A DNA stretch of 64,000 nt from an uncultured Acidobacteriaceae bacterium (GTDB lineage: Bacteria > Acidobacteriota > Terriglobia > Terriglobales > Acidobacteriaceae), in assembly GCA_963795845.1 (NCBI GenBank), contig CAWCJV010000017.1, positions 62,872 to 126,871 of the forward strand, in the 5' to 3' direction. Under the pieces are notes generated by a model. That model worked only from the letters and a program-made list of their open reading frames with translations, searched no databases and was not told the origin of the DNA. The translations under genes and the position numbers were made by a program. Position 1 is the stretch's first letter. Each line of letters opens with the position of its first letter. This document shows, in pieces, positions 1 to 64,000 of this stretch.

Positions 1-211
1 TGCCCTGGGCTGCCTTCATGCAGCTATCCTTGTCCTTCAGGTCCAGCACCAGGTTTTCCACACCGGGCGACGACTGGTACCACTCCGCCAGCGGTTTAAC
101 ATCCACCGCCCGGATGACGTTGGCTCCATTCTCGAGCAAACTTTTCACCAGGTGTCCGCCGATGAACCCGCCGGCGCCGCAAACCACTACTTTGGTGTTT
201 TTCAGCTTCAT
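1..211 (-). CDS. NAD-dependent epimerase/dehydratase family protein, N-terminal part only (gene runs off the left edge)
   Basis: Reverse strand from ATG (209-211) reads MKLKNTKVVVCGAGGFIGGHLVKSLLENGANVIRAVD..., a GxGGFIG Rossmann N-terminus. It is not in the ORF track because the window edge truncates it. Confidence 0.7.
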   Translation of the reverse strand, partial: MKLKNTKVVVCGAGGFIGGHLVKSLLENGANVIRAVDVKPLAEWYQSSPGVENLVLDLKDKDSCMKAAQG

Positions 212-344
212 TTACCAGGCCCCCAAGTGCGTTCTGCGACAGTCTATTTAGATTGTTTACGCCTGGCGCAGTAACGGTTAGTCTCTCACACTCGACCCCT
301 GCGGGTCAGTTCTCTGAACATCATCGGTAACCACGATTGGCCCA

Positions 345-989
345 TCAACAAAGCGCGCCGTGGGCTTCGATGTCCATCGCCCGAAGAAAAGATTCGAGCA
401 GGTCAATTTTCGGCTGCGCCAGTGATTTGGCGCTTTCCAGGTGCAGTTTGCCTGGTAAATCCGCCAGTGCTTTGCGTAAGGCGCCAGCGGCATCCGTGAA
501 GGTGGGATAGCGTGTATCCCGGCCTACTTTGGCCACAACTCGTAGGATGCCGATGGCGCCAAGTTGTTCAAGGATATCTGCGTCGCGCAAGATTGTGCCT
601 TCCACCGAGGTGGGAGAGAGATGTGGTTGATGGGTCCGGATGGCCTCGACGACTCGTGCAACTTTCGTCGCAGGGAAGCCACAGCGGGCGAGTGCTGCGG
701 GGGCCTGGTTCATGGCATAGACCACATTGTCCCAGCTGGAGAGTGCCTCCGGATCTTCAGGGCGATGCCCGATGAACACGCCCAGGTCGTGGAGCCATGC
801 GGCAGCGTAGACCACATCGTCATCGTAGGATATCCCCTGGCCTACCAATTGCGTCAACGCATACAGGCGAGGCTGGTGACCCAGTTTGTCGACGGGCAAT
901 GCCTGGCCGGTCACGTACTCGGCTAACCGTGAACGAAAGTCGTAATCCTCTTGTGTATCGGTTTCTGTTTCGAACGGAGTTGCGTTCAT
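345..989 (-). CDS. HD-domain metal-dependent phosphohydrolase
   Basis: 214-aa ORF with AAWLHDLGVF (the HD dyad) and downstream RTHQ / LRDADILEQLG motifs typical of the HD superfamily. Confidence 0.7.
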   Translation of the reverse strand: MNATPFETETDTQEDYDFRSRLAEYVTGQALPVDKLGHQPRLYALTQLVGQGISYDDDVVYAAAWLHDLGVFIGHRPEDPEALSSWDNVVYAMNQAPAALARCGFPATKVARVVEAIRTHQPHLSPTSVEGTILRDADILEQLGAIGILRVVAKVGRDTRYPTFTDAAGALRKALADLPGKLHLESAKSLAQPKIDLLESFLRAMDIEAHGALC

Positions 990-1116
990 CGCCGGTTGCC
1001 TTTAACTTGTCTGAGCAACCTGCGCGAGGACGGGTCGCATGAATGCTCAGCGCTTACACCGGATTATATTTCCCTCCCTCTGCGAAGGCCTGTGGGAAAG
1101 CACAGGTCCCTGGTAG

Positions 1117-1467
1117 ATGATTTCGACCATTTCGTGTCACACTTTAATACCCATGATCAAACTGGATGCTCATGAACGACTCCGCCGTGCGGCGTCTCTG
1201 TTGGCGCACGAAGGAGCAAACGCGGGTGACCGGACGCTCCTTCTTCAGGCGTGGGAAGTTCTGCGCGGATTGCGCAGCGATGACTTCCCGGCGGAGATGC
1301 GGCCGGCGTTCAACTTTTTGCAACACGAGATCGCGCGTGCGGAATCGGAAGACGTGAGCGCCCGCGACGTGGCATTTCTGACCAACAAGCTTCGCCAATT
1401 GGAATTGATGTGGATTGAGAATTCCGAGAAGAGCGCCTCGCGGGAGACCTCAGACGGCAGCTCTTAG
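1117..1467 (+). CDS. hypothetical protein (small, predicted helical)
   Basis: 116-aa ORF filling the gap between the HD gene and the PPTase. No recognisable motif. An alternative start is MIKLDAHE at 1153. Confidence 0.35.
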   Translation: MISTISCHTLIPMIKLDAHERLRRAASLLAHEGANAGDRTLLLQAWEVLRGLRSDDFPAEMRPAFNFLQHEIARAESEDVSARDVAFLTNKLRQLELMWIENSEKSASRETSDGSS

Positions 1468-1479
1468 CAGGCGGTTTTG

Positions 1480-2217
1480 ATGTCCCGGCTGAGGTGGCCC
1501 ACGTCCGGAGTGCCGGGGACGATCGCTCCCGACGAAATCCATGTGTGGGCCTGGGACCTCGAGCCTGCGGAAGTGGAGTTGGCGGCATACATCGAAATAC
1601 TCGATGTGCAGGAACGGGAGCGGTTGCAACGTTTCTATTTCGCGCTGGACCGTGCCCGCTACGCTGTCGCCCATGCCAACGTGCGTACGATCTTAGGAAG
1701 TTATCTTCACCAGCCAGCGGCCGACGTTCGCTTCCGGGCGAGTGAATTCGGCAAACCCGAGCTGGACCAGAGCGACCCATCCTCTTGGTTGCATTTCAAT
1801 TTGAGTCATAGCCCCAGTATTGCCCTGCTCGCGGTGAGCAACGGACTACCAGTGGGCGTGGATGTGGAAGAGGTAAGGCCCATCGAACCAGAGGTGGCCG
1901 ATAGCAATTTTTCCGCGAACGAGCGTTGGCAATTGAAGGAGCTGGAAGGCGATGCGTGGCTCACCGGCTTCTATCGTTGCTGGACGCGCAAGGAGGCGAT
2001 TCTCAAAGCTGAAGGAGTGGGGCTCTCTCATCCACTCGATAGTTTTGACGTGTCGCTATCGCCCGCGGCGGAATTGCTGGGTACGCGGAAACCCTTCAGC
2101 TACACGTGGAGGCTGCACGATTTGGCGCCGTCCGTGGGCACGATCGGGGCAATGGCCAATGCGCATTCCGATGCCAGGGTGGCGTGCTTCAGTTTTGTGA
2201 ATGACGCTATCTCGTGA
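1480..2217 (+). CDS. 4'-phosphopantetheinyl transferase, Sfp type
   Basis: Motifs FNLSHSPSIALLAV, GVDVEE and FYRCWTRKEAILKAEG ((W/F)xxKE(A/S)xxK) are present. The ATG at 1480 follows a TTG at 1477. Confidence 0.85.
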   Translation: MSRLRWPTSGVPGTIAPDEIHVWAWDLEPAEVELAAYIEILDVQERERLQRFYFALDRARYAVAHANVRTILGSYLHQPAADVRFRASEFGKPELDQSDPSSWLHFNLSHSPSIALLAVSNGLPVGVDVEEVRPIEPEVADSNFSANERWQLKELEGDAWLTGFYRCWTRKEAILKAEGVGLSHPLDSFDVSLSPAAELLGTRKPFSYTWRLHDLAPSVGTIGAMANAHSDARVACFSFVNDAIS

Positions 2218-4799
2218 GCGAGCACCGGGGCCACGGCGCCGCTTGCGGAGCCGGGCTTGTTTCGCACCAGCCTCTGGCTGATTTCCCGGGCAAGTGCCGT
2301 TACCTGTGGCCGAGCCAGGATAGTCTGATGATTTCCCGGAATCATTTGCGTTTCACACTCACCGAGAATCCTGGCCGACCATGCTCGCTCGAGCTCGGGA
2401 TCGAGGCGGGGCTCATCCTGGGCGAGGAAGAGGGTTGCATCGCCGGGGTAGGGCTCCAGTTGATAGTCGCGTATGGCGAGCAGGAGAAACCCTTCTTTGC
2501 CCAGCAGTGAACTCCTTAATGAACCAGGGAACCAAGTGCGGCCTATTTTGAAACGGCGTGATCGTTCCGCGAGCCAGCTTCTGATTTTTATCTTGTGGTG
2601 CATCCACCTGCGGGTAACAAAATCACGCAGTTTGAAGCCAGCCAGCAAGCGGCGCAAGGAAGTCTTGAAGGTGAGCCAATCTCTGAAAGGCCGATGGGGG
2701 ACCTTCCCGATATTCGGGTCGCAATCCAGGAGGGCCAACAGGTTAACGATTCTGCCCTGCTCCATGATCTGGCGGGCCATTTCGAAAACGACCAGGCCGC
2801 CGGAGGAATGCCCGGCAAGATTGTAGGAGCCGAGGGGCTGAATGGCCTGGACCTGCTTCACAAAGTTGGCGGCAAGTATTTTCAAGTCCGCTTGATGCTC
2901 GTCGATAAATGCGGGGAGTTGCAGACCGTAGACAGGCTGCTCCGGACCCAGAGCGCTGGCCAGATCGACAAAGCTCAACAGACTCCCTCCGAGCCCATGG
3001 GCAATGAACAAGGGCGGAAGAAACCCGCGGCCCTGGATGGTGACAAGCTCAGGCCACTTGCCTGCGGGGCAGTGACGGAGCCAGGCTGCCAATCCCTGAA
3101 TAGTCGGGTGTTCCACCAGCACCGAATGGGGAAGCTTTGCCCCGAAGCACTGCTCAACCTGAACCAACATGCGAGCAGCCAGCAAGGAGTGACCACCGAG
3201 GGCGAAGAAATTCTGATCGAGCCCTACGGTGTTGAGCTTGAGGAGTTCCTGCCAGATGTTCTTGAGCTTCGCCTCGACGGGGTCCGACGAGGAGGGTTCT
3301 GGTACGGGACGAAGGCATGCGGCATTGAGACGCATGGCGTCCAAAGCCTGAACGTCTACCTTGCCACTTGGGGTTGTGGGGAAAGAGAGTAACGGGACGA
3401 ACTCGGCCGGGACCATGTAATGGGGCAGCCCGCGGTGCAGTGACTGCTTCCATTGGTCGAGGTGGGATTCATCGCCGACTACGAACGCGATCAGGCGCCG
3501 ATCGCCCTCTTCCAGGTCGACGGCCCGCACCACCACGGCCTGCACACCCTGGCATCGCCTGAGTGCGGATTCGACTTCACCCAGTTCGATGCGAAATCCG
3601 CGTACTTTGACTTGATCGTCATTGCGGCCGAGGAAGTGGTAACGGCCGTCGGCGAGTTCGATGGCCAGATCTCCGCTGCGGAAGAGCCTGCCGGCGGAGA
3701 AGGGATCGGGAAGGAAGCGAGCCTGGTTAAGATCGGGCCGGTGGAGATAGCCGGGAGCCACACCCACGCCACCAATGTAGATTTCGCCCATTGAACCCTG
3801 GTCGACCGGCTGAAGATGATGATCGAGAAGGTGGATGCTTACATTCGGCAGGGGGTGGCCGATAGTGATCTGATCGGCATCAGCTTCGATTTTTTCCCTG
3901 GTGGCGCAGATCGCGGTTTCGCTTGGCCCATATTGATTCCAGACGGTGCGGCACATTGCGGCTAAACGCTTTCCGAGATTCAGGGGCAGGACCTCGCCGC
4001 CAACGACGACCTGCATCCTGGGATCGCCCTGCCACCCTGCTTCGAGCAGGAGCCGGTACATGGTGGGTGTGCCCATCATCACAGTCGCAGAAGACGCGCG
4101 AACGTGATGCAGCCTTTGCCCGGCATCTCCGGCGATGTCCTTCTCGACCAGGTAGATGCTCGCGCCGAAGGCAAGAGGTAGAAGAAGTTCGAGAAAGGCC
4201 ACATCAAACGAAATGGTTGAGCCGGCGAACACGATGTCCAAGGACTGCAACTTCAAATCCTCGGCAACGGCCAGCACTGTATTAGCGAGGCCTCCGTGGG
4301 TTATGGCGACACCTTTTGGTTTGCCGGTCGAACCGGAAGTATAGATCACATAGGCCAGGCGATTGTCAGCAACTGTGGCCGTTTCATTATGGGACAGGTT
4401 AGTCCGCCGGGCGCGGAGGTCATCCACGTCTAACAGTTGTGGATTGGCTACCCCGCGGGTGGAAGCCAGGGCATAGTATTTCTTGCGGGTGAGCACAAAT
4501 GGAGGCGAGGCGTCCTCCAGCAAAAAGGCGATGTGGTTTACAGGGGCCGATGGATCGAGTGGAAGATAGGTAGCACCGGCCTTCCAAATGCCCAGCAGTG
4601 CTGCAATCAGTTCGGGGGACCGATCGAGAAGCACGCCGACCAGGCATCCGGTCCGTACGCCGGCTGCCCGCAATCCGGCGGCGATTTGTTCGGCTCTCTG
4701 GTTCAGCGCGCGGTAAGTGAGCCGCTGCGTTTGCGAGGTGATCGCCAGGGCATCCGGGGAGGCGGACGCGTTTTGCTCGAATAAGTCCGGGACGAACAT
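2100..4799 (-). CDS. single-module NRPS-like enzyme: adenylation - carrier (PCP) - thioesterase, no condensation domain
   Basis: A-domain cores are LAYVIYTSGSTGKPKGV, YGPSE, GELYIGG-like GEIYIGGVGVAPGY and VKVRGFRIELGE. The PCP motif is FFALGGHSLLAARM and the TE motif is LAGHSSGG. The ATG at 4799 (MFVPDLFEQ) has a GGTGGAG SD. The longest ORF reaches 4841. Confidence 0.9.
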   Translation of the reverse strand: MFVPDLFEQNASASPDALAITSQTQRLTYRALNQRAEQIAAGLRAAGVRTGCLVGVLLDRSPELIAALLGIWKAGATYLPLDPSAPVNHIAFLLEDASPPFVLTRKKYYALASTRGVANPQLLDVDDLRARRTNLSHNETATVADNRLAYVIYTSGSTGKPKGVAITHGGLANTVLAVAEDLKLQSLDIVFAGSTISFDVAFLELLLPLAFGASIYLVEKDIAGDAGQRLHHVRASSATVMMGTPTMYRLLLEAGWQGDPRMQVVVGGEVLPLNLGKRLAAMCRTVWNQYGPSETAICATREKIEADADQITIGHPLPNVSIHLLDHHLQPVDQGSMGEIYIGGVGVAPGYLHRPDLNQARFLPDPFSAGRLFRSGDLAIELADGRYHFLGRNDDQVKVRGFRIELGEVESALRRCQGVQAVVVRAVDLEEGDRRLIAFVVGDESHLDQWKQSLHRGLPHYMVPAEFVPLLSFPTTPSGKVDVQALDAMRLNAACLRPVPEPSSSDPVEAKLKNIWQELLKLNTVGLDQNFFALGGHSLLAARMLVQVEQCFGAKLPHSVLVEHPTIQGLAAWLRHCPAGKWPELVTIQGRGFLPPLFIAHGLGGSLLSFVDLASALGPEQPVYGLQLPAFIDEHQADLKILAANFVKQVQAIQPLGSYNLAGHSSGGLVVFEMARQIMEQGRIVNLLALLDCDPNIGKVPHRPFRDWLTFKTSLRRLLAGFKLRDFVTRRWMHHKIKIRSWLAERSRRFKIGRTWFPGSLRSSLLGKEGFLLLAIRDYQLEPYPGDATLFLAQDEPRLDPELERAWSARILGECETQMIPGNHQTILARPQVTALAREISQRLVRNKPGSASGAVAPVLAHEIASFTKLKHATLASECALAIAPIVPTDGAKSCSLHV

Positions 4800-4931
4800 T
4801 AACCGCTCCACCCACTCCGAACTCGCGGAGACATACAACATGTATCGGCGCTTTTCGGGGGAGGAGCGCCTGCATCAGATTAGACCCGAATGATACCTCT
4901 TAATGTCATTAGTTTGTCACTCCTGTCTTCC

Positions 4932-7418
4932 CTATTTAGTGTCTTCACGCAGGGCAAGGCTGATGAGCGTTTTCTGCTCGAGATCATGCGCCTTGGCCGA
5001 GCCGGTTGCGGGGCTCGCGGCGGCGGAGCGCTTGATGCTGAGCACCTTTCGATCAGGAAAGAGGCGACGCAGGCGGGGCACAACAAACGACAGCGCGCCC
5101 ATGTTATCCGGTTCTTCCTGCACCCAAACCACTTCGCGCGCCTCGGGGTGACGGCCGACTTCTGCGGTCAATTCCGCTTCCGGCCAGGGATAGAGCTGTT
5201 CCAGAAAAACGATGCCGGTAGTACTGTCCTTGCGCTTGGCTCGCTCAATGCGCAGCTCGTGACCAATTTTTCCGGTACAGAGCAGCAGACGATTGACCTT
5301 CGGTATCCCGGTTTCGGGAAGAACATTCTGGAAGCGCGGGAACTCGAAGGCCGCCACCGGGGAGTTGGCATCGGGATTACGCAGCATGCTTTTTGGGGTG
5401 AAGACGATCAACGGCTTGCGCCACTTGCGCATGGCCTGGCGGCGGAGCAGATGAAAATACTGGGCCGCGGTGGAGGGCTGGCAGATTTGAATATTGTCGT
5501 GGGCCGCCAGTTGCAGGTAGCGTTCCAGGCGGGCGCTGGAGTGCTCCGGCCCCTGGCCTTCATAGCCATGGGGTAGCAGCATAACGACTCCGCTGAGCAG
5601 TCCCCATTTGTCTTCGCCCGAAGCGATGAACTGGTCAATGATGATTTGCGCGCCGTTGGCAAAGTCGCCGAACTGCGCCTCCCACAAGGTAAGGGACTCG
5701 GGATAATCACGGCTGTAGCCATACTCGAAACCGAGGACACCGGCTTCCGAGAGGATGGAGTTGTAGACCTCAAAACGTGCCTGGTTCGGCGACAAATTGG
5801 CCAACGAGAAGTAGAGCTGCTCGTTCTCGATATCCACCAGCACGCTGTGACGCTGGTTGAAGGTGCCGCGCTGGCTATCCTGACCGCTGAGCCGCACGGG
5901 TGTGCCTTGCAGCACGAGCGACCCAAAGGCGAGCGCCTCGGCCATGCCGTAATCAAATGGCCGATCGCCGCGGCCCATCTCGCGGCGCTGCTCGAGCAGC
6001 TTCTTGATCTTGGGATGGATATGAAAATCGCTCGGGTACTGAGTGAGACTGTCGCTGATTTCTTTTATTGATGCCGCGCTGATTCCGGTGTCGACTTCAT
6101 ATTCGGGCTTGTAGGGCCCCCCGATGTAGTTGGACCAGTAGCCGGGAAGCTTGGCCAGGGAGGCGCTCTTCTTCATCTGAGCGGCTTGTTTCTGCGCGTC
6201 TGCGAGCTGCGCCTGCAGTTCCTTGACGCGAGCGGAGGGATCCGCGCCGATTTGCTGAGCGTAGAGTTCGTACAACGCGGGGTGGTTTTTGATTTTGGCG
6301 TAGCGCAGCGGTTGGGTGATGGTGGGGTCGTCTACTTCGCTGTGGCCGTGGCGGCGGTAACCAATCAGGTCGATGATGACATCGGTGTGGAAGGTGTAGC
6401 GGTATTCCACGGCGAGGGAGGCGACACGCATAGCAGCGTCTGGATCCTCGGCATTGACGTGGAAGATGGGGATGGGCAGGCGCTTGCCGATGTCGGAGGA
6501 GAAGCGTGACGAATAGCACTCGTCGGGATCGGCGGTAAAGCCGATGAGGTTGTTGACGATGATCTGGATGGTGCCCCCCACAGTGAAGCCCGGGATGGTG
6601 CCCAGGTTGAGGGTTTCTGCCCAGATGCCCTGGCCGGCAAAGGCTGCGTCGCCATGGATGAGGATGGGTAAGACTTTGGCCTGGCCGGTGTCTCCCAGGC
6701 GTACTTGCTGGGCGCGGGCGCGACCCATGGCGACAGGGTCCACGGCTTCCAGGTGACTGGGATTCGATACCAGGTGAAGGCCGATTTGTCCGCCGGTTCG
6801 GGTGTTGAATTGACCGGTGGCGCCGACGTGATATTTCACGTCGCCTCCGCCGAGAATGCTGCGTGGGTTGGCGTCTTCGAACTTGGAAAAGATGTCGGCG
6901 GGCGATTTGCCGAAGGTGTTTGCCATCACGTTCAAGCGTCCGCGATGGCTCATTCCCATGACGGCTTTTTCGGCGCCGAAATCGGCGGCGTGGTTGAGGA
7001 CTTCGTCGAGGAAAGGGATGAGTACGGTGACCCCTTCGAGCGAGAAGCGCTTGGTGCCGAGATACCGCGACTGGATTACCTGCTCGAAGAGGTCGGCCTG
7101 GGTGAGGCGTTCGAGCACGTGCTTTTGGTCGGGCACCGGCGCCGATTGTTCCATGCGCTCCTGGATCCATTCCCGCTTGGCGGCGTCGGGGATGTGCATG
7201 AACTCTACGGCGATGCTGCCGCAGTAGTAGGCCTGGGCTTCTTCGGCGTCCTCGCCCTTGAAATTCAATTCGGGTATGGGCTCGGGAAGGAGGTATTGCC
7301 CGAGGGGGTCTAATTTGGCCTGCAGGTGACCCCAGCGGCGAAAGGCATCGAAGATGTAATCGCGCTGTGAAATCAATAGGTTGGCGGGATGTTCCAAGGA
7401 AAGATTTTTGGTGACCAT
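4932..7418 (-). CDS. sucA: 2-oxoglutarate dehydrogenase E1 component
   Basis: 828-aa ORF with a ThDP-binding GDAAFAGQG motif, HGHSEVDDP, LLPHGYEGQGPEHSSARLERYLQL and a C-terminal transketolase-like region. Confidence 0.9.
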   Translation of the reverse strand: MVTKNLSLEHPANLLISQRDYIFDAFRRWGHLQAKLDPLGQYLLPEPIPELNFKGEDAEEAQAYYCGSIAVEFMHIPDAAKREWIQERMEQSAPVPDQKHVLERLTQADLFEQVIQSRYLGTKRFSLEGVTVLIPFLDEVLNHAADFGAEKAVMGMSHRGRLNVMANTFGKSPADIFSKFEDANPRSILGGGDVKYHVGATGQFNTRTGGQIGLHLVSNPSHLEAVDPVAMGRARAQQVRLGDTGQAKVLPILIHGDAAFAGQGIWAETLNLGTIPGFTVGGTIQIIVNNLIGFTADPDECYSSRFSSDIGKRLPIPIFHVNAEDPDAAMRVASLAVEYRYTFHTDVIIDLIGYRRHGHSEVDDPTITQPLRYAKIKNHPALYELYAQQIGADPSARVKELQAQLADAQKQAAQMKKSASLAKLPGYWSNYIGGPYKPEYEVDTGISAASIKEISDSLTQYPSDFHIHPKIKKLLEQRREMGRGDRPFDYGMAEALAFGSLVLQGTPVRLSGQDSQRGTFNQRHSVLVDIENEQLYFSLANLSPNQARFEVYNSILSEAGVLGFEYGYSRDYPESLTLWEAQFGDFANGAQIIIDQFIASGEDKWGLLSGVVMLLPHGYEGQGPEHSSARLERYLQLAAHDNIQICQPSTAAQYFHLLRRQAMRKWRKPLIVFTPKSMLRNPDANSPVAAFEFPRFQNVLPETGIPKVNRLLLCTGKIGHELRIERAKRKDSTTGIVFLEQLYPWPEAELTAEVGRHPEAREVVWVQEEPDNMGALSFVVPRLRRLFPDRKVLSIKRSAAASPATGSAKAHDLEQKTLISLALREDTK

Positions 7419-7484
7419 GGCTTGTGTCTAGGGTTCATTATAACTTCCGGTGGGGAGGGTGGGGTTGGTTGGAAGCGCGCGGAT

Positions 7485-7709
7485 CTCGCTTCGGTGCGAC
7501 CGGGATGACAAGGGCGAGGACTTGTCGCTGGTGTAGGGTTTTGCGATGGGGATAGAAGTTCTATCTTGTTTGTGTCCCTGTGGTTCCGTCACGAGTGTCC
7601 ATGAGGTATGGGTTGCGGGGATCCCAGGTCTCAAAAGCGAGACCTGGGGCACCCTTAGCGTTTTTCGTTTGATTCTGGTTGGAGTGGAGAGCGCACCGCC
7701 GGTCCCTCC
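7485..7709. repeat. ~225-bp intergenic repeat, copy 1 (near-identical to 17288-17511)
   Basis: By-eye alignment with 17288-17511 shows only scattered mismatches. It contains a cgggatgacaag box and the hairpin cccaggtctc-aaaagc-gagacctggg followed by gcaccc (7623-7654). Confidence 0.85.
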
Positions 7710-7736
7710 GCTTCGCTCCGGGAGGAGACTCGCCGT

Positions 7737-8870
7737 TTACTCCTGGAGGACGGCTTTGGTCAGGTTTCTTGGGTGGTCTACGTCGATTCCGTTTTGGATC
7801 GCGAGTTGGTAGGCGAGGAGTTGCAGGGGCACTACCTCCAGCATCGTGGCTAACATGTCTTCGGTTTTGGGGACTTCGATGCAGTGGTTGGCCAGCGCTG
7901 CAGCTTCTTCGTCTCCTTCGGTCGCAATTGCCAGGATGGTTGCTCCCTGTGCGCGCATGTCCTTCATGAGCTGGAGCACTTTGCGGTAACGGAGCATGGC
8001 GTCGGGATCGGAGGGGTCTTGGGTGGCGAGCACGACCAGGGGCGCGTCGGGGCTTACCAGGGCGTTCGGACCGTGCTTCAATTCACCGGCCGGATAGCCT
8101 TCTGCCTGAAGATAGGCCGATTCCTTCAGCTTGAGCGCTCCTTCACGGGCAATGGCGTAGTGGACGCCGCGGCCCAGATAAAGAAAGGCGCGGGAACCCT
8201 TCAAGGACGGCGCGAGGCGGGCGATCTGGTCCCGCCACTTTTCCAACGCAGGCTCAAGCAGACTGGGCAACAGGCGCAGGTCTTCGGTGTGACTTTCGAC
8301 GGTGGGCGTGGTCATTCGTCCGCGGATGCGGGCCAGGTAAAGTGCGAGCGAGTAGAGTACGGCGAGCTGGGTGGTAAAGCTTTTGGTCGCGGGGATCGCC
8401 TTCTCCGGTCCGGCACAGGTAGGCAAGGATGCATCCGCTTCCGTAGCCATGCTGGAGCGAGGATTGTTGGTGATGGCCAAGGTGGGCAGGCCGCGCGATT
8501 TCGCTTCGCGCAAGCCAGCCAAAGTGTCGGCAGTCTCGCCGGATTGGGAGATAACGAGCACGCCAGGGTCCTGAATGGTGTGGGTCGAGCGGTAGACGTA
8601 CTCGCTGGCATACTCGACGTCGACCATCAAACCGGCCAGGTCTTCCAGCATGATTTCAGCGGCAAGGCCGGCATGGCGGCTGGAGCCGCTGGCGGCGATC
8701 ACCAAGCGCGATCTGGAGCCCAACGCATCGGCTACAGGTTGGAAGACATCCATCGCCAGCTTGCCATTGGGGGCATAGCGCTCGATGGTGTCGGCGAGCG
8801 CCTTCGGCTGCTCAAAAATCTCGCGCAGCATCTCATGCTCGAAAACGGTGGCTGTGGTCATTATGGCCAA
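7737..8870 (-). CDS. SIS-domain sugar isomerase/deaminase (GlmS C-terminal-like; NagB-II/AgaS-type)
   Basis: 377 aa with two SIS repeats (VIAASGSSRHAG..., VLVISQSGETADT), a GlmS-like C-terminus (HPRNLTKAVLQE) and no glutaminase domain. It lies divergent to a GH20 hexosaminidase. Confidence 0.75.
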   Translation of the reverse strand: MAIMTTATVFEHEMLREIFEQPKALADTIERYAPNGKLAMDVFQPVADALGSRSRLVIAASGSSRHAGLAAEIMLEDLAGLMVDVEYASEYVYRSTHTIQDPGVLVISQSGETADTLAGLREAKSRGLPTLAITNNPRSSMATEADASLPTCAGPEKAIPATKSFTTQLAVLYSLALYLARIRGRMTTPTVESHTEDLRLLPSLLEPALEKWRDQIARLAPSLKGSRAFLYLGRGVHYAIAREGALKLKESAYLQAEGYPAGELKHGPNALVSPDAPLVVLATQDPSDPDAMLRYRKVLQLMKDMRAQGATILAIATEGDEEAAALANHCIEVPKTEDMLATMLEVVPLQLLAYQLAIQNGIDVDHPRNLTKAVLQE

Positions 8871-8890
8871 TCGTATACCAGATAGAATCG

Positions 8891-10936
8891 TTGAGCGTGA
8901 GGTCTCATTTGCTTCGAATTGTATCGATGACTTTGTTGCTCAGCTGCCTGGTTGTGGCCGGGGTTCAGGCCCAGGCTCCGCTGCCCCTGATGCCGATGCC
9001 CTCCCAGGTAAAGCCAGGTGAGGGCGAGTTCCTGATAAGCAACGGGTTCGGCATCAGCCTGCAAGGCTTTCAGGAGCCGCGACTGGAGCGGGCCAAGCAA
9101 CGTTTTGTGAATTTGCTATCGAAACAGACGGGGATCCCGCTGTGGCGAGAGGCCGTCCTCAACCAGCCGTCATTCTTCATCAACACCAAGGGTCCGAGCG
9201 CCCCGGTACAGCAAGTGGATGAAGACGAGTCATACCATCTGCAGATTACGGCTACCGAGGTTCACCTGGAAGCGGTGAATCCGTTGGGTGTGCTGCATGG
9301 GCTGCAAACTTTTTTGCAACTGGTCCGCATCACGCCCCGGGGGTTCGTTGTTCCCGCGATGACCATTGACGACCAGCCACGATTTCCGTGGCGGGGGCTG
9401 ATGCTGGATGTGGGCCGGCACTTCCAGCCACTCGACGTGGTTTATCGCACGCTGGATGGGATGGAAGCGGTGAAGATGAACGTCTTCCATTGGCACCTGT
9501 CGGAAGATCAGGGTTTCCGTGTAGAGAGCAAGGTGTATCCCCTGCTGCAGGAGAAAGGCTCTGACGGCCTCTTCTACACGCAGGATCAGATTCGCAGCGT
9601 GATCGAATATGCGCGCGACCGGGGCATCCGGGTGGTGCCGGAGTTCGATATGCCGGGACACGCAACCGCCTGGTTCGTGGGATATCCAGACCTGGCAAGC
9701 GGTTCTGGCCCCTATCGAATCGAGCGCAAGTGGGGTGTGTTCAACCCCGCGATGGACCCGACGCGGGACAGCACCTACACCTTTCTCGACGCGTTTATTG
9801 GCGAGATGACGGCGTTGTTTCCCGATGCCTACTTTCATGTTGGCGGGGATGAGTGCAATGGCAAGGAATGGGACAGGAACCCGCGCATCCAGCAGTTCAT
9901 GAAGGACCACGCGATCAAGGACAATGCTGCGCTGCAGGCCTACTTCAGCGCCAGGGTGCAGAAGATTGTCGCGGCGCACGGCAAGATCATGGTGGGATGG
10001 GACGAGGTGCTTCAGCCGGGCACACCCAAGGATGTGGTGATTCAGTCGTGGCGCGGCCCGCAGTTTGTTGGCCAGGCGGTGAAAGGCGGTAACCGTGCAA
10101 TGCTGTCGGCCGGCTACTATATCGATCTGAACCAGTCAGCGGCGGAGCACTACGCGGCTGACCCCGAAGGGGAAGGGCCTACTACGCTGAGCGCGGAAGA
10201 AAGCAAGAGAATTCTGGGCGGCGAAGCGACCATGTGGTCGGAGTTTGTGACCCCGGAGAACGTGGACAGCCGCATCTGGCCGCGGACGGCAGCGATTGCA
10301 GAACGCCTCTGGTCGCCGCGCAATACGCGCGATGTGGAATCGATGTACACGCGGCTGGCCCTCGTCTCGCAGAGGCTCAACTACTACGGGCTGCAGCATA
10401 ATTCCAGCTATCCGATGATGCTGAGCCGCATGACGGGCGAAGCAGATCCGGTGCCGCTGCGGGTGTTCGGCGATGTTATGCAGCCGCCGCGTAACTACGC
10501 GCGGGAACAGCTGCACGAGTATGACGCTTTCTCACCGCTGAACCACATGATCGACGCTGTTCCTCCGGAAAGCGACACGGCGCGCCAATTTCTTGATATG
10601 GTCAACCGTATCGTTGCCGGCAAGGCGTCACGGGAAGATTGGGAGCAGTCACAGGAGTGGCTGGTGTTGTGGCGTGACAACGATGCGCAGCTTCAGCCTT
10701 TGTTGCCGAAGGCTGAATTGACGAAGGAATTGGCGCCGGTTTCGACCAATTTGCATCATGTCTCGCAGGCTGGCCTGGACGCAATCGGATATCTGCGCGA
10801 ACACCGCAACGCGCCACACGCCTGGAAGGTCCGGGAAGTGGCCTTTCTGAAACAATCTGAGAAACCGCAAGCTGTGCTGCTCAATATGGTGGCACCCGCG
10901 GTTTTGAAGTTGGTGCAAGCCACCACTACCCCTTAA
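8891..10936 (+). CDS. beta-N-acetylhexosaminidase, GH20, secreted
   Basis: The signal peptide is MTLLLSCLVVAGVQAQA. GH20 motifs are FPWRGLMLDVGRHF, HWHLSEDQGFR and FHVGGDECNGKEW. The start is TTG at 8891 or ATG at 8927. Confidence 0.85.
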   Translation: MSVRSHLLRIVSMTLLLSCLVVAGVQAQAPLPLMPMPSQVKPGEGEFLISNGFGISLQGFQEPRLERAKQRFVNLLSKQTGIPLWREAVLNQPSFFINTKGPSAPVQQVDEDESYHLQITATEVHLEAVNPLGVLHGLQTFLQLVRITPRGFVVPAMTIDDQPRFPWRGLMLDVGRHFQPLDVVYRTLDGMEAVKMNVFHWHLSEDQGFRVESKVYPLLQEKGSDGLFYTQDQIRSVIEYARDRGIRVVPEFDMPGHATAWFVGYPDLASGSGPYRIERKWGVFNPAMDPTRDSTYTFLDAFIGEMTALFPDAYFHVGGDECNGKEWDRNPRIQQFMKDHAIKDNAALQAYFSARVQKIVAAHGKIMVGWDEVLQPGTPKDVVIQSWRGPQFVGQAVKGGNRAMLSAGYYIDLNQSAAEHYAADPEGEGPTTLSAEESKRILGGEATMWSEFVTPENVDSRIWPRTAAIAERLWSPRNTRDVESMYTRLALVSQRLNYYGLQHNSSYPMMLSRMTGEADPVPLRVFGDVMQPPRNYAREQLHEYDAFSPLNHMIDAVPPESDTARQFLDMVNRIVAGKASREDWEQSQEWLVLWRDNDAQLQPLLPKAELTKELAPVSTNLHHVSQAGLDAIGYLREHRNAPHAWKVREVAFLKQSEKPQAVLLNMVAPAVLKLVQATTTP

Positions 10937-10981
10937 AGGATTGAAACATGTCAGTAACAAGCTTCGTCGAGACTCCCAACT

Positions 10982-13390
10982 ATGAGTGATGGGCGTTGGG
11001 TACTTTTGATTGCCAGTGAATTGGGTGGTACGAACTCGGTGTCTGACCGGGCCATGGATCGCCTCTGCGGCGCGATTACGGAGGAGGGCTACGAAGTCAT
11101 CCGGACGTCAACGCCGGAGGATGGTCTATCCATGGTTCAATCCGACCCGTCGTACAGCGCGATTCTGCTGGACTGGGATCTGGAGCAGGAGCACCAGTTC
11201 GATGAACGCGCGGCGCTGAAGATTATTCGCGCTGTTCGGCGGCGGAACAAGAAAGTGCCGATTTTCCTGATCGCGGACCGTACTCTGGTCAGCGAACTGC
11301 CTTTGGAAGTGGTCAAGCAGGTTCACGAGTATATCCACTTGTTTGGCGATACCCCTGCGTTCATCGCCAACCGGGTGGACTTCGCCGTGAAGCGGTACGA
11401 CGAGCAGTTGCTGCCGCCGTATTTCCGGGAGTTGAAGAAGTACACGGATCAGGGGGCCTACTCCTGGGACGCGCCGGGGCACATGGGCGGAGTGGCTTTC
11501 CTGAAGCATCCGGTGGGCATGCAGTTCCATCGTTATTTCGGCGAGAATCTGCTGCGGGCCGACCTGGGAATCTCCACTTCCTCACTGGGCTCGTGGCTCG
11601 ATCATATTGGGCCGCCGGCGGAATCGGAGCGCAATGCAGCGCGCATCTTCGGCGCGGACTGGACTTTCTATGTGCTGAGCGGTTCTTCCACTTCGAACCA
11701 GATTGTCGGCCACGGAGTGATTGGTAACAATGACATGGTGTTGATCGACGCCAACTGTCACAAGTCGATCTGCCATTCGCTCACGGTCACGGGAGGACGT
11801 CCGGTTTACTTCAAACCTACCCGGAATGGTTACGGCATGATCGGCCTGGTGCCGTTGCGCCGCTTCTCTCCGGAGTACATCAAACAACTGATCGCCAATA
11901 GTCCCTTCAGCGCGGGGGCTGCGTCACCGGAACCGACTTATGCGGTGGTAACGAATTCGACCTATGACGGTTTTTGTTACGACGTGCAGCGGGTTACCAG
12001 TGAATTGGCGCGCAGTGTGCCTCGGGTGCATTTCGACGAGGCCTGGTATGCGTATGCAAAGTTCCACGCAATCTACCGGGGCCGCTTCGCCATGGATGTG
12101 CCCGAAGATATGCCCAATCGGCCGCTGCTGTTCGCAGTGCAGTCCACGCACAAGATGCTGGCGGCGTTTTCGATGGCGTCGATGATCCACGTGAAGCTAA
12201 GCGACCGGGCTCCCCTCGATTTCGATCAGTTCAACGAATCGTTCATGATGCACGGGACGACGTCTCCGTTTTATCCGATGATTGCGTCGCTCGACGTGGC
12301 CACGTCGATGATGGACGAGCCCGCCGGCCCGACGCTGATGTACGAGACGATTCAGGACGCGATCAGCTTCAGGAAAGCGATGTCTTCGATCGCGCACCGG
12401 CTGCGTTCCACCAACGGGGACGAATGGTTCTTCCGGATTTACCAGCCGGATACGGTTACGGACCCGACGACTGGAGCGACGTCTCTGTTTGAGGAGACTC
12501 CCGATTCGCTGCTGATCCACTCGCCGAATTGCTGGACGCTCAAGGGAGACGACGACTGGCATGGGTTCCGGAACGAGGACATTGCCGACGACTATTGCAT
12601 GCTTGACCCTACCAAGGTCACGATTCTCATGCCCGGTCTGAATTCACGCGGAGAGCTTTCGGATTGGGGGATTCCGGCGGCGATCCTGACTGAATTTCTC
12701 GATGCGCGGCTGGTAGAGATTGCCCGGACCGGCGACTACACGGCGTTGATCCTGTTTTCGGTGGGAACCAGTAAAGGCAAATGGGGCAGCTTGCTGGAAA
12801 CGCTGTTTGAGTTCAAGCGGCTCTACGATAACGACGGTACGCTGTACGAGGCATTGCCGGACCTGGTGGAGGAACATCCGCTGCGTTACCGGGACATGAC
12901 GTTAAAGGAACTGAGCGATGAGATGCATGCGGCCATGGTGCAGTTGAATCTGACCAACCTGCTGCACCAGGCCTGCGACGTGGATCCCGATCCTGTGCTG
13001 ACGCCGGCGCAAACGTATCAGAAGTTGATACGTAACGGGACGGAGAAGGTCAGGATTTCCGAGATGGCTGGGCGGTTGGCCGGGGTCATGCTGGTTCCCT
13101 ACCCTCCGGGTATTCCGGTGCGCATGCCCGGCGAGCGCATGGGTGATGCGGATAGTCCTATTATTCGGCTGTTGCTGGCGTTGGAGAAGTTTGGAAAGCA
13201 GTTTCCCGGGTTTGAGCGTGAGGTCCACGGGATTGAGTTGGGGGCCGACGGGGAGTACTGGATGCGGAGCGTGATTGAGTCGGCTGCTCCGGCGGCGAAT
13301 GGTAAGAAGGCCGCTTCGCCGGCTCGCAATACGAAGCGGCGGGCCAAGAAGGCGGTTGTTCCTGCTCCTGATCCTAAGGGAATGAGCTGA
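10982..13390 (+). CDS. Orn/Lys/Arg decarboxylase, large wing-domain (biodegradative-type) family, PLP-dependent
   Basis: 802 aa. The N-terminal wing domain (VLLIASELGG...ILLDWDL) and the PLP-lysine motif STHKMLAAFSMASMIH are present. There is a basic Lys/Ala/Pro-rich C-terminal tail. Confidence 0.8.
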   Translation: MSDGRWVLLIASELGGTNSVSDRAMDRLCGAITEEGYEVIRTSTPEDGLSMVQSDPSYSAILLDWDLEQEHQFDERAALKIIRAVRRRNKKVPIFLIADRTLVSELPLEVVKQVHEYIHLFGDTPAFIANRVDFAVKRYDEQLLPPYFRELKKYTDQGAYSWDAPGHMGGVAFLKHPVGMQFHRYFGENLLRADLGISTSSLGSWLDHIGPPAESERNAARIFGADWTFYVLSGSSTSNQIVGHGVIGNNDMVLIDANCHKSICHSLTVTGGRPVYFKPTRNGYGMIGLVPLRRFSPEYIKQLIANSPFSAGAASPEPTYAVVTNSTYDGFCYDVQRVTSELARSVPRVHFDEAWYAYAKFHAIYRGRFAMDVPEDMPNRPLLFAVQSTHKMLAAFSMASMIHVKLSDRAPLDFDQFNESFMMHGTTSPFYPMIASLDVATSMMDEPAGPTLMYETIQDAISFRKAMSSIAHRLRSTNGDEWFFRIYQPDTVTDPTTGATSLFEETPDSLLIHSPNCWTLKGDDDWHGFRNEDIADDYCMLDPTKVTILMPGLNSRGELSDWGIPAAILTEFLDARLVEIARTGDYTALILFSVGTSKGKWGSLLETLFEFKRLYDNDGTLYEALPDLVEEHPLRYRDMTLKELSDEMHAAMVQLNLTNLLHQACDVDPDPVLTPAQTYQKLIRNGTEKVRISEMAGRLAGVMLVPYPPGIPVRMPGERMGDADSPIIRLLLALEKFGKQFPGFEREVHGIELGADGEYWMRSVIESAAPAANGKKAASPARNTKRRAKKAVVPAPDPKGMS

Positions 13391-13472
13391 GAAGGGTGCG
13401 ACGGGTCGTTCAGCTGGGATTGTTTGGCTGATTGAGTGAAAGCGGTCGATGGGCTGCGCCCGTCGTTTTCGG

Positions 13473-13608
13473 CCCACGTACGCCGTGGCGAACGTGGGGC
13501 ACCCGTCCGATTTCCTTCGGACACCCTCTCACCAAGAGGGTGAGTCGAGTTTCCATGGACGATCTGTTGCAGGGATCCCAGGTCTCAAAAGCGAGACCTG
13601 GGGCACCC
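13473..13608. repeat. cluster of three hairpins, two of the 'hairpin + GGGGCACCC' family
   Basis: The hairpins are cccacgtacgcc..gcgaacgtggggcaccc (13473-13505), caccctc-tcaccaa-gagggtg (13522-13542), and cccaggtctc-aaaagc-gagacctggg-gcaccc (13577-13608). The last is identical to the units at 7623 and 17425. Confidence 0.8.
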
Positions 13609-13717
13609 ATCGGTTTTTACCGACGGCGCTGGTCATTCCACTCTCGATCACAAAGGAAAGGGCTACGGTTCCATAAAGAGTTGCTGGACGGAGAGGTTTG
13701 AACTTTCCTTCCGAATC

Positions 13718-14767
13718 TCAGCGGGCTGCGTAGGATTTAGTCTGCCCGGTTCGCGAATTGAACATGGTGAAGCTGCCGTTGGGAGTGACGGTTAGCTTCA
13801 GGTAGTTGGCTGCATCGGGCCCTGTCGGGTTCGCGATGTACTCGGCTGCGGTGTTGTGGGTTCCGGCCTCGTCCGAGGTGTGGAGCTGCCAGAGCGTTTC
13901 AAGGCCGGGGGCTTTGGCGATGGTTTCGAAGGTCGGCGTGGAGCCGCCTTTTTTATTGCCGTTGTTCATGACCGCTATCCGCGGGGCTACCGCATCCACC
14001 AGTGCGGGGCTCGAGCTCTGGAACAATCCGTGATGTGAGACGACCAGGATGTCCACCTTGCCAACTTTGTTTACGGGGCACATGAGCTGCATTTCCCTGT
14101 CCCAGGTTAGATCGCCGAGATCGAGAATCCTGGTCTTGCCGAAGGTGAAAAGAGTCCCGAGCGAACGAGCATTGTCGGTCTTATCTTCGGGCCTGGTTTC
14201 TGATTGCTTGCAGTAGGCGTTCGGCTGCCCGGCGCCGGGCAGTGCGTGGTCGAGTAGCTCGCCGTTGGAGCTGATCACGACCGCCTTGATTCCCGGGATG
14301 GGTAAAGCGTCTCCGGGCTTGGGCGTTATATGGCCGTAGTGACCGTTGGCCAGCAGTTGCTGATAAGCCGGATACGCTTTTTTCGTGGAGGGATCAGTGG
14401 GGCTGTCGGGACCGTGATCGATGAACGTGCCTACCGGCATGCGCGCCAGGAGCTCGGGTAGACCGCCAATGTGGTCAGCGTGGTAGTGGGTGAACAGCAG
14501 ATAGTCGATCTTAGTCACGCCCGCGTCTTTGGCTGCGGCGACAATGCGGCCGGCGTCCAGGCCGTTGTTCCCTGCCCACCCGGTGTCGATCAGCAGCGAC
14601 TTCCCTGCCGGGGTGACAAAGAGCGTCGATTGCCCGCCGTCGACGTCGATGAAATAAACCTGCAAATCATGGCTCGCAGCCGTTGCCATGCGTGCGCTCA
14701 AAAGCAGCAGCCCGGCCAGAAGGATTGTCAGAAGATATTGCGTCTTTGATTTACGCACTGGGATCAA
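13718..14767 (-). CDS. MBL-fold metallo-hydrolase, secreted (ComEC-type beta-lactamase-like domain)
   Basis: The signal peptide is LLTILLAGLLLLSARMATAA. The HxHxDH motif (FTHYHADHIGG) and a later VVSHHG are present. Confidence 0.8.
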   Translation of the reverse strand: MIPVRKSKTQYLLTILLAGLLLLSARMATAASHDLQVYFIDVDGGQSTLFVTPAGKSLLIDTGWAGNNGLDAGRIVAAAKDAGVTKIDYLLFTHYHADHIGGLPELLARMPVGTFIDHGPDSPTDPSTKKAYPAYQQLLANGHYGHITPKPGDALPIPGIKAVVISSNGELLDHALPGAGQPNAYCKQSETRPEDKTDNARSLGTLFTFGKTRILDLGDLTWDREMQLMCPVNKVGKVDILVVSHHGLFQSSSPALVDAVAPRIAVMNNGNKKGGSTPTFETIAKAPGLETLWQLHTSDEAGTHNTAAEYIANPTGPDAANYLKLTVTPNGSFTMFNSRTGQTKSYAAR

Positions 14768-15788
14768 GCACCACCTTCATCAGATTTGGTTCGCCCGCGT
14801 GCAGCCGTTCAAACCAACGCGGGCCGTCCTCGAGCGGAGCAACCGCGGTGATCAGGGACTTCACTTTGATTTTTCCGTTGGCCAGCAATTCCATTGCCTG
14901 GGGATACTCGCCGGAGGAAGCACACGAGCCCTGGAGACGAATCTGCCGGGAGACCACTGCCTGCAGGGGAATTTTGATTTCGGGAGAGATATTGCCTATG
15001 AGCGTGACGGTCCCGCCCTTGCGTACGCTGGCAATGGAAGCGGCAATGGTTTCCTGGCGGCCGACGGCTTCGAGGACAAGGTCCACACCGCGGCCGCCGG
15101 TCTGACGAAGAATTTCCTGGACCAAGTCGTTTCCGGAAAGGAGCAGTGTTTCGTCGGCGCCGATATTTTTGGCTGTTTCCAGGCGGGTGCGATCGATATC
15201 CGCCACCAGCACCTTGGTGGCTCCCGCGGCCTTCGCCGCCTGCAGTGTCAACAAGCCGATCATGCCGGCTCCGATGACGAGAGCCGTCTCGCCACCCTTC
15301 ATTTCCGAGACGCGTACTGCGTGCAGCGCGACCGAGACGGCTTCAAGCATCGCCGCTTCTTTGAACTCGAGCGCTTCCGGCAGATGGTAAGCGATGCGTT
15401 GGGGCACCACGACGTACTCCGCGAAGGCGCCAGCGCGACGGTAGTCCCCGCAGGAAACCCCGACGACCTGGCGGTTGTTGCAGAGGTTGATCTCTCCTTG
15501 ACGGCAGAACTCGCACTCACCGCAATAGACCGTGGAATCGAAGGTCACCCGATCGCCGGCTTTGAATTTTTTCACGCCGGAGCCAGTCGAGGCTACGACT
15601 CCCGCCGCTTCATGCCCCATGACGATAGGTGGAATTCGCCTGCCGGAGGTGCCGTCGTAGCCATGAACGTCGCTACCGCAGATGCCACAGGCGGCCACAC
15701 GCACCAGAATCTCGTCCGGACCAGGCTCAGGAGCGGGAAGATCGGCAATGTCAAGCTGGTTATATTGCGAAAGGAGCAGTGCTTTCAT
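14751..15788 (-). CDS. Zn-dependent medium-chain alcohol/polyol dehydrogenase
   Basis: Motifs GICGSDVHGYDG, GHEAAGVV, CGECEFCRQG and the Rossmann VIGAGMIGL are present. The likely start is MKALLLSQ at 15788. The 3' end overlaps the MBL gene start by 17 nt. Confidence 0.85.
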   Translation of the reverse strand: MKALLLSQYNQLDIADLPAPEPGPDEILVRVAACGICGSDVHGYDGTSGRRIPPIVMGHEAAGVVASTGSGVKKFKAGDRVTFDSTVYCGECEFCRQGEINLCNNRQVVGVSCGDYRRAGAFAEYVVVPQRIAYHLPEALEFKEAAMLEAVSVALHAVRVSEMKGGETALVIGAGMIGLLTLQAAKAAGATKVLVADIDRTRLETAKNIGADETLLLSGNDLVQEILRQTGGRGVDLVLEAVGRQETIAASIASVRKGGTVTLIGNISPEIKIPLQAVVSRQIRLQGSCASSGEYPQAMELLANGKIKVKSLITAVAPLEDGPRWFERLHAGEPNLMKVVLDPSA

Positions 15789-15873
15789 AGAAGGTAAGGG
15801 TACATGGTTGGTAGCCGCATCCTCAAGCAAGGGGTGGGCAAGCCATGTACGATAGTTCTATCGCCGGACCCCC

Positions 15874-17265
15874 ATGAGTACACGCAGTCTTAAACGCAGA
15901 CTGATTGCAGGATTCGGCGCCAATTCCTTCAGCCGCCTCTCCACCACACTCACCCAGATTTTTTCGGTTCCGGTGTTCCTCAGCCACTGGGGCGTGCACC
16001 TTTACGGCGAGTGGATCCTGCTGAATACCATTCCCAGTTACCTAGGCCTTAGCGACGTGGGGTTCGGCAGCGTTGCCGGCAACGAGATGACGATGCTGGC
16101 GGCGGCACAGGATTTCGATCAGGCCCTGGTGGTTTTCCAGAGTGTCTGGGTGCTGACCACCGTCATCACCAGCTTGCTCGGCCTGCTGCTGATTGCGACG
16201 GTGTGGGTGCTCCCCTTGGGAGCGTGGCTACACATGCATTCCATCAGCGGAGGGGATGCCAGGCTGATTGTGTTGCTGCTCGGTCTCGCGGTCCTGCTGG
16301 GCATGCAGGAGACCTTGTTTCAGGCGGCTTTTCGTTGCGTGGGCAAATATCCGCTAGGGACCATGGCGAAGAGCGTGGTAGTGCTAGCGGCGTTCTTGAG
16401 CACGATGGTTGGGGTAGGGCTGCACCTGGGACCGGTTCCGGTTGCGGTGCTGTATGTGGCGGTGAACGCGGTGGGGGTCTTTGCTCTCTGGATTCTTCTC
16501 AAGCGCGAGGTGCCGTGGATCCGGTTCGGCGTCCGGCATGCGCAATGGGCGGTGATCCGGAGGCTCACCGGCCCAGCGATTTCGTTTATGAGCTTTCCGC
16601 TGGTGAATGCTTTGAACCTGCAGGGCATCCTGGTGGTGATTGGTTATGTGATGGGCCCGATCGCGGTGGTCACGTTCAATACGGCGCGGACGATCTCGCG
16701 CAGCGCGGCGCAAGGGATGAACCTGATCAACAATTCGATATGGCCGGAGATGTCCGCGGCCTTTGGGATAGGCGCTATGGATGTCGCTCGGATGCTCCAC
16801 CGGCGGGCTTGCCAGATTTCCCTGGTGCTGTGCCTGAGTATCACCCTGGGGGTCGCTTTTCTGGGGGATTGGATTTGGAAGATCTGGACGGTGGGGAAGG
16901 TCCCGACGGATCCTGTGCTGCTGAACATCATGCTGTTGCAGATGGTGATTTCGGCGTTCTGGTTCACCAGTTCGGTGGTGCCGATGGCGATCAACCAGCA
17001 CCAGAGAATGGCGCGGGCTATGTTAAGTGCTACCTGCGTGGCGCTAGGGCTCGCCTGGGTGTTGATGCATGTTCCGGCGCTTGGCTTGCGCGGAGCGGCG
17101 ATTGCGTTGGTGGCAGGGGATTTGTTTACGGCGTTTTATGTGTTGCGGGAGAGTTTGCGGTTGCTGGATGACCACCTGGGCGAGTTTGCGCGGAGCCTGA
17201 TGGATTTGTCGCTGCTGCAGCGGTTCTGGAGACGGCCTAAGGTGGCGTTGGGTAATGAGGAGTAG
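15874..17265 (+). CDS. polysaccharide/oligosaccharide flippase, MOP (Wzx-like) superfamily membrane protein
   Basis: 463 aa and highly hydrophobic with about 12 predicted TM segments. The N-terminus (LIAGFGANSFSRLSTTLTQIFSVPVFLSHWG..YGEW) is typical of Wzx-like flippases. Confidence 0.65.
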   Translation: MSTRSLKRRLIAGFGANSFSRLSTTLTQIFSVPVFLSHWGVHLYGEWILLNTIPSYLGLSDVGFGSVAGNEMTMLAAAQDFDQALVVFQSVWVLTTVITSLLGLLLIATVWVLPLGAWLHMHSISGGDARLIVLLLGLAVLLGMQETLFQAAFRCVGKYPLGTMAKSVVVLAAFLSTMVGVGLHLGPVPVAVLYVAVNAVGVFALWILLKREVPWIRFGVRHAQWAVIRRLTGPAISFMSFPLVNALNLQGILVVIGYVMGPIAVVTFNTARTISRSAAQGMNLINNSIWPEMSAAFGIGAMDVARMLHRRACQISLVLCLSITLGVAFLGDWIWKIWTVGKVPTDPVLLNIMLLQMVISAFWFTSSVVPMAINQHQRMARAMLSATCVALGLAWVLMHVPALGLRGAAIALVAGDLFTAFYVLRESLRLLDDHLGEFARSLMDLSLLQRFWRRPKVALGNEE

Positions 17266-17287
17266 CGGGGACGTGAAGTGACCGCAA

Positions 17288-17511
17288 GTCGCTCCGCTCC
17301 GGTCGGGATGACAAGGGTGAGGGCTTGTCGCCGGTGTAGGGCTTGCGATGGGGATAGAAGTTCTATCTTGTTTGTGTCCCTGTGGTTACGTCACGAGTGT
17401 CCATGAGGTATGGGTTGCAGGGATCCCAGGTCTCAAAAGCGAGACCTGGGGCACCCTTCGCGTTTTTCCTTTGATTCTGGTTGGTGTGGAGAGCGAACGG
17501 CAGATCCCTCC
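17288..17511. repeat. ~225-bp intergenic repeat, copy 2 (near-identical to 7485-7709)
   Basis: Same sequence and same orientation as copy 1, including the hairpin at 17425-17456. The track ORFs at 7546 and 17348 give identical MGIEVLSCLCPCG... translations. Confidence 0.85.
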
Positions 17512-17559
17512 ACGCGTAGTTCTGGTTGGGATTTCTGGGCTACGCGGGAGGGCGGCCGG

Positions 17560-17799
17560 TTAGACTTTTTCGGCGGATTCGGGGACGGCGGCGGCGGCGG
17601 CCTGGAAGCCTATTTTGGAATGGGTTCCGTCGCAGAAGGGCTTGTTGGTGGATGCGCCGCAACGACAGAGAGAAACGGCGGGTTTGCCGGCAAGATCGAT
17701 TTCTTTACCGTCTGTGTTGATCAGCTTGATGGGACCTTCTACGCGAAATGGTCCGTTTGGTCGGACCGTGATAGTTACTTCACCCTCAGCCATGAGCAC
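17560..17799 (-). CDS. CDGSH iron-sulfur domain protein
   Basis: 79 aa containing CRCGASTNKPFCDGTH, the CDGSH [2Fe-2S] signature. Confidence 0.85.
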   Translation of the reverse strand: MLMAEGEVTITVRPNGPFRVEGPIKLINTDGKEIDLAGKPAVSLCRCGASTNKPFCDGTHSKIGFQAAAAAVPESAEKV

Positions 17800-17853
17800 C
17801 CCAGTTTAGAGATTGTAAGTTCGGATTGAGTCTAGCAGCCGGCAACGGGGAAA

Positions 17854-18096
17854 TTAGTCGCTGTCGAGATTCTGCGTGGCCTTGGGCAATTCGTTCGGGG
17901 GTTTTGGCTGGGGTTCCTGAATGTTTCCCGGGGTGCCGGTGGTGGAACTGGTCACGGGGCCTACCACGTTCGAACTCTTGCCGGCCTTCTGGCCTTTCCA
18001 GCCAGTGGTACTAACATTTTGCGCAGTGCTACCTGTTTCGCAACCCAGCACCAATCCGCAAGAGATGAGCAGCAAGAGAACACTTGCTTTGAGCAT
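17854..18096 (-). CDS. small lipoprotein (hypothetical)
   Basis: 80 aa. The N-terminus MLKASVLLLLISCGLVLGCETG carries a lipobox-like LVLGC. The rest is low complexity and rich in Thr/Gly/Pro. Confidence 0.45.
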   Translation of the reverse strand: MLKASVLLLLISCGLVLGCETGSTAQNVSTTGWKGQKAGKSSNVVGPVTSSTTGTPGNIQEPQPKPPNELPKATQNLDSD

Positions 18097-18223
18097 GATT
18101 TCTCCTTGAAGGCGATTCTATATGGAGACGGGGTTTTGGAGGCAAATGTGGAGAAGAGAAGCGCAGGAGAGGTTCCCAGAAAGGACCGCGAATTGAGAGC
18201 GCCAAGATCCAGACCGTGAAGCA

Positions 18224-18256
18224 GAAGGGAAAGACGGCAGAACCGTCTTTCCCTTC
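18224..18256. terminator. 14-bp-stem hairpin downstream of csp (possibly bidirectional)
   Basis: Perfect stem gaagggaaagacgg-cagaa-ccgtctttcccttc, 32 nt past the csp stop. The T-tract is weak on the minus strand. Confidence 0.55.
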
Positions 18257-18287
18257 TTAAGCAAATTGTTTGATTTCTGGCTAAAGA

Positions 18288-18488
18288 TTACAGAACTTGA
18301 ACGTTCTCAGCCTGCCAACCCTTGGGGCCCTTGGTGACGTTGAACTGAACCGCCTGGCCTTCTTGGAGAGTGCGGAAGCCGTTTGCTTGAATCGCTGTGT
18401 GGTGCACGAAAACATCCTCACCATTTGCACGGCTCAAAAAGCCGAACCCCTTGGCATCGTTGAACCATTTCACTGTACCTTGTTCCAT
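18288..18488 (-). CDS. cspA: cold-shock protein, CspA family
   Basis: 66 aa reading [19 protein letters not shown]...DVFVHHTAI, with RNP1 (KGFGF) and RNP2 (VFVHH). An AAGGAAG SD lies upstream. Confidence 0.95.
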
Positions 18489-18670
18489 TGTGTTTCTTCC
18501 TTAGTAACGAGATGACGCTGAATTCAATCGGGGTATCTTCAGGCGGTGCGGACTCCTAAAGCAGAACGAACTGAGAACCAAAATCGTATTCGACGCTCTT
18601 TTAGGATATACCGCTGAGGCGACAAGCGCAATGAAAAATTTGCCGCAGTACGCAAAAAAAGCTCGATTGG

Positions 18671-19909
18671 CTACTCGTACTTCAATGATTCTACAGGATT
18701 CATGCGGGCTGCCCGCACCGCTGGTACCGTGCCAAAGGCGATCCCCACCGCGCAAGAAACCAATATCGCGATTACCGCCGATGGCCACGAAACTTGTAAC
18801 CGGTAATCGGTAAAAAAAGCGACGGCCAGCGGCAGAAGCATGGCCAGCACGGTCCCTACCACGCCGCCACTGAGCGAGATCAAAACCGCCTCGGCCAGGA
18901 ACTGCATCTGGATTTCCCGGAAGGTCGCTCCCAGGGCCTTTCGGATGCCAATCTCACGAATCCTGGAACGCACGGTAGCCAGCATGATGTTCATGATGCC
19001 CACCCCGCTGACCATCAGCGTGACGAGCGAAAACAAGAGGAGGACAACGCTGAACGCAGTGGCGGTCTTTGCGGCCATGGAGAGCACTTCGGCGAGATTG
19101 CCCACGTCGTACACGGATTCGGCGCGATGCCTGGACTTGATCACTTTCAGGATGGCCTGCGTCGCCGCAGGCACATTGTTCGAGTCGGTCATGGAGAAAT
19201 AGATCTGGTTGACCGCATCCGTGCCGGTGAAATAGCGCCCTACAGTGTAGGGAATGAGGACAGTTTCGTCGACAATTTCCGATTGGCCGAAGGTCTCTAC
19301 GCGCTCGCGAAAGACACCGATGATGGTGAACGGGACGCCGGAAATTGCCAGCGTCTTGCCGATGGCTTCTCCCGGGTTGCCGAATTGAACCGCAGCAAAC
19401 TTCTGCGTGACCAGGGCTGCGTGGCTATGAGTTAACGAGTCCTGGTCATCGAAAAAGCGCCCTGCGACGAGGTAGAGCCGGCGAATGTCCGCGTAGGCAG
19501 GGTCCACACCCAGGATCAGGACGTCGCGCTCTTTTCCTCCACCCGATGTAAAGAACTGGTGCAGGTTGAGTACCGGAGATGCGGCCTGAATGCCGGGAAC
19601 CTGTTGTTCGACCGCGCGCATATCGTCGACCGTCAGATAATCGCGCACGGACGCGACGCTGGCGTCCGAAAGCCCTGCGTATTCCGCCCAGACCAGGTTG
19701 GTGCCGATGTTCTGAATCGAGGTGAGAACATACTCTCTACCAGAAAGCCCGATGGTGACCACAAGGATCAATGAGGCAGTCCCGATGACCATGCCCAGCG
19801 CGGTCAGGGCAAAGCGAATCTGGTTGAGGCGAAAGGAGTCGATGGCCAGCATCACGATCTCGCGAAACGCGATGCTCTTGGTAGTACGAACTGCCGGCAC
19901 GGTGCTCAT
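18671..19909 (-). CDS. ABC-type transporter permease, MacB/FtsX family (no ATPase domain)
   Basis: The architecture is one N-terminal TM, a large periplasmic MacB-PCD-like region and three C-terminal TMs (FtsX-like, ...IREIGIRKALGAT...). The ATG at 19909 overlaps the upstream stop as ATGA (19906-19909). Confidence 0.8.
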   Translation of the reverse strand: MSTVPAVRTTKSIAFREIVMLAIDSFRLNQIRFALTALGMVIGTASLILVVTIGLSGREYVLTSIQNIGTNLVWAEYAGLSDASVASVRDYLTVDDMRAVEQQVPGIQAASPVLNLHQFFTSGGGKERDVLILGVDPAYADIRRLYLVAGRFFDDQDSLTHSHAALVTQKFAAVQFGNPGEAIGKTLAISGVPFTIIGVFRERVETFGQSEIVDETVLIPYTVGRYFTGTDAVNQIYFSMTDSNNVPAATQAILKVIKSRHRAESVYDVGNLAEVLSMAAKTATAFSVVLLLFSLVTLMVSGVGIMNIMLATVRSRIREIGIRKALGATFREIQMQFLAEAVLISLSGGVVGTVLAMLLPLAVAFFTDYRLQVSWPSAVIAILVSCAVGIAFGTVPAVRAARMNPVESLKYE

Positions 19910-20280
19910 CGATTGCCCAGGAACACGAGAGTGACCCCGACCGTTACCAGAAAGAGACCGGCCCACCGCTGGGGGCTGACACGCTCGCCCAAAAAGAAGA
20001 CCGCCCCACATGCTCCCGCAACGTAACTAAGCGCGGTGACCGGGACCACGAAGCTCACGTTGAGAAAAGAGAGAGCACCCAGCAGGGAGAAAAAGCCGAG
20101 AGCCATCATGCCGATGCCGGCCCACAACCAGCCCACACGCATGGCACGCAAAATAACGCGAGCGATCGAGAGTGGACGAAAATCCTTCACTTCTCCCACT
20201 TCTTTCATGGCCCGGGAAACACAGAGCTCACCGCCTGTGCCGGCCACGACGATCAGGAAAAAAAGAAGCGCCTCGAGCAA
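19906..20280 (-). CDS. half-size EamA/DMT-family membrane protein (4 TM)
   Basis: 124 aa with a single EamA-like repeat (..FLGERVSPQRWAGLFLVTVGVTLV). The TTG start has a GGAG 10 nt upstream and sits 1 nt after the upstream stop. Confidence 0.65.
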   Translation of the reverse strand: MLEALLFFLIVVAGTGGELCVSRAMKEVGEVKDFRPLSIARVILRAMRVGWLWAGIGMMALGFFSLLGALSFLNVSFVVPVTALSYVAGACGAVFFLGERVSPQRWAGLFLVTVGVTLVFLGNR

Positions 20281-20281
20281 A

Positions 20282-20737
20282 CTAGCTTTGCTCCAGACTC
20301 ATCGCCTGGCGCTCAGGGCTGCCAGGCTTTTCAGAACTGCGGGGGCTGGTCTGCCCTACGACGAAGACGCCCAGGCAGATGATGGCGATTCCCAGCCAGC
20401 GCAAAGGAGAAACGGGCTCCCCCAGCATGAAATATCCAAGCAGGGCCACCACACCGTAACCCATCGAAGACGCGGGGAGCACAAAGCTGTAATCGGCCCA
20501 CGTTAACACCAGCAAATTGGCGAGGAAGAAGGTAAGCAGCGAGGCAACGCCGAGCCAGATGGTACCGGCTCCAAAAACAGCAAGCGCCGTGTGCAGCGCG
20601 TGGGAAGGCGGCCACATGGTGAGTTTTCCTGCATGCTTCATGCCTTTGCTGAGCAAGGCATTCCCCAGGGGGCCGGCAATGACCATCACCAGGATCATCA
20701 AAAACGTTTTTAGATGCAGTGGTTTTTGAGACGTCAT
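20282..20737 (-). CDS. half-size EamA/DMT-family membrane protein (4 TM)
   Basis: About 151 aa starting from MTSQKPLHLKTF. It has a single EamA-like repeat (..FMLGEPVSPLRWLGIAIICLGVFVV). Confidence 0.65.
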   Translation of the reverse strand: MTSQKPLHLKTFLMILVMVIAGPLGNALLSKGMKHAGKLTMWPPSHALHTALAVFGAGTIWLGVASLLTFFLANLLVLTWADYSFVLPASSMGYGVVALLGYFMLGEPVSPLRWLGIAIICLGVFVVGQTSPRSSEKPGSPERQAMSLEQS

Positions 20738-20880
20738 GCGTTCCCGGGCGTCAAATAAATGCCTTCCAGCCTTGCTACAGATTGTACTCGCTGGATTGCC
20801 TGTCACCCGAGCCCTGGGCCTGTTTGGGTTATAACTATAGATTGGGTGAAATCGTTCACCTTTCCCGAGGTGTTACCACT

Positions 20881-22824
20881 TTGTGTGGCATTGTTGGCTT
20901 TACCCAGAAAGGCTGGAGTTGCGATCCTGACCGGATTCGCGCAGCCACTGCGACCCTTACACATCGCGGACCAGATCAGCAGGGAGTATTCTCCTCCCGC
21001 TTGTGCTCGCTCGGGGCGACCCGGCTGAAGATCCTCGATCTGGCTGCAGGCAGTCAACCGATCACCTCGAGCGATGGCGACACGGTGATCGTATTTAATG
21101 GCGAAATCTATAACCACCTGGAACTGCGGCCTGAGCTGGAAGCCCTCGGCTACAAGTTTCATACCCATTGCGATACCGAGACAGTTTTGAATGCTTTCCT
21201 GGCATGGGACACCGCTTGTTTCGCACGGTTGCGCGGGATGTTCGCGGTCGCGCTATGGCGCAAGTCGACAAAGCGTCTGGTACTCGCGCGAGACCGCATG
21301 GGCATCAAGCCACTCTACCTGGCAAAGTACGGTGACGACATCCTATTCGGTTCTGAACTGAAGGCGATCCTCATCCACCCGGAAGTCGAGCGCCGCTTGA
21401 GCATGGAAGGTTTGGATTGCTATCTCACTCTGAACTACGTGCCCTGCCCGTGGACCCTGGTGAACGGGGTAGAAAAGCTGCGACCGGCCCATTGGTATGA
21501 ATGGCATGACGGCGAGGTGCGCAGCGAGTCTTATTGGCAGCTTCCTGCCTCTACGCCGCGTGCAGTAGATATCGAGAGCGCCAAGCAGGAGCTGGACTTT
21601 CTACTGCAGCAATCTGTTCGCGAGCACTTGCTCTCTGATGTGCCGCTGGGTGTCTGGTTGAGCGGAGGGATTGATTCTTCGACCATCCTGCATTACGCGG
21701 CCAGCACCAACCGTGCGCGGCTCAAAACATTTTCTATTTCGTTCAACGGCCGCAGCTTTGACGAGACGGAACATATCCAGCGCGTGGTTGCTCACTACGG
21801 AACCGATCATGAGCAACTGGACCTGAACCCGCAAGAGGATCTTCAGGGGGCTATCGAGCAGTTCGCGTATTACTCCGATGAGCCAAGCGCCGATGCTGGA
21901 GCGTTGCCGGTGTGGTTTCTCTCCCGTATGTGCAAGACGCATGCCACGGTGGCTTTGAGCGGAGAGGGCGCAGACGAAATTTTCGCCGGGTATCTTACGT
22001 ATCGCGCGAATCAATTGGCTCGTACGGCGCGGAGCTTGCCTGCACCGGCAATCAAGCTGGCGCTCGAGGCATTGCGCTTCTGGCCTGTTTCTGACGAAAA
22101 GATCAGCCTGGAATACAAACTGAAACGCTTTCTTGAGGGTAGCCTGCTTTCGCCGGAACGGGCGCATGTCCACTGGAATGGAACCTTCTCCGAGACCGCG
22201 AAAGCAGCGTTGCTGCGGCGCCCGTTGCCGGGGGCTATGGGGGACATCCTCAACGGACTGGCCAACTCGCTCACAGCGCAGGATGGCTTGTACCCATATC
22301 TAGCCTTCGATCAGCAGTATTACCTGGCCGATGACATTCTGGTGAAGTCGGATCGCATGAGCATGGCCCATGCGGTGGAGGTGCGTCCTCCGTTTCTTGA
22401 TCATCGGATTGTGGAGTTTGCCGCTACGTTGCCGGACTCACTCAAGATTCGAGGCTCGCGGCAAAAGCTGCTGCTCAAGGAATTGATGAAAGACAAATTG
22501 CCGGCATCGATTCTCAACCGGAAAAAAGTTGGCTTCGATATTCCAGCGCACGAGTGGCTGCGCGGTTCTCTTCGTCCACTTCTGCTGAACACTTTGAGCG
22601 AAGGCCTTGCTGAGCACGCTGAACTTTTCCGCGCCGATACTATCCAAAGATATTTGCAGCTGCACCTGGAAAGACGAGCCAACCTGGGATATCACTTATG
22701 GGGCTTGATGATCCTGTTTCTATGGATGAAGCAATGGCGCATTCAGTCAACGCCTGCGTTGACACAAAAACTGCCAGTCTTAGTTGCCGAGGGCGCTGGC
22801 ACACCCCTGCTAGACTTGGCTTAA
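20881..22824 (+). CDS. asnB: asparagine synthase (glutamine-hydrolysing) family amidotransferase
   Basis: The class-II Ntn amidotransferase N-terminus CGIVGF needs Cys at position 2, which forces the in-frame TTG start at 20881. The PP-loop is WLSGGIDSSTIL. Confidence 0.85.
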   Translation: MCGIVGFTQKGWSCDPDRIRAATATLTHRGPDQQGVFSSRLCSLGATRLKILDLAAGSQPITSSDGDTVIVFNGEIYNHLELRPELEALGYKFHTHCDTETVLNAFLAWDTACFARLRGMFAVALWRKSTKRLVLARDRMGIKPLYLAKYGDDILFGSELKAILIHPEVERRLSMEGLDCYLTLNYVPCPWTLVNGVEKLRPAHWYEWHDGEVRSESYWQLPASTPRAVDIESAKQELDFLLQQSVREHLLSDVPLGVWLSGGIDSSTILHYAASTNRARLKTFSISFNGRSFDETEHIQRVVAHYGTDHEQLDLNPQEDLQGAIEQFAYYSDEPSADAGALPVWFLSRMCKTHATVALSGEGADEIFAGYLTYRANQLARTARSLPAPAIKLALEALRFWPVSDEKISLEYKLKRFLEGSLLSPERAHVHWNGTFSETAKAALLRRPLPGAMGDILNGLANSLTAQDGLYPYLAFDQQYYLADDILVKSDRMSMAHAVEVRPPFLDHRIVEFAATLPDSLKIRGSRQKLLLKELMKDKLPASILNRKKVGFDIPAHEWLRGSLRPLLLNTLSEGLAEHAELFRADTIQRYLQLHLERRANLGYHLWGLMILFLWMKQWRIQSTPALTQKLPVLVAEGAGTPLLDLA

Positions 22825-22835
22825 GGCGACGTTAG

Positions 22836-24077
<1,242 letters not shown>

Positions 24078-24087
24078 GGGTTTAAAC

Positions 24088-24115
24088 AGAGAACCGCAGA
24101 TCCCTGCGGTTCTCT
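24088..24115 (+). terminator. hairpin terminator after sqdB
   Basis: The stem is agagaaccgcag-atccc-tgcggttctct, followed by tcgctttgt, 11 nt after the sqdB stop. Confidence 0.6.
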
Positions 24116-24160
24116 TCGCTTTGTAAAAAACATTTCCAGTAGGGGTCCGCAGAACCGCAG

Positions 24161-24260
24161 GTCCCTCCGCTACGCTTCGCTCCGGTCGGGATGACAAGTC
24201 TAGCGGTAACGCTTCGGTAGGCACAAGGCTAGAGTGACGGCCTAGTCGGGATGACAAGGG
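24161..24260. repeat. two copies of the 'cgggatgacaag' box repeat
   Basis: The copies are gtccctccgctacgcttcgctccggtcgggatgacaag (24161-24198) and agtcgggatgacaaggg (24244-24260). The same box occurs at 7501, 17305, 57126 (reverse) and 57410. Confidence 0.7.
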
Positions 24261-24288
24261 AGCGGTAGCGGTGGGACCGAAATAGTTT

Positions 24289-25578
24289 CTATACGCGTTC
24301 GGGAGCTTTCTCGGCGGCGCGGATTGCGGCTGTTGGGTCTACCGGGACTAGTTCGCCGTTGCGGATGTAGTAGTAGCCGTCTCTCCAGCGAATGCTGTTG
24401 CGGGTAAAACTGGTTAGCCAGATGCAGGCTGAGAGCAAATCCCAGACTGGAAGCAGCCAGAGCTTTTTGTAAATGCCTGGCTGTTTCAAACCCCACCTTC
24501 CAATCACTTCCATCATGGCGATGCGACAGGCGAAGTAGGCGCTCAGATAGGCGAAAGCTATCTCTGGTGTCGGCTGGACAAAAATAGCCGCCAGGGCCCA
24601 GGGCAGGCCAAGAGTAAAGATCAGGCCCAGGTGTCCCCAGGGACGCATGATGCGCATGACAACGGTCCAGCGTAGACGCTTGAGAAAAAGGTCACGCAGG
24701 GAGTGAAAATCGGACACGGTCTGGATGGTGTAGTTCAGCAGTTCGACTTCGTAGCCTTGCTCTGCAATCAGGCGTCCTACTAACAAGTCATCCGCCGGAC
24801 GATTTTCAATGGCAGCATAACCACCAAAGCCGGCGAGGTGCTTACGCGTGGTGGCAATGGTAGGACCGAGAGCGAATTTAACCCCGTCCAGTTGCCTGGC
24901 AACCAGAATGCCGGCATAAAAATCGGAGAGCATCCCTACGGATTGAACACGCTGGACGAAGGTTTTTTCTTCATTGGGGATCGGCGCGTAAAAGCAGGTC
25001 ACAGCTCCTACTTTGGGATCGGCAAGCCGGGCAACGACGGTGCGCAGGTAATCCGGTTGCACACGAACGTCGCTGTCGCTGATGACGACGGTTTCGTATT
25101 TTGCTTCCGCGGTGAGACGTGCCAGTTTGGCAACTTTGTCGTTCGTGGCCACACGGCCGGAGCCGATGAGTACGCGTATCTGACATTCCGGGAAGTCGCG
25201 GATGAGTCTTTGGATGGTGGGTAATGCAGGCTCAGAGGCGTCGCCTACGCAAAAGACGATTTCGTATTCGGGATAATCCTGGCGACAGAAACTGGCGAAG
25301 TTTTCGTAGGCATCAGGATCGAGACCGCGAATGGGCTTCAGGTTGCTGACGGGAGGGGTATAGATCTCCAAGGGCCGGGATTTACGCGAAGTGCGAAAGA
25401 ACTGCCATGCACTAAAAAGAGCAAGGGCGTAATAAATCAAGGGGATAGCGGCTATTCCCAAGATAAGGTAATGCACAAAACTCAGGATCATTCCGTCCCT
25501 AATTTCCATGTGGATCGATTCACGTCCAAGCCTGAGATGCAGCCGGATTTCACCATGTAGTTCATAAGACGTACTCAA
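24289..25578 (-). CDS. membrane glycosyltransferase, GT2/GT21-like (ceramide-glucosyltransferase-like fold)
   Basis: There is an N-terminal TM, then VSNLKPIRGLD, VISDSDV (DxD), a (Q/R)xxRW-like FLKRLRWTV and C-terminal TMs. The start is ambiguous: M1 at 25578, M24 at 25509 or M30 at 25491. Confidence 0.7.
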   Translation of the reverse strand: MSTSYELHGEIRLHLRLGRESIHMEIRDGMILSFVHYLILGIAAIPLIYYALALFSAWQFFRTSRKSRPLEIYTPPVSNLKPIRGLDPDAYENFASFCRQDYPEYEIVFCVGDASEPALPTIQRLIRDFPECQIRVLIGSGRVATNDKVAKLARLTAEAKYETVVISDSDVRVQPDYLRTVVARLADPKVGAVTCFYAPIPNEEKTFVQRVQSVGMLSDFYAGILVARQLDGVKFALGPTIATTRKHLAGFGGYAAIENRPADDLLVGRLIAEQGYEVELLNYTIQTVSDFHSLRDLFLKRLRWTVVMRIMRPWGHLGLIFTLGLPWALAAIFVQPTPEIAFAYLSAYFACRIAMMEVIGRWGLKQPGIYKKLWLLPVWDLLSACIWLTSFTRNSIRWRDGYYYIRNGELVPVDPTAAIRAAEKAPERV

Positions 25579-25805
25579 GACTTGGGCTGTTTCAACAACT
25601 TCATGCCGATCACGAAGCCGGTACCAGATTCCTATCTACAGGCTTGAAGTCGCAAAGGCAAGTCCGGGGGTAACGAAAATACCGCCGCGAGTGAATTTAT
25701 AAGTATTTTACTTTCATTCCCTTAAAGATAATTTTCGAACTTTTCCCACAATTGGGATTGGCGCTGGCGGGCGGCTATAGGCGAAAATAAGGCGAAGATC
25801 CGAAC

Positions 25806-26579
25806 ATGCCCTCCGCCCAACATCTTCGAGCCCAGATTGAAGCCAACCTAGCGGAAAGAATCCCTTCGGCACTCACTCCGCTGGCGCGAGTTCCCTCCCC
25901 GGTTGCGCCTAGTGGTATTTGTGAGATCGATGCTTTGCTAAGTGGCGGATTTCCTGTAGGCGCGCTCAGCGAAATTGTTGGGCCGGAATGTTCCGGACGT
26001 ACTTCGCTGGCACTCTCATTCGTGGCCGCGATGACCAAGGAAGGCAAAGTATGTGCGTGGGTAGATGTTTCCGACACGCTGCACCCTGAGTCCGCAGCGG
26101 CCATTGGAGTGGAACTCACGAGGCTCTTGTGGATACGCTGTGGCGTAATTCATGGCACTGCACCTTTGCGTAAAGTGTGGTCGCGCCTGGAGCAAGCACT
26201 CAAGGTGAGCGATCTACTACTGCAGGCAGGCGGCTTTAGTTGCATAGTGCTGGATATGGGCAGCCTGCCTGCGGAATATGCCTTGCGCGTGCCCCTGGCA
26301 ACCTGGTTTCGCTTTCGTGCCGCGGCCGAGCGTTTACAAGCCAACGTATTGTTGCTGACGCAACACGCTTGCTCCAGGAACAGCGCCGGCCTGGTGCTTC
26401 ATCTAACCCCGGGAAGCTTGCTCGACCGCGAGTCGACTGTGTTTACCGGCCTTGAACATAAGGCGGAGTTAACCCGGCAGCGCTTTCCCCAGGACAAGGT
26501 ACTTCCCTTGCGGAAGCAGCCACAAAGCGTGCAAAGGGCAGAATGGCAGGCCAGAACGGTTTGGTCAGGGTGCAGATGA
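25806..26579 (+). CDS. imuA: ImuA-like RecA-fold protein of the mutagenesis cassette
   Basis: 257 aa with ICEIDALLSGGFPVGALSEIVGPECSGRTSLAL, a degenerate RecA/SulA-like P-loop. It sits immediately upstream of imuB and dnaE2. Confidence 0.8.
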   Translation: MPSAQHLRAQIEANLAERIPSALTPLARVPSPVAPSGICEIDALLSGGFPVGALSEIVGPECSGRTSLALSFVAAMTKEGKVCAWVDVSDTLHPESAAAIGVELTRLLWIRCGVIHGTAPLRKVWSRLEQALKVSDLLLQAGGFSCIVLDMGSLPAEYALRVPLATWFRFRAAAERLQANVLLLTQHACSRNSAGLVLHLTPGSLLDRESTVFTGLEHKAELTRQRFPQDKVLPLRKQPQSVQRAEWQARTVWSGCR

Positions 26580-28087
26580 CTACGCCGATTGCACGCTACG
26601 CATGCCTCGATGCAAAAGAATTTCCGCTGCAGGCTTTGTTGCGCTTACGCCCAGAATTGCGGCGCAAACCGGTAGCCGTATTCGATGGGGAATCTCCATT
26701 CGAACAAGTGTGCTCGCTCAATGAGCCTGCTTTGATCCTGGGAATCGCCCTGGGTATGACAAAACTGGAAATGGAGATGTTTCCTACGGCGGTTGTATTG
26801 CACCGATCGCGTACAGAGGAAGCAGCGGCGCGTACAGCCTTGCTGGGGTGTGCCGGAGCCTTCTCCCCATGGGTGGAAGATCAGAGCAGTGATCGTTACT
26901 TTACCTGTGTCATCGATATTGCCGGAACCGAATCGTTATTTGGCTCCCCGGATGCATTGGGCGAAAGTCTGCTGAAAAAGACAAAGGCTCTTGGTATACA
27001 AGCAACGATTGCGATCAGCAGCAACTTTCATGCCGCCCGTTGCCTGGCACGGGGCCACTGCAGCACTGGTGTTCGCGTGATACCAAGGGGAATGGAATGT
27101 GCCGTACTCGCCCCTTTGCCGCTCACGGTGCTCGATCTTTCTCCGGAGCATACGGAAACGTTCTCGATGTGGGGCATCACCACCCTCGGGGCCCTGGGCA
27201 AACTGGCAGAAACAGAATTAATCGCCAGGCTGGGACAAGCAGGCAAAGAGATACGCCTGCTGGCACGTGGTGAATCGCCGCATTTGTTTACCGCTATTGA
27301 AGAAAACTTTGCGCTGGAAGAACGAATAAACCTGGATGCGCCGGTAGAATTGCTCGATTCCTTGCTTTTCATTTTGGGCGTGATGCTCGATCAGTTGATG
27401 GTGCGGGCCCAGGCACACATACTTGCGCTCGCCTCCGTTACTCTCCATCTAGGACTGGAAGGTGGCACTGAACACTCCCGAACAGTTCGCCCCGCACTTG
27501 CCAATATCGATCGGAAACTATGGCTGAAGCTTATCCACCTGGACCTGCAGGCATATCCTCCCCAAGCCGCTATCTTGTCGCTACGCTTGAGTGCAGAACC
27601 AGGCAGCACCAGCAAAGTGCAACTGGGACTGTTTTCTCCCCAGGTGCCGGAGCCCATGCGACTGGATGTAACCCTAGCCAGGATTCGCAGTATCGTCGGC
27701 GAGGGCTGCGTGGGCCAGGCGGTACTCAAGGACACGCATCGCCCGGATGCTTTTCGTATGGAGCCGTTTGTTGTGCCGGCTGCGACTGCAAGTGATAAGA
27801 AGGCGGGAACCGGACGGCTGGCCATGCGCCAGCTACGGCCGCCGGAAATAGTCCATGTAAAAGTACATGACCGGCAACCTGGTTCATTTGTTTTCCGGGA
27901 GAAGCGCTACACCGTCGAGCGTGCTTATGGCCCGTGGGCTTGTGCGGGAGATTGGTGGAATCCTACGCTCTGGTCGCTCGAACAGTGGGACCTGGTGGCC
28001 AAGGCTCATGACTCTGCCTCACTTTGTTGTTGCCTGACGCGTGATCTTATGCAGGATCGTTGGCAGATCGAGGCTCTGTATGACTGA
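26576..28087 (+). CDS. imuB: ImuB, Y-family DNA-polymerase-like protein
   Basis: The N-terminus is ARYACLDAKEFPLQALLRLRPEL, with UmuC-like palm and little-finger regions. The ATG at 26576 overlaps the imuA stop (ATGA). Confidence 0.85.
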   Translation: MTTPIARYACLDAKEFPLQALLRLRPELRRKPVAVFDGESPFEQVCSLNEPALILGIALGMTKLEMEMFPTAVVLHRSRTEEAAARTALLGCAGAFSPWVEDQSSDRYFTCVIDIAGTESLFGSPDALGESLLKKTKALGIQATIAISSNFHAARCLARGHCSTGVRVIPRGMECAVLAPLPLTVLDLSPEHTETFSMWGITTLGALGKLAETELIARLGQAGKEIRLLARGESPHLFTAIEENFALEERINLDAPVELLDSLLFILGVMLDQLMVRAQAHILALASVTLHLGLEGGTEHSRTVRPALANIDRKLWLKLIHLDLQAYPPQAAILSLRLSAEPGSTSKVQLGLFSPQVPEPMRLDVTLARIRSIVGEGCVGQAVLKDTHRPDAFRMEPFVVPAATASDKKAGTGRLAMRQLRPPEIVHVKVHDRQPGSFVFREKRYTVERAYGPWACAGDWWNPTLWSLEQWDLVAKAHDSASLCCCLTRDLMQDRWQIEALYD

Positions 28088-31000
28088 GCACTATATCGAA
28101 CTGCATGCCGCCAGCGCATTCAGCTTTCTTGAAGGCGCCTCTCTGCCGGAAGATCTTATTCAGCGGGCTGCGGAGTTGGATATGCCGGCTATGGCTCTGC
28201 TGGACCGCAATGGTGTATACGGAGCGGCGCGTTTTCACACCCTGGCCCATAAGCACGGCGTGCGCGCCCATGTTGGAGCGGAGATTGCTGTATCGAATCT
28301 GGGCAGGCGGCTCACACCTCCGGGATGGGTGCCGCATCAATATGCTCCTGAACCAGTGCGGCTGCCCCTTTTATGTGCATCACGCATTGGGTATCAGAAT
28401 CTGTGTCAATTGATTACCAAGTTCAAGATGCGGGAGACCACCAAGACCGAAGGCGCCGCCACGCTCGAAGACCTGGAAGAGTTTTCTGCGGGGCTTGTTT
28501 GCCTCACGGGGGGAGAGGAGGGTCCGCTGGCAGCCGCCCTGATGCGTGGGGGTGAAGCGGAAGCAGTGAAAGTTACAGAAAAACTTATCCGGCTCTTTGG
28601 ACGGGAAAATGTGTTTATCGAACTTCAGCGTCATGGCGAGCGGGAGGAAGAGTGGCGCAACCAGGCTGCGCTCGCTATTGCCCAGCGCTTGAGATTGCCT
28701 TTGCTGGCTACCAACGGCGTGCGCTATGCAAAGGCTTACGACCGGGAAATCCTCGATGTTTTTACGACGATCCGCCACCATACCAACCTGGAGCAGGCGG
28801 GCCGTCTGTTGAGTGTTAACCAGCAACGCCACCTGCGCCATGCGCAGGAGATGACCGCCAGGTTTAGCGACCTTCCTCTGGCGATTAAGCACACCGTTGC
28901 CTTGTCTGAGCGGCTGGAATTCGAATTGAATGATCTGGGGTATGAATTTCCCCGCTATCCGGTTCCTGCAGGCGAAACCATGGATAGCTTTCTCCGCAGG
29001 CTTACCGCAGAAGGGGTCTTGAAGCGATACGGGGCCAAGCACAACCGGAGTTTATTGGAAAAAGCGCAAAAGCAGGTGGAGCACGAGCTCGCATTGATTG
29101 AGAGATTGGGCTTTGCCGGTTATTTTCTGATCGTGTGGGACCTGATCGATTTCTGCAGGAAGAACGACATATTAGTGCAAGGCCGGGGGAGTGCTGCAAA
29201 TTCAGCTGTGTGTTATGCGCTGGAAATCACCGCGGTGGATCCTGTCGGCATGGACTTGTTGTTCGAACGCTTCCTGAGCGAAAGCCGCGGTGAATGGCCC
29301 GATATTGATCTGGATCTGCCCTCCGGAGATAAACGCGAGCAGGCGATTCAGTACATCTATACCCGCTACGGAGAGCTTGGGGCCGCCATCACAGCCAACG
29401 TGATTACGTATCGCGGCAAGTCGGCGTCGCGGGAGGTGGGCAAGGCCATGGGCTTCGATCCTGAAACGCTGGGACGGTTATCCAGCCTGGTTTCGCAGTG
29501 GGAATGGAAAGGAAAGAACGACACGCTGGAACATTCTTTTCTGCATGCCGGCTTTGATGTGAAGCATGCCCACATCCACAAGTTTCTCGAGCTTTGCATG
29601 CGGATACAGGATCTGCCGCGTCATCTTGGACAACATTCGGGAGGGATGGTGATCTGCCAGGGCCAGTTGGATCATGTGGTGCCGCTGGAACGATCCTCCA
29701 TGCCTGGGCGAACAGTGGTGCAGTGGGATAAGGAAGACTGTGCCGACCTGGGCATCATCAAAGTGGATTTGTTGGGTCTGGGGATGATGGCAGTCATCCA
29801 GAACTGCCTGGACCTGGTCACGCAGCATTACGATGAGCCAGTTGATCTGGCGCGGCTACCGCAGGATCCTGTGGTCTACAAAACCTTACAGGTGGCAGAT
29901 ACCGTGGGCATGTTTCAGGTGGAGAGCCGGGCACAAATGGCTTCCTTGCCTCGCAACAAGCCGGATAAGTTTTATGACCTGGTGGTGCAGGTGGCCATCA
30001 TCCGGCCGGGCCCGATCGTGGGCAAGATGATGCACCCGTACATGCGTCGGCGGCAGAAAAAAGAGGAAGTAACTTATCCGCATCCTTCGCTGGAGCCAGT
30101 GCTGAAGCGGACGCTGGGCGTTCCTCTTTTTCAGGAACAGCTGTTGCGCATGGCAATGACGGTGGCGGATTTTTCAGGGTCGGAAGCAGAGGAGTTGCGG
30201 CGCGCTGTGGGCATGCGCCGTTCATGGCAACGAATGGAGCAACTGGAAGTGAAGCTGCGTACCGGCATGACGAAAAATGGCCTGAATGCAGCCACCCAGG
30301 ACAATATTATTCAGAACATTACTTCCTTCGCGCTTTATGGCTTTCCTGAATCGCATGCCGCCAGCTTCGCGTTGATTGCGTATGCTTCTGCGTATTTCAA
30401 GGTGCGATACCTGGCTGCGTTCACCTGCGCCATTCTCAACAATCAGCCGATGGGGTTTTATTCGCCTGCAGTGCTGGTTAAGGATGCGCAGCGGCATGGG
30501 CTGCGGATACGGCCCATTGACGTGCAGGTTTCGCAATGGTTATGTACGGTGGAGCATGAGAATAATGGTGAGCGCTCCGTGCGCCTGGGGCTTTTGTATG
30601 CCAAGGGGTTACGACAGGACGTAGGGGAAGCAATCGTCGAGTCACGAAATCGGACAGGATTGTTTTGTTCCGCAGTGGAACTTACCCGGCGTGTGCCCTT
30701 GCTGCAGCGCAAGGAGCTTACGCTGCTGGCCCGCATCGGGGCTCTGAATTGCCTGGATGGCATCGATCATCGTCGCGATGCTGTTTGGCAGGTGGAAGAG
30801 GCGGTGCGGCCGGTGGGCCCTTTGCTGAAGCCGCATCATGGGCAGCAGGTGGTTTCTTCGCCCCTACAGCAAATGACTACGGACGAGAGGTTGAGTGCGG
30901 ACTATTCCGGCACTGGGCTGACGGTGGGGAAACATCCGTTGCACTATCGCCGCCGCGAGCTACAGGCTATGAAGGTGCTGACATCAGCGGAGTTGCGAAA

Positions 31001-31289
31001 TTACCAGGATGGACAGTATGTGCGCTCAGCCGGTTGCGTGATTGCGCGGCAACGCCCCGGGACGGCTAAGGGTTTCATTTTTATTTCCATGGAAGATGAG
31101 ACGGGGATTGCGAATGTCATTATTACTCCCGATCTTTATGAGCGGGAGCGGGTGGTGGTGACTCGTAGCAAATTTATTTTGGTGGAGGGGGCGCTGCAGA
31201 ATCAGGATGGGGTGATTCATATCAAGGCCAAACGGATTGAGAATTTGGCTTTCAGTAATCTGGAGGTTCGGTCACACGATTTTCATTAG
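28080..31289 (+). CDS. dnaE2: error-prone DNA polymerase III alpha-like subunit
   Basis: The PHP N-terminus is YIELHAASAFSFLEGAS. Further matches include GRGSAANSAVCYALEIT, IDLDL, and KVDLLGLGMM with VADTVGMFQVESR, plus a C-terminal OB region. The start overlaps the imuB stop by 8 nt. Confidence 0.92.
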   Translation: MTEHYIELHAASAFSFLEGASLPEDLIQRAAELDMPAMALLDRNGVYGAARFHTLAHKHGVRAHVGAEIAVSNLGRRLTPPGWVPHQYAPEPVRLPLLCASRIGYQNLCQLITKFKMRETTKTEGAATLEDLEEFSAGLVCLTGGEEGPLAAALMRGGEAEAVKVTEKLIRLFGRENVFIELQRHGEREEEWRNQAALAIAQRLRLPLLATNGVRYAKAYDREILDVFTTIRHHTNLEQAGRLLSVNQQRHLRHAQEMTARFSDLPLAIKHTVALSERLEFELNDLGYEFPRYPVPAGETMDSFLRRLTAEGVLKRYGAKHNRSLLEKAQKQVEHELALIERLGFAGYFLIVWDLIDFCRKNDILVQGRGSAANSAVCYALEITAVDPVGMDLLFERFLSESRGEWPDIDLDLPSGDKREQAIQYIYTRYGELGAAITANVITYRGKSASREVGKAMGFDPETLGRLSSLVSQWEWKGKNDTLEHSFLHAGFDVKHAHIHKFLELCMRIQDLPRHLGQHSGGMVICQGQLDHVVPLERSSMPGRTVVQWDKEDCADLGIIKVDLLGLGMMAVIQNCLDLVTQHYDEPVDLARLPQDPVVYKTLQVADTVGMFQVESRAQMASLPRNKPDKFYDLVVQVAIIRPGPIVGKMMHPYMRRRQKKEEVTYPHPSLEPVLKRTLGVPLFQEQLLRMAMTVADFSGSEAEELRRAVGMRRSWQRMEQLEVKLRTGMTKNGLNAATQDNIIQNITSFALYGFPESHAASFALIAYASAYFKVRYLAAFTCAILNNQPMGFYSPAVLVKDAQRHGLRIRPIDVQVSQWLCTVEHENNGERSVRLGLLYAKGLRQDVGEAIVESRNRTGLFCSAVELTRRVPLLQRKELTLLARIGALNCLDGIDHRRDAVWQVEEAVRPVGPLLKPHHGQQVVSSPLQQMTTDERLSADYSGTGLTVGKHPLHYRRRELQAMKVLTSAELRNYQDGQYVRSAGCVIARQRPGTAKGFIFISMEDETGIANVIITPDLYERERVVVTRSKFILVEGALQNQDGVIHIKAKRIENLAFSNLEVRSHDFH

Positions 31290-31371
31290 GGCGAGCAACG
31301 GTACGCCGGGGAGGGCTCCTTCACTATCTTCCAAATACATGGACAGAGTTGCGCATCGTGGACTGTGGTAT

Positions 31372-31410
31372 CCCACATCTCGCGAAAAACGAGCGAGATG
31401 TGGGGCACCC
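31372..31410. repeat. 'hairpin + GGGGCACCC' unit downstream of dnaE2
   Basis: The unit is cccacatctcgc-gaaaaacga-gcgagatgtggg-gcaccc. It probably doubles as a terminator between convergent genes. Confidence 0.7.
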
Positions 31411-31445
31411 GATCTCTGTTACTGGTACAGGACCCTTGGGCTTAA

Positions 31446-32618
31446 TTACGACTGGAACATTTGCTTGATGCCTCGGAGGGCTTGGCGGGTTCTTTCTTCG
31501 TTTTCGATCAGGGAGAAGCGGACGTGCTCGTCTCCGTGTTCGCCGAAGCCGACACCTGGGCTTACTGCGACCTTGGCATCGGTTAAGAGCTTCTTGGAAA
31601 ATTCGAGGGAGCCCATGGCTTTGTATCGCTCCGGGATGGAGGCCCAGACGAACATCGTTGCCTTGGGCATCGGCACTTGCCAGTTCAGTTGGTTGAGCCC
31701 TTTGACCAAGACATCGCGCCGTTTGCGGTAGTTGTCGCAGATTTCCTGCACGCAGTCCTGCGGGCCCTCAAGCGCCAGAATCGAGGCCACCTGAATTGGG
31801 GTAAAGGTGCCGTAGTCGAAGTAGCTCTTGAGCCTTCCGAGTGCTGCTACTAATACGGGATTGCCCACCATGAAGCCAACCCGCCAGCCGGGCATGTTGT
31901 AGCTCTTGGATAGAGTGAAAAATTCGACGGCGATATCCTTCGCTCCCGGCACCTGCAGGATGGAAGGCGCCTTGTATCCGTCAAAAACAATATCTGCGTA
32001 TGCCAGGTCGTGCACCAGGTAGATCTGAAATTCCTTGCAGAGAGCAACCACCCGCTCGAAGAACTTCAGGTCCACACATTGGGTAGTGGGATTCGCAGGG
32101 AAATTCAGGATCAACATCTTGGGACGCGGGTACATCAGGGGGACTGAATGTTCCAGCTCCGCCAGGAAATCATCGGTGCTGTGTACCGGGATGGCGCGGA
32201 CATTGGCCCCGGAGATCACCGGACCATAAATGTGAATGGGATAGCTGGGGCTGGGGACTGCGACGACGTCGCCACGATCAAGCGTGGCCAGGCAGAGATG
32301 AGCAATGCCCTCCTTGGAGCCTATGGTGACGATGGCCTCGGTCAACGGGTCGAGCTGCACGTCATAGCGCTTCTGATACCAATTGCAAATCGCCTTGCGC
32401 AGACGAGGGATTCCCTTGGACAACGAGTAGCGATGGGTCGCCGTCTTTCCCGCCGCTTCAATCATCTTGTCGACGATGTGCTTCGGCGTTGCGCCATCAG
32501 GGTTGCCCATGCCGAAGTCGATGATGTCTTCTCCCCGCGCACGCGCCGCTGCCTTCATCTCGCCGGTTATGTTGAAGACGTAGGGCGGAAGGCGTTTCAA
32601 CCTCAAGAATTCTTGCAT
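31446..32618 (-). CDS. class I/II PLP aminotransferase (AlaA/AspC-like)
   Basis: It reads [17 protein letters not shown]...DFGMGNPD...YS.S.G...LR with the PLP-lysine motif [14 protein letters not shown]. The ATG at 32618 is preferred over the longer ORF. Confidence 0.85.
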
Positions 32619-32637
32619 TGGCCTGGTTCCTATGGTG

Positions 32638-33849
32638 CTATTGGATACGCTCATACCGATAGCCCTCAACTTCCAGCGCATGGCCAATCGCGGTGATATG
32701 CGCTGCGCCTCGCGTTTCGAGTGTGATGTCTATAACTGTATCGCCCAGATTGACGCCGTAATAAGCACGATTGTGCAGGGTCTCGACTATGTTCGCCCGC
32801 TGGTCGGAGAGGATCTTCGTCAATTGATGCAGAGCACCCGGCCGGTCGGCAAGATGGACGCGGATACGTACGCGGCGGCCATCCTTGACCAAACCCCGTT
32901 CGATGATTCTGGAAAGCAGGCTTACATCGATATTGCCGCCGCAGACCAGGACCGCGGTGCGTTGCCCGTTCAGCGAGGTCTTTTTCTGTAGCAGCGCCGC
33001 CAGGGCCACGGCCCCGGCGCCTTCGGCGAGCGTTTTCTCCCGTTCCAGCAAGACCATGATGGCGTTGGCGATTTCTTCCTCGTCGACGGTGACGATCTCA
33101 TCGACATAGCGTTCGACCAGGGGCAACGTGCGATCCCCGGCACGGCGAACCGCGATGCCATCAGCGATGGTCGCTTCAGCAGGAAGCGTGATGGGGCTCC
33201 CATGCTGCATGGCGCGCAACATGGAGGGGAGGCGCTCCGTTTGTACGCCCACCACACGAATGGCGGGATTGCTCTCCTTCAAAGCGCAGGCGACGCCGCT
33301 GATCAAACCGCCTCCGCCGATGGGCACCACGACTGCCTCCAGTCCCTGCACTTGCTCCAGCAACTCGAGGCCGATCGTTCCCTGGCCGTTGATTACAGCG
33401 GCGTCATCGAAGGGATGCAGAAACGTCAAACCTTCCTGTTGGCAGATTCTGAGCGCCTCATCACAGGCCTCGTCGTAGTTGGCGCCGTGCAGGATGACCT
33501 CGGCTCCGAATCCGCGGGTGGCCGAGATCTTCACCAGGGGGGTCATCAGGGGCATGACGATGCGGGCTGAAACGCCGCGCTGGGTGGCGTGGTAGGCCAC
33601 GGCCTGGGCGTGATTTCCGGCGCTGGCGGCAATGACGCCGCGGCGCTTTTCATCGTCACTCAGCAGCAAGATCCGGTTGAGCGCACCACGCTCCTTGAAT
33701 GCGCCGGTCCGCTGGAGATTATCCAACTTAAGAAAGACCTGTTGACCGGTGACCTCGGAAAGCGCGGCCGAGAGCTGGCAAGGAGAGAAGTAGATGAAAT
33801 TGCGAATTCTCTGTTCTGCTTTTTTTATCTGCTCGAGCGAAACGTCCAC
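32638..33849 (-). CDS. ilvA: threonine ammonia-lyase (short form with one ACT-like domain)
   Basis: The PLP site is [13 protein letters not shown] and the phosphate loop is [10 protein letters not shown]-terminal ACT-like regulatory domain is present. 403 aa. Confidence 0.85.
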
Positions 33850-33955
33850 AGTTGATTAAAACATTTCTCAGCTTGCTCCCAAAAGGGGAGGGGTTGCGAA
33901 CGCCACCCCTGGTGCCCACGTGCTCATGGAGATGCGCGGTAGACTGAGAAGCAGA

Positions 33956-36900
33956 ATGACCGCATCTGAATCCGGAACTATCGCGGTTCTGGCCGAAAAA
34001 CCTTCGGTCGCGCGTGACATCGCCCGCGTGCTCGGAGCCGACAAACGAGGGACCGGCTACCTGCAAGGAAACGGCTACGTGGTGACCTGGGCCATTGGGC
34101 ACCTGGTCTCGTTAGCGGAGCCGCACCAGATCAATCCCCAGTGGAAGCAATGGAGGCTGGAGTCGCTGCCGATTCTGCCCGACCAGTGGCCGCTGGTGGT
34201 CTACGAGCGCAGCAAAGAGCAGTTCGAAGTGGTGCAGAAGATACTCCAGTCTCCGCGCGTGTCGAGCATCGTGTGCGCGACGGATGCGGGGCGTGAAGGG
34301 GAGCTGATTTTCCGTTATATCTACGAGGCGGCGAAGAGTAAGAAGCCTTTCAGCAGGTTGTGGATTTCCTCACTGACCCCAGACGCGATCCGCAGAGGGT
34401 TTTCAAGCCTTCGGCCGGGGAGCGACTACGACCGGCTGGCGGACGCCGCCTGCGGACGCAGCCGGGCCGATTGGCTCGTCGGGATGAACCTTTCTCGCGC
34501 ATATTCGATCGTCTACAACGAGGAGCTTTCCGTGGGCCGGGTGCAGACGCCGACACTGGCCATGATCGTCGAACGGGAACTGGCTCTGCGCAGCTTCGTA
34601 CCCGAGGATTACCTGCACGTCGTAGCGACTTTCCAGGCGGCGGAAGCCGCGGAAACGTATGACGGCACCTGGTTCCGGCTTGAAGTCAAAAGCAACGAGA
34701 GCAGCCGGTTGGCCGCCGATGGCCTGGAAGCTGAGCAGATCATGGCACGGGCTCGCGTGGGCAAAGCCGCAATCGAGTCGCTTACCGCGGAGACTGTGCG
34801 TACGCCGCCTCCCCTGCTGTACGATCTGACGGATCTGCAGCGGCATGCCAACCGTCTTTACGGCTTCAGCGCACAAAGGACGCTTGATCTGGCCCAGGCG
34901 CTGTATGAACAGCACAAACTCATCAGCTACCCACGCACCGACAGCCGCCACCTTTCGACGGATATCGCGGCCACGATTCCCAGGATCGTTGAGGTTATTT
35001 CCAGCCGCTACCAGGAGCACCTGGCTCCGGGAACCGGGGAACGCGCCCTGGGCAAGCGTTACGTGGACGACAGCAAGGTCAGCGATCACCACGCGATTAT
35101 TCCTACCGCGGTCACCATGCAACCAGACCGGCTTTCTGATGAGGAAAGCAAGATCTACGACCTGGTTTGCCGGCGACTGCTGATGTTGTGGCATGCGGAC
35201 CACCTGCAGGAAGTGACCACGGTGATTACGGCGATCCGGACGGCAACGGGACCTGTCGTGGACAGGTTCCGCACCACGGGCACAGTAGTGCGGCAAATTG
35301 GCTGGAAAGTTCTTGACCCTGGAGCAGATGCCCGCCGGCGCGATGCGCGGAACGAAGTAGCCGATGAGTCATTGCCGGCAACGCTCGCTGAAGGTCAGGC
35401 GCAGAACGTAACCAAGATAGAAGCGCAAAAGAAGAAGACCCGGCCGCCGCAACGGTTCACCGATGCGACCATCCTGACCGCTATGCAGACGGCGGGCAAG
35501 AGTCTGGACGAGAAAGAGCTATCGGACGCGATGAAGGAGACCGGGCTGGGCACCCCTGCCACGCGGGCGGCCATCATCGAAGTGCTCTTGAAGCGGGGCT
35601 ACATCACGCGAAGCGGCAAGAGCCTCGAGGCCACTGACAAAGGAATACACCTGATCGAGGTTGTACATCCGGAAGTGAAGAGCCCGGCAATGACCGGGCA
35701 ATGGGAAGCATTTCTCAATCGTATCCAGCACGGTGAAGCGCAGTTGGATCCCTTCTTAGAACGGATCAGCGACTACGTTCGCTCGGTGGTGGGCCGGGTG
35801 AGTCAAACGACGCCCGTGGCGCGGGCCGGTGCTGCCCGGGTTGCAGAATCCGCCGCGGAGCCGGCGAGCAGCAGAGAAGTTCCTGCGGCAAAAGTGATTC
35901 CCAGCAACGCCAGCCTCAACCAACTGCTGGAAAGCGTCTTCGGGTTTTCGAGCTTCCGCCCCAACCAGGAGGCGGTCTGCCGGTCGGTGACCGCGGGCGA
36001 AGACGCGCTGCTGGTAATGCCGACCGGTTCGGGCAAGTCGCTCTGCTATCAGTTGCCGGGATTGGCGCGCGGGGGAACGACGCTGGTCATTAGTCCGTTG
36101 ATCGCTTTGATGGATGACCAGGTGGGCAAGCTGAAGCGCCTCGGCCTGGCTGCCGAGTGCATCCACTCTGGCCGTGATCGGGAAAGTTCCCGGCAGGCTT
36201 GCGTGGATTACGTGAAGGGTAACCTTCAGTTTTTATTCATCGCTCCGGAGCGGTTGCGTGTGCCGGGTTTTCCCGAGCTGCTGGCGAAACGCAAGCCCTC
36301 GTTGATCGCCATCGACGAGGCGCATTGCATCTCGCAATGGGGGCACGACTTTCGCCCGGACTACCGCATGCTGGGCCAGTACCTGCCGAGTTTCCGGCCC
36401 GCGCCGGCGTTGGCCCTGACTGCGACCGCGACCCCGCTGGTGCAGAAGGACATCGCGACGCAACTCGGGCTGTCCACGGTCAAGCATTTTATCCATGGCT
36501 TCCGCCGGGAGAATATCGGCATCGAGATTGTGGAGGCGCTGCCTTCCCATCGGCCTGGGTTGGCCAGGGCGATCCTGCTTGAGGCCGGCAATCGCCCGGC
36601 GATTGTGTACACACCCACCCGCAAACAGGCGGAAGCCTTGTCTACGGAGTGGGCGCGTGAGTTTCGCGTGGCGGGCTACCATGCCGGCCTCGACGCCAAT
36701 CGCCGGCGGCGGGTGCAAGAGGAGTTCATGACCGGCAAGCTGGACGTTATGGTCGCCACCACGGCCTTTGGGATGGGCATTGACAAAGCCGATGTCCGCA
36801 CCGTGATTCACACCGCGGTTCCCGGCAGCCTGGAAGGCTACTACCAGGAGATTGGCCGCGCAGGGCGAGATGGAAAGCCCAGCCGGGCGATCCTCATGTA

Positions 36901-37951
36901 CTCCTATGCGGACCGTCACACGCACGATTTTTTCATCGGCCGGGACTACCCGCCGGTCGCGTTGCTGGATCGAATTTTTTTGAAGCTACGCGAACAACCG
37001 CAAAGCAAGGATGCGGTGCGCAAACTGGCGAAGATGGATGAGGATGTCTTTGATAAGGCTCTCGAAAAACTATGGATTCACAAGGGCGCCTTGGTGGACT
37101 TTGCGGAGAACGTAAGTCTTGGCGTGGACAACTGGAGGGGTTCCTACACTCTGCAGGCGGATCAGAAAAAAGATCAACTGGAAGAAATCATCCGCTATGC
37201 AGAGGGCCATCACTGCCGCATGAAATCCCTGGTCCACCATTTTGGGGATACTTCCGACACCGGCGCAGGCTGCGGGATGTGCGATTTTTGCGCACCGGTG
37301 GATTGTATTGCGCAGAAATTCCGCTCACCTACGCATGCGGAACGAATCGCCTGCGACCAGGTTCTCAAAAAGCTGCGTGGGATTTCTGCCAGGTCCACAG
37401 GGAAGCTGCATACTGACCTTTACCCTGATGGCGAGATGAGCCGGGATGATTTTGAAGAGGTTTTGGGAGCGATGGCCCGGGGGGAGTTGATCGCGTTTAC
37501 CGAGGCGGTGTTTGAGACCCAGGGGAAGCGAATTCCCTACCGCAACGTCAGCATTTTGCCAGCCGGGCTCAGCTTCCATGAGAGTGAAGCTCATCGGTTC
37601 GTGATGCGTGATACGGTGGCTCCTTCAGCGGCTGACAAACGAGGGAAAAAACTTAAGTTCGCGGAGTCTTCAAAGCCAACGCGAGGCAGGTTCGCGAAGT
37701 CATCATCGGGTGAGTCCGCGCCGCCGGAGCGGCAGGCGCGCCTCGAGCAGGCATTGCGGGCCTGGCGGTTGAATGAGGCGAAACGGAGAAAGATGCCGGC
37801 GTTTCGCATCTTTGGCGATCGAACGTTGCGGAATATTGCGAGTTCGTGCCCGAGGACGGATTCCGACTTCCTGGCGGTGCCTGGGATTGGCATGGGCACC
37901 GTGGAAAAATATGGCGCCCAGATCTACCACTTGATTGAAAGCGCGGAGTAA
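33956..37951 (+). CDS. fusion protein: DNA topoisomerase III (type IA) N-terminal half + RecQ-family DNA helicase C-terminal half
   Basis: One uninterrupted ORF (track 33920-37951).
- TopB part: AEKPSVARD, WAIGHL, DAGREGE, and catalytic Tyr in LISYPRTDSRHL (codon 34928-34930).
- RecQ part: FRPNQ, MPTGSGKS, DEAH (36314-36325), LTATAT, QEIGRAGRDG, the Cys cluster CRMK..GCGMCDFC, and an HRDC-like tail.
- The likely start is ATG at 33956. Confidence 0.85.
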   Translation: MTASESGTIAVLAEKPSVARDIARVLGADKRGTGYLQGNGYVVTWAIGHLVSLAEPHQINPQWKQWRLESLPILPDQWPLVVYERSKEQFEVVQKILQSPRVSSIVCATDAGREGELIFRYIYEAAKSKKPFSRLWISSLTPDAIRRGFSSLRPGSDYDRLADAACGRSRADWLVGMNLSRAYSIVYNEELSVGRVQTPTLAMIVERELALRSFVPEDYLHVVATFQAAEAAETYDGTWFRLEVKSNESSRLAADGLEAEQIMARARVGKAAIESLTAETVRTPPPLLYDLTDLQRHANRLYGFSAQRTLDLAQALYEQHKLISYPRTDSRHLSTDIAATIPRIVEVISSRYQEHLAPGTGERALGKRYVDDSKVSDHHAIIPTAVTMQPDRLSDEESKIYDLVCRRLLMLWHADHLQEVTTVITAIRTATGPVVDRFRTTGTVVRQIGWKVLDPGADARRRDARNEVADESLPATLAEGQAQNVTKIEAQKKKTRPPQRFTDATILTAMQTAGKSLDEKELSDAMKETGLGTPATRAAIIEVLLKRGYITRSGKSLEATDKGIHLIEVVHPEVKSPAMTGQWEAFLNRIQHGEAQLDPFLERISDYVRSVVGRVSQTTPVARAGAARVAESAAEPASSREVPAAKVIPSNASLNQLLESVFGFSSFRPNQEAVCRSVTAGEDALLVMPTGSGKSLCYQLPGLARGGTTLVISPLIALMDDQVGKLKRLGLAAECIHSGRDRESSRQACVDYVKGNLQFLFIAPERLRVPGFPELLAKRKPSLIAIDEAHCISQWGHDFRPDYRMLGQYLPSFRPAPALALTATATPLVQKDIATQLGLSTVKHFIHGFRRENIGIEIVEALPSHRPGLARAILLEAGNRPAIVYTPTRKQAEALSTEWAREFRVAGYHAGLDANRRRRVQEEFMTGKLDVMVATTAFGMGIDKADVRTVIHTAVPGSLEGYYQEIGRAGRDGKPSRAILMYSYADRHTHDFFIGRDYPPVALLDRIFLKLREQPQSKDAVRKLAKMDEDVFDKALEKLWIHKGALVDFAENVSLGVDNWRGSYTLQADQKKDQLEEIIRYAEGHHCRMKSLVHHFGDTSDTGAGCGMCDFCAPVDCIAQKFRSPTHAERIACDQVLKKLRGISARSTGKLHTDLYPDGEMSRDDFEEVLGAMARGELIAFTEAVFETQGKRIPYRNVSILPAGLSFHESEAHRFVMRDTVAPSAADKRGKKLKFAESSKPTRGRFAKSSSGESAPPERQARLEQALRAWRLNEAKRRKMPAFRIFGDRTLRNIASSCPRTDSDFLAVPGIGMGTVEKYGAQIYHLIESAE

Positions 37952-37960
37952 GCAAGGGTA

Positions 37961-37981
37961 GGCCGGGATTTATCCCCGGCC
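37961..37981 (+). terminator. short GC hairpin after the topB-recQ ORF
   Basis: The stem is ggccggg-atttatc-cccggcc, starting 10 nt after the stop and followed by an A/T-rich stretch. Confidence 0.5.
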
Positions 37982-38094
37982 TAAATATTGTCGTCCTTGT
38001 GACCATTAGACCGTGATGGCAAGGTTTTCGCAGAACTAAATTGGAAGATCACACCTCACGATCTCGCCCGTTTGACGTATGGGCGAGCGAGTGT

Positions 38095-38350
38095 GCCTGA
38101 GAACCAGATTTTACGTATTTAGTCCGTCAGGGACCTTAGCCCAGGAAGCAGTCCTGGGTACAACATCAAGACATGATTCAGTCCCGTAGGGACGGCTGAA
38201 GGTTATCCAGGACTTCATCGCGTCCCATTTTCAGCCGTCCCTACGGGACTGGAGCGTCCTATCAAATCCAACCCAGGACTGCGTCCTGGGCTAAGGCCAG
38301 CCGTCCCTAACGGGACTAAATGCGCAAGCCTTTGGTGCTCACGCAGGTTC
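38095..38350. repeat. ~250-bp nested palindromic element (family with 41419-41544)
   Basis: The outer arms tttagtccgtcagggac..cttagcccagga.. (38118-38158) pair with ..acccaggactgcgtcctgggctaagg..gtccctaacgggactaaa (38271-38320). The inner arms tcagtcccgtagggacggctgaa (38178-38200) pair with ttcagccgtccctacgggactg (38230-38251). Confidence 0.8.
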
Positions 38351-38539
38351 TATAGCCCGTACCTGCATTTCTTAAAGCCTTAAGTGCGGGCTGCAACCCG
38401 TAGATCCCTTTCTTGAACCTGATGCGGCGGAAAGGGCGGATACCGTTTAAAGTGGTGTCAACCGTTCACAGCCTTGTAATAAGGGGTATCCGCAGTGGTC
38501 GAGGCCGCGCAGTTGGAGGATGAGGAAAAGGGCTCAGGG

Positions 38540-40327
38540 ATGTCGAGCCTCATCCGCGAATTGCTTCGCCCTTACCGGGGCAGCCTGGCGATTGTTTTGG
38601 TGGCCATGCTGGTTCAGAGCACCATGACCCTGGCCGCACCCTGGCCACTCAAGATCGTCATCGATAACGTGGTGGTTGGGCGCAAGCTCGATCGTTGGCT
38701 CGCGCACCTGATTGAGCCACTGCTTGCGCATGCTCACCGGGCACACCTGGCAGAGATTGCGGCGTTAGCCGTCATCCTGATCGCTATCTTGAACGCATTC
38801 GCGTCCTACACGGCCAACTACTTCACCGAGAGCGTGGGGCAATGGGTGGCCAACGATCTGCGGATGCGCACCTACCACCATCTGCAGTATCTATCGCTGC
38901 GCTATTACGATAGTCATCAATCTGGCGTTCTGCTCAGCACGATCACCGCCGACGTGCTCACGATCCAGAATTTTGCTTCGTCCGCGACGCTCGGCATCGT
39001 GGTGGATATGTTCACCATCCTGGGCATGTTGGTGGTGATGTTTTTTCTCAACTGGGACTTCACCCTGATCGCAGTAGCGATCACTCCGCTATTGCTCCTG
39101 CTGGCCACCAGGTTCAAGAGGGCGGTCAAAAGCTCCACCCACGAGGTGCGGAAGCAGCAAAGCAATATTGTGGCCGTGGTGCAGCAGGATCTTGAGTCCA
39201 TTCGAGTGGTGACGGCCTTCGGCAGACAGGAACTGGAACAGCAATCACTGGCGGTGGTGAGCGCGGCGACCGTAGCCGCGGCGCTGAAAGCCCGCCAGGT
39301 GAAGGCGCTGCTGTCGCCTATCGTATCGGTCATCGTCTCCTTCTGCGTTGCCTTCGTGCTCTGGCGGGGCTCTTTGCTTATCCTTACGGGCGGGATGACG
39401 GCCGGGGAGTTGACGGTTTTCCTCTCTTACCTGGCATCATTTTTCAAGCCGGTGAAAGACCTTGCCAGCATGAACAACTCGATCGCGCAAACAGCGGTGG
39501 CGGTGGAGCGAATTCGCACCATTCTCGACGCCGATGCCATTCTTCCCGAGAAACCGGATGCCGTGGAGAAGCCGATCCAGGGTGAGATCGTCTTCGATCA
39601 CGTGGCCTTCGCTTATGACGCCACTTGCCCTGTGTTGCGTGATGTGAGCTTCACAGTCAAGCCTGGTCAGATGATTGGGGTGGTGGGGCCGACGGGCGGG
39701 GGCAAGTCGACCATCATGAGCCTGATCCCGCGATTTTACGATCCCAGCGCGGGCGCTGTTCTGGTGGACGGCGTGGATGTTCGCGATTACCGGCTGCAGG
39801 CCTTGCGGGATCAAATCGGCTACGTGCTGCAGGAGACGGTACTCTTTCGCGGAACCGTGCGCGACAACATTGCTTACGGCCGGGCCGATGCGACTGAGGA
39901 GGAGATTGTCGAGGCCGCAAAGCTGGCCAACGCGGACGAGTTTATCGCCCGCATGCCCAACGGCTATCAGACCTTTGTCGGTGATCGAGGGGATACGCTT
40001 TCGGGCGGCCAGAGGCAGCGGATCGGGATCGCCCGGGCGATCATACGCAACAATCCCATCCTGATTCTCGATGAACCGACCGCGGCTCTCGACACCGAGT
40101 CGGAAAGGCTGGTGATTGAAGCCCTGGAACGATTGATGAAGGGGCGAACCGTGCTCACCATTGCTCACCGGCTGAGTACGATTCGCGATGCGGATAAAAT
40201 CATTGTGCTGAAAGACGGTGTGGTGGCCGAACAGGGCACGCACGACCAGCTCATAGCGCTCGGCGGAACCTACGCCGAGTTGTATAGTGTACAGTTCGAT
40301 ACAACACCGGCAAAGGCCTCTCATTAG
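38540..40327 (+). CDS. ABC exporter, fused TMD-NBD (MsbA/ABCB-like)
   Basis: Six N-terminal TMs are followed by Walker A GPTGGGKST, the signature LSGGQRQR, Walker B ILILDEPTAALD and the H-loop TIAHRL. An alternative GTG start lies at 38495. Confidence 0.9.
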   Translation: MSSLIRELLRPYRGSLAIVLVAMLVQSTMTLAAPWPLKIVIDNVVVGRKLDRWLAHLIEPLLAHAHRAHLAEIAALAVILIAILNAFASYTANYFTESVGQWVANDLRMRTYHHLQYLSLRYYDSHQSGVLLSTITADVLTIQNFASSATLGIVVDMFTILGMLVVMFFLNWDFTLIAVAITPLLLLLATRFKRAVKSSTHEVRKQQSNIVAVVQQDLESIRVVTAFGRQELEQQSLAVVSAATVAAALKARQVKALLSPIVSVIVSFCVAFVLWRGSLLILTGGMTAGELTVFLSYLASFFKPVKDLASMNNSIAQTAVAVERIRTILDADAILPEKPDAVEKPIQGEIVFDHVAFAYDATCPVLRDVSFTVKPGQMIGVVGPTGGGKSTIMSLIPRFYDPSAGAVLVDGVDVRDYRLQALRDQIGYVLQETVLFRGTVRDNIAYGRADATEEEIVEAAKLANADEFIARMPNGYQTFVGDRGDTLSGGQRQRIGIARAIIRNNPILILDEPTAALDTESERLVIEALERLMKGRTVLTIAHRLSTIRDADKIIVLKDGVVAEQGTHDQLIALGGTYAELYSVQFDTTPAKASH

Positions 40328-40353
40328 CGGCTTGCGCCGGCGGGAGAGTGCAG

Positions 40354-41337
40354 ATGTCGCGTAGCCTGCTTGTATTACCTGACGACTCCGCCAAGCCGAT
40401 TCTGGACGCCATCAAGCATGCGACCAAGTCGCTGCGCATCAAGATGTTCGTCTTTACAGATCCCTCGCTGATCACGGCCGTAATCGAGGCACATCGCCGA
40501 GGGGTTGTGGTGCGCGTCATGCTCAATCCCAAGCGGCGTAATGGGGTCTCGGAAAACGATGAAAGCCGCGCCACGTTAGCGGCCGCAGGCATTGACGTGC
40601 TGGACAGTAATCCGGCCTTTGACCTGACGCACGAGAAATCCATGGTGGTGGATGACAAGACGGCGTTTGTGAAATCGCTGAACTGGCAAAGCGAGAACCT
40701 GACGGAAACCCGGGATTATGCCGTCATCACCTCAGACCCGCATGAGGTTACGGAGATCATCAACTGCTTCGAGGCAGACTGGAGCCGCCAGGATTTTGCT
40801 TCTGGAAAACAAGCGCAGTTGATCTGGTGCCGCGGCAATGGCCGGGAGCGGATTACCGAGTTCATCGACAGTGCCAAGCACTCGCTATGGTTACAGAACG
40901 AACGATACCAGGACCAGATGATTATCGAGCACCTGGTGCGGGCCAAGGAGCGCGGAGTCAAGGTTCACGTGATGGCGCGTCCGCCGCACACGCTAAAGAA
41001 GGAGAAACTGCTCGAGGGTGTCGGCGGCCTGCGAATCCTGAACGATGTCGGGGTGGAGGTGCGCAAGCTGAAGGGGCTCAAACTCCACGCCAAGATGCTG
41101 CTGGCTGATGGAGAGCGCGCGGTGATCGGATCCATCAACCTGGCGCCGGGCAGTTTCGACAGCCGGCGCGAATTGGCAATCGAGGTCAGCGACAAACATA
41201 TCGTTGATCGTTTGCATGACGTTGTTCGCCATGACTGGAAGCATTCCCACACGCTTGACCTGTCGGACAAAGGTTTGTTGGCCGATCTGGAAAAGCACGG
41301 CGGCAAAGGGATTGAAGAGCTCGGATTGGATGGGTAG
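40354..41337 (+). CDS. phospholipase D-superfamily protein with two HKD motifs
   Basis: HKD1 is LTHEKSMVVDDKTAFVKSLN and HKD2 is KLHAKMLLADGERAVIGSINL. There is no TM or signal peptide. It starts 24 nt after the ABC gene. Confidence 0.8.
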   Translation: MSRSLLVLPDDSAKPILDAIKHATKSLRIKMFVFTDPSLITAVIEAHRRGVVVRVMLNPKRRNGVSENDESRATLAAAGIDVLDSNPAFDLTHEKSMVVDDKTAFVKSLNWQSENLTETRDYAVITSDPHEVTEIINCFEADWSRQDFASGKQAQLIWCRGNGRERITEFIDSAKHSLWLQNERYQDQMIIEHLVRAKERGVKVHVMARPPHTLKKEKLLEGVGGLRILNDVGVEVRKLKGLKLHAKMLLADGERAVIGSINLAPGSFDSRRELAIEVSDKHIVDRLHDVVRHDWKHSHTLDLSDKGLLADLEKHGGKGIEELGLDG

Positions 41338-41418
41338 GAACTCGATTTCGCAACGGCGGGTCTCACACGTGCCAAGAGCCCCTGAGAGTTATTGAGATAT
41401 GTGCGGGCTTTAGAGCGT

Positions 41419-41544
41419 GGTGGAGAACCAAAGGCTTACATGTTTTAGTCCCGAAGGGACGGCTGAAATTGTCCAGGGTCAAGTGGCGTCGAATTTTCAG
41501 CCGTCCCTGCGGGACTAAAACATATAAATCTTTGGTTCTCCACC
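41419..41544. repeat. ~125-bp palindromic element (same family as 38095-38350)
   Basis: ggtggagaaccaaagg..gttttagtcccgaagggacggctgaaa pairs with ttttcagccgtccctgcgggactaaaac..ctttggttctccacc. Confidence 0.85.
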
Positions 41545-41619
41545 ACGGCCCGACTGAAGTCGTGACCTGATGCAAAGCATTCGAGGTGACTCCGGGAAAG
41601 CGCGCTTTCGTCCAGGATC

Positions 41620-42432
41620 CTAGATTTGGGAAAAAGAAGCCGGCCTGAGTATCAGGCTATCGATGTTGCTTACGATCGCTTCCGAGCTGTACTTTGGCTG
41701 CGCCACCAGCTTCAGCCATTGAGGATCAGAGCGAAAGGCGTTCCACTTTACGTCTATCTCAGAAATATCGGGAAAACTGACCATGTAGGTCAACTGCGGC
41801 AAACGCGGACCGATCAAGGTGTCGCCAAAGAACACCTGCCAGAAACCGGCACGCTGAAAGATTTCAAATTCGCCGTTGTGAAACATGTCCACCTTGCGCA
41901 AGTGGTCCTGATTGGTTGGGCTCTCGTAGGTGCGCAGTTGGAAGACTCGTTTGCCGTGCTGCGCGGTGACGGGGGGAACGACCAGGCGGGGCCAACCTTC
42001 AAACGCAATCATGAGCGAGCTCTCGATCCGGAGGAAACCGGGAGCGGTCGCCGGCGCATTCCAAAATGGTCCCGCGGCTTTCATGAATTCCTCGTCTTTG
42101 GCCAGATGCAACTCGGCCGTCACCAGCGACTCAAGCGTGGTCGAGGGGATCAGCAAATAGAGGGCAGGCGTTTGCGGGCCGAGGTCAAGATTGAAAGCGC
42201 CAATGGGCGAGAAACCCAGCCGGTTGAGTGCGGGAATCAGCGCATCCGCGAGGTAGCTCTGGAGCAATTTTGGTTCTGGGCCCGACTGCAACTGATACTT
42301 GCGCAGCTCGTAGTACTCGCGGCCTTTGCCGGCGGCTGCCTGGGCAATTGTCTCGCTGGGTGCTAAAGCGGCGGCCGCGGCGGCCAGCGACGAGGTCAGG
42401 AAATGTCGTCTTTGCAAAACTCCTCCGAACAA
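41620..42432 (-). CDS. NIPSNAP-family protein with Tat signal
   Basis: The twin-arginine N-terminus is LQRRHFLTSSLAAAAAALAP. Two NIPSNAP-like repeats are present (YELRKYQL..., FQLRTYES...). Confidence 0.7.
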   Translation of the reverse strand: MFGGVLQRRHFLTSSLAAAAAALAPSETIAQAAAGKGREYYELRKYQLQSGPEPKLLQSYLADALIPALNRLGFSPIGAFNLDLGPQTPALYLLIPSTTLESLVTAELHLAKDEEFMKAAGPFWNAPATAPGFLRIESSLMIAFEGWPRLVVPPVTAQHGKRVFQLRTYESPTNQDHLRKVDMFHNGEFEIFQRAGFWQVFFGDTLIGPRLPQLTYMVSFPDISEIDVKWNAFRSDPQWLKLVAQPKYSSEAIVSNIDSLILRPASFSQI

Positions 42433-42493
42433 ACCAGCATTTTAAAGCATTTCTTCTGTTACTGTTTCTGGCTGGGACATAGAGGAGACGCGT

Positions 42494-43471
42494 ATGAAGA
42501 GGCGCAAGTTTCTCACGCTCGCAGCTTCGGTAGCCGGAGGCGCCGCAACCAGCCGAATCGCCGCCGGCCTTCCCCCGGCGATACCCATTATCGACACCCA
42601 CATCCATCTTTTTGATCCCGGGCGTCCCGGGGGCGTGCCTTGGCCGGCAAAGACAGACACCGCGCTCTACATGGCTGCCCTGCCCGACCGTTACGCCAGC
42701 CTCGCCCGTCCGTTTGGCGTGGTGGGTGCGATCGTGATCGAAGCCAGCCCGCTGGCCAGCGATAACGACTGGGTACTGCAGCAGGCGGCCAACCATCCCA
42801 TCATCGTGGGCATGGTGGGCGACCTGATTCCGGGAACGCCCGAGTATCAGAAGGAGCTGGATCGGCTTCACGCCAATCCGCTGTTCCTGGGCATCCGCTA
42901 CGGCAATCTTTGGGATCGGGATTTGACCACAGACGCGCAGAAACCGGAGTTCATGCCTGGACTGAAGATGCTGGCCGATCGCGGGCTGGTGCTAGACAGC
43001 GCAAATCCCAATCTCAAGCTCGTCCGGGCCATCGCCAGCGTGTCGGACCAGGTTCCGGAGTTGCGCATCGTGATCGATCATCTACCCACTGCACGCGTGC
43101 CCTCAGAAGCAACCGAGAGAGATGAGTATTGGTCATTGCTGCGACATCTGGCGCAGAACAAGAACGTATTCGTGAAGCTTTCTGAGGTGATCGCCGCACG
43201 TATAGAAGAGTCAGGCGGTTCCACTTTCCCCCAGGAACGGCTCGACGCACTGTGGAATATTTTCGGCGAAGACCACGTTCTTTATGCCAGCGATTGGCCG
43301 AACAGCGACCATCATGCAACCTACAAGGAAACCATCTCGATCGTGCGCAGCTACGTGGAAGCCAAGGGCCGTGCTATATCGGAGAAATTTTTCTGGAAGA
43401 ATTCCATGGCTGCCTACCGCTGGCGTCCCCGGGCAGCAGATCAACCGAGAGAGAAGGGCCGTTTTACTTAG
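42494..43471 (+). CDS. amidohydrolase-2 family TIM-barrel metal hydrolase (lactonase/decarboxylase-like), Tat signal
   Basis: The Tat signal is MKRRKFLTLAASVAGGAATS. The HxH motif IIDTHIHLFDP, VIDHL and a late YASDWP are present. Confidence 0.75.
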   Translation: MKRRKFLTLAASVAGGAATSRIAAGLPPAIPIIDTHIHLFDPGRPGGVPWPAKTDTALYMAALPDRYASLARPFGVVGAIVIEASPLASDNDWVLQQAANHPIIVGMVGDLIPGTPEYQKELDRLHANPLFLGIRYGNLWDRDLTTDAQKPEFMPGLKMLADRGLVLDSANPNLKLVRAIASVSDQVPELRIVIDHLPTARVPSEATERDEYWSLLRHLAQNKNVFVKLSEVIAARIEESGGSTFPQERLDALWNIFGEDHVLYASDWPNSDHHATYKETISIVRSYVEAKGRAISEKFFWKNSMAAYRWRPRAADQPREKGRFT

Positions 43472-43502
43472 GCGTTTTCAAGAAGTGATATAACCCGCTT
43501 GT

Positions 43503-44543
43503 ATGTCTTTGCCTCTTCCCTCCCCTGGTAGTTTCAGCCGCCGCCGGTTTCTGCGGCAAAGTTTCGCCTTCAGCGCGTTGGCCAGCTTTGGATCTCTATC
43601 GAGCCGGGCGGATTTCGTGCCTGCGGACCACGCAGCTACGGAGCTGTTGGTGCTGGGCGATTGGGGATACGAGGACCGGACGGCGCAGTCGCGGGTGGCT
43701 GCAGGCCTCTCGGCCTATGCCAACCAGCATTCCGTCCGCCCCGAGGCGCTGTTGATGTTAGGGGACAACTGGTACGGCGAATTGGCCGGAGGCGCCCACT
43801 CCCCGCGATGGCAGACGCAATTCGAGCAGATGTACCCGGCCAAGGATTTCCCCTGCCCTGCCTATGCCGTGCTGGGAAATCATGACTACCAGCGCTGGCC
43901 TGAGAGCAAGGTCGATGCCGAGCTTGAGTACGCGCGCAACGGCCGGAACGGGTCAGCTGCCACCCGTTGGACCATGCCGGCGCGCTGGTATCGCTTTGAG
44001 TTCCCCAGCAAGAATCCGTTGGTGACGTTTTTGGCGCTCGACAGCAACATGCCGCGTCCGGATGGTAAGGAAAAGGGCGGGCGAGATTTTACCCTGACGG
44101 CACAGCAGCAAGCAGAGCAGCTTGCGTGGCTCGAAGGTGAGCTGAAGCGTCCGAGGACGACTCCCTTTGTCGGGGTCATTGCCCATCATCCGGTCTTCTC
44201 AGATGGGCCGCACGGGGATCATCCGGTGTTGATTCGCGATTGGGATCCGCTATTCCGCAAATACCGTGTCGACGTTTTCATGGCCGGCCACGATCATGAT
44301 TTGCAGCACTTAGAGTTCGAGGGACATCCCACCAGCCATTTTCTTTCCGGGGGCGGGGGCGCCGATTTGTACTCACTCAAAGTTGAACCTTCGCAACGCG
44401 GCCCCTATGCGCAGAAGGTTTATGGTTTCAGCCATATCTCGGTTACGGCGAAGCAAATGACTCTGCGCCACCTGGATCAGAATGGGCGCACGCTGCATGC
44501 CTTCGCAAAGACGCCAGAGGGCAAGATCACCATCTTAGGTTAG
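43503..44543 (+). CDS. metallophosphoesterase (purple-acid-phosphatase-like), Tat signal
   Basis: The Tat signal is SRRRFLRQSFAFSALA. The calcineurin-like motifs GDWGY, GDNWY, GNHD, IAHHP and GHDHDLQH are present. Confidence 0.8.
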   Translation: MSLPLPSPGSFSRRRFLRQSFAFSALASFGSLSSRADFVPADHAATELLVLGDWGYEDRTAQSRVAAGLSAYANQHSVRPEALLMLGDNWYGELAGGAHSPRWQTQFEQMYPAKDFPCPAYAVLGNHDYQRWPESKVDAELEYARNGRNGSAATRWTMPARWYRFEFPSKNPLVTFLALDSNMPRPDGKEKGGRDFTLTAQQQAEQLAWLEGELKRPRTTPFVGVIAHHPVFSDGPHGDHPVLIRDWDPLFRKYRVDVFMAGHDHDLQHLEFEGHPTSHFLSGGGGADLYSLKVEPSQRGPYAQKVYGFSHISVTAKQMTLRHLDQNGRTLHAFAKTPEGKITILG

Positions 44544-44599
44544 GGCTAGTTCGTCCCAGCTGCCAAATAACGGAGAGCTGCGGAGGCAAGGCGGAAACC

Positions 44600-45124
44600 C
44601 TATTTCTCGCTAGTGGGCGGCACCAACCCCTTCAATCGCAGATACAACGACATGATTGCGTATTGCTCGTTGTCATGAGCAAGGTTGCCCCACAGCATAC
44701 TGAGCCGTGTCCGCTTGCCCGCGGGCCCGGCCTGCAGCATGTCTGTCATATTGGCCTCGGTTACGCCGGCATAGGCCTTGTCGCACTCGGCGAAGGAAGC
44801 TTTGAGCGCCTCAACGATCACCGCTTTATCTGCCGTATCCGCCGGCACTTTGGGCAGTGCACTGGCGTCGGTATTGTTCGCTGCTCCGCAGATATGCAGC
44901 TGCGCCTCGATCACATGGTTAACGACGCGAGCGAAGGGGCGAATGTCCGGCGTGGGCTTAAAGCCGTAGTCCGCAGCGGGCATCTTGTCGGCGGCTTTGA
45001 GTATGTTCGGTTTCAGACGCGCATAGCTCGCCTGAACTTCGCTGGCGAGCGGGTTTCCCTGCCCCAGTGCTACGCCCGAAATCATCAATCCCGCCACTGC
45101 ACACGCCGTCCAGATCCGTTGCAT
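44600..45124 (-). CDS. DinB-family protein, secreted
   Basis: The signal peptide is MQRIWTACAVAGLMISGVALGQG. The four-helix DinB-like His motifs are NHVIEAQLH and LAHDNEQY. A GGAGGA SD lies before the ATG at 45124. Confidence 0.6.
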   Translation of the reverse strand: MQRIWTACAVAGLMISGVALGQGNPLASEVQASYARLKPNILKAADKMPAADYGFKPTPDIRPFARVVNHVIEAQLHICGAANNTDASALPKVPADTADKAVIVEALKASFAECDKAYAGVTEANMTDMLQAGPAGKRTRLSMLWGNLAHDNEQYAIMSLYLRLKGLVPPTSEK

Positions 45125-45216
45125 TCGCTTTCCTCCGAGTGTCAACCAGCCTACCTAGGGATGAGCGGGTGCACAAGGGGCAAACTTTGCAGGAAAAAGA
45201 AACCGTAGGCATGCTT

Positions 45217-45441
45217 GCCCACTCAAGCCAAAAGAGGGCTTGAATGGGCCACCCTAAGCATTGGTGGGCGTGTAGGGAGGCTTGTCATTCCTCTCCAACT
45301 CGCAACCAGGATTTACCGATAGCCTTCTTCAGGAGAAAGGCGGGATGACGGTTCTGTCTGAGGATAGAATCTCGTCCGATCCCTACACAGCCAACAATAC
45401 TGAGGGTGGCCCATTCAAGCCCTCTTTTGGCTTGAGTGGGC
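45217..45441. repeat. ~225-bp imperfect palindrome bounded by a perfect 39-bp inverted repeat
   Basis: gcccactcaagccaaaagagggcttgaatgggccaccct (45217-45255) is the exact reverse complement of 45403-45441. Each arm is itself a hairpin. The interior has further symmetry (gtgtaggga / tccctacac). Confidence 0.9.
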
Positions 45442-45501
45442 GAGAACCCTGGGGGTTAGCACACGCACAAGGGGGGAGGAGAAAGATACCAACAGTAAAG
45501 G

Positions 45502-47037
45502 TTACATATGTTGCGGCAATGCCCAGGCAAACATCACGGTGCCGCTGCTGGTCAGCAGATATTGGCGGCCGCCAAGTTCGTAGGTGATGGGGGAAGTCGA
45601 CATCCTTCCGCCGGAGCCGGCATGCCACAGCGTTTTGCCGGTGCCGGTATCAACAGCGAGAACGTTGCCGCGAACGTCGCCGGTGAAGGTGAGCCCGGAA
45701 GCGGTGGTCAGGACGCCCGCAGTCGGCGTTCCCTGCCCGAGCTCGTGGGTCCAGCGAACTTTGCCGGTCTGGTAGTCAATGGCCTCGAGCACGCCCTTAC
45801 TCCACAAGTCGTAGTCGGCGCCCGCCCAGCCATAGGTGCCATCGGCGGCCTTCGTAAAGTACAGGCTGTAGCTGGGATGAGAAGACACGATGAACAGTCC
45901 CGTCTTTGGATCAAAGCTGGGGGCGCGAAAGTTTGTCATGCCGTTTTCGTCCGGCGCGATCAAGCGGCCATCCGGCGCCGGATCCTTGGCGGGGTTCGGG
46001 ATGGGACGCCCCTGCTTGTCGACCCCGGTTGTCCAGTTCACCGGGCCGAAGGGAGTCGTCAACAAACTGCTGCCATCCGTCCGGTCGAGCACGAAAAAAT
46101 AGCCGTTGCGCGAACTCTGCAGGAGCAATTTACGCGGCTTGCCCTGGAACGTTCCGTCCACCAGCACCGGAGTTTCCGCGGCATCCCAATCATGCGTATC
46201 GTGGGGCGAAGGCTGAAATGCCCAGGCCATTTTTCCCGTGTCGGGATTGAGAGCCACAATGCTGCAGGTGTAGAGGTCGTCTCCCGGCCGGGTGGACGCG
46301 GCCAGTACGGGCGTGGGGTTTCCCGTTCCCCAATAGACCAAATTTAAATCGGGGTCGTAGGTGCCCGTCATCCAGGAGTTACCCCCAGTCGGCGCGCCCG
46401 GTGTGCCCAAAGGCGGTGTTGCGTTCCATTGCCACTGTGTCTGGCCTGTCTCGGGATCGACTGAACGGACATATCCCACCAGGTTGTCGAAGTCGCCCGA
46501 CGTCCCCACCAGCACATGATTGCCCACCACCAGGGGAGCCATGCTGGTCCAGTATCCCTTGGCCACATCGGCCACCTGCACTTTCCAATGCACGCTGCCG
46601 TCGTTGGCATTGAGAGATATCAGATGACCATCCGGCACCAGGAAGTACACCCATTTTTTGTACATCCCCACGCCGCGGCTACCGATGTGAAGACCGGGAT
46701 TCGGCGGATAGGTGTAGTGCCACAGTTGGTGGCCAGTAAGCGCATCAATGGCCCATACATTGTCCGGCACGCTGAAATAGATCACGCCGTCGACCAGCAG
46801 CGGAGAGGCCTTTATGTCCGCTTTCTGATTGGTCTGGAAAGCCCATGCCATCGAGAGCGCGTGCACATTCTGCGTGGTGATCTGTTCCAGTTTGCTGTGG
46901 CGTTGACCATCGTACGTGCCGTGATACGAGGGCCAGCTATCGGCCGGCGGCTTGAGAAGCGTAGAGTGGTCGACTCCCTGCGCCAACGCTGACGCGCCAG
47001 TCAGCAAGAAAATACTCATCAGCAACTTGATTCGCAT
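45502..47037 (-). CDS. PQQ-repeat beta-propeller protein (quinoprotein dehydrogenase-like), secreted
   Basis: The signal peptide is MRIKLLMSIFLLTGASALAQG. It then reads WPSYHGTYDGQRHS..., with repeated W-containing blades. The ATG at 47037 was chosen over the 597-aa maximal ORF. Confidence 0.7.
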   Translation of the reverse strand: MRIKLLMSIFLLTGASALAQGVDHSTLLKPPADSWPSYHGTYDGQRHSKLEQITTQNVHALSMAWAFQTNQKADIKASPLLVDGVIYFSVPDNVWAIDALTGHQLWHYTYPPNPGLHIGSRGVGMYKKWVYFLVPDGHLISLNANDGSVHWKVQVADVAKGYWTSMAPLVVGNHVLVGTSGDFDNLVGYVRSVDPETGQTQWQWNATPPLGTPGAPTGGNSWMTGTYDPDLNLVYWGTGNPTPVLAASTRPGDDLYTCSIVALNPDTGKMAWAFQPSPHDTHDWDAAETPVLVDGTFQGKPRKLLLQSSRNGYFFVLDRTDGSSLLTTPFGPVNWTTGVDKQGRPIPNPAKDPAPDGRLIAPDENGMTNFRAPSFDPKTGLFIVSSHPSYSLYFTKAADGTYGWAGADYDLWSKGVLEAIDYQTGKVRWTHELGQGTPTAGVLTTASGLTFTGDVRGNVLAVDTGTGKTLWHAGSGGRMSTSPITYELGGRQYLLTSSGTVMFAWALPQHM

Positions 47038-47047
47038 GCAGGGCCTT

Positions 47048-48607
47048 TCAGGCGAGAGTGACTTTGAAGGTGACGCCGATGTCAGACAGGTTCGCTGCTG
47101 CCGGCATGCGTACCTGCAAGCCCTGCTTGTCCTGTTTCCATCGCAGCTTGTCATGGAATCCCAGCAATTCCACATTAAGAATCTTGCCCGGTTCCTGGGG
47201 ACTATTTGTTGCCAGCGATTGGATGGTGAACTCCCCTGCAGGTGTTCCCATGACGTAGGCATAGAGGAACTTGCCCTTGGTGGTAAAGCGCACATCCTGA
47301 GCTGTCAAACCGGGCTGCTTGCTCTCGTTAAATCCGGTTTTGGGAACCACCACTTCGGTCGATGGTCCGGCGCCATTGATCTTCCACGGGCGAGACCCGT
47401 AAATGCCTTCACTGTTGACCTTCATCCACGCGGTGATGCCCTCGAGCACCTTCATCTCCTCGGCATCCAACTCGCCGCTGTTGGGCAAGGGGAAGTTCAG
47501 CAGCAGGTTTCCGTTCTTGCTGACGATGTCGACCAGCAGATCAATCACCTTCTTCGGCGTCTTGTATACCTGCCCGCGCTTGTAGTGCCAGTCTCCGATG
47601 CAAGTGTCGGTCTGCCAAGCGGTGGTGGAAATGGCGTCGGAAACGCCGCGCTCGTGGTCGACAATGCAGGTGCCCACGGAGCAGTCGCCGGCGACCTTGC
47701 TGCAATAGACTGCTTCGACCTTGCCGTTATGCTGGGCGGCGCTCACGTTATAAACCTCAGCCACGGTGGCCAATCCGTATTCCTCAAAGGGAATGCCGCC
47801 ATCGGTGTAGAGCAGGTCGGGCTGATGCTGGTCGACTAGGTCTTTTATGCGGTTGAAGTACTGCATCTTCCAATCGTCGGGTGCAACGCGCCCCATCGCC
47901 TTCGCGGTTTGAGCAAAGTCGTGCGGCATCTGGGTGTAGCTGTGGTAAAGATCGGCAAAATACGGATTGGTGCCGTCGTAGGAAACTCCGGCCAGTGGAC
48001 CCTTGGTGTCACTGGTATGCGCTGGCGCCAGCCAGTCAAAGCTGTTGGAAAGGTGTTCGCTCACTCCGAACCGCAATCCACGCTTGCGCGCCGCCTCCTT
48101 GTAAAGGCCGACGATGTCGCGCATCGGCCCAACCGCAGTCGCATTCCAGCGCGGCTGGTACTTCGAGTTCCACATATCGTAATTGTCATGGTGCACGCCC
48201 ATGCTCACGAAGTACTTGGCCCCGGCTTTCACGTACAGGTCCATCAAATGTTCCGGATCCCACTTGTCTCCCTTGAACAGAGGGATCAAGTCTTTGTAGC
48301 CTGTTTTGGAGGGATGCCCGTAGGTCTTGAGGTGGTACTCGTACTGGGGAGTCCCCTGGATATACATGTTCCGGGCGAACCAATCGCCGTCCTCGACACC
48401 CGACTGCGGTCCCCAGTGCGACCAGATGCCGAACTTTGCGTCGCGGAACCAGTCGGGAACAGTGTAGGTATCAAGCGATGCACGCGTCGCCTGAAAGGGT
48501 CCAGAAGTGATGGGAAGCGCGGCCGCCTGACCGAAAGCGCCCCTGGTCTGAGCCCAGGCTGCCGAATAGCCGAGCAATTTAAGTGTGTCGCGCCGGGTAA
48601 ACCGCAT
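47048..48607 (-). CDS. alpha-L-fucosidase, GH29, Tat signal
   Basis: The Tat signal is MRFTRRDTLKLLG. GH29 motifs are WFRDAKFGIWSHWGP, GAKYFVSMGVHHDNYDMWNS and RFGVSEH. Confidence 0.8.
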   Translation of the reverse strand: MRFTRRDTLKLLGYSAAWAQTRGAFGQAAALPITSGPFQATRASLDTYTVPDWFRDAKFGIWSHWGPQSGVEDGDWFARNMYIQGTPQYEYHLKTYGHPSKTGYKDLIPLFKGDKWDPEHLMDLYVKAGAKYFVSMGVHHDNYDMWNSKYQPRWNATAVGPMRDIVGLYKEAARKRGLRFGVSEHLSNSFDWLAPAHTSDTKGPLAGVSYDGTNPYFADLYHSYTQMPHDFAQTAKAMGRVAPDDWKMQYFNRIKDLVDQHQPDLLYTDGGIPFEEYGLATVAEVYNVSAAQHNGKVEAVYCSKVAGDCSVGTCIVDHERGVSDAISTTAWQTDTCIGDWHYKRGQVYKTPKKVIDLLVDIVSKNGNLLLNFPLPNSGELDAEEMKVLEGITAWMKVNSEGIYGSRPWKINGAGPSTEVVVPKTGFNESKQPGLTAQDVRFTTKGKFLYAYVMGTPAGEFTIQSLATNSPQEPGKILNVELLGFHDKLRWKQDKQGLQVRMPAAANLSDIGVTFKVTLA

Positions 48608-48755
48608 GCAGAATTGCCACCCCATTCCTGCTGGTCAATATGTTTGCTTTAAGAACGAAGCAACAATCTGTCCGTCCCATGGTTATATCTATGCCAGGGA
48701 CCATTATCAACCCGGTCCATGGGCACGCCAAAAATTCAAACTTTGAGAGGACACG

Positions 48756-50363
48756 ATGGGAGTCAGCAGAAGAGAGTTCTTACATCGCGTAGGGCGGGCA
48801 GGCGGATACAGCGCGGCATTCCTGGTCATGCAGGGTATGGGCCTCATGGAAGCGCAAGCCGGGATGGCCGGAGGGGCTGTTTCGGCAGAGCCGGGAGCCG
48901 GCAAAGGGGTGAAGATCGTGATCCTGGGCGCGGGCATTGCAGGCCTGGTCTCGGCATACGAGCTGCGCGCTCTGGGATACGAGTGCACGCTTCTGGAATG
49001 CAGGCAAAGACCTGGCGGAAGAAACTGGACAGTGCGCGGTGGGGACCGGGTGACCTTTCTCGACGGCACCACGCAGACCTGCACCTGGGACAAGGGGAAC
49101 TACCAAAACTTTGGCCCCGCCCGCCTTCCGTCTGTCCACAAAACGATGTTGGGCTACTGCGAGAAGCTGGGAGTACCTCTCGAAGTGGAAGTGAATATGA
49201 CCCGCTCCGCCTTCCTGCAAAACGATAAGGCAAACGGCGGAAAACCGGTGCTGCTGCGGCAAGCAGAAAACGACACCCGGGGCCACGTGAGCGAACTGTT
49301 GGAAAAAGCCGTCAACCAAGGTTTTCTGGAGCAGGACATATCGAAAGAAGACCGGCAGCGCATGCTGGATTTCCTACGCACTTACGGCCCCCTGGACGAC
49401 ACCGGCAAATACGTCGGCAGCGATCGTGCGGGATACTCAAAGACGGCGGGAGCCGGCGACCAGACCGGCGTGTTGAGCGCGCCGATCGACATGCATACCC
49501 TGCTGGACGAAAACTTCTGGCAGTACATGCTTTTCGATGAACAATTCGATATGCAGGCCACCATGTTTCAGCCTGTGGGTGGCATGGACCGCATTCCGTA
49601 TGCCTTCGCCAAGGCGCTCGGAGACGTGGTGAAGTACGACGCACCGGTCACTGAGATCCGCAAGACCTCCAAGGGAGTCAAAGTCGGCTACACCAGCCAT
49701 GGATCAGCGAAAACAATCGAGGCCGACTACTGCATCTGCGCCATGCCTCTCACGATTTTGAAGAGGACACCCAACGACTTCAGCGCGCCATACAAAAAAG
49801 TAATCGACCAATGCTCGTATGCCAGCGCCTACAAGATTGCCTGGGAGAGCCGGCGCTTCTGGGAGCAGGATTACAACATCTTTGGCGGCCTGGAGTTCGT
49901 CAGCGAAGGTTGCAGCCCCATCTGGTTTCCTTCGGCCGGCATGTTTACGCCCAGAGGGGTCCTGGTCAGCGGATATACCGATGAGGGGCACTCCAACATC
50001 AAAGATCTACCGCTGGCACAGAAATTGGAAGAAAGCCGCAAGTCGGTAGAGCGGTTGCATCCCGGGCACGGCAAGGAATTGGAAAAGCCGATGTACGTAA
50101 CCTGGGGCCAGATCCCCGACAACGAAGGCTCGTGGATACGAGCCTATGGTCCGGGCCAGGAACGCTGGTCCAGCTTTTCCCAAACCGCTCCCCATACCAA
50201 TCCCGGTTACGAAACCCTGATTGAACCGGATGGGCCCATTATTTTCGCGGGCGACCATGTGAGCCACATCGTTGCGTGGCAAGAGGGAGCGGCACTGAGC
50301 GCGCTGCGCGCGGTAGCACAGGTCAACGACAAGGTGAAGGCCGCAAAATTGGCCAACGGTTGA
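48756..50363 (+). CDS. FAD-dependent amine oxidase (flavin monoamine / L-amino-acid oxidase family), Tat signal
   Basis: The Tat signal is VSRREFLHRVG. The dinucleotide-binding motif is VKIVILGAGIAGLVSAYEL..LECRQRPGGR. The C-terminus is FAGDHVS. Confidence 0.8.
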   Translation: MGVSRREFLHRVGRAGGYSAAFLVMQGMGLMEAQAGMAGGAVSAEPGAGKGVKIVILGAGIAGLVSAYELRALGYECTLLECRQRPGGRNWTVRGGDRVTFLDGTTQTCTWDKGNYQNFGPARLPSVHKTMLGYCEKLGVPLEVEVNMTRSAFLQNDKANGGKPVLLRQAENDTRGHVSELLEKAVNQGFLEQDISKEDRQRMLDFLRTYGPLDDTGKYVGSDRAGYSKTAGAGDQTGVLSAPIDMHTLLDENFWQYMLFDEQFDMQATMFQPVGGMDRIPYAFAKALGDVVKYDAPVTEIRKTSKGVKVGYTSHGSAKTIEADYCICAMPLTILKRTPNDFSAPYKKVIDQCSYASAYKIAWESRRFWEQDYNIFGGLEFVSEGCSPIWFPSAGMFTPRGVLVSGYTDEGHSNIKDLPLAQKLEESRKSVERLHPGHGKELEKPMYVTWGQIPDNEGSWIRAYGPGQERWSSFSQTAPHTNPGYETLIEPDGPIIFAGDHVSHIVAWQEGAALSALRAVAQVNDKVKAAKLANG

Positions 50364-50430
50364 CCCCTAACCCGCATTTCTCACCCGTCATTCGTGACGG
50401 AACAAGCCGTGAGAAATGCCGGGTTAGGGG
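50364..50430. terminator. compound hairpin between convergent genes (bidirectional terminator candidate)
   Basis: The outer stem pairs cccctaacccgcatttctcac with gtgagaaatgccgggttagggg (one bulge). It encloses a perfect inner hairpin, ccgtca-ttcg-tgacgg (50385-50400). Confidence 0.65.
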
Positions 50431-50505
50431 CCGAGGAACGCCGAGGCGCCATCGGGTGCACACCAGCGATAGCGCCATTCCGGTTTTCCGCCAGCTTGCC
50501 AATGC

Positions 50506-52137
50506 TCAGGGGTGCTGCCATCCATCCAGTCGACCGGTTTTGCGGCCAGAGCCGCCAGCCGCTGCGATTTTGAATGCGTCGCGCAACGCAGCCTGATGCT
50601 CTGCGCCGCGTGCCGGCGGTCCTGGAGAGACCATTGTGACTGCTCCGCTACGGGCCAGCACATCCAGATACTGCCGGTTGAGCTCCCACGGGATCGCATC
50701 GGTGATGCCAACCAGATCGGGATCGACGGTGAAAAAGGTTCCATTCTGCGGCAAGCGAAAACTGAGAGTGTTTATGCCCATGCGCCGGGTGCGCTCCCAC
50801 TGCCGTCCGCTGGTATCGTCTCCCGTGCGCTGCAGATCGAAGATGCCCTGGCTTAGATGGCCTATTGTGTTACACCCCTCCAGCAGCGCCCGCTCGCCGG
50901 CCGCCTGGCGCAACATAGCGTAGAGCTCGGCGATCACTTCCGCATTGGTCTTGCTTTTGTCGTGAAGCGACCAGCCGGGCAGCGTCGGCTGCGGCCCCAT
51001 CTCGAAGCCCCACTGGCCCAGCAGTTCGTAGGTGGAGAAGTCATGTTTCACCATCTCGTAGCCCCAGCCGACTGCCTGGAGCATCTTGGCGCGAATCTTT
51101 TCCGCTGCCTCCGGGATCGTCGGATCGTAGGCAAACTCGCGAGCCCGTTCCTTCTTCTCCCCGAATCGCGAACCAGGTAACAACAGGCCTGGTGTGGCGG
51201 CCGGTGGCGCCTGGAGCGGGCGGATCCAGATCCCCGGCCGCGCGGTGCGCTGCTTGATCTGGTCCGCGAGCTTGCCCATGTCTGGCCAAGCCGGCGGCCC
51301 TTTCGACCAGCCGTCGTCGATGACCGAAAACGGTCGCACTCCGCCGCTGGGCGAGAGACTGACGATGAAGTCGGTGTCGCGCAGGATCGTCTCCGCGGTG
51401 CTTTGCCCATAGCTGTAGTTCCAGTCGTTGGCCCCATAAATCGGCACCGTGGGCCGTGAGGGACGGGCACACATGGCGCGGCACAAACCGGTTACTGCCT
51501 CCACCGCGTTCTCGCCTTCACTGCCACGGCGGGAGACCACGATGGCCATGTTCAACTTGCGCGAGCCCAGTTCCACTCCGTCGCCACCGTTGGTTACATT
51601 CAGCCACAGCGACACGCCTTCCGGATCAAGCTGCCAGAAACACAGGGCAGCGGCGCCGGTCTTGACTCCGTAACCGTGGCAAGCCACTCCATCGTAGGTG
51701 GCGAAGTACCACGGCATCACCCGTTCCGGTATCAGGTCGCGCCAGCCCAGCTCTCCATAGCTACGCTCCCAGGCATCACCCAAAGCGCGGAGCCCGGGGT
51801 GCGCCTGCGATTGCCAGCGCACATGCACCACCGCAACCGGGGTGGATGGCGCAGTGAGGGACAGCGCCAACGCATCCTTTGACAGTCCGCACTCGATGGC
51901 AACGTCGCCGCCCTGCCATTGCGTACCAGACGGCCGGAGCGCGATCCTGCCCGCGGGCAGGGTTTTCGAAAAACTTCCGTAGGCGGTCACGCTGTCGGGG
52001 GCGCGCAGCAGTTCGATGAATGACGTAGCCCTTGACGTCCGTTGACCGGCAGCCGGCCTTACAGCCATGCCTCCCAGCGAAGCGGCTCCCGCCTGCAGAA
52101 ACGACCGGCGTGTTAGCGGTTCACTCGTACGCTCCAT
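50506..52137 (-). CDS. clan GH-D (GH36/GH27-like) alpha-galactosidase-like glycoside hydrolase, Tat signal
   Basis: The Tat signal is TRRSFLQAGAASLGG. The motifs FSVIDDGW, YEMVKHDFS and LQRTGDDTS resemble the melibiase DDGW / K.D / DD pattern. The family assignment is tentative. Confidence 0.55.
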   Translation of the reverse strand: MERTSEPLTRRSFLQAGAASLGGMAVRPAAGQRTSRATSFIELLRAPDSVTAYGSFSKTLPAGRIALRPSGTQWQGGDVAIECGLSKDALALSLTAPSTPVAVVHVRWQSQAHPGLRALGDAWERSYGELGWRDLIPERVMPWYFATYDGVACHGYGVKTGAAALCFWQLDPEGVSLWLNVTNGGDGVELGSRKLNMAIVVSRRGSEGENAVEAVTGLCRAMCARPSRPTVPIYGANDWNYSYGQSTAETILRDTDFIVSLSPSGGVRPFSVIDDGWSKGPPAWPDMGKLADQIKQRTARPGIWIRPLQAPPAATPGLLLPGSRFGEKKERAREFAYDPTIPEAAEKIRAKMLQAVGWGYEMVKHDFSTYELLGQWGFEMGPQPTLPGWSLHDKSKTNAEVIAELYAMLRQAAGERALLEGCNTIGHLSQGIFDLQRTGDDTSGRQWERTRRMGINTLSFRLPQNGTFFTVDPDLVGITDAIPWELNRQYLDVLARSGAVTMVSPGPPARGAEHQAALRDAFKIAAAGGSGRKTGRLDGWQHP

Positions 52138-52158
52138 GACGGAAGCATACAACTCCCG

Positions 52159-52791
52159 CTACGACTGCAGTGCGAACGTGATGATCAAGGCTTTTGAGGG
52201 CTTGTCTTCGTGACTGCGATACAGACGGTTGGTGCTGCGATCGATCCAGACACTATCTTCCGTCTCCAGCACCTCGGTCCGGCTCTCTGTCCAGACGACC
52301 ATTGGACCTTCGATGACGTAGACCAGCTCCAGGCCTGGCGACGACGGGGGGTTAAAAGCACCGCCTTCGACCCCGGGCAAAAAATGCGCGATACACGGAA
52401 CAACGTTGCGATCGGGAATCAGGACACTCATGCTTTCGGAAAGGAGAAAGGGATCCGCTTTTTCACCCACCGGCAGGCGTATGCGGTCCTTCGCTCGAGA
52501 AATGCGGAAGAGTGCGTCTGTCTCCTCGCTCAGGAAGTAGGAGAAATCCTTGTTGAACACCAGTGCGATGCGCGCAAGATTCCTGAGGGTGGGCACCACG
52601 CGGCCTGTCTCCAACTGCGAGAGAAAACTCGCCGATAGGCCAACCTGTTGTCCAAGCTCGACCAAACCCATGGAACGCTTCAATCGGAGCCTGCGTATTT
52701 TTTCCCCGATATTTTTCGCTTCGATCGAAGCCTCTACCGTTGATTCGTCTACCGTGTCGATCGGCGCGTTGCTCTTGTCCTTCTTGACCAT
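52159..52791 (-). CDS. XRE-family HTH transcriptional regulator with C-terminal cupin domain
   Basis: The HTH is IGEKIRRLRLKRSMGLVELGQQVGLSASFLSQLETGR. The C-terminal beta-barrel cupin-like region contains ..ELVYVIEG... The ATG at 52791 is preferred to the TTG at 52803. Confidence 0.8.
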   Translation of the reverse strand: MVKKDKSNAPIDTVDESTVEASIEAKNIGEKIRRLRLKRSMGLVELGQQVGLSASFLSQLETGRVVPTLRNLARIALVFNKDFSYFLSEETDALFRISRAKDRIRLPVGEKADPFLLSESMSVLIPDRNVVPCIAHFLPGVEGGAFNPPSSPGLELVYVIEGPMVVWTESRTEVLETEDSVWIDRSTNRLYRSHEDKPSKALIITFALQS

Positions 52792-52795
52792 CGTC

Positions 52796-53179
52796 TCAGG
52801 CAACCGAGATGGATTCGAGGGTTGCTATCGCCGACTTGTCATGGCGGCCGGGGTCAATTTCCAGTTCCAGGGACAACACGGCGGAGAGGTCGACCGAATA
52901 GTCTTCCACTTCGATTGCAGAGCCGCCGGGACTGAATGTCCACTGCTGGCGAACGATCTCTCTCCTCGGGTGGGCGGCTGAACTCGCAAAAATGGCAAAC
53001 TCCTGCGCCCTCTCCCTGTGCTGCTCTCGAAATTCGAGGCGAATCTTCCGGATGGACTGCGGCTCATCGAAGTTCAGCCGAATCAACTGCGGTCCTGGAT
53101 CGGCAGCTCGCCATCCCCCTCCACCCCGCAAAGCGTTTTCAAAGGGATGCTGCCGGGTCTTCGGAGGATATCTCTGCAC
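52796..53179 (-). CDS. hypothetical protein (possibly galactose-binding-domain-like)
   Basis: A 127-aa ORF lying tightly upstream of the regulator (4-nt gap). It has no firm motif. The call rests on position and coding-like composition. Confidence 0.4.
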   Translation of the reverse strand: MQRYPPKTRQHPFENALRGGGGWRAADPGPQLIRLNFDEPQSIRKIRLEFREQHRERAQEFAIFASSAAHPRREIVRQQWTFSPGGSAIEVEDYSVDLSAVLSLELEIDPGRHDKSAIATLESISVA

Positions 53180-53327
53180 TAGTAATTTGCTCTAAATCGA
53201 GCCATCCGCCGGAAGATGGGGAAACGGCAGAAGCGTGGGCAAGCGGGACAACGGATTTGCGCATGGAAAACCTCCCTCCATCTGATGCACATAAGGCTGG
53301 CTTGGACAACGATGTTAACCTTACTCG

Positions 53328-54293
53328 ATGAAGGTGCTGATCACCGGTGGCGCGGGATTTCTCGGAAGCAGGCTGGCGCGTACTCTCCTTTCCCGCGGAC
53401 ACCTCTCGGGGCAGCCGCTGACCCAGCTGGTGCTGGCCGACCTGGCGCCCCCCGCGGCTGACGTGGCGGGCGATCCACGGGTGAGCGCCTGGACCGGCGC
53501 CTTGCTCGATCAATGCAAGGCCGTGGGCGGGGAAGCGTTCGACACAGTCTTCCACCTCGCCTCAGCGGTCTCAGCAGAATGCGAGGCCGACCTGGACCTC
53601 GGGCTCCGCTCCAATGTGGACACCACGCGTGCCCTGATCGATGGTTTACGCGGCGGGGGCAAGGCGCGGCTTGTTTTCTCCAGTTCGGTGGCCGTTTTCG
53701 GTGGCGATGCCGATTACCCGTTGCCCCGGATCATCCATGACGATACGTTGCCCGTTCCGCAGACCTCCTACGGCATTCAGAAGTTTGTTTGCGAGCAATT
53801 GATTGCGGACTACTCCCGGCGCGGCTTGCTCGACGGCCGGTGCGCGCGACTGATGACGGTGACGGTGCGCCCCGGCCGCCCTAACGCTGCAGCGTCTGGA
53901 TTTCTCTCCTCCATCATCCGTGAGCCTTTAAATGGCCAGGATGCGGTGTGCCCGGTGCCTACCAATACCCTGGTGGCCCTGGCTTCGCCCCAACGCACCA
54001 TCGAAGGGCTGCTAAAAGCCGCGGAGGCTACGCCCGATGAATGGGGCAGCCGGACCGCTTTGAACCTGCCCGCGCTTACGGTACGCGTCAGCGAAATGCT
54101 CGATGCACTGGAAGTCGCGGCCGGCCGAGCTACCAGAGACCGGGTGCACTTCCAACCAGACCCGACCATCTCCAGGATGATGTTGGGGTGGCCCGCCAGC
54201 TTCGAAAGCGCGCGAGCACGCCGGCTCGGTCTTTCTCCCGACCCCGATTTCCTCTCCATTGTCCGGCAGTTTCAAAAAGAGCAGGCGGGTTAG
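53328..54293 (+). CDS. denD: NAD-dependent epimerase/dehydratase-family dehydrogenase, candidate D-erythronate 2-dehydrogenase
   Basis: The N-terminus is MKVLITGGAGFLGSRL and a YxxxK motif (SYGIQK) is present. The specific function is inferred from its position ahead of otnK-otnC-otnI. Confidence 0.6.
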   Translation: MKVLITGGAGFLGSRLARTLLSRGHLSGQPLTQLVLADLAPPAADVAGDPRVSAWTGALLDQCKAVGGEAFDTVFHLASAVSAECEADLDLGLRSNVDTTRALIDGLRGGGKARLVFSSSVAVFGGDADYPLPRIIHDDTLPVPQTSYGIQKFVCEQLIADYSRRGLLDGRCARLMTVTVRPGRPNAAASGFLSSIIREPLNGQDAVCPVPTNTLVALASPQRTIEGLLKAAEATPDEWGSRTALNLPALTVRVSEMLDALEVAAGRATRDRVHFQPDPTISRMMLGWPASFESARARRLGLSPDPDFLSIVRQFQKEQAG

Positions 54294-54295
54294 CA

Positions 54296-55546
54296 TTGAC
54301 CGTCCTGGGCTGCATCGCCGATGACTTTACCGGCGCGACTGACCTGGCCAACAACCTGGTTCGCGCGGGAATGCGGGTGGTGCTCACCGTGGATGTTCCC
54401 ACCCAGGCCGACCCGATCGATGCGGATGCTGTGGTGGTCGCGCTCAAGTCGCGGACGGTGCCTGCTGCCAAAGCGGTGGAACAGTCTCTGCGCGCCTGCC
54501 GTTGGCTGCGCCGCCAGGGCGCCCGCCAGATCTATTTCAAAATCTGCTCTACCTTCGACTCTACCGCGGCCGGCAATATCGGCCCGGTGATCGAAGCGTT
54601 GATGGATGAATTGAATTGCGGGTTCAGCATCGCGACCCCGGCCTTTCCAGAGACCGGGCGAACGGTAGTCCATGGACATCTGTTTCTGGGTGACACTCTG
54701 CTATCCGACAGCGGCATGCGCCATCATCCGCTCACGCCCATGACCGATGCCAACCTGGTGCGGGTGTTGCAGGCACAACTCGATCCGGCGAAGGGCCGCA
54801 AGGTTGGGCTGATCGACTACCACACGGTTTCCCAGTCGGAGCAGGCCATCCAACAGCGGATGCGCGAACTGCAGGACAAGGGCATTGCCATTGCGATTGT
54901 CGACGCGCTGAACGATGAGGATCTGGGCCGACTGGGCGAAGCGCTGCGCGGCGCGGCGTTTCTCACCGCCGGATCGGGGTTAGGCAGCACCTTGCCCCAC
55001 AACTGGGGTTTCACACCGGCGAATCGGGCGGATCTGCCGCCCGCGCGGGGGCTCAAAGCCATCCTTGCCGGCAGCTGCTCGGTGGCGACCAACGCCCAGG
55101 TGCAGCACTTCATTCGCGACGGGGGCGAAGCTTACGCGTTACGGCCCGAGCAGGGCGCTGATCTCGAACTGCAAGTTGCCCAGGCGCTGGCGTGGGCCGA
55201 TGCCGCGTGGCGAAGCGAAGCCGGACTTCCCCTGCTCGTCTACTCGACTGCGGAGCCGGGGCACGTGAGGGCGGAGAACGCAGCCATGGTCGAGCAGGTG
55301 ATGGCGGCGCTGGCGCGCGCCTTCGTGCAGCGCGGTGTTGGCTGCCTGGTGGTCGCCGGAGGCGAGACCTCCGGCATTTGTGTGCAGGCTCTCAACATCC
55401 GGCAAATGAAAATTGGCCCGCAGATTGATCCAGGGGTACCGTGGTGCTACGCCACCTCCGCGGAGGGTGGACTCCACCTTGCCTTGAAATCCGGCAACTT
55501 CGGATCGCCGGACTTTTTCTGCAAAGCCTTTGCCTTCGTGGCATGA
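54296..55546 (+). CDS. otnK: four-carbon acid-sugar kinase (DUF1537 family), candidate 3-oxo-tetronate kinase
   Basis: A TTG start gives (M)TVLGCIADDFTGATDLAN, the characteristic DUF1537 N-terminus. The C-terminal nucleotide-binding half contains VVAGGETSG. Confidence 0.75.
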   Translation: MTVLGCIADDFTGATDLANNLVRAGMRVVLTVDVPTQADPIDADAVVVALKSRTVPAAKAVEQSLRACRWLRRQGARQIYFKICSTFDSTAAGNIGPVIEALMDELNCGFSIATPAFPETGRTVVHGHLFLGDTLLSDSGMRHHPLTPMTDANLVRVLQAQLDPAKGRKVGLIDYHTVSQSEQAIQQRMRELQDKGIAIAIVDALNDEDLGRLGEALRGAAFLTAGSGLGSTLPHNWGFTPANRADLPPARGLKAILAGSCSVATNAQVQHFIRDGGEAYALRPEQGADLELQVAQALAWADAAWRSEAGLPLLVYSTAEPGHVRAENAAMVEQVMAALARAFVQRGVGCLVVAGGETSGICVQALNIRQMKIGPQIDPGVPWCYATSAEGGLHLALKSGNFGSPDFFCKAFAFVA

Positions 55547-56205
55547 CCATGAACGAGTTAGAACTAAGGCAGGAGATCTGTCGGGTAGGCCGCTCTCTCT
55601 TCGAGCGCGGCTATATTCATTCGACTGCGGGGAACATCAGCGTTCGCCTGCCCGATGGCTTTCTTATCACGCCCACAGAAGCTTGCCTGGGATTTCTCAA
55701 GCCTGAGGCTCTCTCCAAGGTCGGAACCGATGGGGTACAGATCAGCGGTGACCGGGCCAGCAAGACGCTGACGCTGCATCGCCGTATTTACGCGGCGGAT
55801 CCTGATGCCGGTTGCGTGATCCACACCCATTCCACCCACCTGGTTGCGTTGACGCTGGCCGGGGTTTGGAAGAAGGAGGATATCCTTCCTCCACTAACTC
55901 CTTATTACGTCATGAAGGTTGGCCACGTGCCGCTGATTGAGTATTACCGGCCCGGCGACGCTACTGTGGGCGACCTGGTGGCCCAAACGATCGAGCGGAT
56001 GCGCAACCAGGCAACACCGATCCGGGCTGTCATGCTTGACCGGTTGGGACCCAATGTTTGGCACACCACGCCGGCAGCAGCCATGGCGGCGCTCGAAGAA
56101 CTGGAAGAAACCGCACGGCTCTGGCTGCTCACTGGCCGCAAGCCGGAACCACTCACACCCAAGCAGATCGACGAACTGCGCCAGCAATTTGGCGCGTCGT
56201 GGTAG
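55543..56205 (+). CDS. otnC: class II aldolase/adducin-family protein, candidate 3-oxo-tetronate 4-phosphate decarboxylase
   Basis: It reads [34 protein letters not shown] and has the metal ligands IHTHSTH. The ATGA overlaps the otnK stop (55543-55546). Confidence 0.7.
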
Positions 56206-56225
56206 GAACCGAAGGTAAAGACTCT

Positions 56226-57005
56226 ATGCTGCGCTTCGCCGCGAACCTCAGTTTTTTGTATGGGGAACATGCCTTCCCTGACCGTTTTGCTGCTGCCGCG
56301 AGAGACGGCTTCACGGCGGTTGAGTACCTGTTTCCTTACGAGTATCCCGCGCAGCAAGTGGCTTCATGGTTGCAGACCCATGGCTTGGCACAGGTGCTGT
56401 TCAACGCGCCGCCGGGAGATTGGGCGGCGGGCGATCGCGGCATCGCGAGCTTGCCGGGCAGAGAGGCTGAGTTTCGCGCGAGCATCCAAACCGCGCTTGC
56501 TTATGCGCAGACACTCAGGTGTCCGCGCGTGCACGTAATGGCGGGTCTGCAGCCTGTTGGTGTCGAGCGCGCCTCCATGCGGAGCGTTTTTGTTGCGAAT
56601 CTTGCATGGGCCACCGAGCAAGCATCCTCTGCGGGAATCGAATTGTTGATCGAACCGATCAACACCAGGGATATGCCCGGGTATTTTCTAAACCGTCAGG
56701 ATGAGGCGCACGCGATTGTCGACGAGATAGGCAGCTCTACGCTGAAGGTGCAGATGGATCTGTATCACTGTCAGATCGTAGAAGGCGACGTCAGCATGAA
56801 GCTGCGCAAGTACCTAGGGAAGAATGTAGGCCATTTACAAGTCGCCAGTGTGCCCGATCGCAACGAGCCTGACCGAGGCGAGCTCAATTACGATTACGTG
56901 TTTGGGGTGATTGAGGAGCTTGGGTACGAAGGCTGGATCGGATGTGAATACCGGCCGAAAGCGGGAACTTCCGAGGGGTTGGGGTGGCTGAAGAAACGAC
57001 GGTAA
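56226..57005 (+). CDS. otnI: hydroxypyruvate-isomerase-like TIM barrel, candidate 2-oxo-tetronate isomerase
   Basis: Motifs are [39 protein letters not shown] and IGCEYRP. Confidence 0.7.
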
Positions 57006-57111
57006 CGGTAGCGGGACGGTAACAGGTAAGCCCTTCTGGGCTCGCGCTGTCTTTGAAATGAGTCCCGCAGGGACACTCTTTCGGTTCAACAACCACTCTT
57101 TATGAACCACT

Positions 57112-57431
57112 GCCCTCTCCTTTTTGTCATCCCGAGCTGGAAGCCGGATTTCCTAGCTCGATGCGCTCACCGCGCTACTTATGTGGTTCTCTTTAAAGAG
57201 AACCACGTGTTCGTTGAACGAACGCCGCAGCTCTCGAAAGGAAATCTGGGGAAGCCGAAGGAGCTGCGGTGCGCCATTCCCTGTGCCCCTCCTCTACCGT
57301 GCTCCAACTTCCGCCTGTCATCACCGAATCTTTATGGAGACCCCTTCCCTCTCTCATTCCGAGTTTTCCAGGAGTGGTCCGCGGAACTGCGGGATCCCTC
57401 GGCTTCGCTCGGGATGACAAAAGGAGAGGGT
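57112..57431. repeat. ~320-bp element bounded by a perfect 25-bp inverted repeat containing the 'gggatgacaa' box
   Basis: ccctctcctttttgtcatcccgagc (about 57113-57137) is the exact reverse complement of gctcgggatgacaaaaggagaggg (about 57407-57431). The interior contains the perfect palindrome gtggttctctttaaagagaaccac (57183-57206). Confidence 0.8.
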
Positions 57432-57521
57432 TTTCGCAAAGAAACAGCGGTTGCTGGATGAAACGGCGGATGCTGAGCTAAGGCTTTTTCAAATCTAATT
57501 GGACAGGTCTTCCCTGGACGG

Positions 57522-57697
57522 GTGCCCCATGTTCGCCTGAGCGTACATGCGGCCGAAGATGAGTGGGCGCAGCCCCTCCGAATGTTTTGCTCTATAGCCG
57601 AGAAGCGGGCGAAAGCAAGAGTCCTTGCACATGGAGTGAAAGCATTGGAAGAATCCGTTTTCGGCCCATGTACGCTGGGGCGAACATGGGGGCGCCC
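57522..57697. repeat. long-range inverted repeat related to the 'GGGGC(A/G)CCC' hairpin family
   Basis: gccccatgttcgcctgagcgtacatgcggccgaa (57522-57557) pairs imperfectly with ttcggcccatgtacgctggggcgaacatgggggcgccc (57660-57697). Confidence 0.65.
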
Positions 57698-57828
57698 GTC
57701 CAGAACCAACGACCTTAGTTCGGAGTCAAAATCTCGCCAGAAGCCGCCGACTCTATTTGGACAGGACTGGCATTTTTTGATTGTTCTGACAGCAGTGACT
57801 TGTGGAAAGACGGTTGCCGATTGAACTC

Positions 57829-58420
57829 TTAGACCCCTGGAACCGGCGGGCACCCGGGAAACTCCGCCAGATAGCCGTTTCCTATATAACCCAGATATTG
57901 AATTCCAATTTTGCTGGTGAAGAACCCGTCCGCAGCCAAGTTGCGCAAGAAGGCAAAAAACTCGACGCCCTGGCCCATGCTCGCATCCTCTTCTGCACTC
58001 TTGCGGTAGGCGATGCAATCCAGCATTTCCGTCTTCTGCTGCGGGGTGCATTCCAGATAGACCTTGCCGTACTTATCCGTGCACGTGGAATCGAGCCACA
58101 TAATGCCGCCGCCGAGCGTCAGCTGGTAGTGTGGATTCTCACTGGTCAGCAAATCAATGAACTCCGGCGCCCCGGCTTCGACCGCGCCTCCCGAATCCGC
58201 GTCTGCAGGAAAAATCGCATCGCACAACGACTGCAGGGTTTTGTATTGCTGCGGCGGAAAATACTTGGGCGTGTAGACACCGGTCTTACTCGTGGCCTTT
58301 TCCGTCCGTGATCATATGGTGCGCGTACTCCGCGGCCTGCAGCGGAATCACGCGCAACACGGAAGTAGCTGCCGCACCCAAACTCAACGACTTCAAAAGA
58401 TCACGCCGGGATACAGACAT
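57829..58420 (-). pseudogene. gluconate 2-dehydrogenase subunit-3-family protein (Tat signal), interrupted by a frameshift
   Basis: The ATG at 58420 gives MSVSRRDLLKSLSLGAAATS...GKGHE, then a stop at 58286-58288. The conserved body (KTGVYTPKYFPPQQYKTLQSLCDAIFPADADSGGAVEAGAPEFIDLL...) continues in another frame. The shift must lie within 58289-58311, which includes an A4 run. Confidence 0.75.
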
Positions 58421-58421
58421 G

Positions 58422-60164
58422 CTAGATCTCCCCTTTTTTGGCCTGGTCAAGGATGTATTCGGAAGTTCTCCACGATAGCGCAGTGATCGTGAGCGTTGGA
58501 TTCTTATCCGGACCGGTTACGAAACAAGCTCCGTCGCCGACGAACAGATTCTTCACATCGTGCGCCTGGCAATTCTTGTTCAACGCCGAGGTCTTGGGAT
58601 CATCGCCCATCCGCACTGTTCCCAATTCGTGAATGATCTCTCCGCCTTCGGAGATGCCATACGGTAACTTCCCTTGTGGCTCGATTGCCGGCATTCTTCA
58701 CGCCCGCATCCTGGCGCCTGGCATTATCGACCACCGTGCCTCCGGCAGCTTCGACGATAGACCGGAATGTCTCCTGCATATCCTTCGCCATTTTCAATTC
58801 GTGGTCGCTCCACTTGAAGTGGAAGCGCAACACCGGGATTCCCCACTTATCTACTACCGTCGGATCGATCTCGCAGTAGGTGTCAGGGTTGGGGATCATC
58901 TCTCCCCGTCCGGAAAACCCAATAAAGTTGCCATATTTGCTGCGGACATTCTGCTTGAGCGACGCGCCGTAGCCTTCGTGTTCATTGCAGATTCCATCGA
59001 ACGATCCCACGCCCGGCATATGACGTCCCCCACCGAACTCGATGTGGTAGCCGCGCGGGAAGTCGTTCTTGCGATCGCCTCTCCACCACGGCATATACAT
59101 GTGCATGCCGCCGATACCATCGTGGTTGTGCGGAGCCACTCCGGCCAATTGGGGGAAATACCCGGTCACATTGCTGCCCACGGAGTCCGTTAGATACCGT
59201 CCGACGACGCCGGACGAATTCGCCAGGCCATTGGGAAACTGTGTGGAGCGTGAATTGAGCAGCAGCCGCGAGGTTTCGCACGCGCTTGCGGCCAACACGA
59301 ACGCTTTCGCATGGACCCGCATCTCCGTGCGCGTCGCCTTATCGATGTAGGAAACAGACTGAGCCTTTCCATCCTTGCCGACGATCACTTCCCGTGCCAT
59401 GGCGTTAGGAATCAAAGTGAAGCGGCCGGTGGCGTGCGCGGGCGGAATCATCACCTGGCTGGAGCTGAAGTTTGAGGCGCTGATGCAGCCTCGGCCGCAT
59501 TGCGCGCAATAGTGGCAAGGGGCGCGGCCGTTGACCGGCTTGGTGATTACCGCCATGCGCGAAGGAATGCAGGTGATGTTCAGGTGATCACAAGCCTTCT
59601 TGACCAGTGTTTCCGTGCAACGCGGTTTGGGCGGGGGTAGAAACACGCCGTCTGGCGCATCTGCAGGTTTTCTTTCGATCCAAAGACGCCGATAAATTCT
59701 TCGACCTTATCGTAATAAGGCGAGAGTTCTTCGTACGTGATTGGCCAGTCGTCGCCCAGGCCATCCCTGGAGCGGGCTTTCATATCCGACGGCGAAATAC
59801 GCAGGGAGATGCGCCCGTAATGGTTGGTACGGCCACCTTCGATGCGCGAACGGAACCAGCGGAAGTTCGATCCTGGCGCCGTGGTGTAGGGCTCGCCGTC
59901 AATCTCCCAAAATCCATTGGGCGCGAGGAACTCGCCGTTCAATTCGTGGCGCGCTTTTCCCCCGATGTCCGCTCCGCGATGGGGCAGTTGATACGGCCAC
60001 ACGTGCTCTTTGTAATCGGTGCGGGGATTCAACAGTGGTCCCGCCTCCAGCATGACGACGTTCAAGCCGCCTTCGGTCAGCACCTTGGCGGCGGTACCGC
60101 CCCCCGCACCAGAGCCGATGATGCAGACGTCGTATACCTTGGGTGAGCGGATTACCTGGGCCAT
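58422..60164 (-). pseudogene. GMC-family FAD oxidoreductase (large subunit), split into three frames by two frameshifts
   Basis: - N-terminal piece (59580-60164): VYDVCIIGSGAGGGTAAKVL.
- Middle piece (58600-59646): FLPPPKPRCTE...HYCAQCGRGC...
- C-terminal piece (58422-58694): HELGTVRMG...[17 protein letters not shown].
- The junctions lie at about 59650-59668 and about 58650-58697. Confidence 0.8.
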
Positions 60165-60283
60165 TCTAAATCTCCGATAAAACAGGGTTTGCGAGGCGGA
60201 AATCGCTCCCCTCGCAAATATAGATCAAATTAGGCTCTATTGGTGAGCGAGCAGGTTACCAGTCCGGGGAGGAACTATCCGAT

Positions 60284-62308
60284 ATGGATCGTAGGGCATT
60301 TCTGCAAAACGCCGCAGCCACCGCGCTTGCGGCCACGCTTCCAGCACCGGCTCTATTGGGCGAGCCGGGCACACTGGACGGGCAGCCAGGCTGGTGGATG
60401 ACGGAACCCATTCGCTGGCTACAGACCAACCTTCGTGAAACCAACGCGGCGCTCAACCCCACTGACTTTATCGCCGACGTTGCCGGGTTCAACGCCAACG
60501 TACTGATGATGTCGGCGGGCGGCATCACTGCCCAGTATCCCAGCAAGGTCCCGTACCACTATGTGAGCCCCTACCTGCCGAAAGGGCAGGACACCTTTGG
60601 CGAGGTGCTGCAACAGGCCCATGCCCGCAGGATCCGGGTCGTGAGCCGTTGGGATTTCAGCAAAACCCACAAGGAAGTCTTCGATGCCCATCCCGATTGG
60701 TTCTTCAAAATGGCGGATGGTCAACCTGCGGTTTACAACGGACTCTACCTGGCCTGTATCAATGGCGGTTGGTACCGGCAAAAGTCCATCGAAATCCTGT
60801 CCGAAGCGCTTGACCGGTATGACGTGGACGGTTGTTTCTTCAACTTCTTCAGCAATCCCACTGCCGACTACAGCGAACACCCGCTCGGGCTCTGTCACTG
60901 TGACAATTGCGAACGTCTTTACCACGAGCGCTTCCATCGTGATGTGCCCGAAACGCCGGACGCCGATTATCACGCGTTTTTGCACGACGCAGGCGTGTCC
61001 ATGTCGCTTGCGATTCGTTCCGTGGTCAGAACCAAGCGCCCGCACGCTGCCCTACTCGGCACCTCGGTAGAAATCGGCGACATCGCGTATGGCGAAGCCA
61101 ATACGGCCGTGCGGCGGCCGCTTCCGCTGTGGCCCTATTCGTCGGGCGACAGCAGCAACCAGTGGCGCAACAGTTATCCCGATAAAGGAGTGGTTTGCCA
61201 GGGGATGTCTTTCATCGATTTTCCCTGGCGCTTCTCCGTGGTACCCCAACCCGAAATTCGCACTCGCATCTGGCAGGAGGTTGCCAACGGGGGCGCCGCA
61301 GCGTTCAACCTGCACGGAACCATCGCCGAGCAGCAAGATAGATCGGCCATCGATGTGGCGATCCCGGCGTACGGCTGGCTCAAGGAACACGAGGAGTATT
61401 TTGTGGGCCAGACCAGCGAGGCCCGGGTGTTTCTGCTAGCTCCGCGGACCGGCGGGGTTGGTTTCCAAATCTCGAACGACGCGTACCGCGGGTTTTATCG
61501 ATTTTTGACCGAACAGCATATCCCGTTCGCTGCAGTCGAAAATCTGGATTTCCTGGGCAAGCGCGAGGCTGACCTGGTCATCAGCCCCGGCGAAACCCCC
61601 TCCGGATTGGAATCCTATGTCCAGAACGGCGGACGCCTCATCATTGGCAGCGCGACTGCACCGCCATTCGAAGTTGCCGCCACGGTCAAGTTATGGAAGT
61701 CTCCCGACGGCGCTTATTTCCGCATCCGCAACAAAGCCATGTTCCCTTCCCTCAAGCGGACTGACGTCGTCTTCATGTATGGCGACTACCTGCAGTTGCA
61801 GGCAGAGGGCTCAAGCCCGATCACGTTTATTCCTCCATCCATGTACGGGCCGCCCGAATTGGTGCACGTTGACTGGAAAGATACGGACGACCCCGGCCTG
61901 CTGATCAAAGAGATCGGCAAAGGCAAGCTCGCCTGGCTGCCCTGGAACATCGGCGGCCTTTATTACCGGCATAGCTCGGAAGCCCACGCAAAACTGTTGA
62001 GTGACCTGGTTGACACCATGTTGCCGCAGGGACGCCAGCTGAAAAGCAACGCCCATCCCCTGGTCGAGATCACATTCATGCGGCAAAACAACCGCCAGTT
62101 GATGCACTTCATCAACCTATCGGGCCATGCGGATACGGCCTACTTTAATCCGGTCCCCATGAACGACATCCAAGTAAGCGTCAGAGGCGACTTTCATTCT
62201 GGCCGGGCGCTCCGATCCGGCAAAACGGTAGCGATCAAAGGCAACGCCGGGTACTCTCAGTTCACTCTGCCGGTGCTCGAGGAATACGAACTAGTGGACC
62301 TGGGATGA
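60284..62308 (+). CDS. putative glycoside hydrolase (GHL6-like TIM barrel + beta-galactosidase-trimerisation/GATase1-like domain), Tat signal
   Basis: The Tat signal is MDRRAFLQNAAATALAATLPAP. It then reads IRWLQTNLRETN...FNANVLMMSAGG...RVVSRWDFSK, which I recall from the 'hypothetical glycosyl hydrolase 6' family. The assignment is tentative. Confidence 0.55.
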   Translation: MDRRAFLQNAAATALAATLPAPALLGEPGTLDGQPGWWMTEPIRWLQTNLRETNAALNPTDFIADVAGFNANVLMMSAGGITAQYPSKVPYHYVSPYLPKGQDTFGEVLQQAHARRIRVVSRWDFSKTHKEVFDAHPDWFFKMADGQPAVYNGLYLACINGGWYRQKSIEILSEALDRYDVDGCFFNFFSNPTADYSEHPLGLCHCDNCERLYHERFHRDVPETPDADYHAFLHDAGVSMSLAIRSVVRTKRPHAALLGTSVEIGDIAYGEANTAVRRPLPLWPYSSGDSSNQWRNSYPDKGVVCQGMSFIDFPWRFSVVPQPEIRTRIWQEVANGGAAAFNLHGTIAEQQDRSAIDVAIPAYGWLKEHEEYFVGQTSEARVFLLAPRTGGVGFQISNDAYRGFYRFLTEQHIPFAAVENLDFLGKREADLVISPGETPSGLESYVQNGGRLIIGSATAPPFEVAATVKLWKSPDGAYFRIRNKAMFPSLKRTDVVFMYGDYLQLQAEGSSPITFIPPSMYGPPELVHVDWKDTDDPGLLIKEIGKGKLAWLPWNIGGLYYRHSSEAHAKLLSDLVDTMLPQGRQLKSNAHPLVEITFMRQNNRQLMHFINLSGHADTAYFNPVPMNDIQVSVRGDFHSGRALRSGKTVAIKGNAGYSQFTLPVLEEYELVDLG

Positions 62309-63153
62309 GGTTGGACTGAGAACGCTCTTCCTCAGGAATTTCACTCCTTCGAAGGCAATCGATTCCGGGGTGCGTTCGATATCTCGCCAGATGGCCGCGG
62401 CCGCACTCAGCTCCTTAAGCGCGAAACCGAAGCCCTCAATCGTCAGCCATCCGTCATACTTCAGGGATTGCAGCGCCTCAAATACCTGTTTCCATTCCAC
62501 GTGCCCCGATCCAGGTATGCCCCGATCGTTTTCGCAGGTATGCACATGTTTCAGTTGGCGCCCGACGGTGCGGTAGCCGTCGGCAATGCTCTTCTCTTCG
62601 ATATTGGCGTGAAATGTATCAAAGAGAATACCGATATTCGGGTGGCCAATTTCCTCCGAAAGCCGGGCGGCATCGGCGGCGGTGTTCAGGAAAAAAGTTT
62701 CAAATCGATTGATCGGTTCAATGGCAAACGTTACCTTGTGGGCCGCCAGCGAATCGCCGAGGGATTGAAATCCCTCCACTGCCCACTTCCATTCATCAGT
62801 GGTTCGCCGCCTGCCCGGCAAGTAGCCTACCGGACAGTAGAGAGGGCCACCACAATGGCCACGCCAGCCTCTGCTGCCACCTTGATCACCTCTTCGAGAT
62901 GGCGGCGGGTGCGCCGGCGAATATCCGCACTGTCGCTGATCAGGCTCAAGCCATCCACCAGAACCGTGCACGCGTTGCACTCCAGTCCATTAGCGGCAAC
63001 CGCTTTGCGAATCGCGGCGGACTGAAACTTATCAGGCCGCAACAGCGGGACCTCAACTCCATCAAAGCCTGCCTCTTTGATAGTGGGCAACAGGTCGAAA
63101 TTAGATTGATCGAACGTTGCCGACCAGATGAATGTGTTCACCCCAAATTTCAT
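62291..63153 (-). pseudogene. xylose-isomerase-like TIM-barrel sugar epimerase (D-tagatose/psicose 3-epimerase-like), one frameshift
   Basis: The ATG at 63153 (GAGGGGAAG SD) gives MKFGVNTFIW...VIKVAAEAGVAIVV, then a stop at 62827. The sequence GGPLYCPVGYL...FAIEPINRFE...DTFHANIEE...TIEGF continues in a second frame. The junction is at about 62848-62853. Confidence 0.75.
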
Positions 63154-63181
63154 CTTCCCCTCGGTTTCTTGTCGCAGACTA

Positions 63182-64000
63182 TTACAAAGGAATCTTGAGC
63201 ACATCCTCAATGTACTTCGCCGTGATCCTTGCGCTCTCCTGCGGCGGGCGCCAGGGAGACGTGTCCAGCTCAACGTTGAGAAACCCTCTCCACTGGATGC
63301 TGTCGAGATACGCCTTCAGGCCAGGAAAATCAACCCCTCCGGTCCCCATGGGAAAGAAGTAGGGGTCTTTCAACTGATCGACGTGCGGCCCGGGGACGTT
63401 CTTCGTTCCTCCTCGATCTTCGGACTTGGTGTCTTTCAGGTGATACTCGAGCACCCGCTTGCCGTACCGCTTGCCCATGGCCAGCGGATCCATGCCGGCC
63501 ATGGTGAAATGACCGGTATCAAGAACCAGGCCGACATACTTCGGGTCGGTGTTGTCCATGATGAATTCCAGTTCGTGCCGGCTCTGAAGCTGGCTACCCA
63601 GATGAGGGTGAACCCCCAGCTGCATCCCCAACTCTTCACTCATACGCTTGCCCAGAACATCGAGGGTGCCGGCCATCGCCTTGAGATCTGGGTCGGTTGT
63701 GCCCTCGGGCCGCCGGCGGCCGGTGTTGGTCTTTTGCACCTGGCAGCCGAACCGCCTGCTAAAGCGAGCCATGTCGAAGTGGTTCTCAACCACTGCCTGG
63801 CGTGAGTCCAGATCCTCAAAACGAGTATTGCCGGTAGCTGACCCGCCGGTGATGCTGACGAAATTCACCCCCATCTGGAAAATGCGCCGCATCAGGCCTT
63901 CCGCGTCGTCGGGATAGTACAAGGAGTCGGGGCGGCAGAACGAGGCTCCGAAAATCTCCATGTAGCGAAAGCCGACCTCCCGGCCTTCGCGCATCCCCTT
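63182..64000 (-). CDS. xylose-isomerase-like TIM-barrel protein (sugar phosphate isomerase/epimerase or inosose-dehydratase-like), 5' end beyond window
   Basis: The ORF is open to the window edge. Motifs include ..GVHPHLGS.., LDTGHFTMAG and LNVELD. Confidence 0.7.
   Translation of the reverse strand, partial: KGMREGREVGFRYMEIFGASFCRPDSLYYPDDAEGLMRRIFQMGVNFVSITGGSATGNTRFEDLDSRQAVVENHFDMARFSRRFGCQVQKTNTGRRRPEGTTDPDLKAMAGTLDVLGKRMSEELGMQLGVHPHLGSQLQSRHELEFIMDNTDPKYVGLVLDTGHFTMAGMDPLAMGKRYGKRVLEYHLKDTKSEDRGGTKNVPGPHVDQLKDPYFFPMGTGGVDFPGLKAYLDSIQWRGFLNVELDTSPWRPPQESARITAKYIEDVLKIPL

Follow-up and report, generated by a model that had tools for sequence, protein, structure and literature searches.

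Background

Type IA topoisomerases cleave and pass single strands. In E. coli, topoisomerase III (Topo III, or TopB) and RecQ work together on Holliday junctions and at converging forks (PMC2647321). RecQ and TopB (with SSB) operate there as separate proteins encoded by unlinked genes. The eukaryotic counterpart of this system has the Top3 binding site within the N-terminal 250 residues of Sgs1 (PMC3905885). In the dissolvasome (Sgs1-Top3-Rmi1; BLM-TOP3A-RMI1/2), the type IA topoisomerase is located at the N-terminal end of the RecQ helicase, and its attachment to Sgs1 or BLM is non-covalent. An engineered Top3 fused to N-terminally truncated Sgs1 reportedly restored function (Bennett & Wang, PNAS 2001). 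In Listeria monocytogenes the same two functions are coupled as adjacent genes, recQ then topB, on one strand and 23 nt apart, and the helicase is of ordinary RecQ length (about 590 aa). Reverse gyrase joins an SF2 ATPase to a type IA topoisomerase within a single chain, with an intimate, fixed interface between the two domains. It has been called the unique fusion of this kind (PMC7245102).

Here we describe a single chromosomal gene, from a soil bacterium of the Acidobacteriaceae, for a two-module enzyme, an N-terminal TopB-type topoisomerase III followed by a C-terminal RecQ-family helicase. Its halves belong to the same two enzyme families as E. coli RecQ and TopB but form one polypeptide, a natural variant of a known partnership that normally untangles linked DNA as separate proteins. 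In contrast to the eukaryotic complexes, the topoisomerase is covalently attached, at the same end of the helicase, in a natural bacterial fusion, and is of the bacterial TopB type. The module order is opposite to that of both the Listeria gene pair and reverse gyrase, from which it also differs in having a full RecQ and a flexible, hypervariable linker.

This natural Topo III-RecQ fusion, conserved across several bacterial phyla, appears never to have been studied. A full-text literature search found no description of such a fusion, and specialist surveys of type IA topoisomerases contained no characterised example, in keeping with the first-pass annotation, which was aware of none. The fused architecture is nevertheless neither rare nor unseen in databases. 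The PADLOC model PDLC02865 matches both halves, so a public resource had already grouped proteins of this architecture by 2023, and the database name of the fused protein is only 'DNA topoisomerase 3'.

Results

The open reading frame extends from GTG 33920 to the stop codon at 37949-37951 (1,343 codons), confirming the stop-free frame of about 1,330 codons reported at first pass for 33920-37951. An identical protein of 1,331 aa has already been annotated on an NCBI contig of 224,640 bp, with its start at ATG 33956, and this is the likely start codon. Both halves were present in all 120 best database matches (68-92% identity), indicating that the gene is a genuine fusion and not an assembly artefact. 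Features of the gene are listed in Table 1; each motif named in the first-pass annotation was found where it had been placed.

Table 1. Features of the fusion gene, in coordinates of the 64-kb window (the whole stretch of DNA analysed).
Feature	Residues	Position	Strand	Basis
Complete fusion gene, 1,331 codons plus stop		33956..37951	+	ORF scan, identical public protein
Toprim domain	11-139	33986..34372	+	Pfam PF01751
Motif AEKPSVARD		33992-34018	+	Motif search
Motif DAGREGE		34283-34303	+	Motif search
Type IA topoisomerase core, domains II-IV	158-601	34427..35758	+	Pfam PF01131, E 1e-110
Catalytic tyrosine codon, TAC	Tyr325	34928..34930	+	Aligns with E. coli Topo III Tyr328
Decatenation-loop equivalent	~512-529	35489..35542	+	Residue-by-residue alignment to E. 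coli Topo III 502-519
Motif GLGTPATRAAIIEVLLKRGY		35543-35602	+	Motif search
Inter-module linker, Ala/Pro/Ser-rich	~621-652	35816..35911	+	Predicted disordered
Motif FRPNQ		35954-35968	+	Motif search
Helicase lobe 1	668-826	35957..36433	+	Pfam DEAD, E. coli RecQ alignment
Motif MPTGSGKS		36017-36040	+	Motif search
Motif DEAH		36314-36325	+	Motif search
Motif LTATAT		36416-36433	+	Motif search
Helicase lobe 2, with motif VI QEIGRAGRDG	874-973	36575..36874	+	Pfam Helicase_C
Motif QEIGRAGRDG		36845-36874	+	Motif search
Subtype-specific insert	~986-1067	36911..37156	+	Gap in E. coli RecQ alignment
RecQ zinc-binding module	1068-1112	37157..37291	+	Pfam PF16124, alignments
Cys cluster		37214-37291	+	Motif search
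RQC winged-helix domain	~1127-1199	37334..37552	+	Fold only
HRDC domain	1260-1326	37733..37933	+	Pfam PF00570, E 3e-19, profile positions 1-67 of 68

Residues 11-620 constitute a complete TopB-type topoisomerase III. This half scored 612 against the NCBIfam topB model TIGR01056 (cut-off 516) and aligned with residues 5-611 of E. coli Topo III (E 1e-98). Foldseek comparison with E. coli Topo III (1d6m/2o19) gave TM values of 0.85-0.89, with 32-33% identity in the fold alignment versus 21% to human TOP3A. Conservation was assessed in 45 close orthologues and in a diverse set of 39 fused family members with 32-88% identity to the query. The Toprim residues E14, K15 and D110-x-G-x-E114-x-E116 were invariant in the former and conserved in 38-39 of the latter; K15 is specific to Topo III, and this lysine signature of the Topo III Toprim domain has been described (PMC10969213). 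Catalytic Tyr325 was kept in all 39 diverse proteins. The segment aligned with E. coli Topo III 502-519, whose identity and role as the decatenation loop we take from established knowledge, was essentially of the E. coli length, with a one-residue offset at its C-terminal edge.

The helicase half, residues 655-1326, is likewise complete and of the RecQ family, comprising motifs 0-VI, a four-cysteine Zn site, a winged helix recognised by fold only, and an HRDC domain. Lobe 1 contains motif 0, the Walker A lysine K694, the DEAH box (787-790) and motif III, and the helicase core aligned with E. coli RecQ residues 4-344 (E 1e-88). Cys1087, 1106, 1109 and 1112 correspond to E. coli RecQ Cys380, 397, 400 and 403 and were kept in 39/39 diverse fused proteins. 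In Foldseek, this half matched the RecQ catalytic core (1oyw/4tmu, 516 residues) over about 550 columns, with TM values of 0.73-0.75. Neither Pfam RQC nor any other sequence profile matched the RQC region of the window protein, which shows an alpha-alpha-alpha-beta-beta arrangement in the AlphaFold model.

Compared with E. coli RecQ, about 65 extra residues separate the helicase core from the Zn site. Within this insert, residues 1001-1055 form an alpha-alpha-alpha-beta-beta unit, according to the secondary structure of the confident AlphaFold model, that may be winged-helix-like. The NCBIfam recQ_fam (TIGR00614) cut-off was passed; the E. coli-type recQ equivalog scored 485 bits, below its cut-off of 640. 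The helicase is thus of a divergent, 'long' subtype of RecQ, and because of the insert, the fold-only winged helix and the equivalog score its substrate preference may differ from that of E. coli RecQ.

The Toprim, Topoisom_bac, DEAD, Helicase_C, RecQ_Zn_bind and HRDC matches all exceeded Pfam gathering cut-offs. Profile, motif and fold criteria thereby upheld the first-pass view that both halves are complete, and with the topB and recQ_fam cut-offs passed, neither half was degenerate in the window protein. The two folded halves of the predicted full-length structure likewise matched E. coli Topo III and the RecQ catalytic core. Also verified was the linker between them, which is predicted to be disordered and takes the place of the C-terminal tail of E. 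coli TopB (about 612-653). It is about 30 aa long in the window protein and 22-120 aa among orthologues, in which its sequence is unconserved. The full model had a pLDDT of 92.6 and was confident except at linker residues 623-641 (pLDDT < 50) and at residues 1-5, which are also disordered. As the pTM was only 0.59, a defined interface between the modules is unsupported, and their coupling may be mere tethering.

Orthologues retained the fused architecture and were not uniformly two genes, the arrangement that the first-pass annotation had named as one that would refute its reading. Of the 150 best 50%-identity representatives, 63 had both halves. Uninterrupted fused frames occurred in Acidobacteriota, Myxococcota, Oligoflexus and proteobacterial MAGs, and the fusion was retained in hundreds of independent assemblies from several phyla. 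Catalytic residues of both halves were invariant in the 45 orthologues. Among the 39 diverse members, topoisomerase residues were kept in all scorable cases and helicase motifs in 36-38. The ATPase motifs were degenerate in two fused relatives (P0183 and P0212), so in some lineages the helicase module may serve as a DNA-binding module only. Mean pairwise identity among fused proteins was nearly equal for the two halves, at 45% and 44%, and the distances of the two halves were correlated (r = 0.80; Mantel 0/2000).

The fusion gene is chromosomal and lies among housekeeping or metabolic genes, with synteny that is stable in relatives on Mb-scale chromosomal contigs. Orthologues at about 60% identity shared zero neighbours. 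No separate topB or recQ was present within the 64-kb window, and the neighbourhood of the gene yielded no RMI1-like OB-fold partner. No dpd gene adjoins the fusion, and 0/10 neighbouring proteins matched any Dpd component.

Discussion

Judged by their conserved active sites, both modules should be catalytically intact, and the helicase is expected to have the 3'-5' polarity of the RecQ family. We consider it probable (roughly 70%) that the protein is a single-chain RecQ-Topo III strand-passage enzyme for decatenation or dissolution, its coupled activity and cellular substrates being assigned by analogy. The fusion would act like the separate E. coli RecQ and Topo III, but at a fixed 1:1 ratio and with co-localisation assured. 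The RecQ module would bind branched or partly duplex DNA and, by ATP-driven unwinding or branch migration, yield the single-stranded DNA that a type IA topoisomerase requires as substrate. The tethered Topo III would pass strands through this DNA, and could in this way unlink hemicatenanes, converging replication forks or double Holliday junctions without crossovers. The first-pass annotation had proposed a hard-wired 'dissolvasome'; the fused architecture it described is supported, while the activity is inferred from the way RecQ and Topo III are known to cooperate.

A single chain that contains a type IA topoisomerase together with an SF2 ATPase, the combination for which reverse gyrase is called unique, could instead indicate a mesophilic analogue of that enzyme in reverse order, the hosts being presumably mesophiles from their soil-type lineages. 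Its ATPase module would locally unwind DNA and its type IA module relax only the underwound part, predicting emergent ATP-driven positive supercoiling or directional, processive strand passage and not dissolution of recombination intermediates. We regard this as improbable: the domains are arranged in the opposite order, the ATPase is a full RecQ that includes Zn, winged-helix and HRDC elements, and the modules are joined by a disordered linker of hypervariable length, unlike the fixed interface of reverse gyrase. Moreover, the NCBIfam reverse gyrase model reached 111 bits against a cut-off of 472, over the topoisomerase part only, and none of the 50 best Foldseek matches was a reverse gyrase structure. 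It is still less likely that two adjacent genes were merged by error, or that translation from an internal start yields a separate helicase. Four related MAGs do carry the gene in frame-shifted pieces, but independent assemblies, hundreds of them and from different projects, carry the frame uninterrupted, and no stop or frameshift was found in the window gene or in these orthologues. All four broken copies come from 'MFD' MAGs, three with four or more frame changes across both halves and one (L008) with a single change, in the linker, a pattern that indicates assembly indel errors and no gene boundary. An in-frame GTG at 35894 (Val647) lies where a stand-alone RecQ would begin, so the earlier statement that the helicase cannot be translated alone was overstated. 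Its appeal to a missing SD was also weak. SD-like cores were absent upstream of 10 of 11 nearby gene starts (mechanical longest-ORF starts), the fusion's ATG included; such an absence proves nothing about internal initiation and leaves it conceivable. The case against an internal RecQ start is better made from the orthologues, in which Val647 is unconserved and the hypervariable linker has no conserved start.

The single-chain RecQ-Topo III enzyme was also weighed against two further readings. The best PADLOC match, PDLC02865 'DpdF' (a 1,499-position model), covers both halves at 1,620 bits and would make the protein an anti-phage or DNA-modification defence component, DpdF of the Dpd 7-deazaguanine system. 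Gene context largely refutes this assignment, which we consider very unlikely: the neighbours are syntenic housekeeping or metabolic genes lacking Dpd components, and none is common to orthologues at about 60% identity. With the curated DpdF model of NCBIfam the protein scored 216 bits, below the cut-off of 550. Other PADLOC 'DpdF' models (about 610 positions) also give high scores with just the RecQ half, suggesting that the label is over-inclusive. There is equally little reason to expect a Topo III of a conjugative plasmid or ICE that acquired a helicase and serves DNA transfer and not chromosome maintenance. Plasmid-borne Topo III is noted in the literature (PMC2647321), and stand-alone relatives are very common on conjugative plasmids, with at least 5,000 matching plasmid records, 3,857 of them conjugative among the matches listed. 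At 80% or more query coverage at one place, however, no plasmid record was found among the matches listed, and no phage record, and the conserved chromosomal setting of the fusion also speaks against transfer. Among the matches listed, parts of both halves were covered in Listeria records only, and in the annotated one they are two adjacent genes. The recQ-topB adjacency in L. monocytogenes represents an independent genomic linkage of the two functions and supports the reading of a coupled RecQ-Topo III enzyme.

Gene structure and domain architecture

The fusion gene occupies a single open frame that runs from a GTG at 33920 to a stop codon at 37949-37951 (1,343 codons). Public gene calls place the start at the ATG at 33956, which gives a product of 1,331 aa, and residues are numbered here from that codon. 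The identical 1,331-aa protein is recorded on a 224,640-bp NCBI contig. Its 90%-identity cluster contained 140 members, the named ones being from Acidobacteriaceae and called 'DNA topoisomerase III'. All Pfam domains of the protein exceeded their gathering cut-offs and are listed in the table together with the neighbouring genes. The motif coordinates proposed in the first-pass annotation were borne out throughout, including the catalytic tyrosine codon (TAC, 34928-34930). Its central claim, that topoisomerase III (Topo III) and RecQ are joined in one ORF, was confirmed by the open frame, the Pfam domains and fused orthologues, and we hold the fused architecture to be real with very high confidence.

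Table. Positions of the fusion gene, its domains and neighbouring features
Feature	Position	Strand	Remarks
imuA-like/imuB-like/dnaE2-like mutagenesis cassette	25806-31289	+	2.7 kb upstream of the fusion gene
Aminotransferase; PALP+ACT enzyme	between the cassette and the fusion gene	-	
Fusion gene	33956-37951	+	Topo III, linker, RecQ
Toprim	aa 11-139		Pfam
Topoisom_bac	aa 158-601		Pfam, E 1e-110
DEAD	aa 668-826		Pfam
Helicase_C	aa 874-973		Pfam
Insert between helicase core and Zn site	36911-37156 (aa ~986-1067)		~65 extra residues
RecQ_Zn_bind	aa 1068-1112		Pfam, 38 bits (cut-off 25)
HRDC	aa 1260-1326		Pfam, 69 bits (cut-off 23.8), profile positions 1-67 of 68
ABC transporter, PLD-family protein, amidohydrolase, metallophosphatase	downstream of the fusion gene		
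Two-HKD phospholipase-D-family protein	40348-41337	+	329 aa, two genes downstream of the fusion gene

The protein was modelled with AlphaFold over residues 1-1200, using 62 diverse sequences (alignment A3) that were 32-88% identical to the query. A model built with the 45 close orthologues, none of them less than 72% identical to the query, had a pLDDT of 47.5 and was discarded. Mean pLDDT of the retained model was 92.6, with 1,009 of 1,200 residues at 90 or higher and values below 50 only at residues 1-5 and 623-641. The pTM of 0.59 indicates that the modules are well defined and their relative placement is not. Because the model ends at residue 1200, the evidence for the HRDC domain is its Pfam match. 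When the model was compared with the PDB by Foldseek, E. coli Topo III ranked first, followed by the whole RecQ catalytic core.

The topoisomerase half

Two NCBIfam models matched the topoisomerase half above their cut-offs, TIGR01056 (topB; 612 bits against 516) and NF005829 (703.5 bits against 597), and this half aligned with residues 5-611 of the 653 of E. coli Topo III (E 1e-98). Tyr325 aligned with Tyr328 of the E. coli enzyme. The Toprim residues E14-K15 and D110/E114/E116 were invariant in the 45 close orthologues, and D110, E114, E116 and Tyr325 were retained in 39 of 39 diverse full-length members of the fused family. The fusion protein has a lysine directly after the first Toprim glutamate (E14-K15), which is described as a Topo III signature in a 2024 review (PMC10969213).

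The modelled topoisomerase half superimposed on the E. coli Topo III structures 1d6m and 2o19 with target-normalised TM scores of 0.85-0.89 and an rmsd of about 3.3 Å over approximately 630 columns (Foldseek). In the alignment, the stretch equivalent to the decatenation loop of the E. coli enzyme (residues 502-519) was essentially unchanged in length. The predicted structure has the four-domain toroidal fold of Topo III, including a decatenation-loop segment. The C-terminal tail of E. coli Topo III, about 40 residues long, was absent from the fusion in the alignment, and the linker stands in its place.

The RecQ half

SF2 motifs 0, I, II (DEAH), III and VI were all located in the RecQ half and were invariant among the close orthologues, and the helicase core aligned with residues 4-344 of E. 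coli RecQ (E 1e-88). Cys1087, 1106, 1109 and 1112 of the Zn module aligned with Cys380, 397, 400 and 403 of E. coli RecQ. Among the 39 diverse full-length members, the four cysteines were retained in every one and the helicase motifs in 36-38. The recQ_fam model TIGR00614 was passed with 379 bits against a cut-off of 220, whereas scores for the E. coli-type recQ equivalogs fell below theirs (TIGR01389, 485 against 640; NF008279, 387 against 1015). We therefore regard this half as a member of the RecQ family and not as an E. coli-type equivalog.

No Pfam match to the RQC winged helix was found in the RecQ half, and a family profile of the region beyond the core matched only the Zn module when compared with PDB sequences. 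The AlphaFold model places an alpha-alpha-alpha-beta-beta unit at residues ~1127-1199, where the RQC winged helix is expected, and by this predicted fold the winged helix is present and invisible to sequence methods. Comparison with structures of the RecQ catalytic core comprising helicase, Zn and winged helix (1oyw and 4tmu) gave TM scores of 0.73-0.75 over approximately 550 columns (Foldseek).

The insert between the helicase core and the Zn site was common to the fused proteins and to stand-alone RecQs of a 'long' type. It had no sequence-family match in Pfam or in the profile comparison with PDB sequences, and was modelled as a winged-helix-like alpha-alpha-alpha-beta-beta unit at residues 1001-1055.

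The linker and a possible internal start

The stretch that joins the last helix of the topoisomerase to the first helix of RecQ ranged from 22 to 120 aa in a set of 17 fused proteins. It was rich in Ala, Pro and Ser and unconserved, and was flanked on either side by conserved domain edges. In a fused orthologue from a Polyangiaceae MAG (L025, 9185-13975; stop-to-stop ORF of 1,597 aa), the linker of 120 aa consists mostly of tandem 'AAPAVARGA'-like repeats.

It had been argued from the lack of a methionine and a Shine-Dalgarno (SD) sequence at the RecQ N-terminus that the helicase cannot be translated separately. This argument is weak, since SD-like cores were missing at 10 of 11 nearby gene starts between 24000 and 45000, including the ATG of the fusion gene itself, a rough count based on mechanical longest-ORF starts. 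Moreover, an in-frame GTG at 35894 (Val647) lies at the expected start of a free RecQ; Val647 was not conserved among orthologues. The distribution of SD-like cores suggests that initiation in this host may be mostly SD-independent.

Conservation and distribution of the fusion

Both halves were present in each of the 120 best matches from a collection of 5.8 billion proteins, at 68-92% identity. Nearly all were 1,305-1,379 aa long, and six shorter ones (1,092-1,249 aa) spanned 80-93% of the query. These proteins came from JGI, ENA and NCBI assemblies, the few named sources being Acidobacteriaceae, Terriglobia and Ca. Sulfotelmatobacter. An exhaustive HMMER search of 1.84 billion representatives clustered at 50% identity returned 18,366 relatives at E ≤ 1e-30; 63 of the 150 best representatives had both halves, with identities to the query as low as 34%. 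Uninterrupted fused ORFs were found in species-representative genomes of Solibacteraceae, Bryobacterales, Terriglobia, Thermoanaerobaculia and Polyangiaceae, and in one Oligoflexus MAG and one 'proteobacterium' MAG, and a copy from Myxococcaceae was cut by a contig end. Whether related genomes keep the fused architecture had been posed as a question in the first-pass annotation; they do so over several phyla, with both active sites conserved.

The catalytic residues of both halves were invariant in the 45 close orthologues. Mean pairwise identity among fused proteins was approximately equal for the two halves (45% and 44%), and their pairwise distances were correlated (r = 0.80; Mantel 0 of 2000).

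In four 'MFD' MAGs, the fusion gene was broken by frame changes, with one in the linker at locus L008 and at least four, spread over both halves, at each of L010, L029 and L033. These breaks look like assembly indel errors and not gene boundaries, and the four MAGs call for caution in gene-content statistics.

Two fused relatives from the representative search, P0183 (1,205 aa) and P0212 (1,193 aa), had degenerate helicase motifs. The Walker A lysine was replaced by Arg or Ala and the DEAH motif was changed, and the Pfam DEAD domain scored below cut-off in P0183 and was undetected in P0212. The topoisomerase tyrosine and the four Zn cysteines were intact in both. The RecQ module of these proteins may now be an inactive DNA-binding appendage.

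Database labels and comparison with reverse gyrase

The best PADLOC model, PDLC02865, is labelled DpdF, after the Dpd 7-deazaguanine DNA-modification system; it has 1,499 positions and matched both halves with 1,620 bits. Identity with DpdF was rejected, as the curated model NF041063 gave 216 bits against a cut-off of 550. No Dpd components were found among ten neighbouring proteins, and other PADLOC 'DpdF' models (about 610 positions) scored high on the RecQ half alone. The PADLOC label is therefore over-inclusive, and PDLC02865 shows only that a public resource had grouped proteins of the Topo III-RecQ architecture by 2023. Database names such as 'DNA topoisomerase 3' and the PADLOC 'DpdF' conceal the helicase half or imply a role in defence.

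Identity with reverse gyrase was likewise rejected, because TIGR01054 scored 111 bits against a cut-off of 472 and matched the topoisomerase part only. No reverse gyrase structures were among the 50 best Foldseek matches in the PDB. Reverse gyrase carries its helicase-like domain N-terminally and its type IA topoisomerase C-terminally, whereas the order in the fusion is the opposite. Reverse gyrase was called the unique fusion of these functional units in a 2020 PNAS paper (PMC7245102), and a natural Topo III-RecQ fusion qualifies that uniqueness.

Proposed function

Cooperation between RecQ helicases and type IA topoisomerases extends from bacteria to humans, and the in vivo role of the partnership in bacteria is still termed 'poorly defined' in one abstract (PMC13244152). 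That the fusion has stayed intact over several phyla, and that both its active sites are conserved, is strong Rosetta-stone evidence that in bacteria the two activities act simultaneously on one and the same substrate. By analogy with the separate enzymes, we consider coupled decatenation or dissolution the probable function of the Topo III-RecQ fusion (probability roughly 0.7). Powered by ATP, unwinding or branch migration by the RecQ module would supply a single-stranded substrate to the tethered Topo III, whose strand passage would then separate the linked molecules. Of the single-polypeptide 'dissolvasome' first proposed for this gene, the intact fused architecture is supported, and the activity would follow by analogy.

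Bennett and Wang reportedly engineered Top3-Sgs1 fusions in 2001 with an arrangement like that of the natural one. In SF2 3'-5' helicases, the already unwound strand exits on the lobe-1 (N-terminal) side, and by our own reasoning an N-terminal tether would hold Topo III close to the newly exposed single strand. Eukaryotic Sgs1-Top3 likewise has its topoisomerase at the N-terminal end of the helicase, Top3 being bound within the first 250 residues of Sgs1 (PMC3905885). No RMI1-type OB-fold subunit was recognisable among the neighbours of the fusion gene.

A more far-reaching reading is that the fusion creates an activity absent from the separate enzymes and may also substitute for stand-alone RecQ in its host lineages. 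The emergent activity may be that of a strand-passage motor that is driven by ATP, directional and processive; it may take the form of a mesophilic equivalent of reverse gyrase with the domain order inverted, or of a self-sufficient double-Holliday-junction dissolvase needing neither SSB nor an RMI1-like factor. We think this improbable. Its replacement component bears on the stand-alone 'long' RecQs, proteins of about 680-730 aa that were 50-56% identical to the query across the whole helicase half and occurred in other Acidobacteriaceae, Polyangiaceae, Ktedonobacteraceae and other MAGs. The fused gene and a stand-alone long RecQ were never found together in one Acidobacteriota MAG, each having just one of the two, which is weak evidence because the comparison was a pattern-based scan of incomplete MAGs with 80 loci kept. 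One Polyangiaceae MAG among the same 80 loci had both the fused gene (L025) and a stand-alone long RecQ (L028). The 64-kb window contained no further gene for a type IA topoisomerase or a RecQ helicase. The representative search also turned up stand-alone TopB with about 50% identity to the topoisomerase half. A neighbour-joining tree of RecQ halves was star-like and too poorly resolved for fusion events to be counted, and fragment representatives confounded its fused and unfused labels as well as the nearest-neighbour counts of the halves.

The fusion is a useful natural experiment and a good target for structural and biochemical work, and it confirms an established principle and overturns none. 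Full-text searches of open-access papers found no account of Topo III and RecQ being fused in nature, and neither did a targeted reading of two surveys on the diversity of type IA topoisomerases (PMC2647321; PMC10969213). The enzymes and their partnership are known, and what is apparently uncharacterised is their natural and widely conserved fusion. A natural single chain of about 145 kDa offers RecQ and Topo III at fixed stoichiometry with no accessory subunits, and would be suited to cryo-EM and single-molecule study of how helicase translocation is coupled to strand passage.

Genomic context and unfused counterparts

The mutagenesis cassette upstream of the fusion gene encodes an imuA-like RecA-fold protein of 257 aa, an imuB-like Y-family/IMS protein of 514 aa and a dnaE2-like protein of 1,082 aa. 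The neighbours of the fusion gene have housekeeping-type Pfam domains. Their order, including the adjacency of the cassette, was retained in relatives at 81-86% identity (L081 and L082, on contigs of 1.2 and 3.6 Mb), whereas synteny was entirely lost, with no shared neighbours, at orthologues of approximately 60% identity. Therefore, the fusion gene is a stable, self-contained chromosomal gene without a conserved operon partner. No plasmid or phage record had one place spanning at least 80% of the query; stand-alone Topo III is abundant on conjugative plasmids.

The sequence GTTC-N7-GTTC, the LexA box of Acidobacterium capsulatum, occurred twice in the window compared to 2.1 matches expected by chance, and neither was near the fusion gene or imuA-imuB-dnaE2, so this comparison was uninformative. 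A promoter and terminator scan around the fusion gene gave counts no better than those from shuffled sequence. The two-HKD protein downstream had modest PADLOC matches to DrmC of the DISARM system. No other DISARM components were found near it, and the match is probably generic to the domain.

An unfused recQ followed by topB is found in Listeria monocytogenes (NZ_LR134400.1; L083, 3980-7929), where the two genes lie side by side on one strand, separated by 23 nt, a genomic link between the same two functions as in the fusion. This record, classed as a non-mobilizable 'plasmid' of 594 kb, bears housekeeping genes such as guaB and so resembles a chromosomal fragment. In a Muribaculaceae MAG (L031, 9989-16603), unfused topB-like (9989-12076) and recQ-like (14681-16603) genes share a strand and are separated by 2.6 kb. 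Another relative, P0234 (1,400 aa), carries a long-type RecQ (DEAD, Helicase_C, Zn and HRDC) and no topoisomerase; its N-terminal partner is a Ser/Thr protein kinase domain with nine Sel1 repeats, and the long-type RecQ seems to be a recurrent fusion partner.
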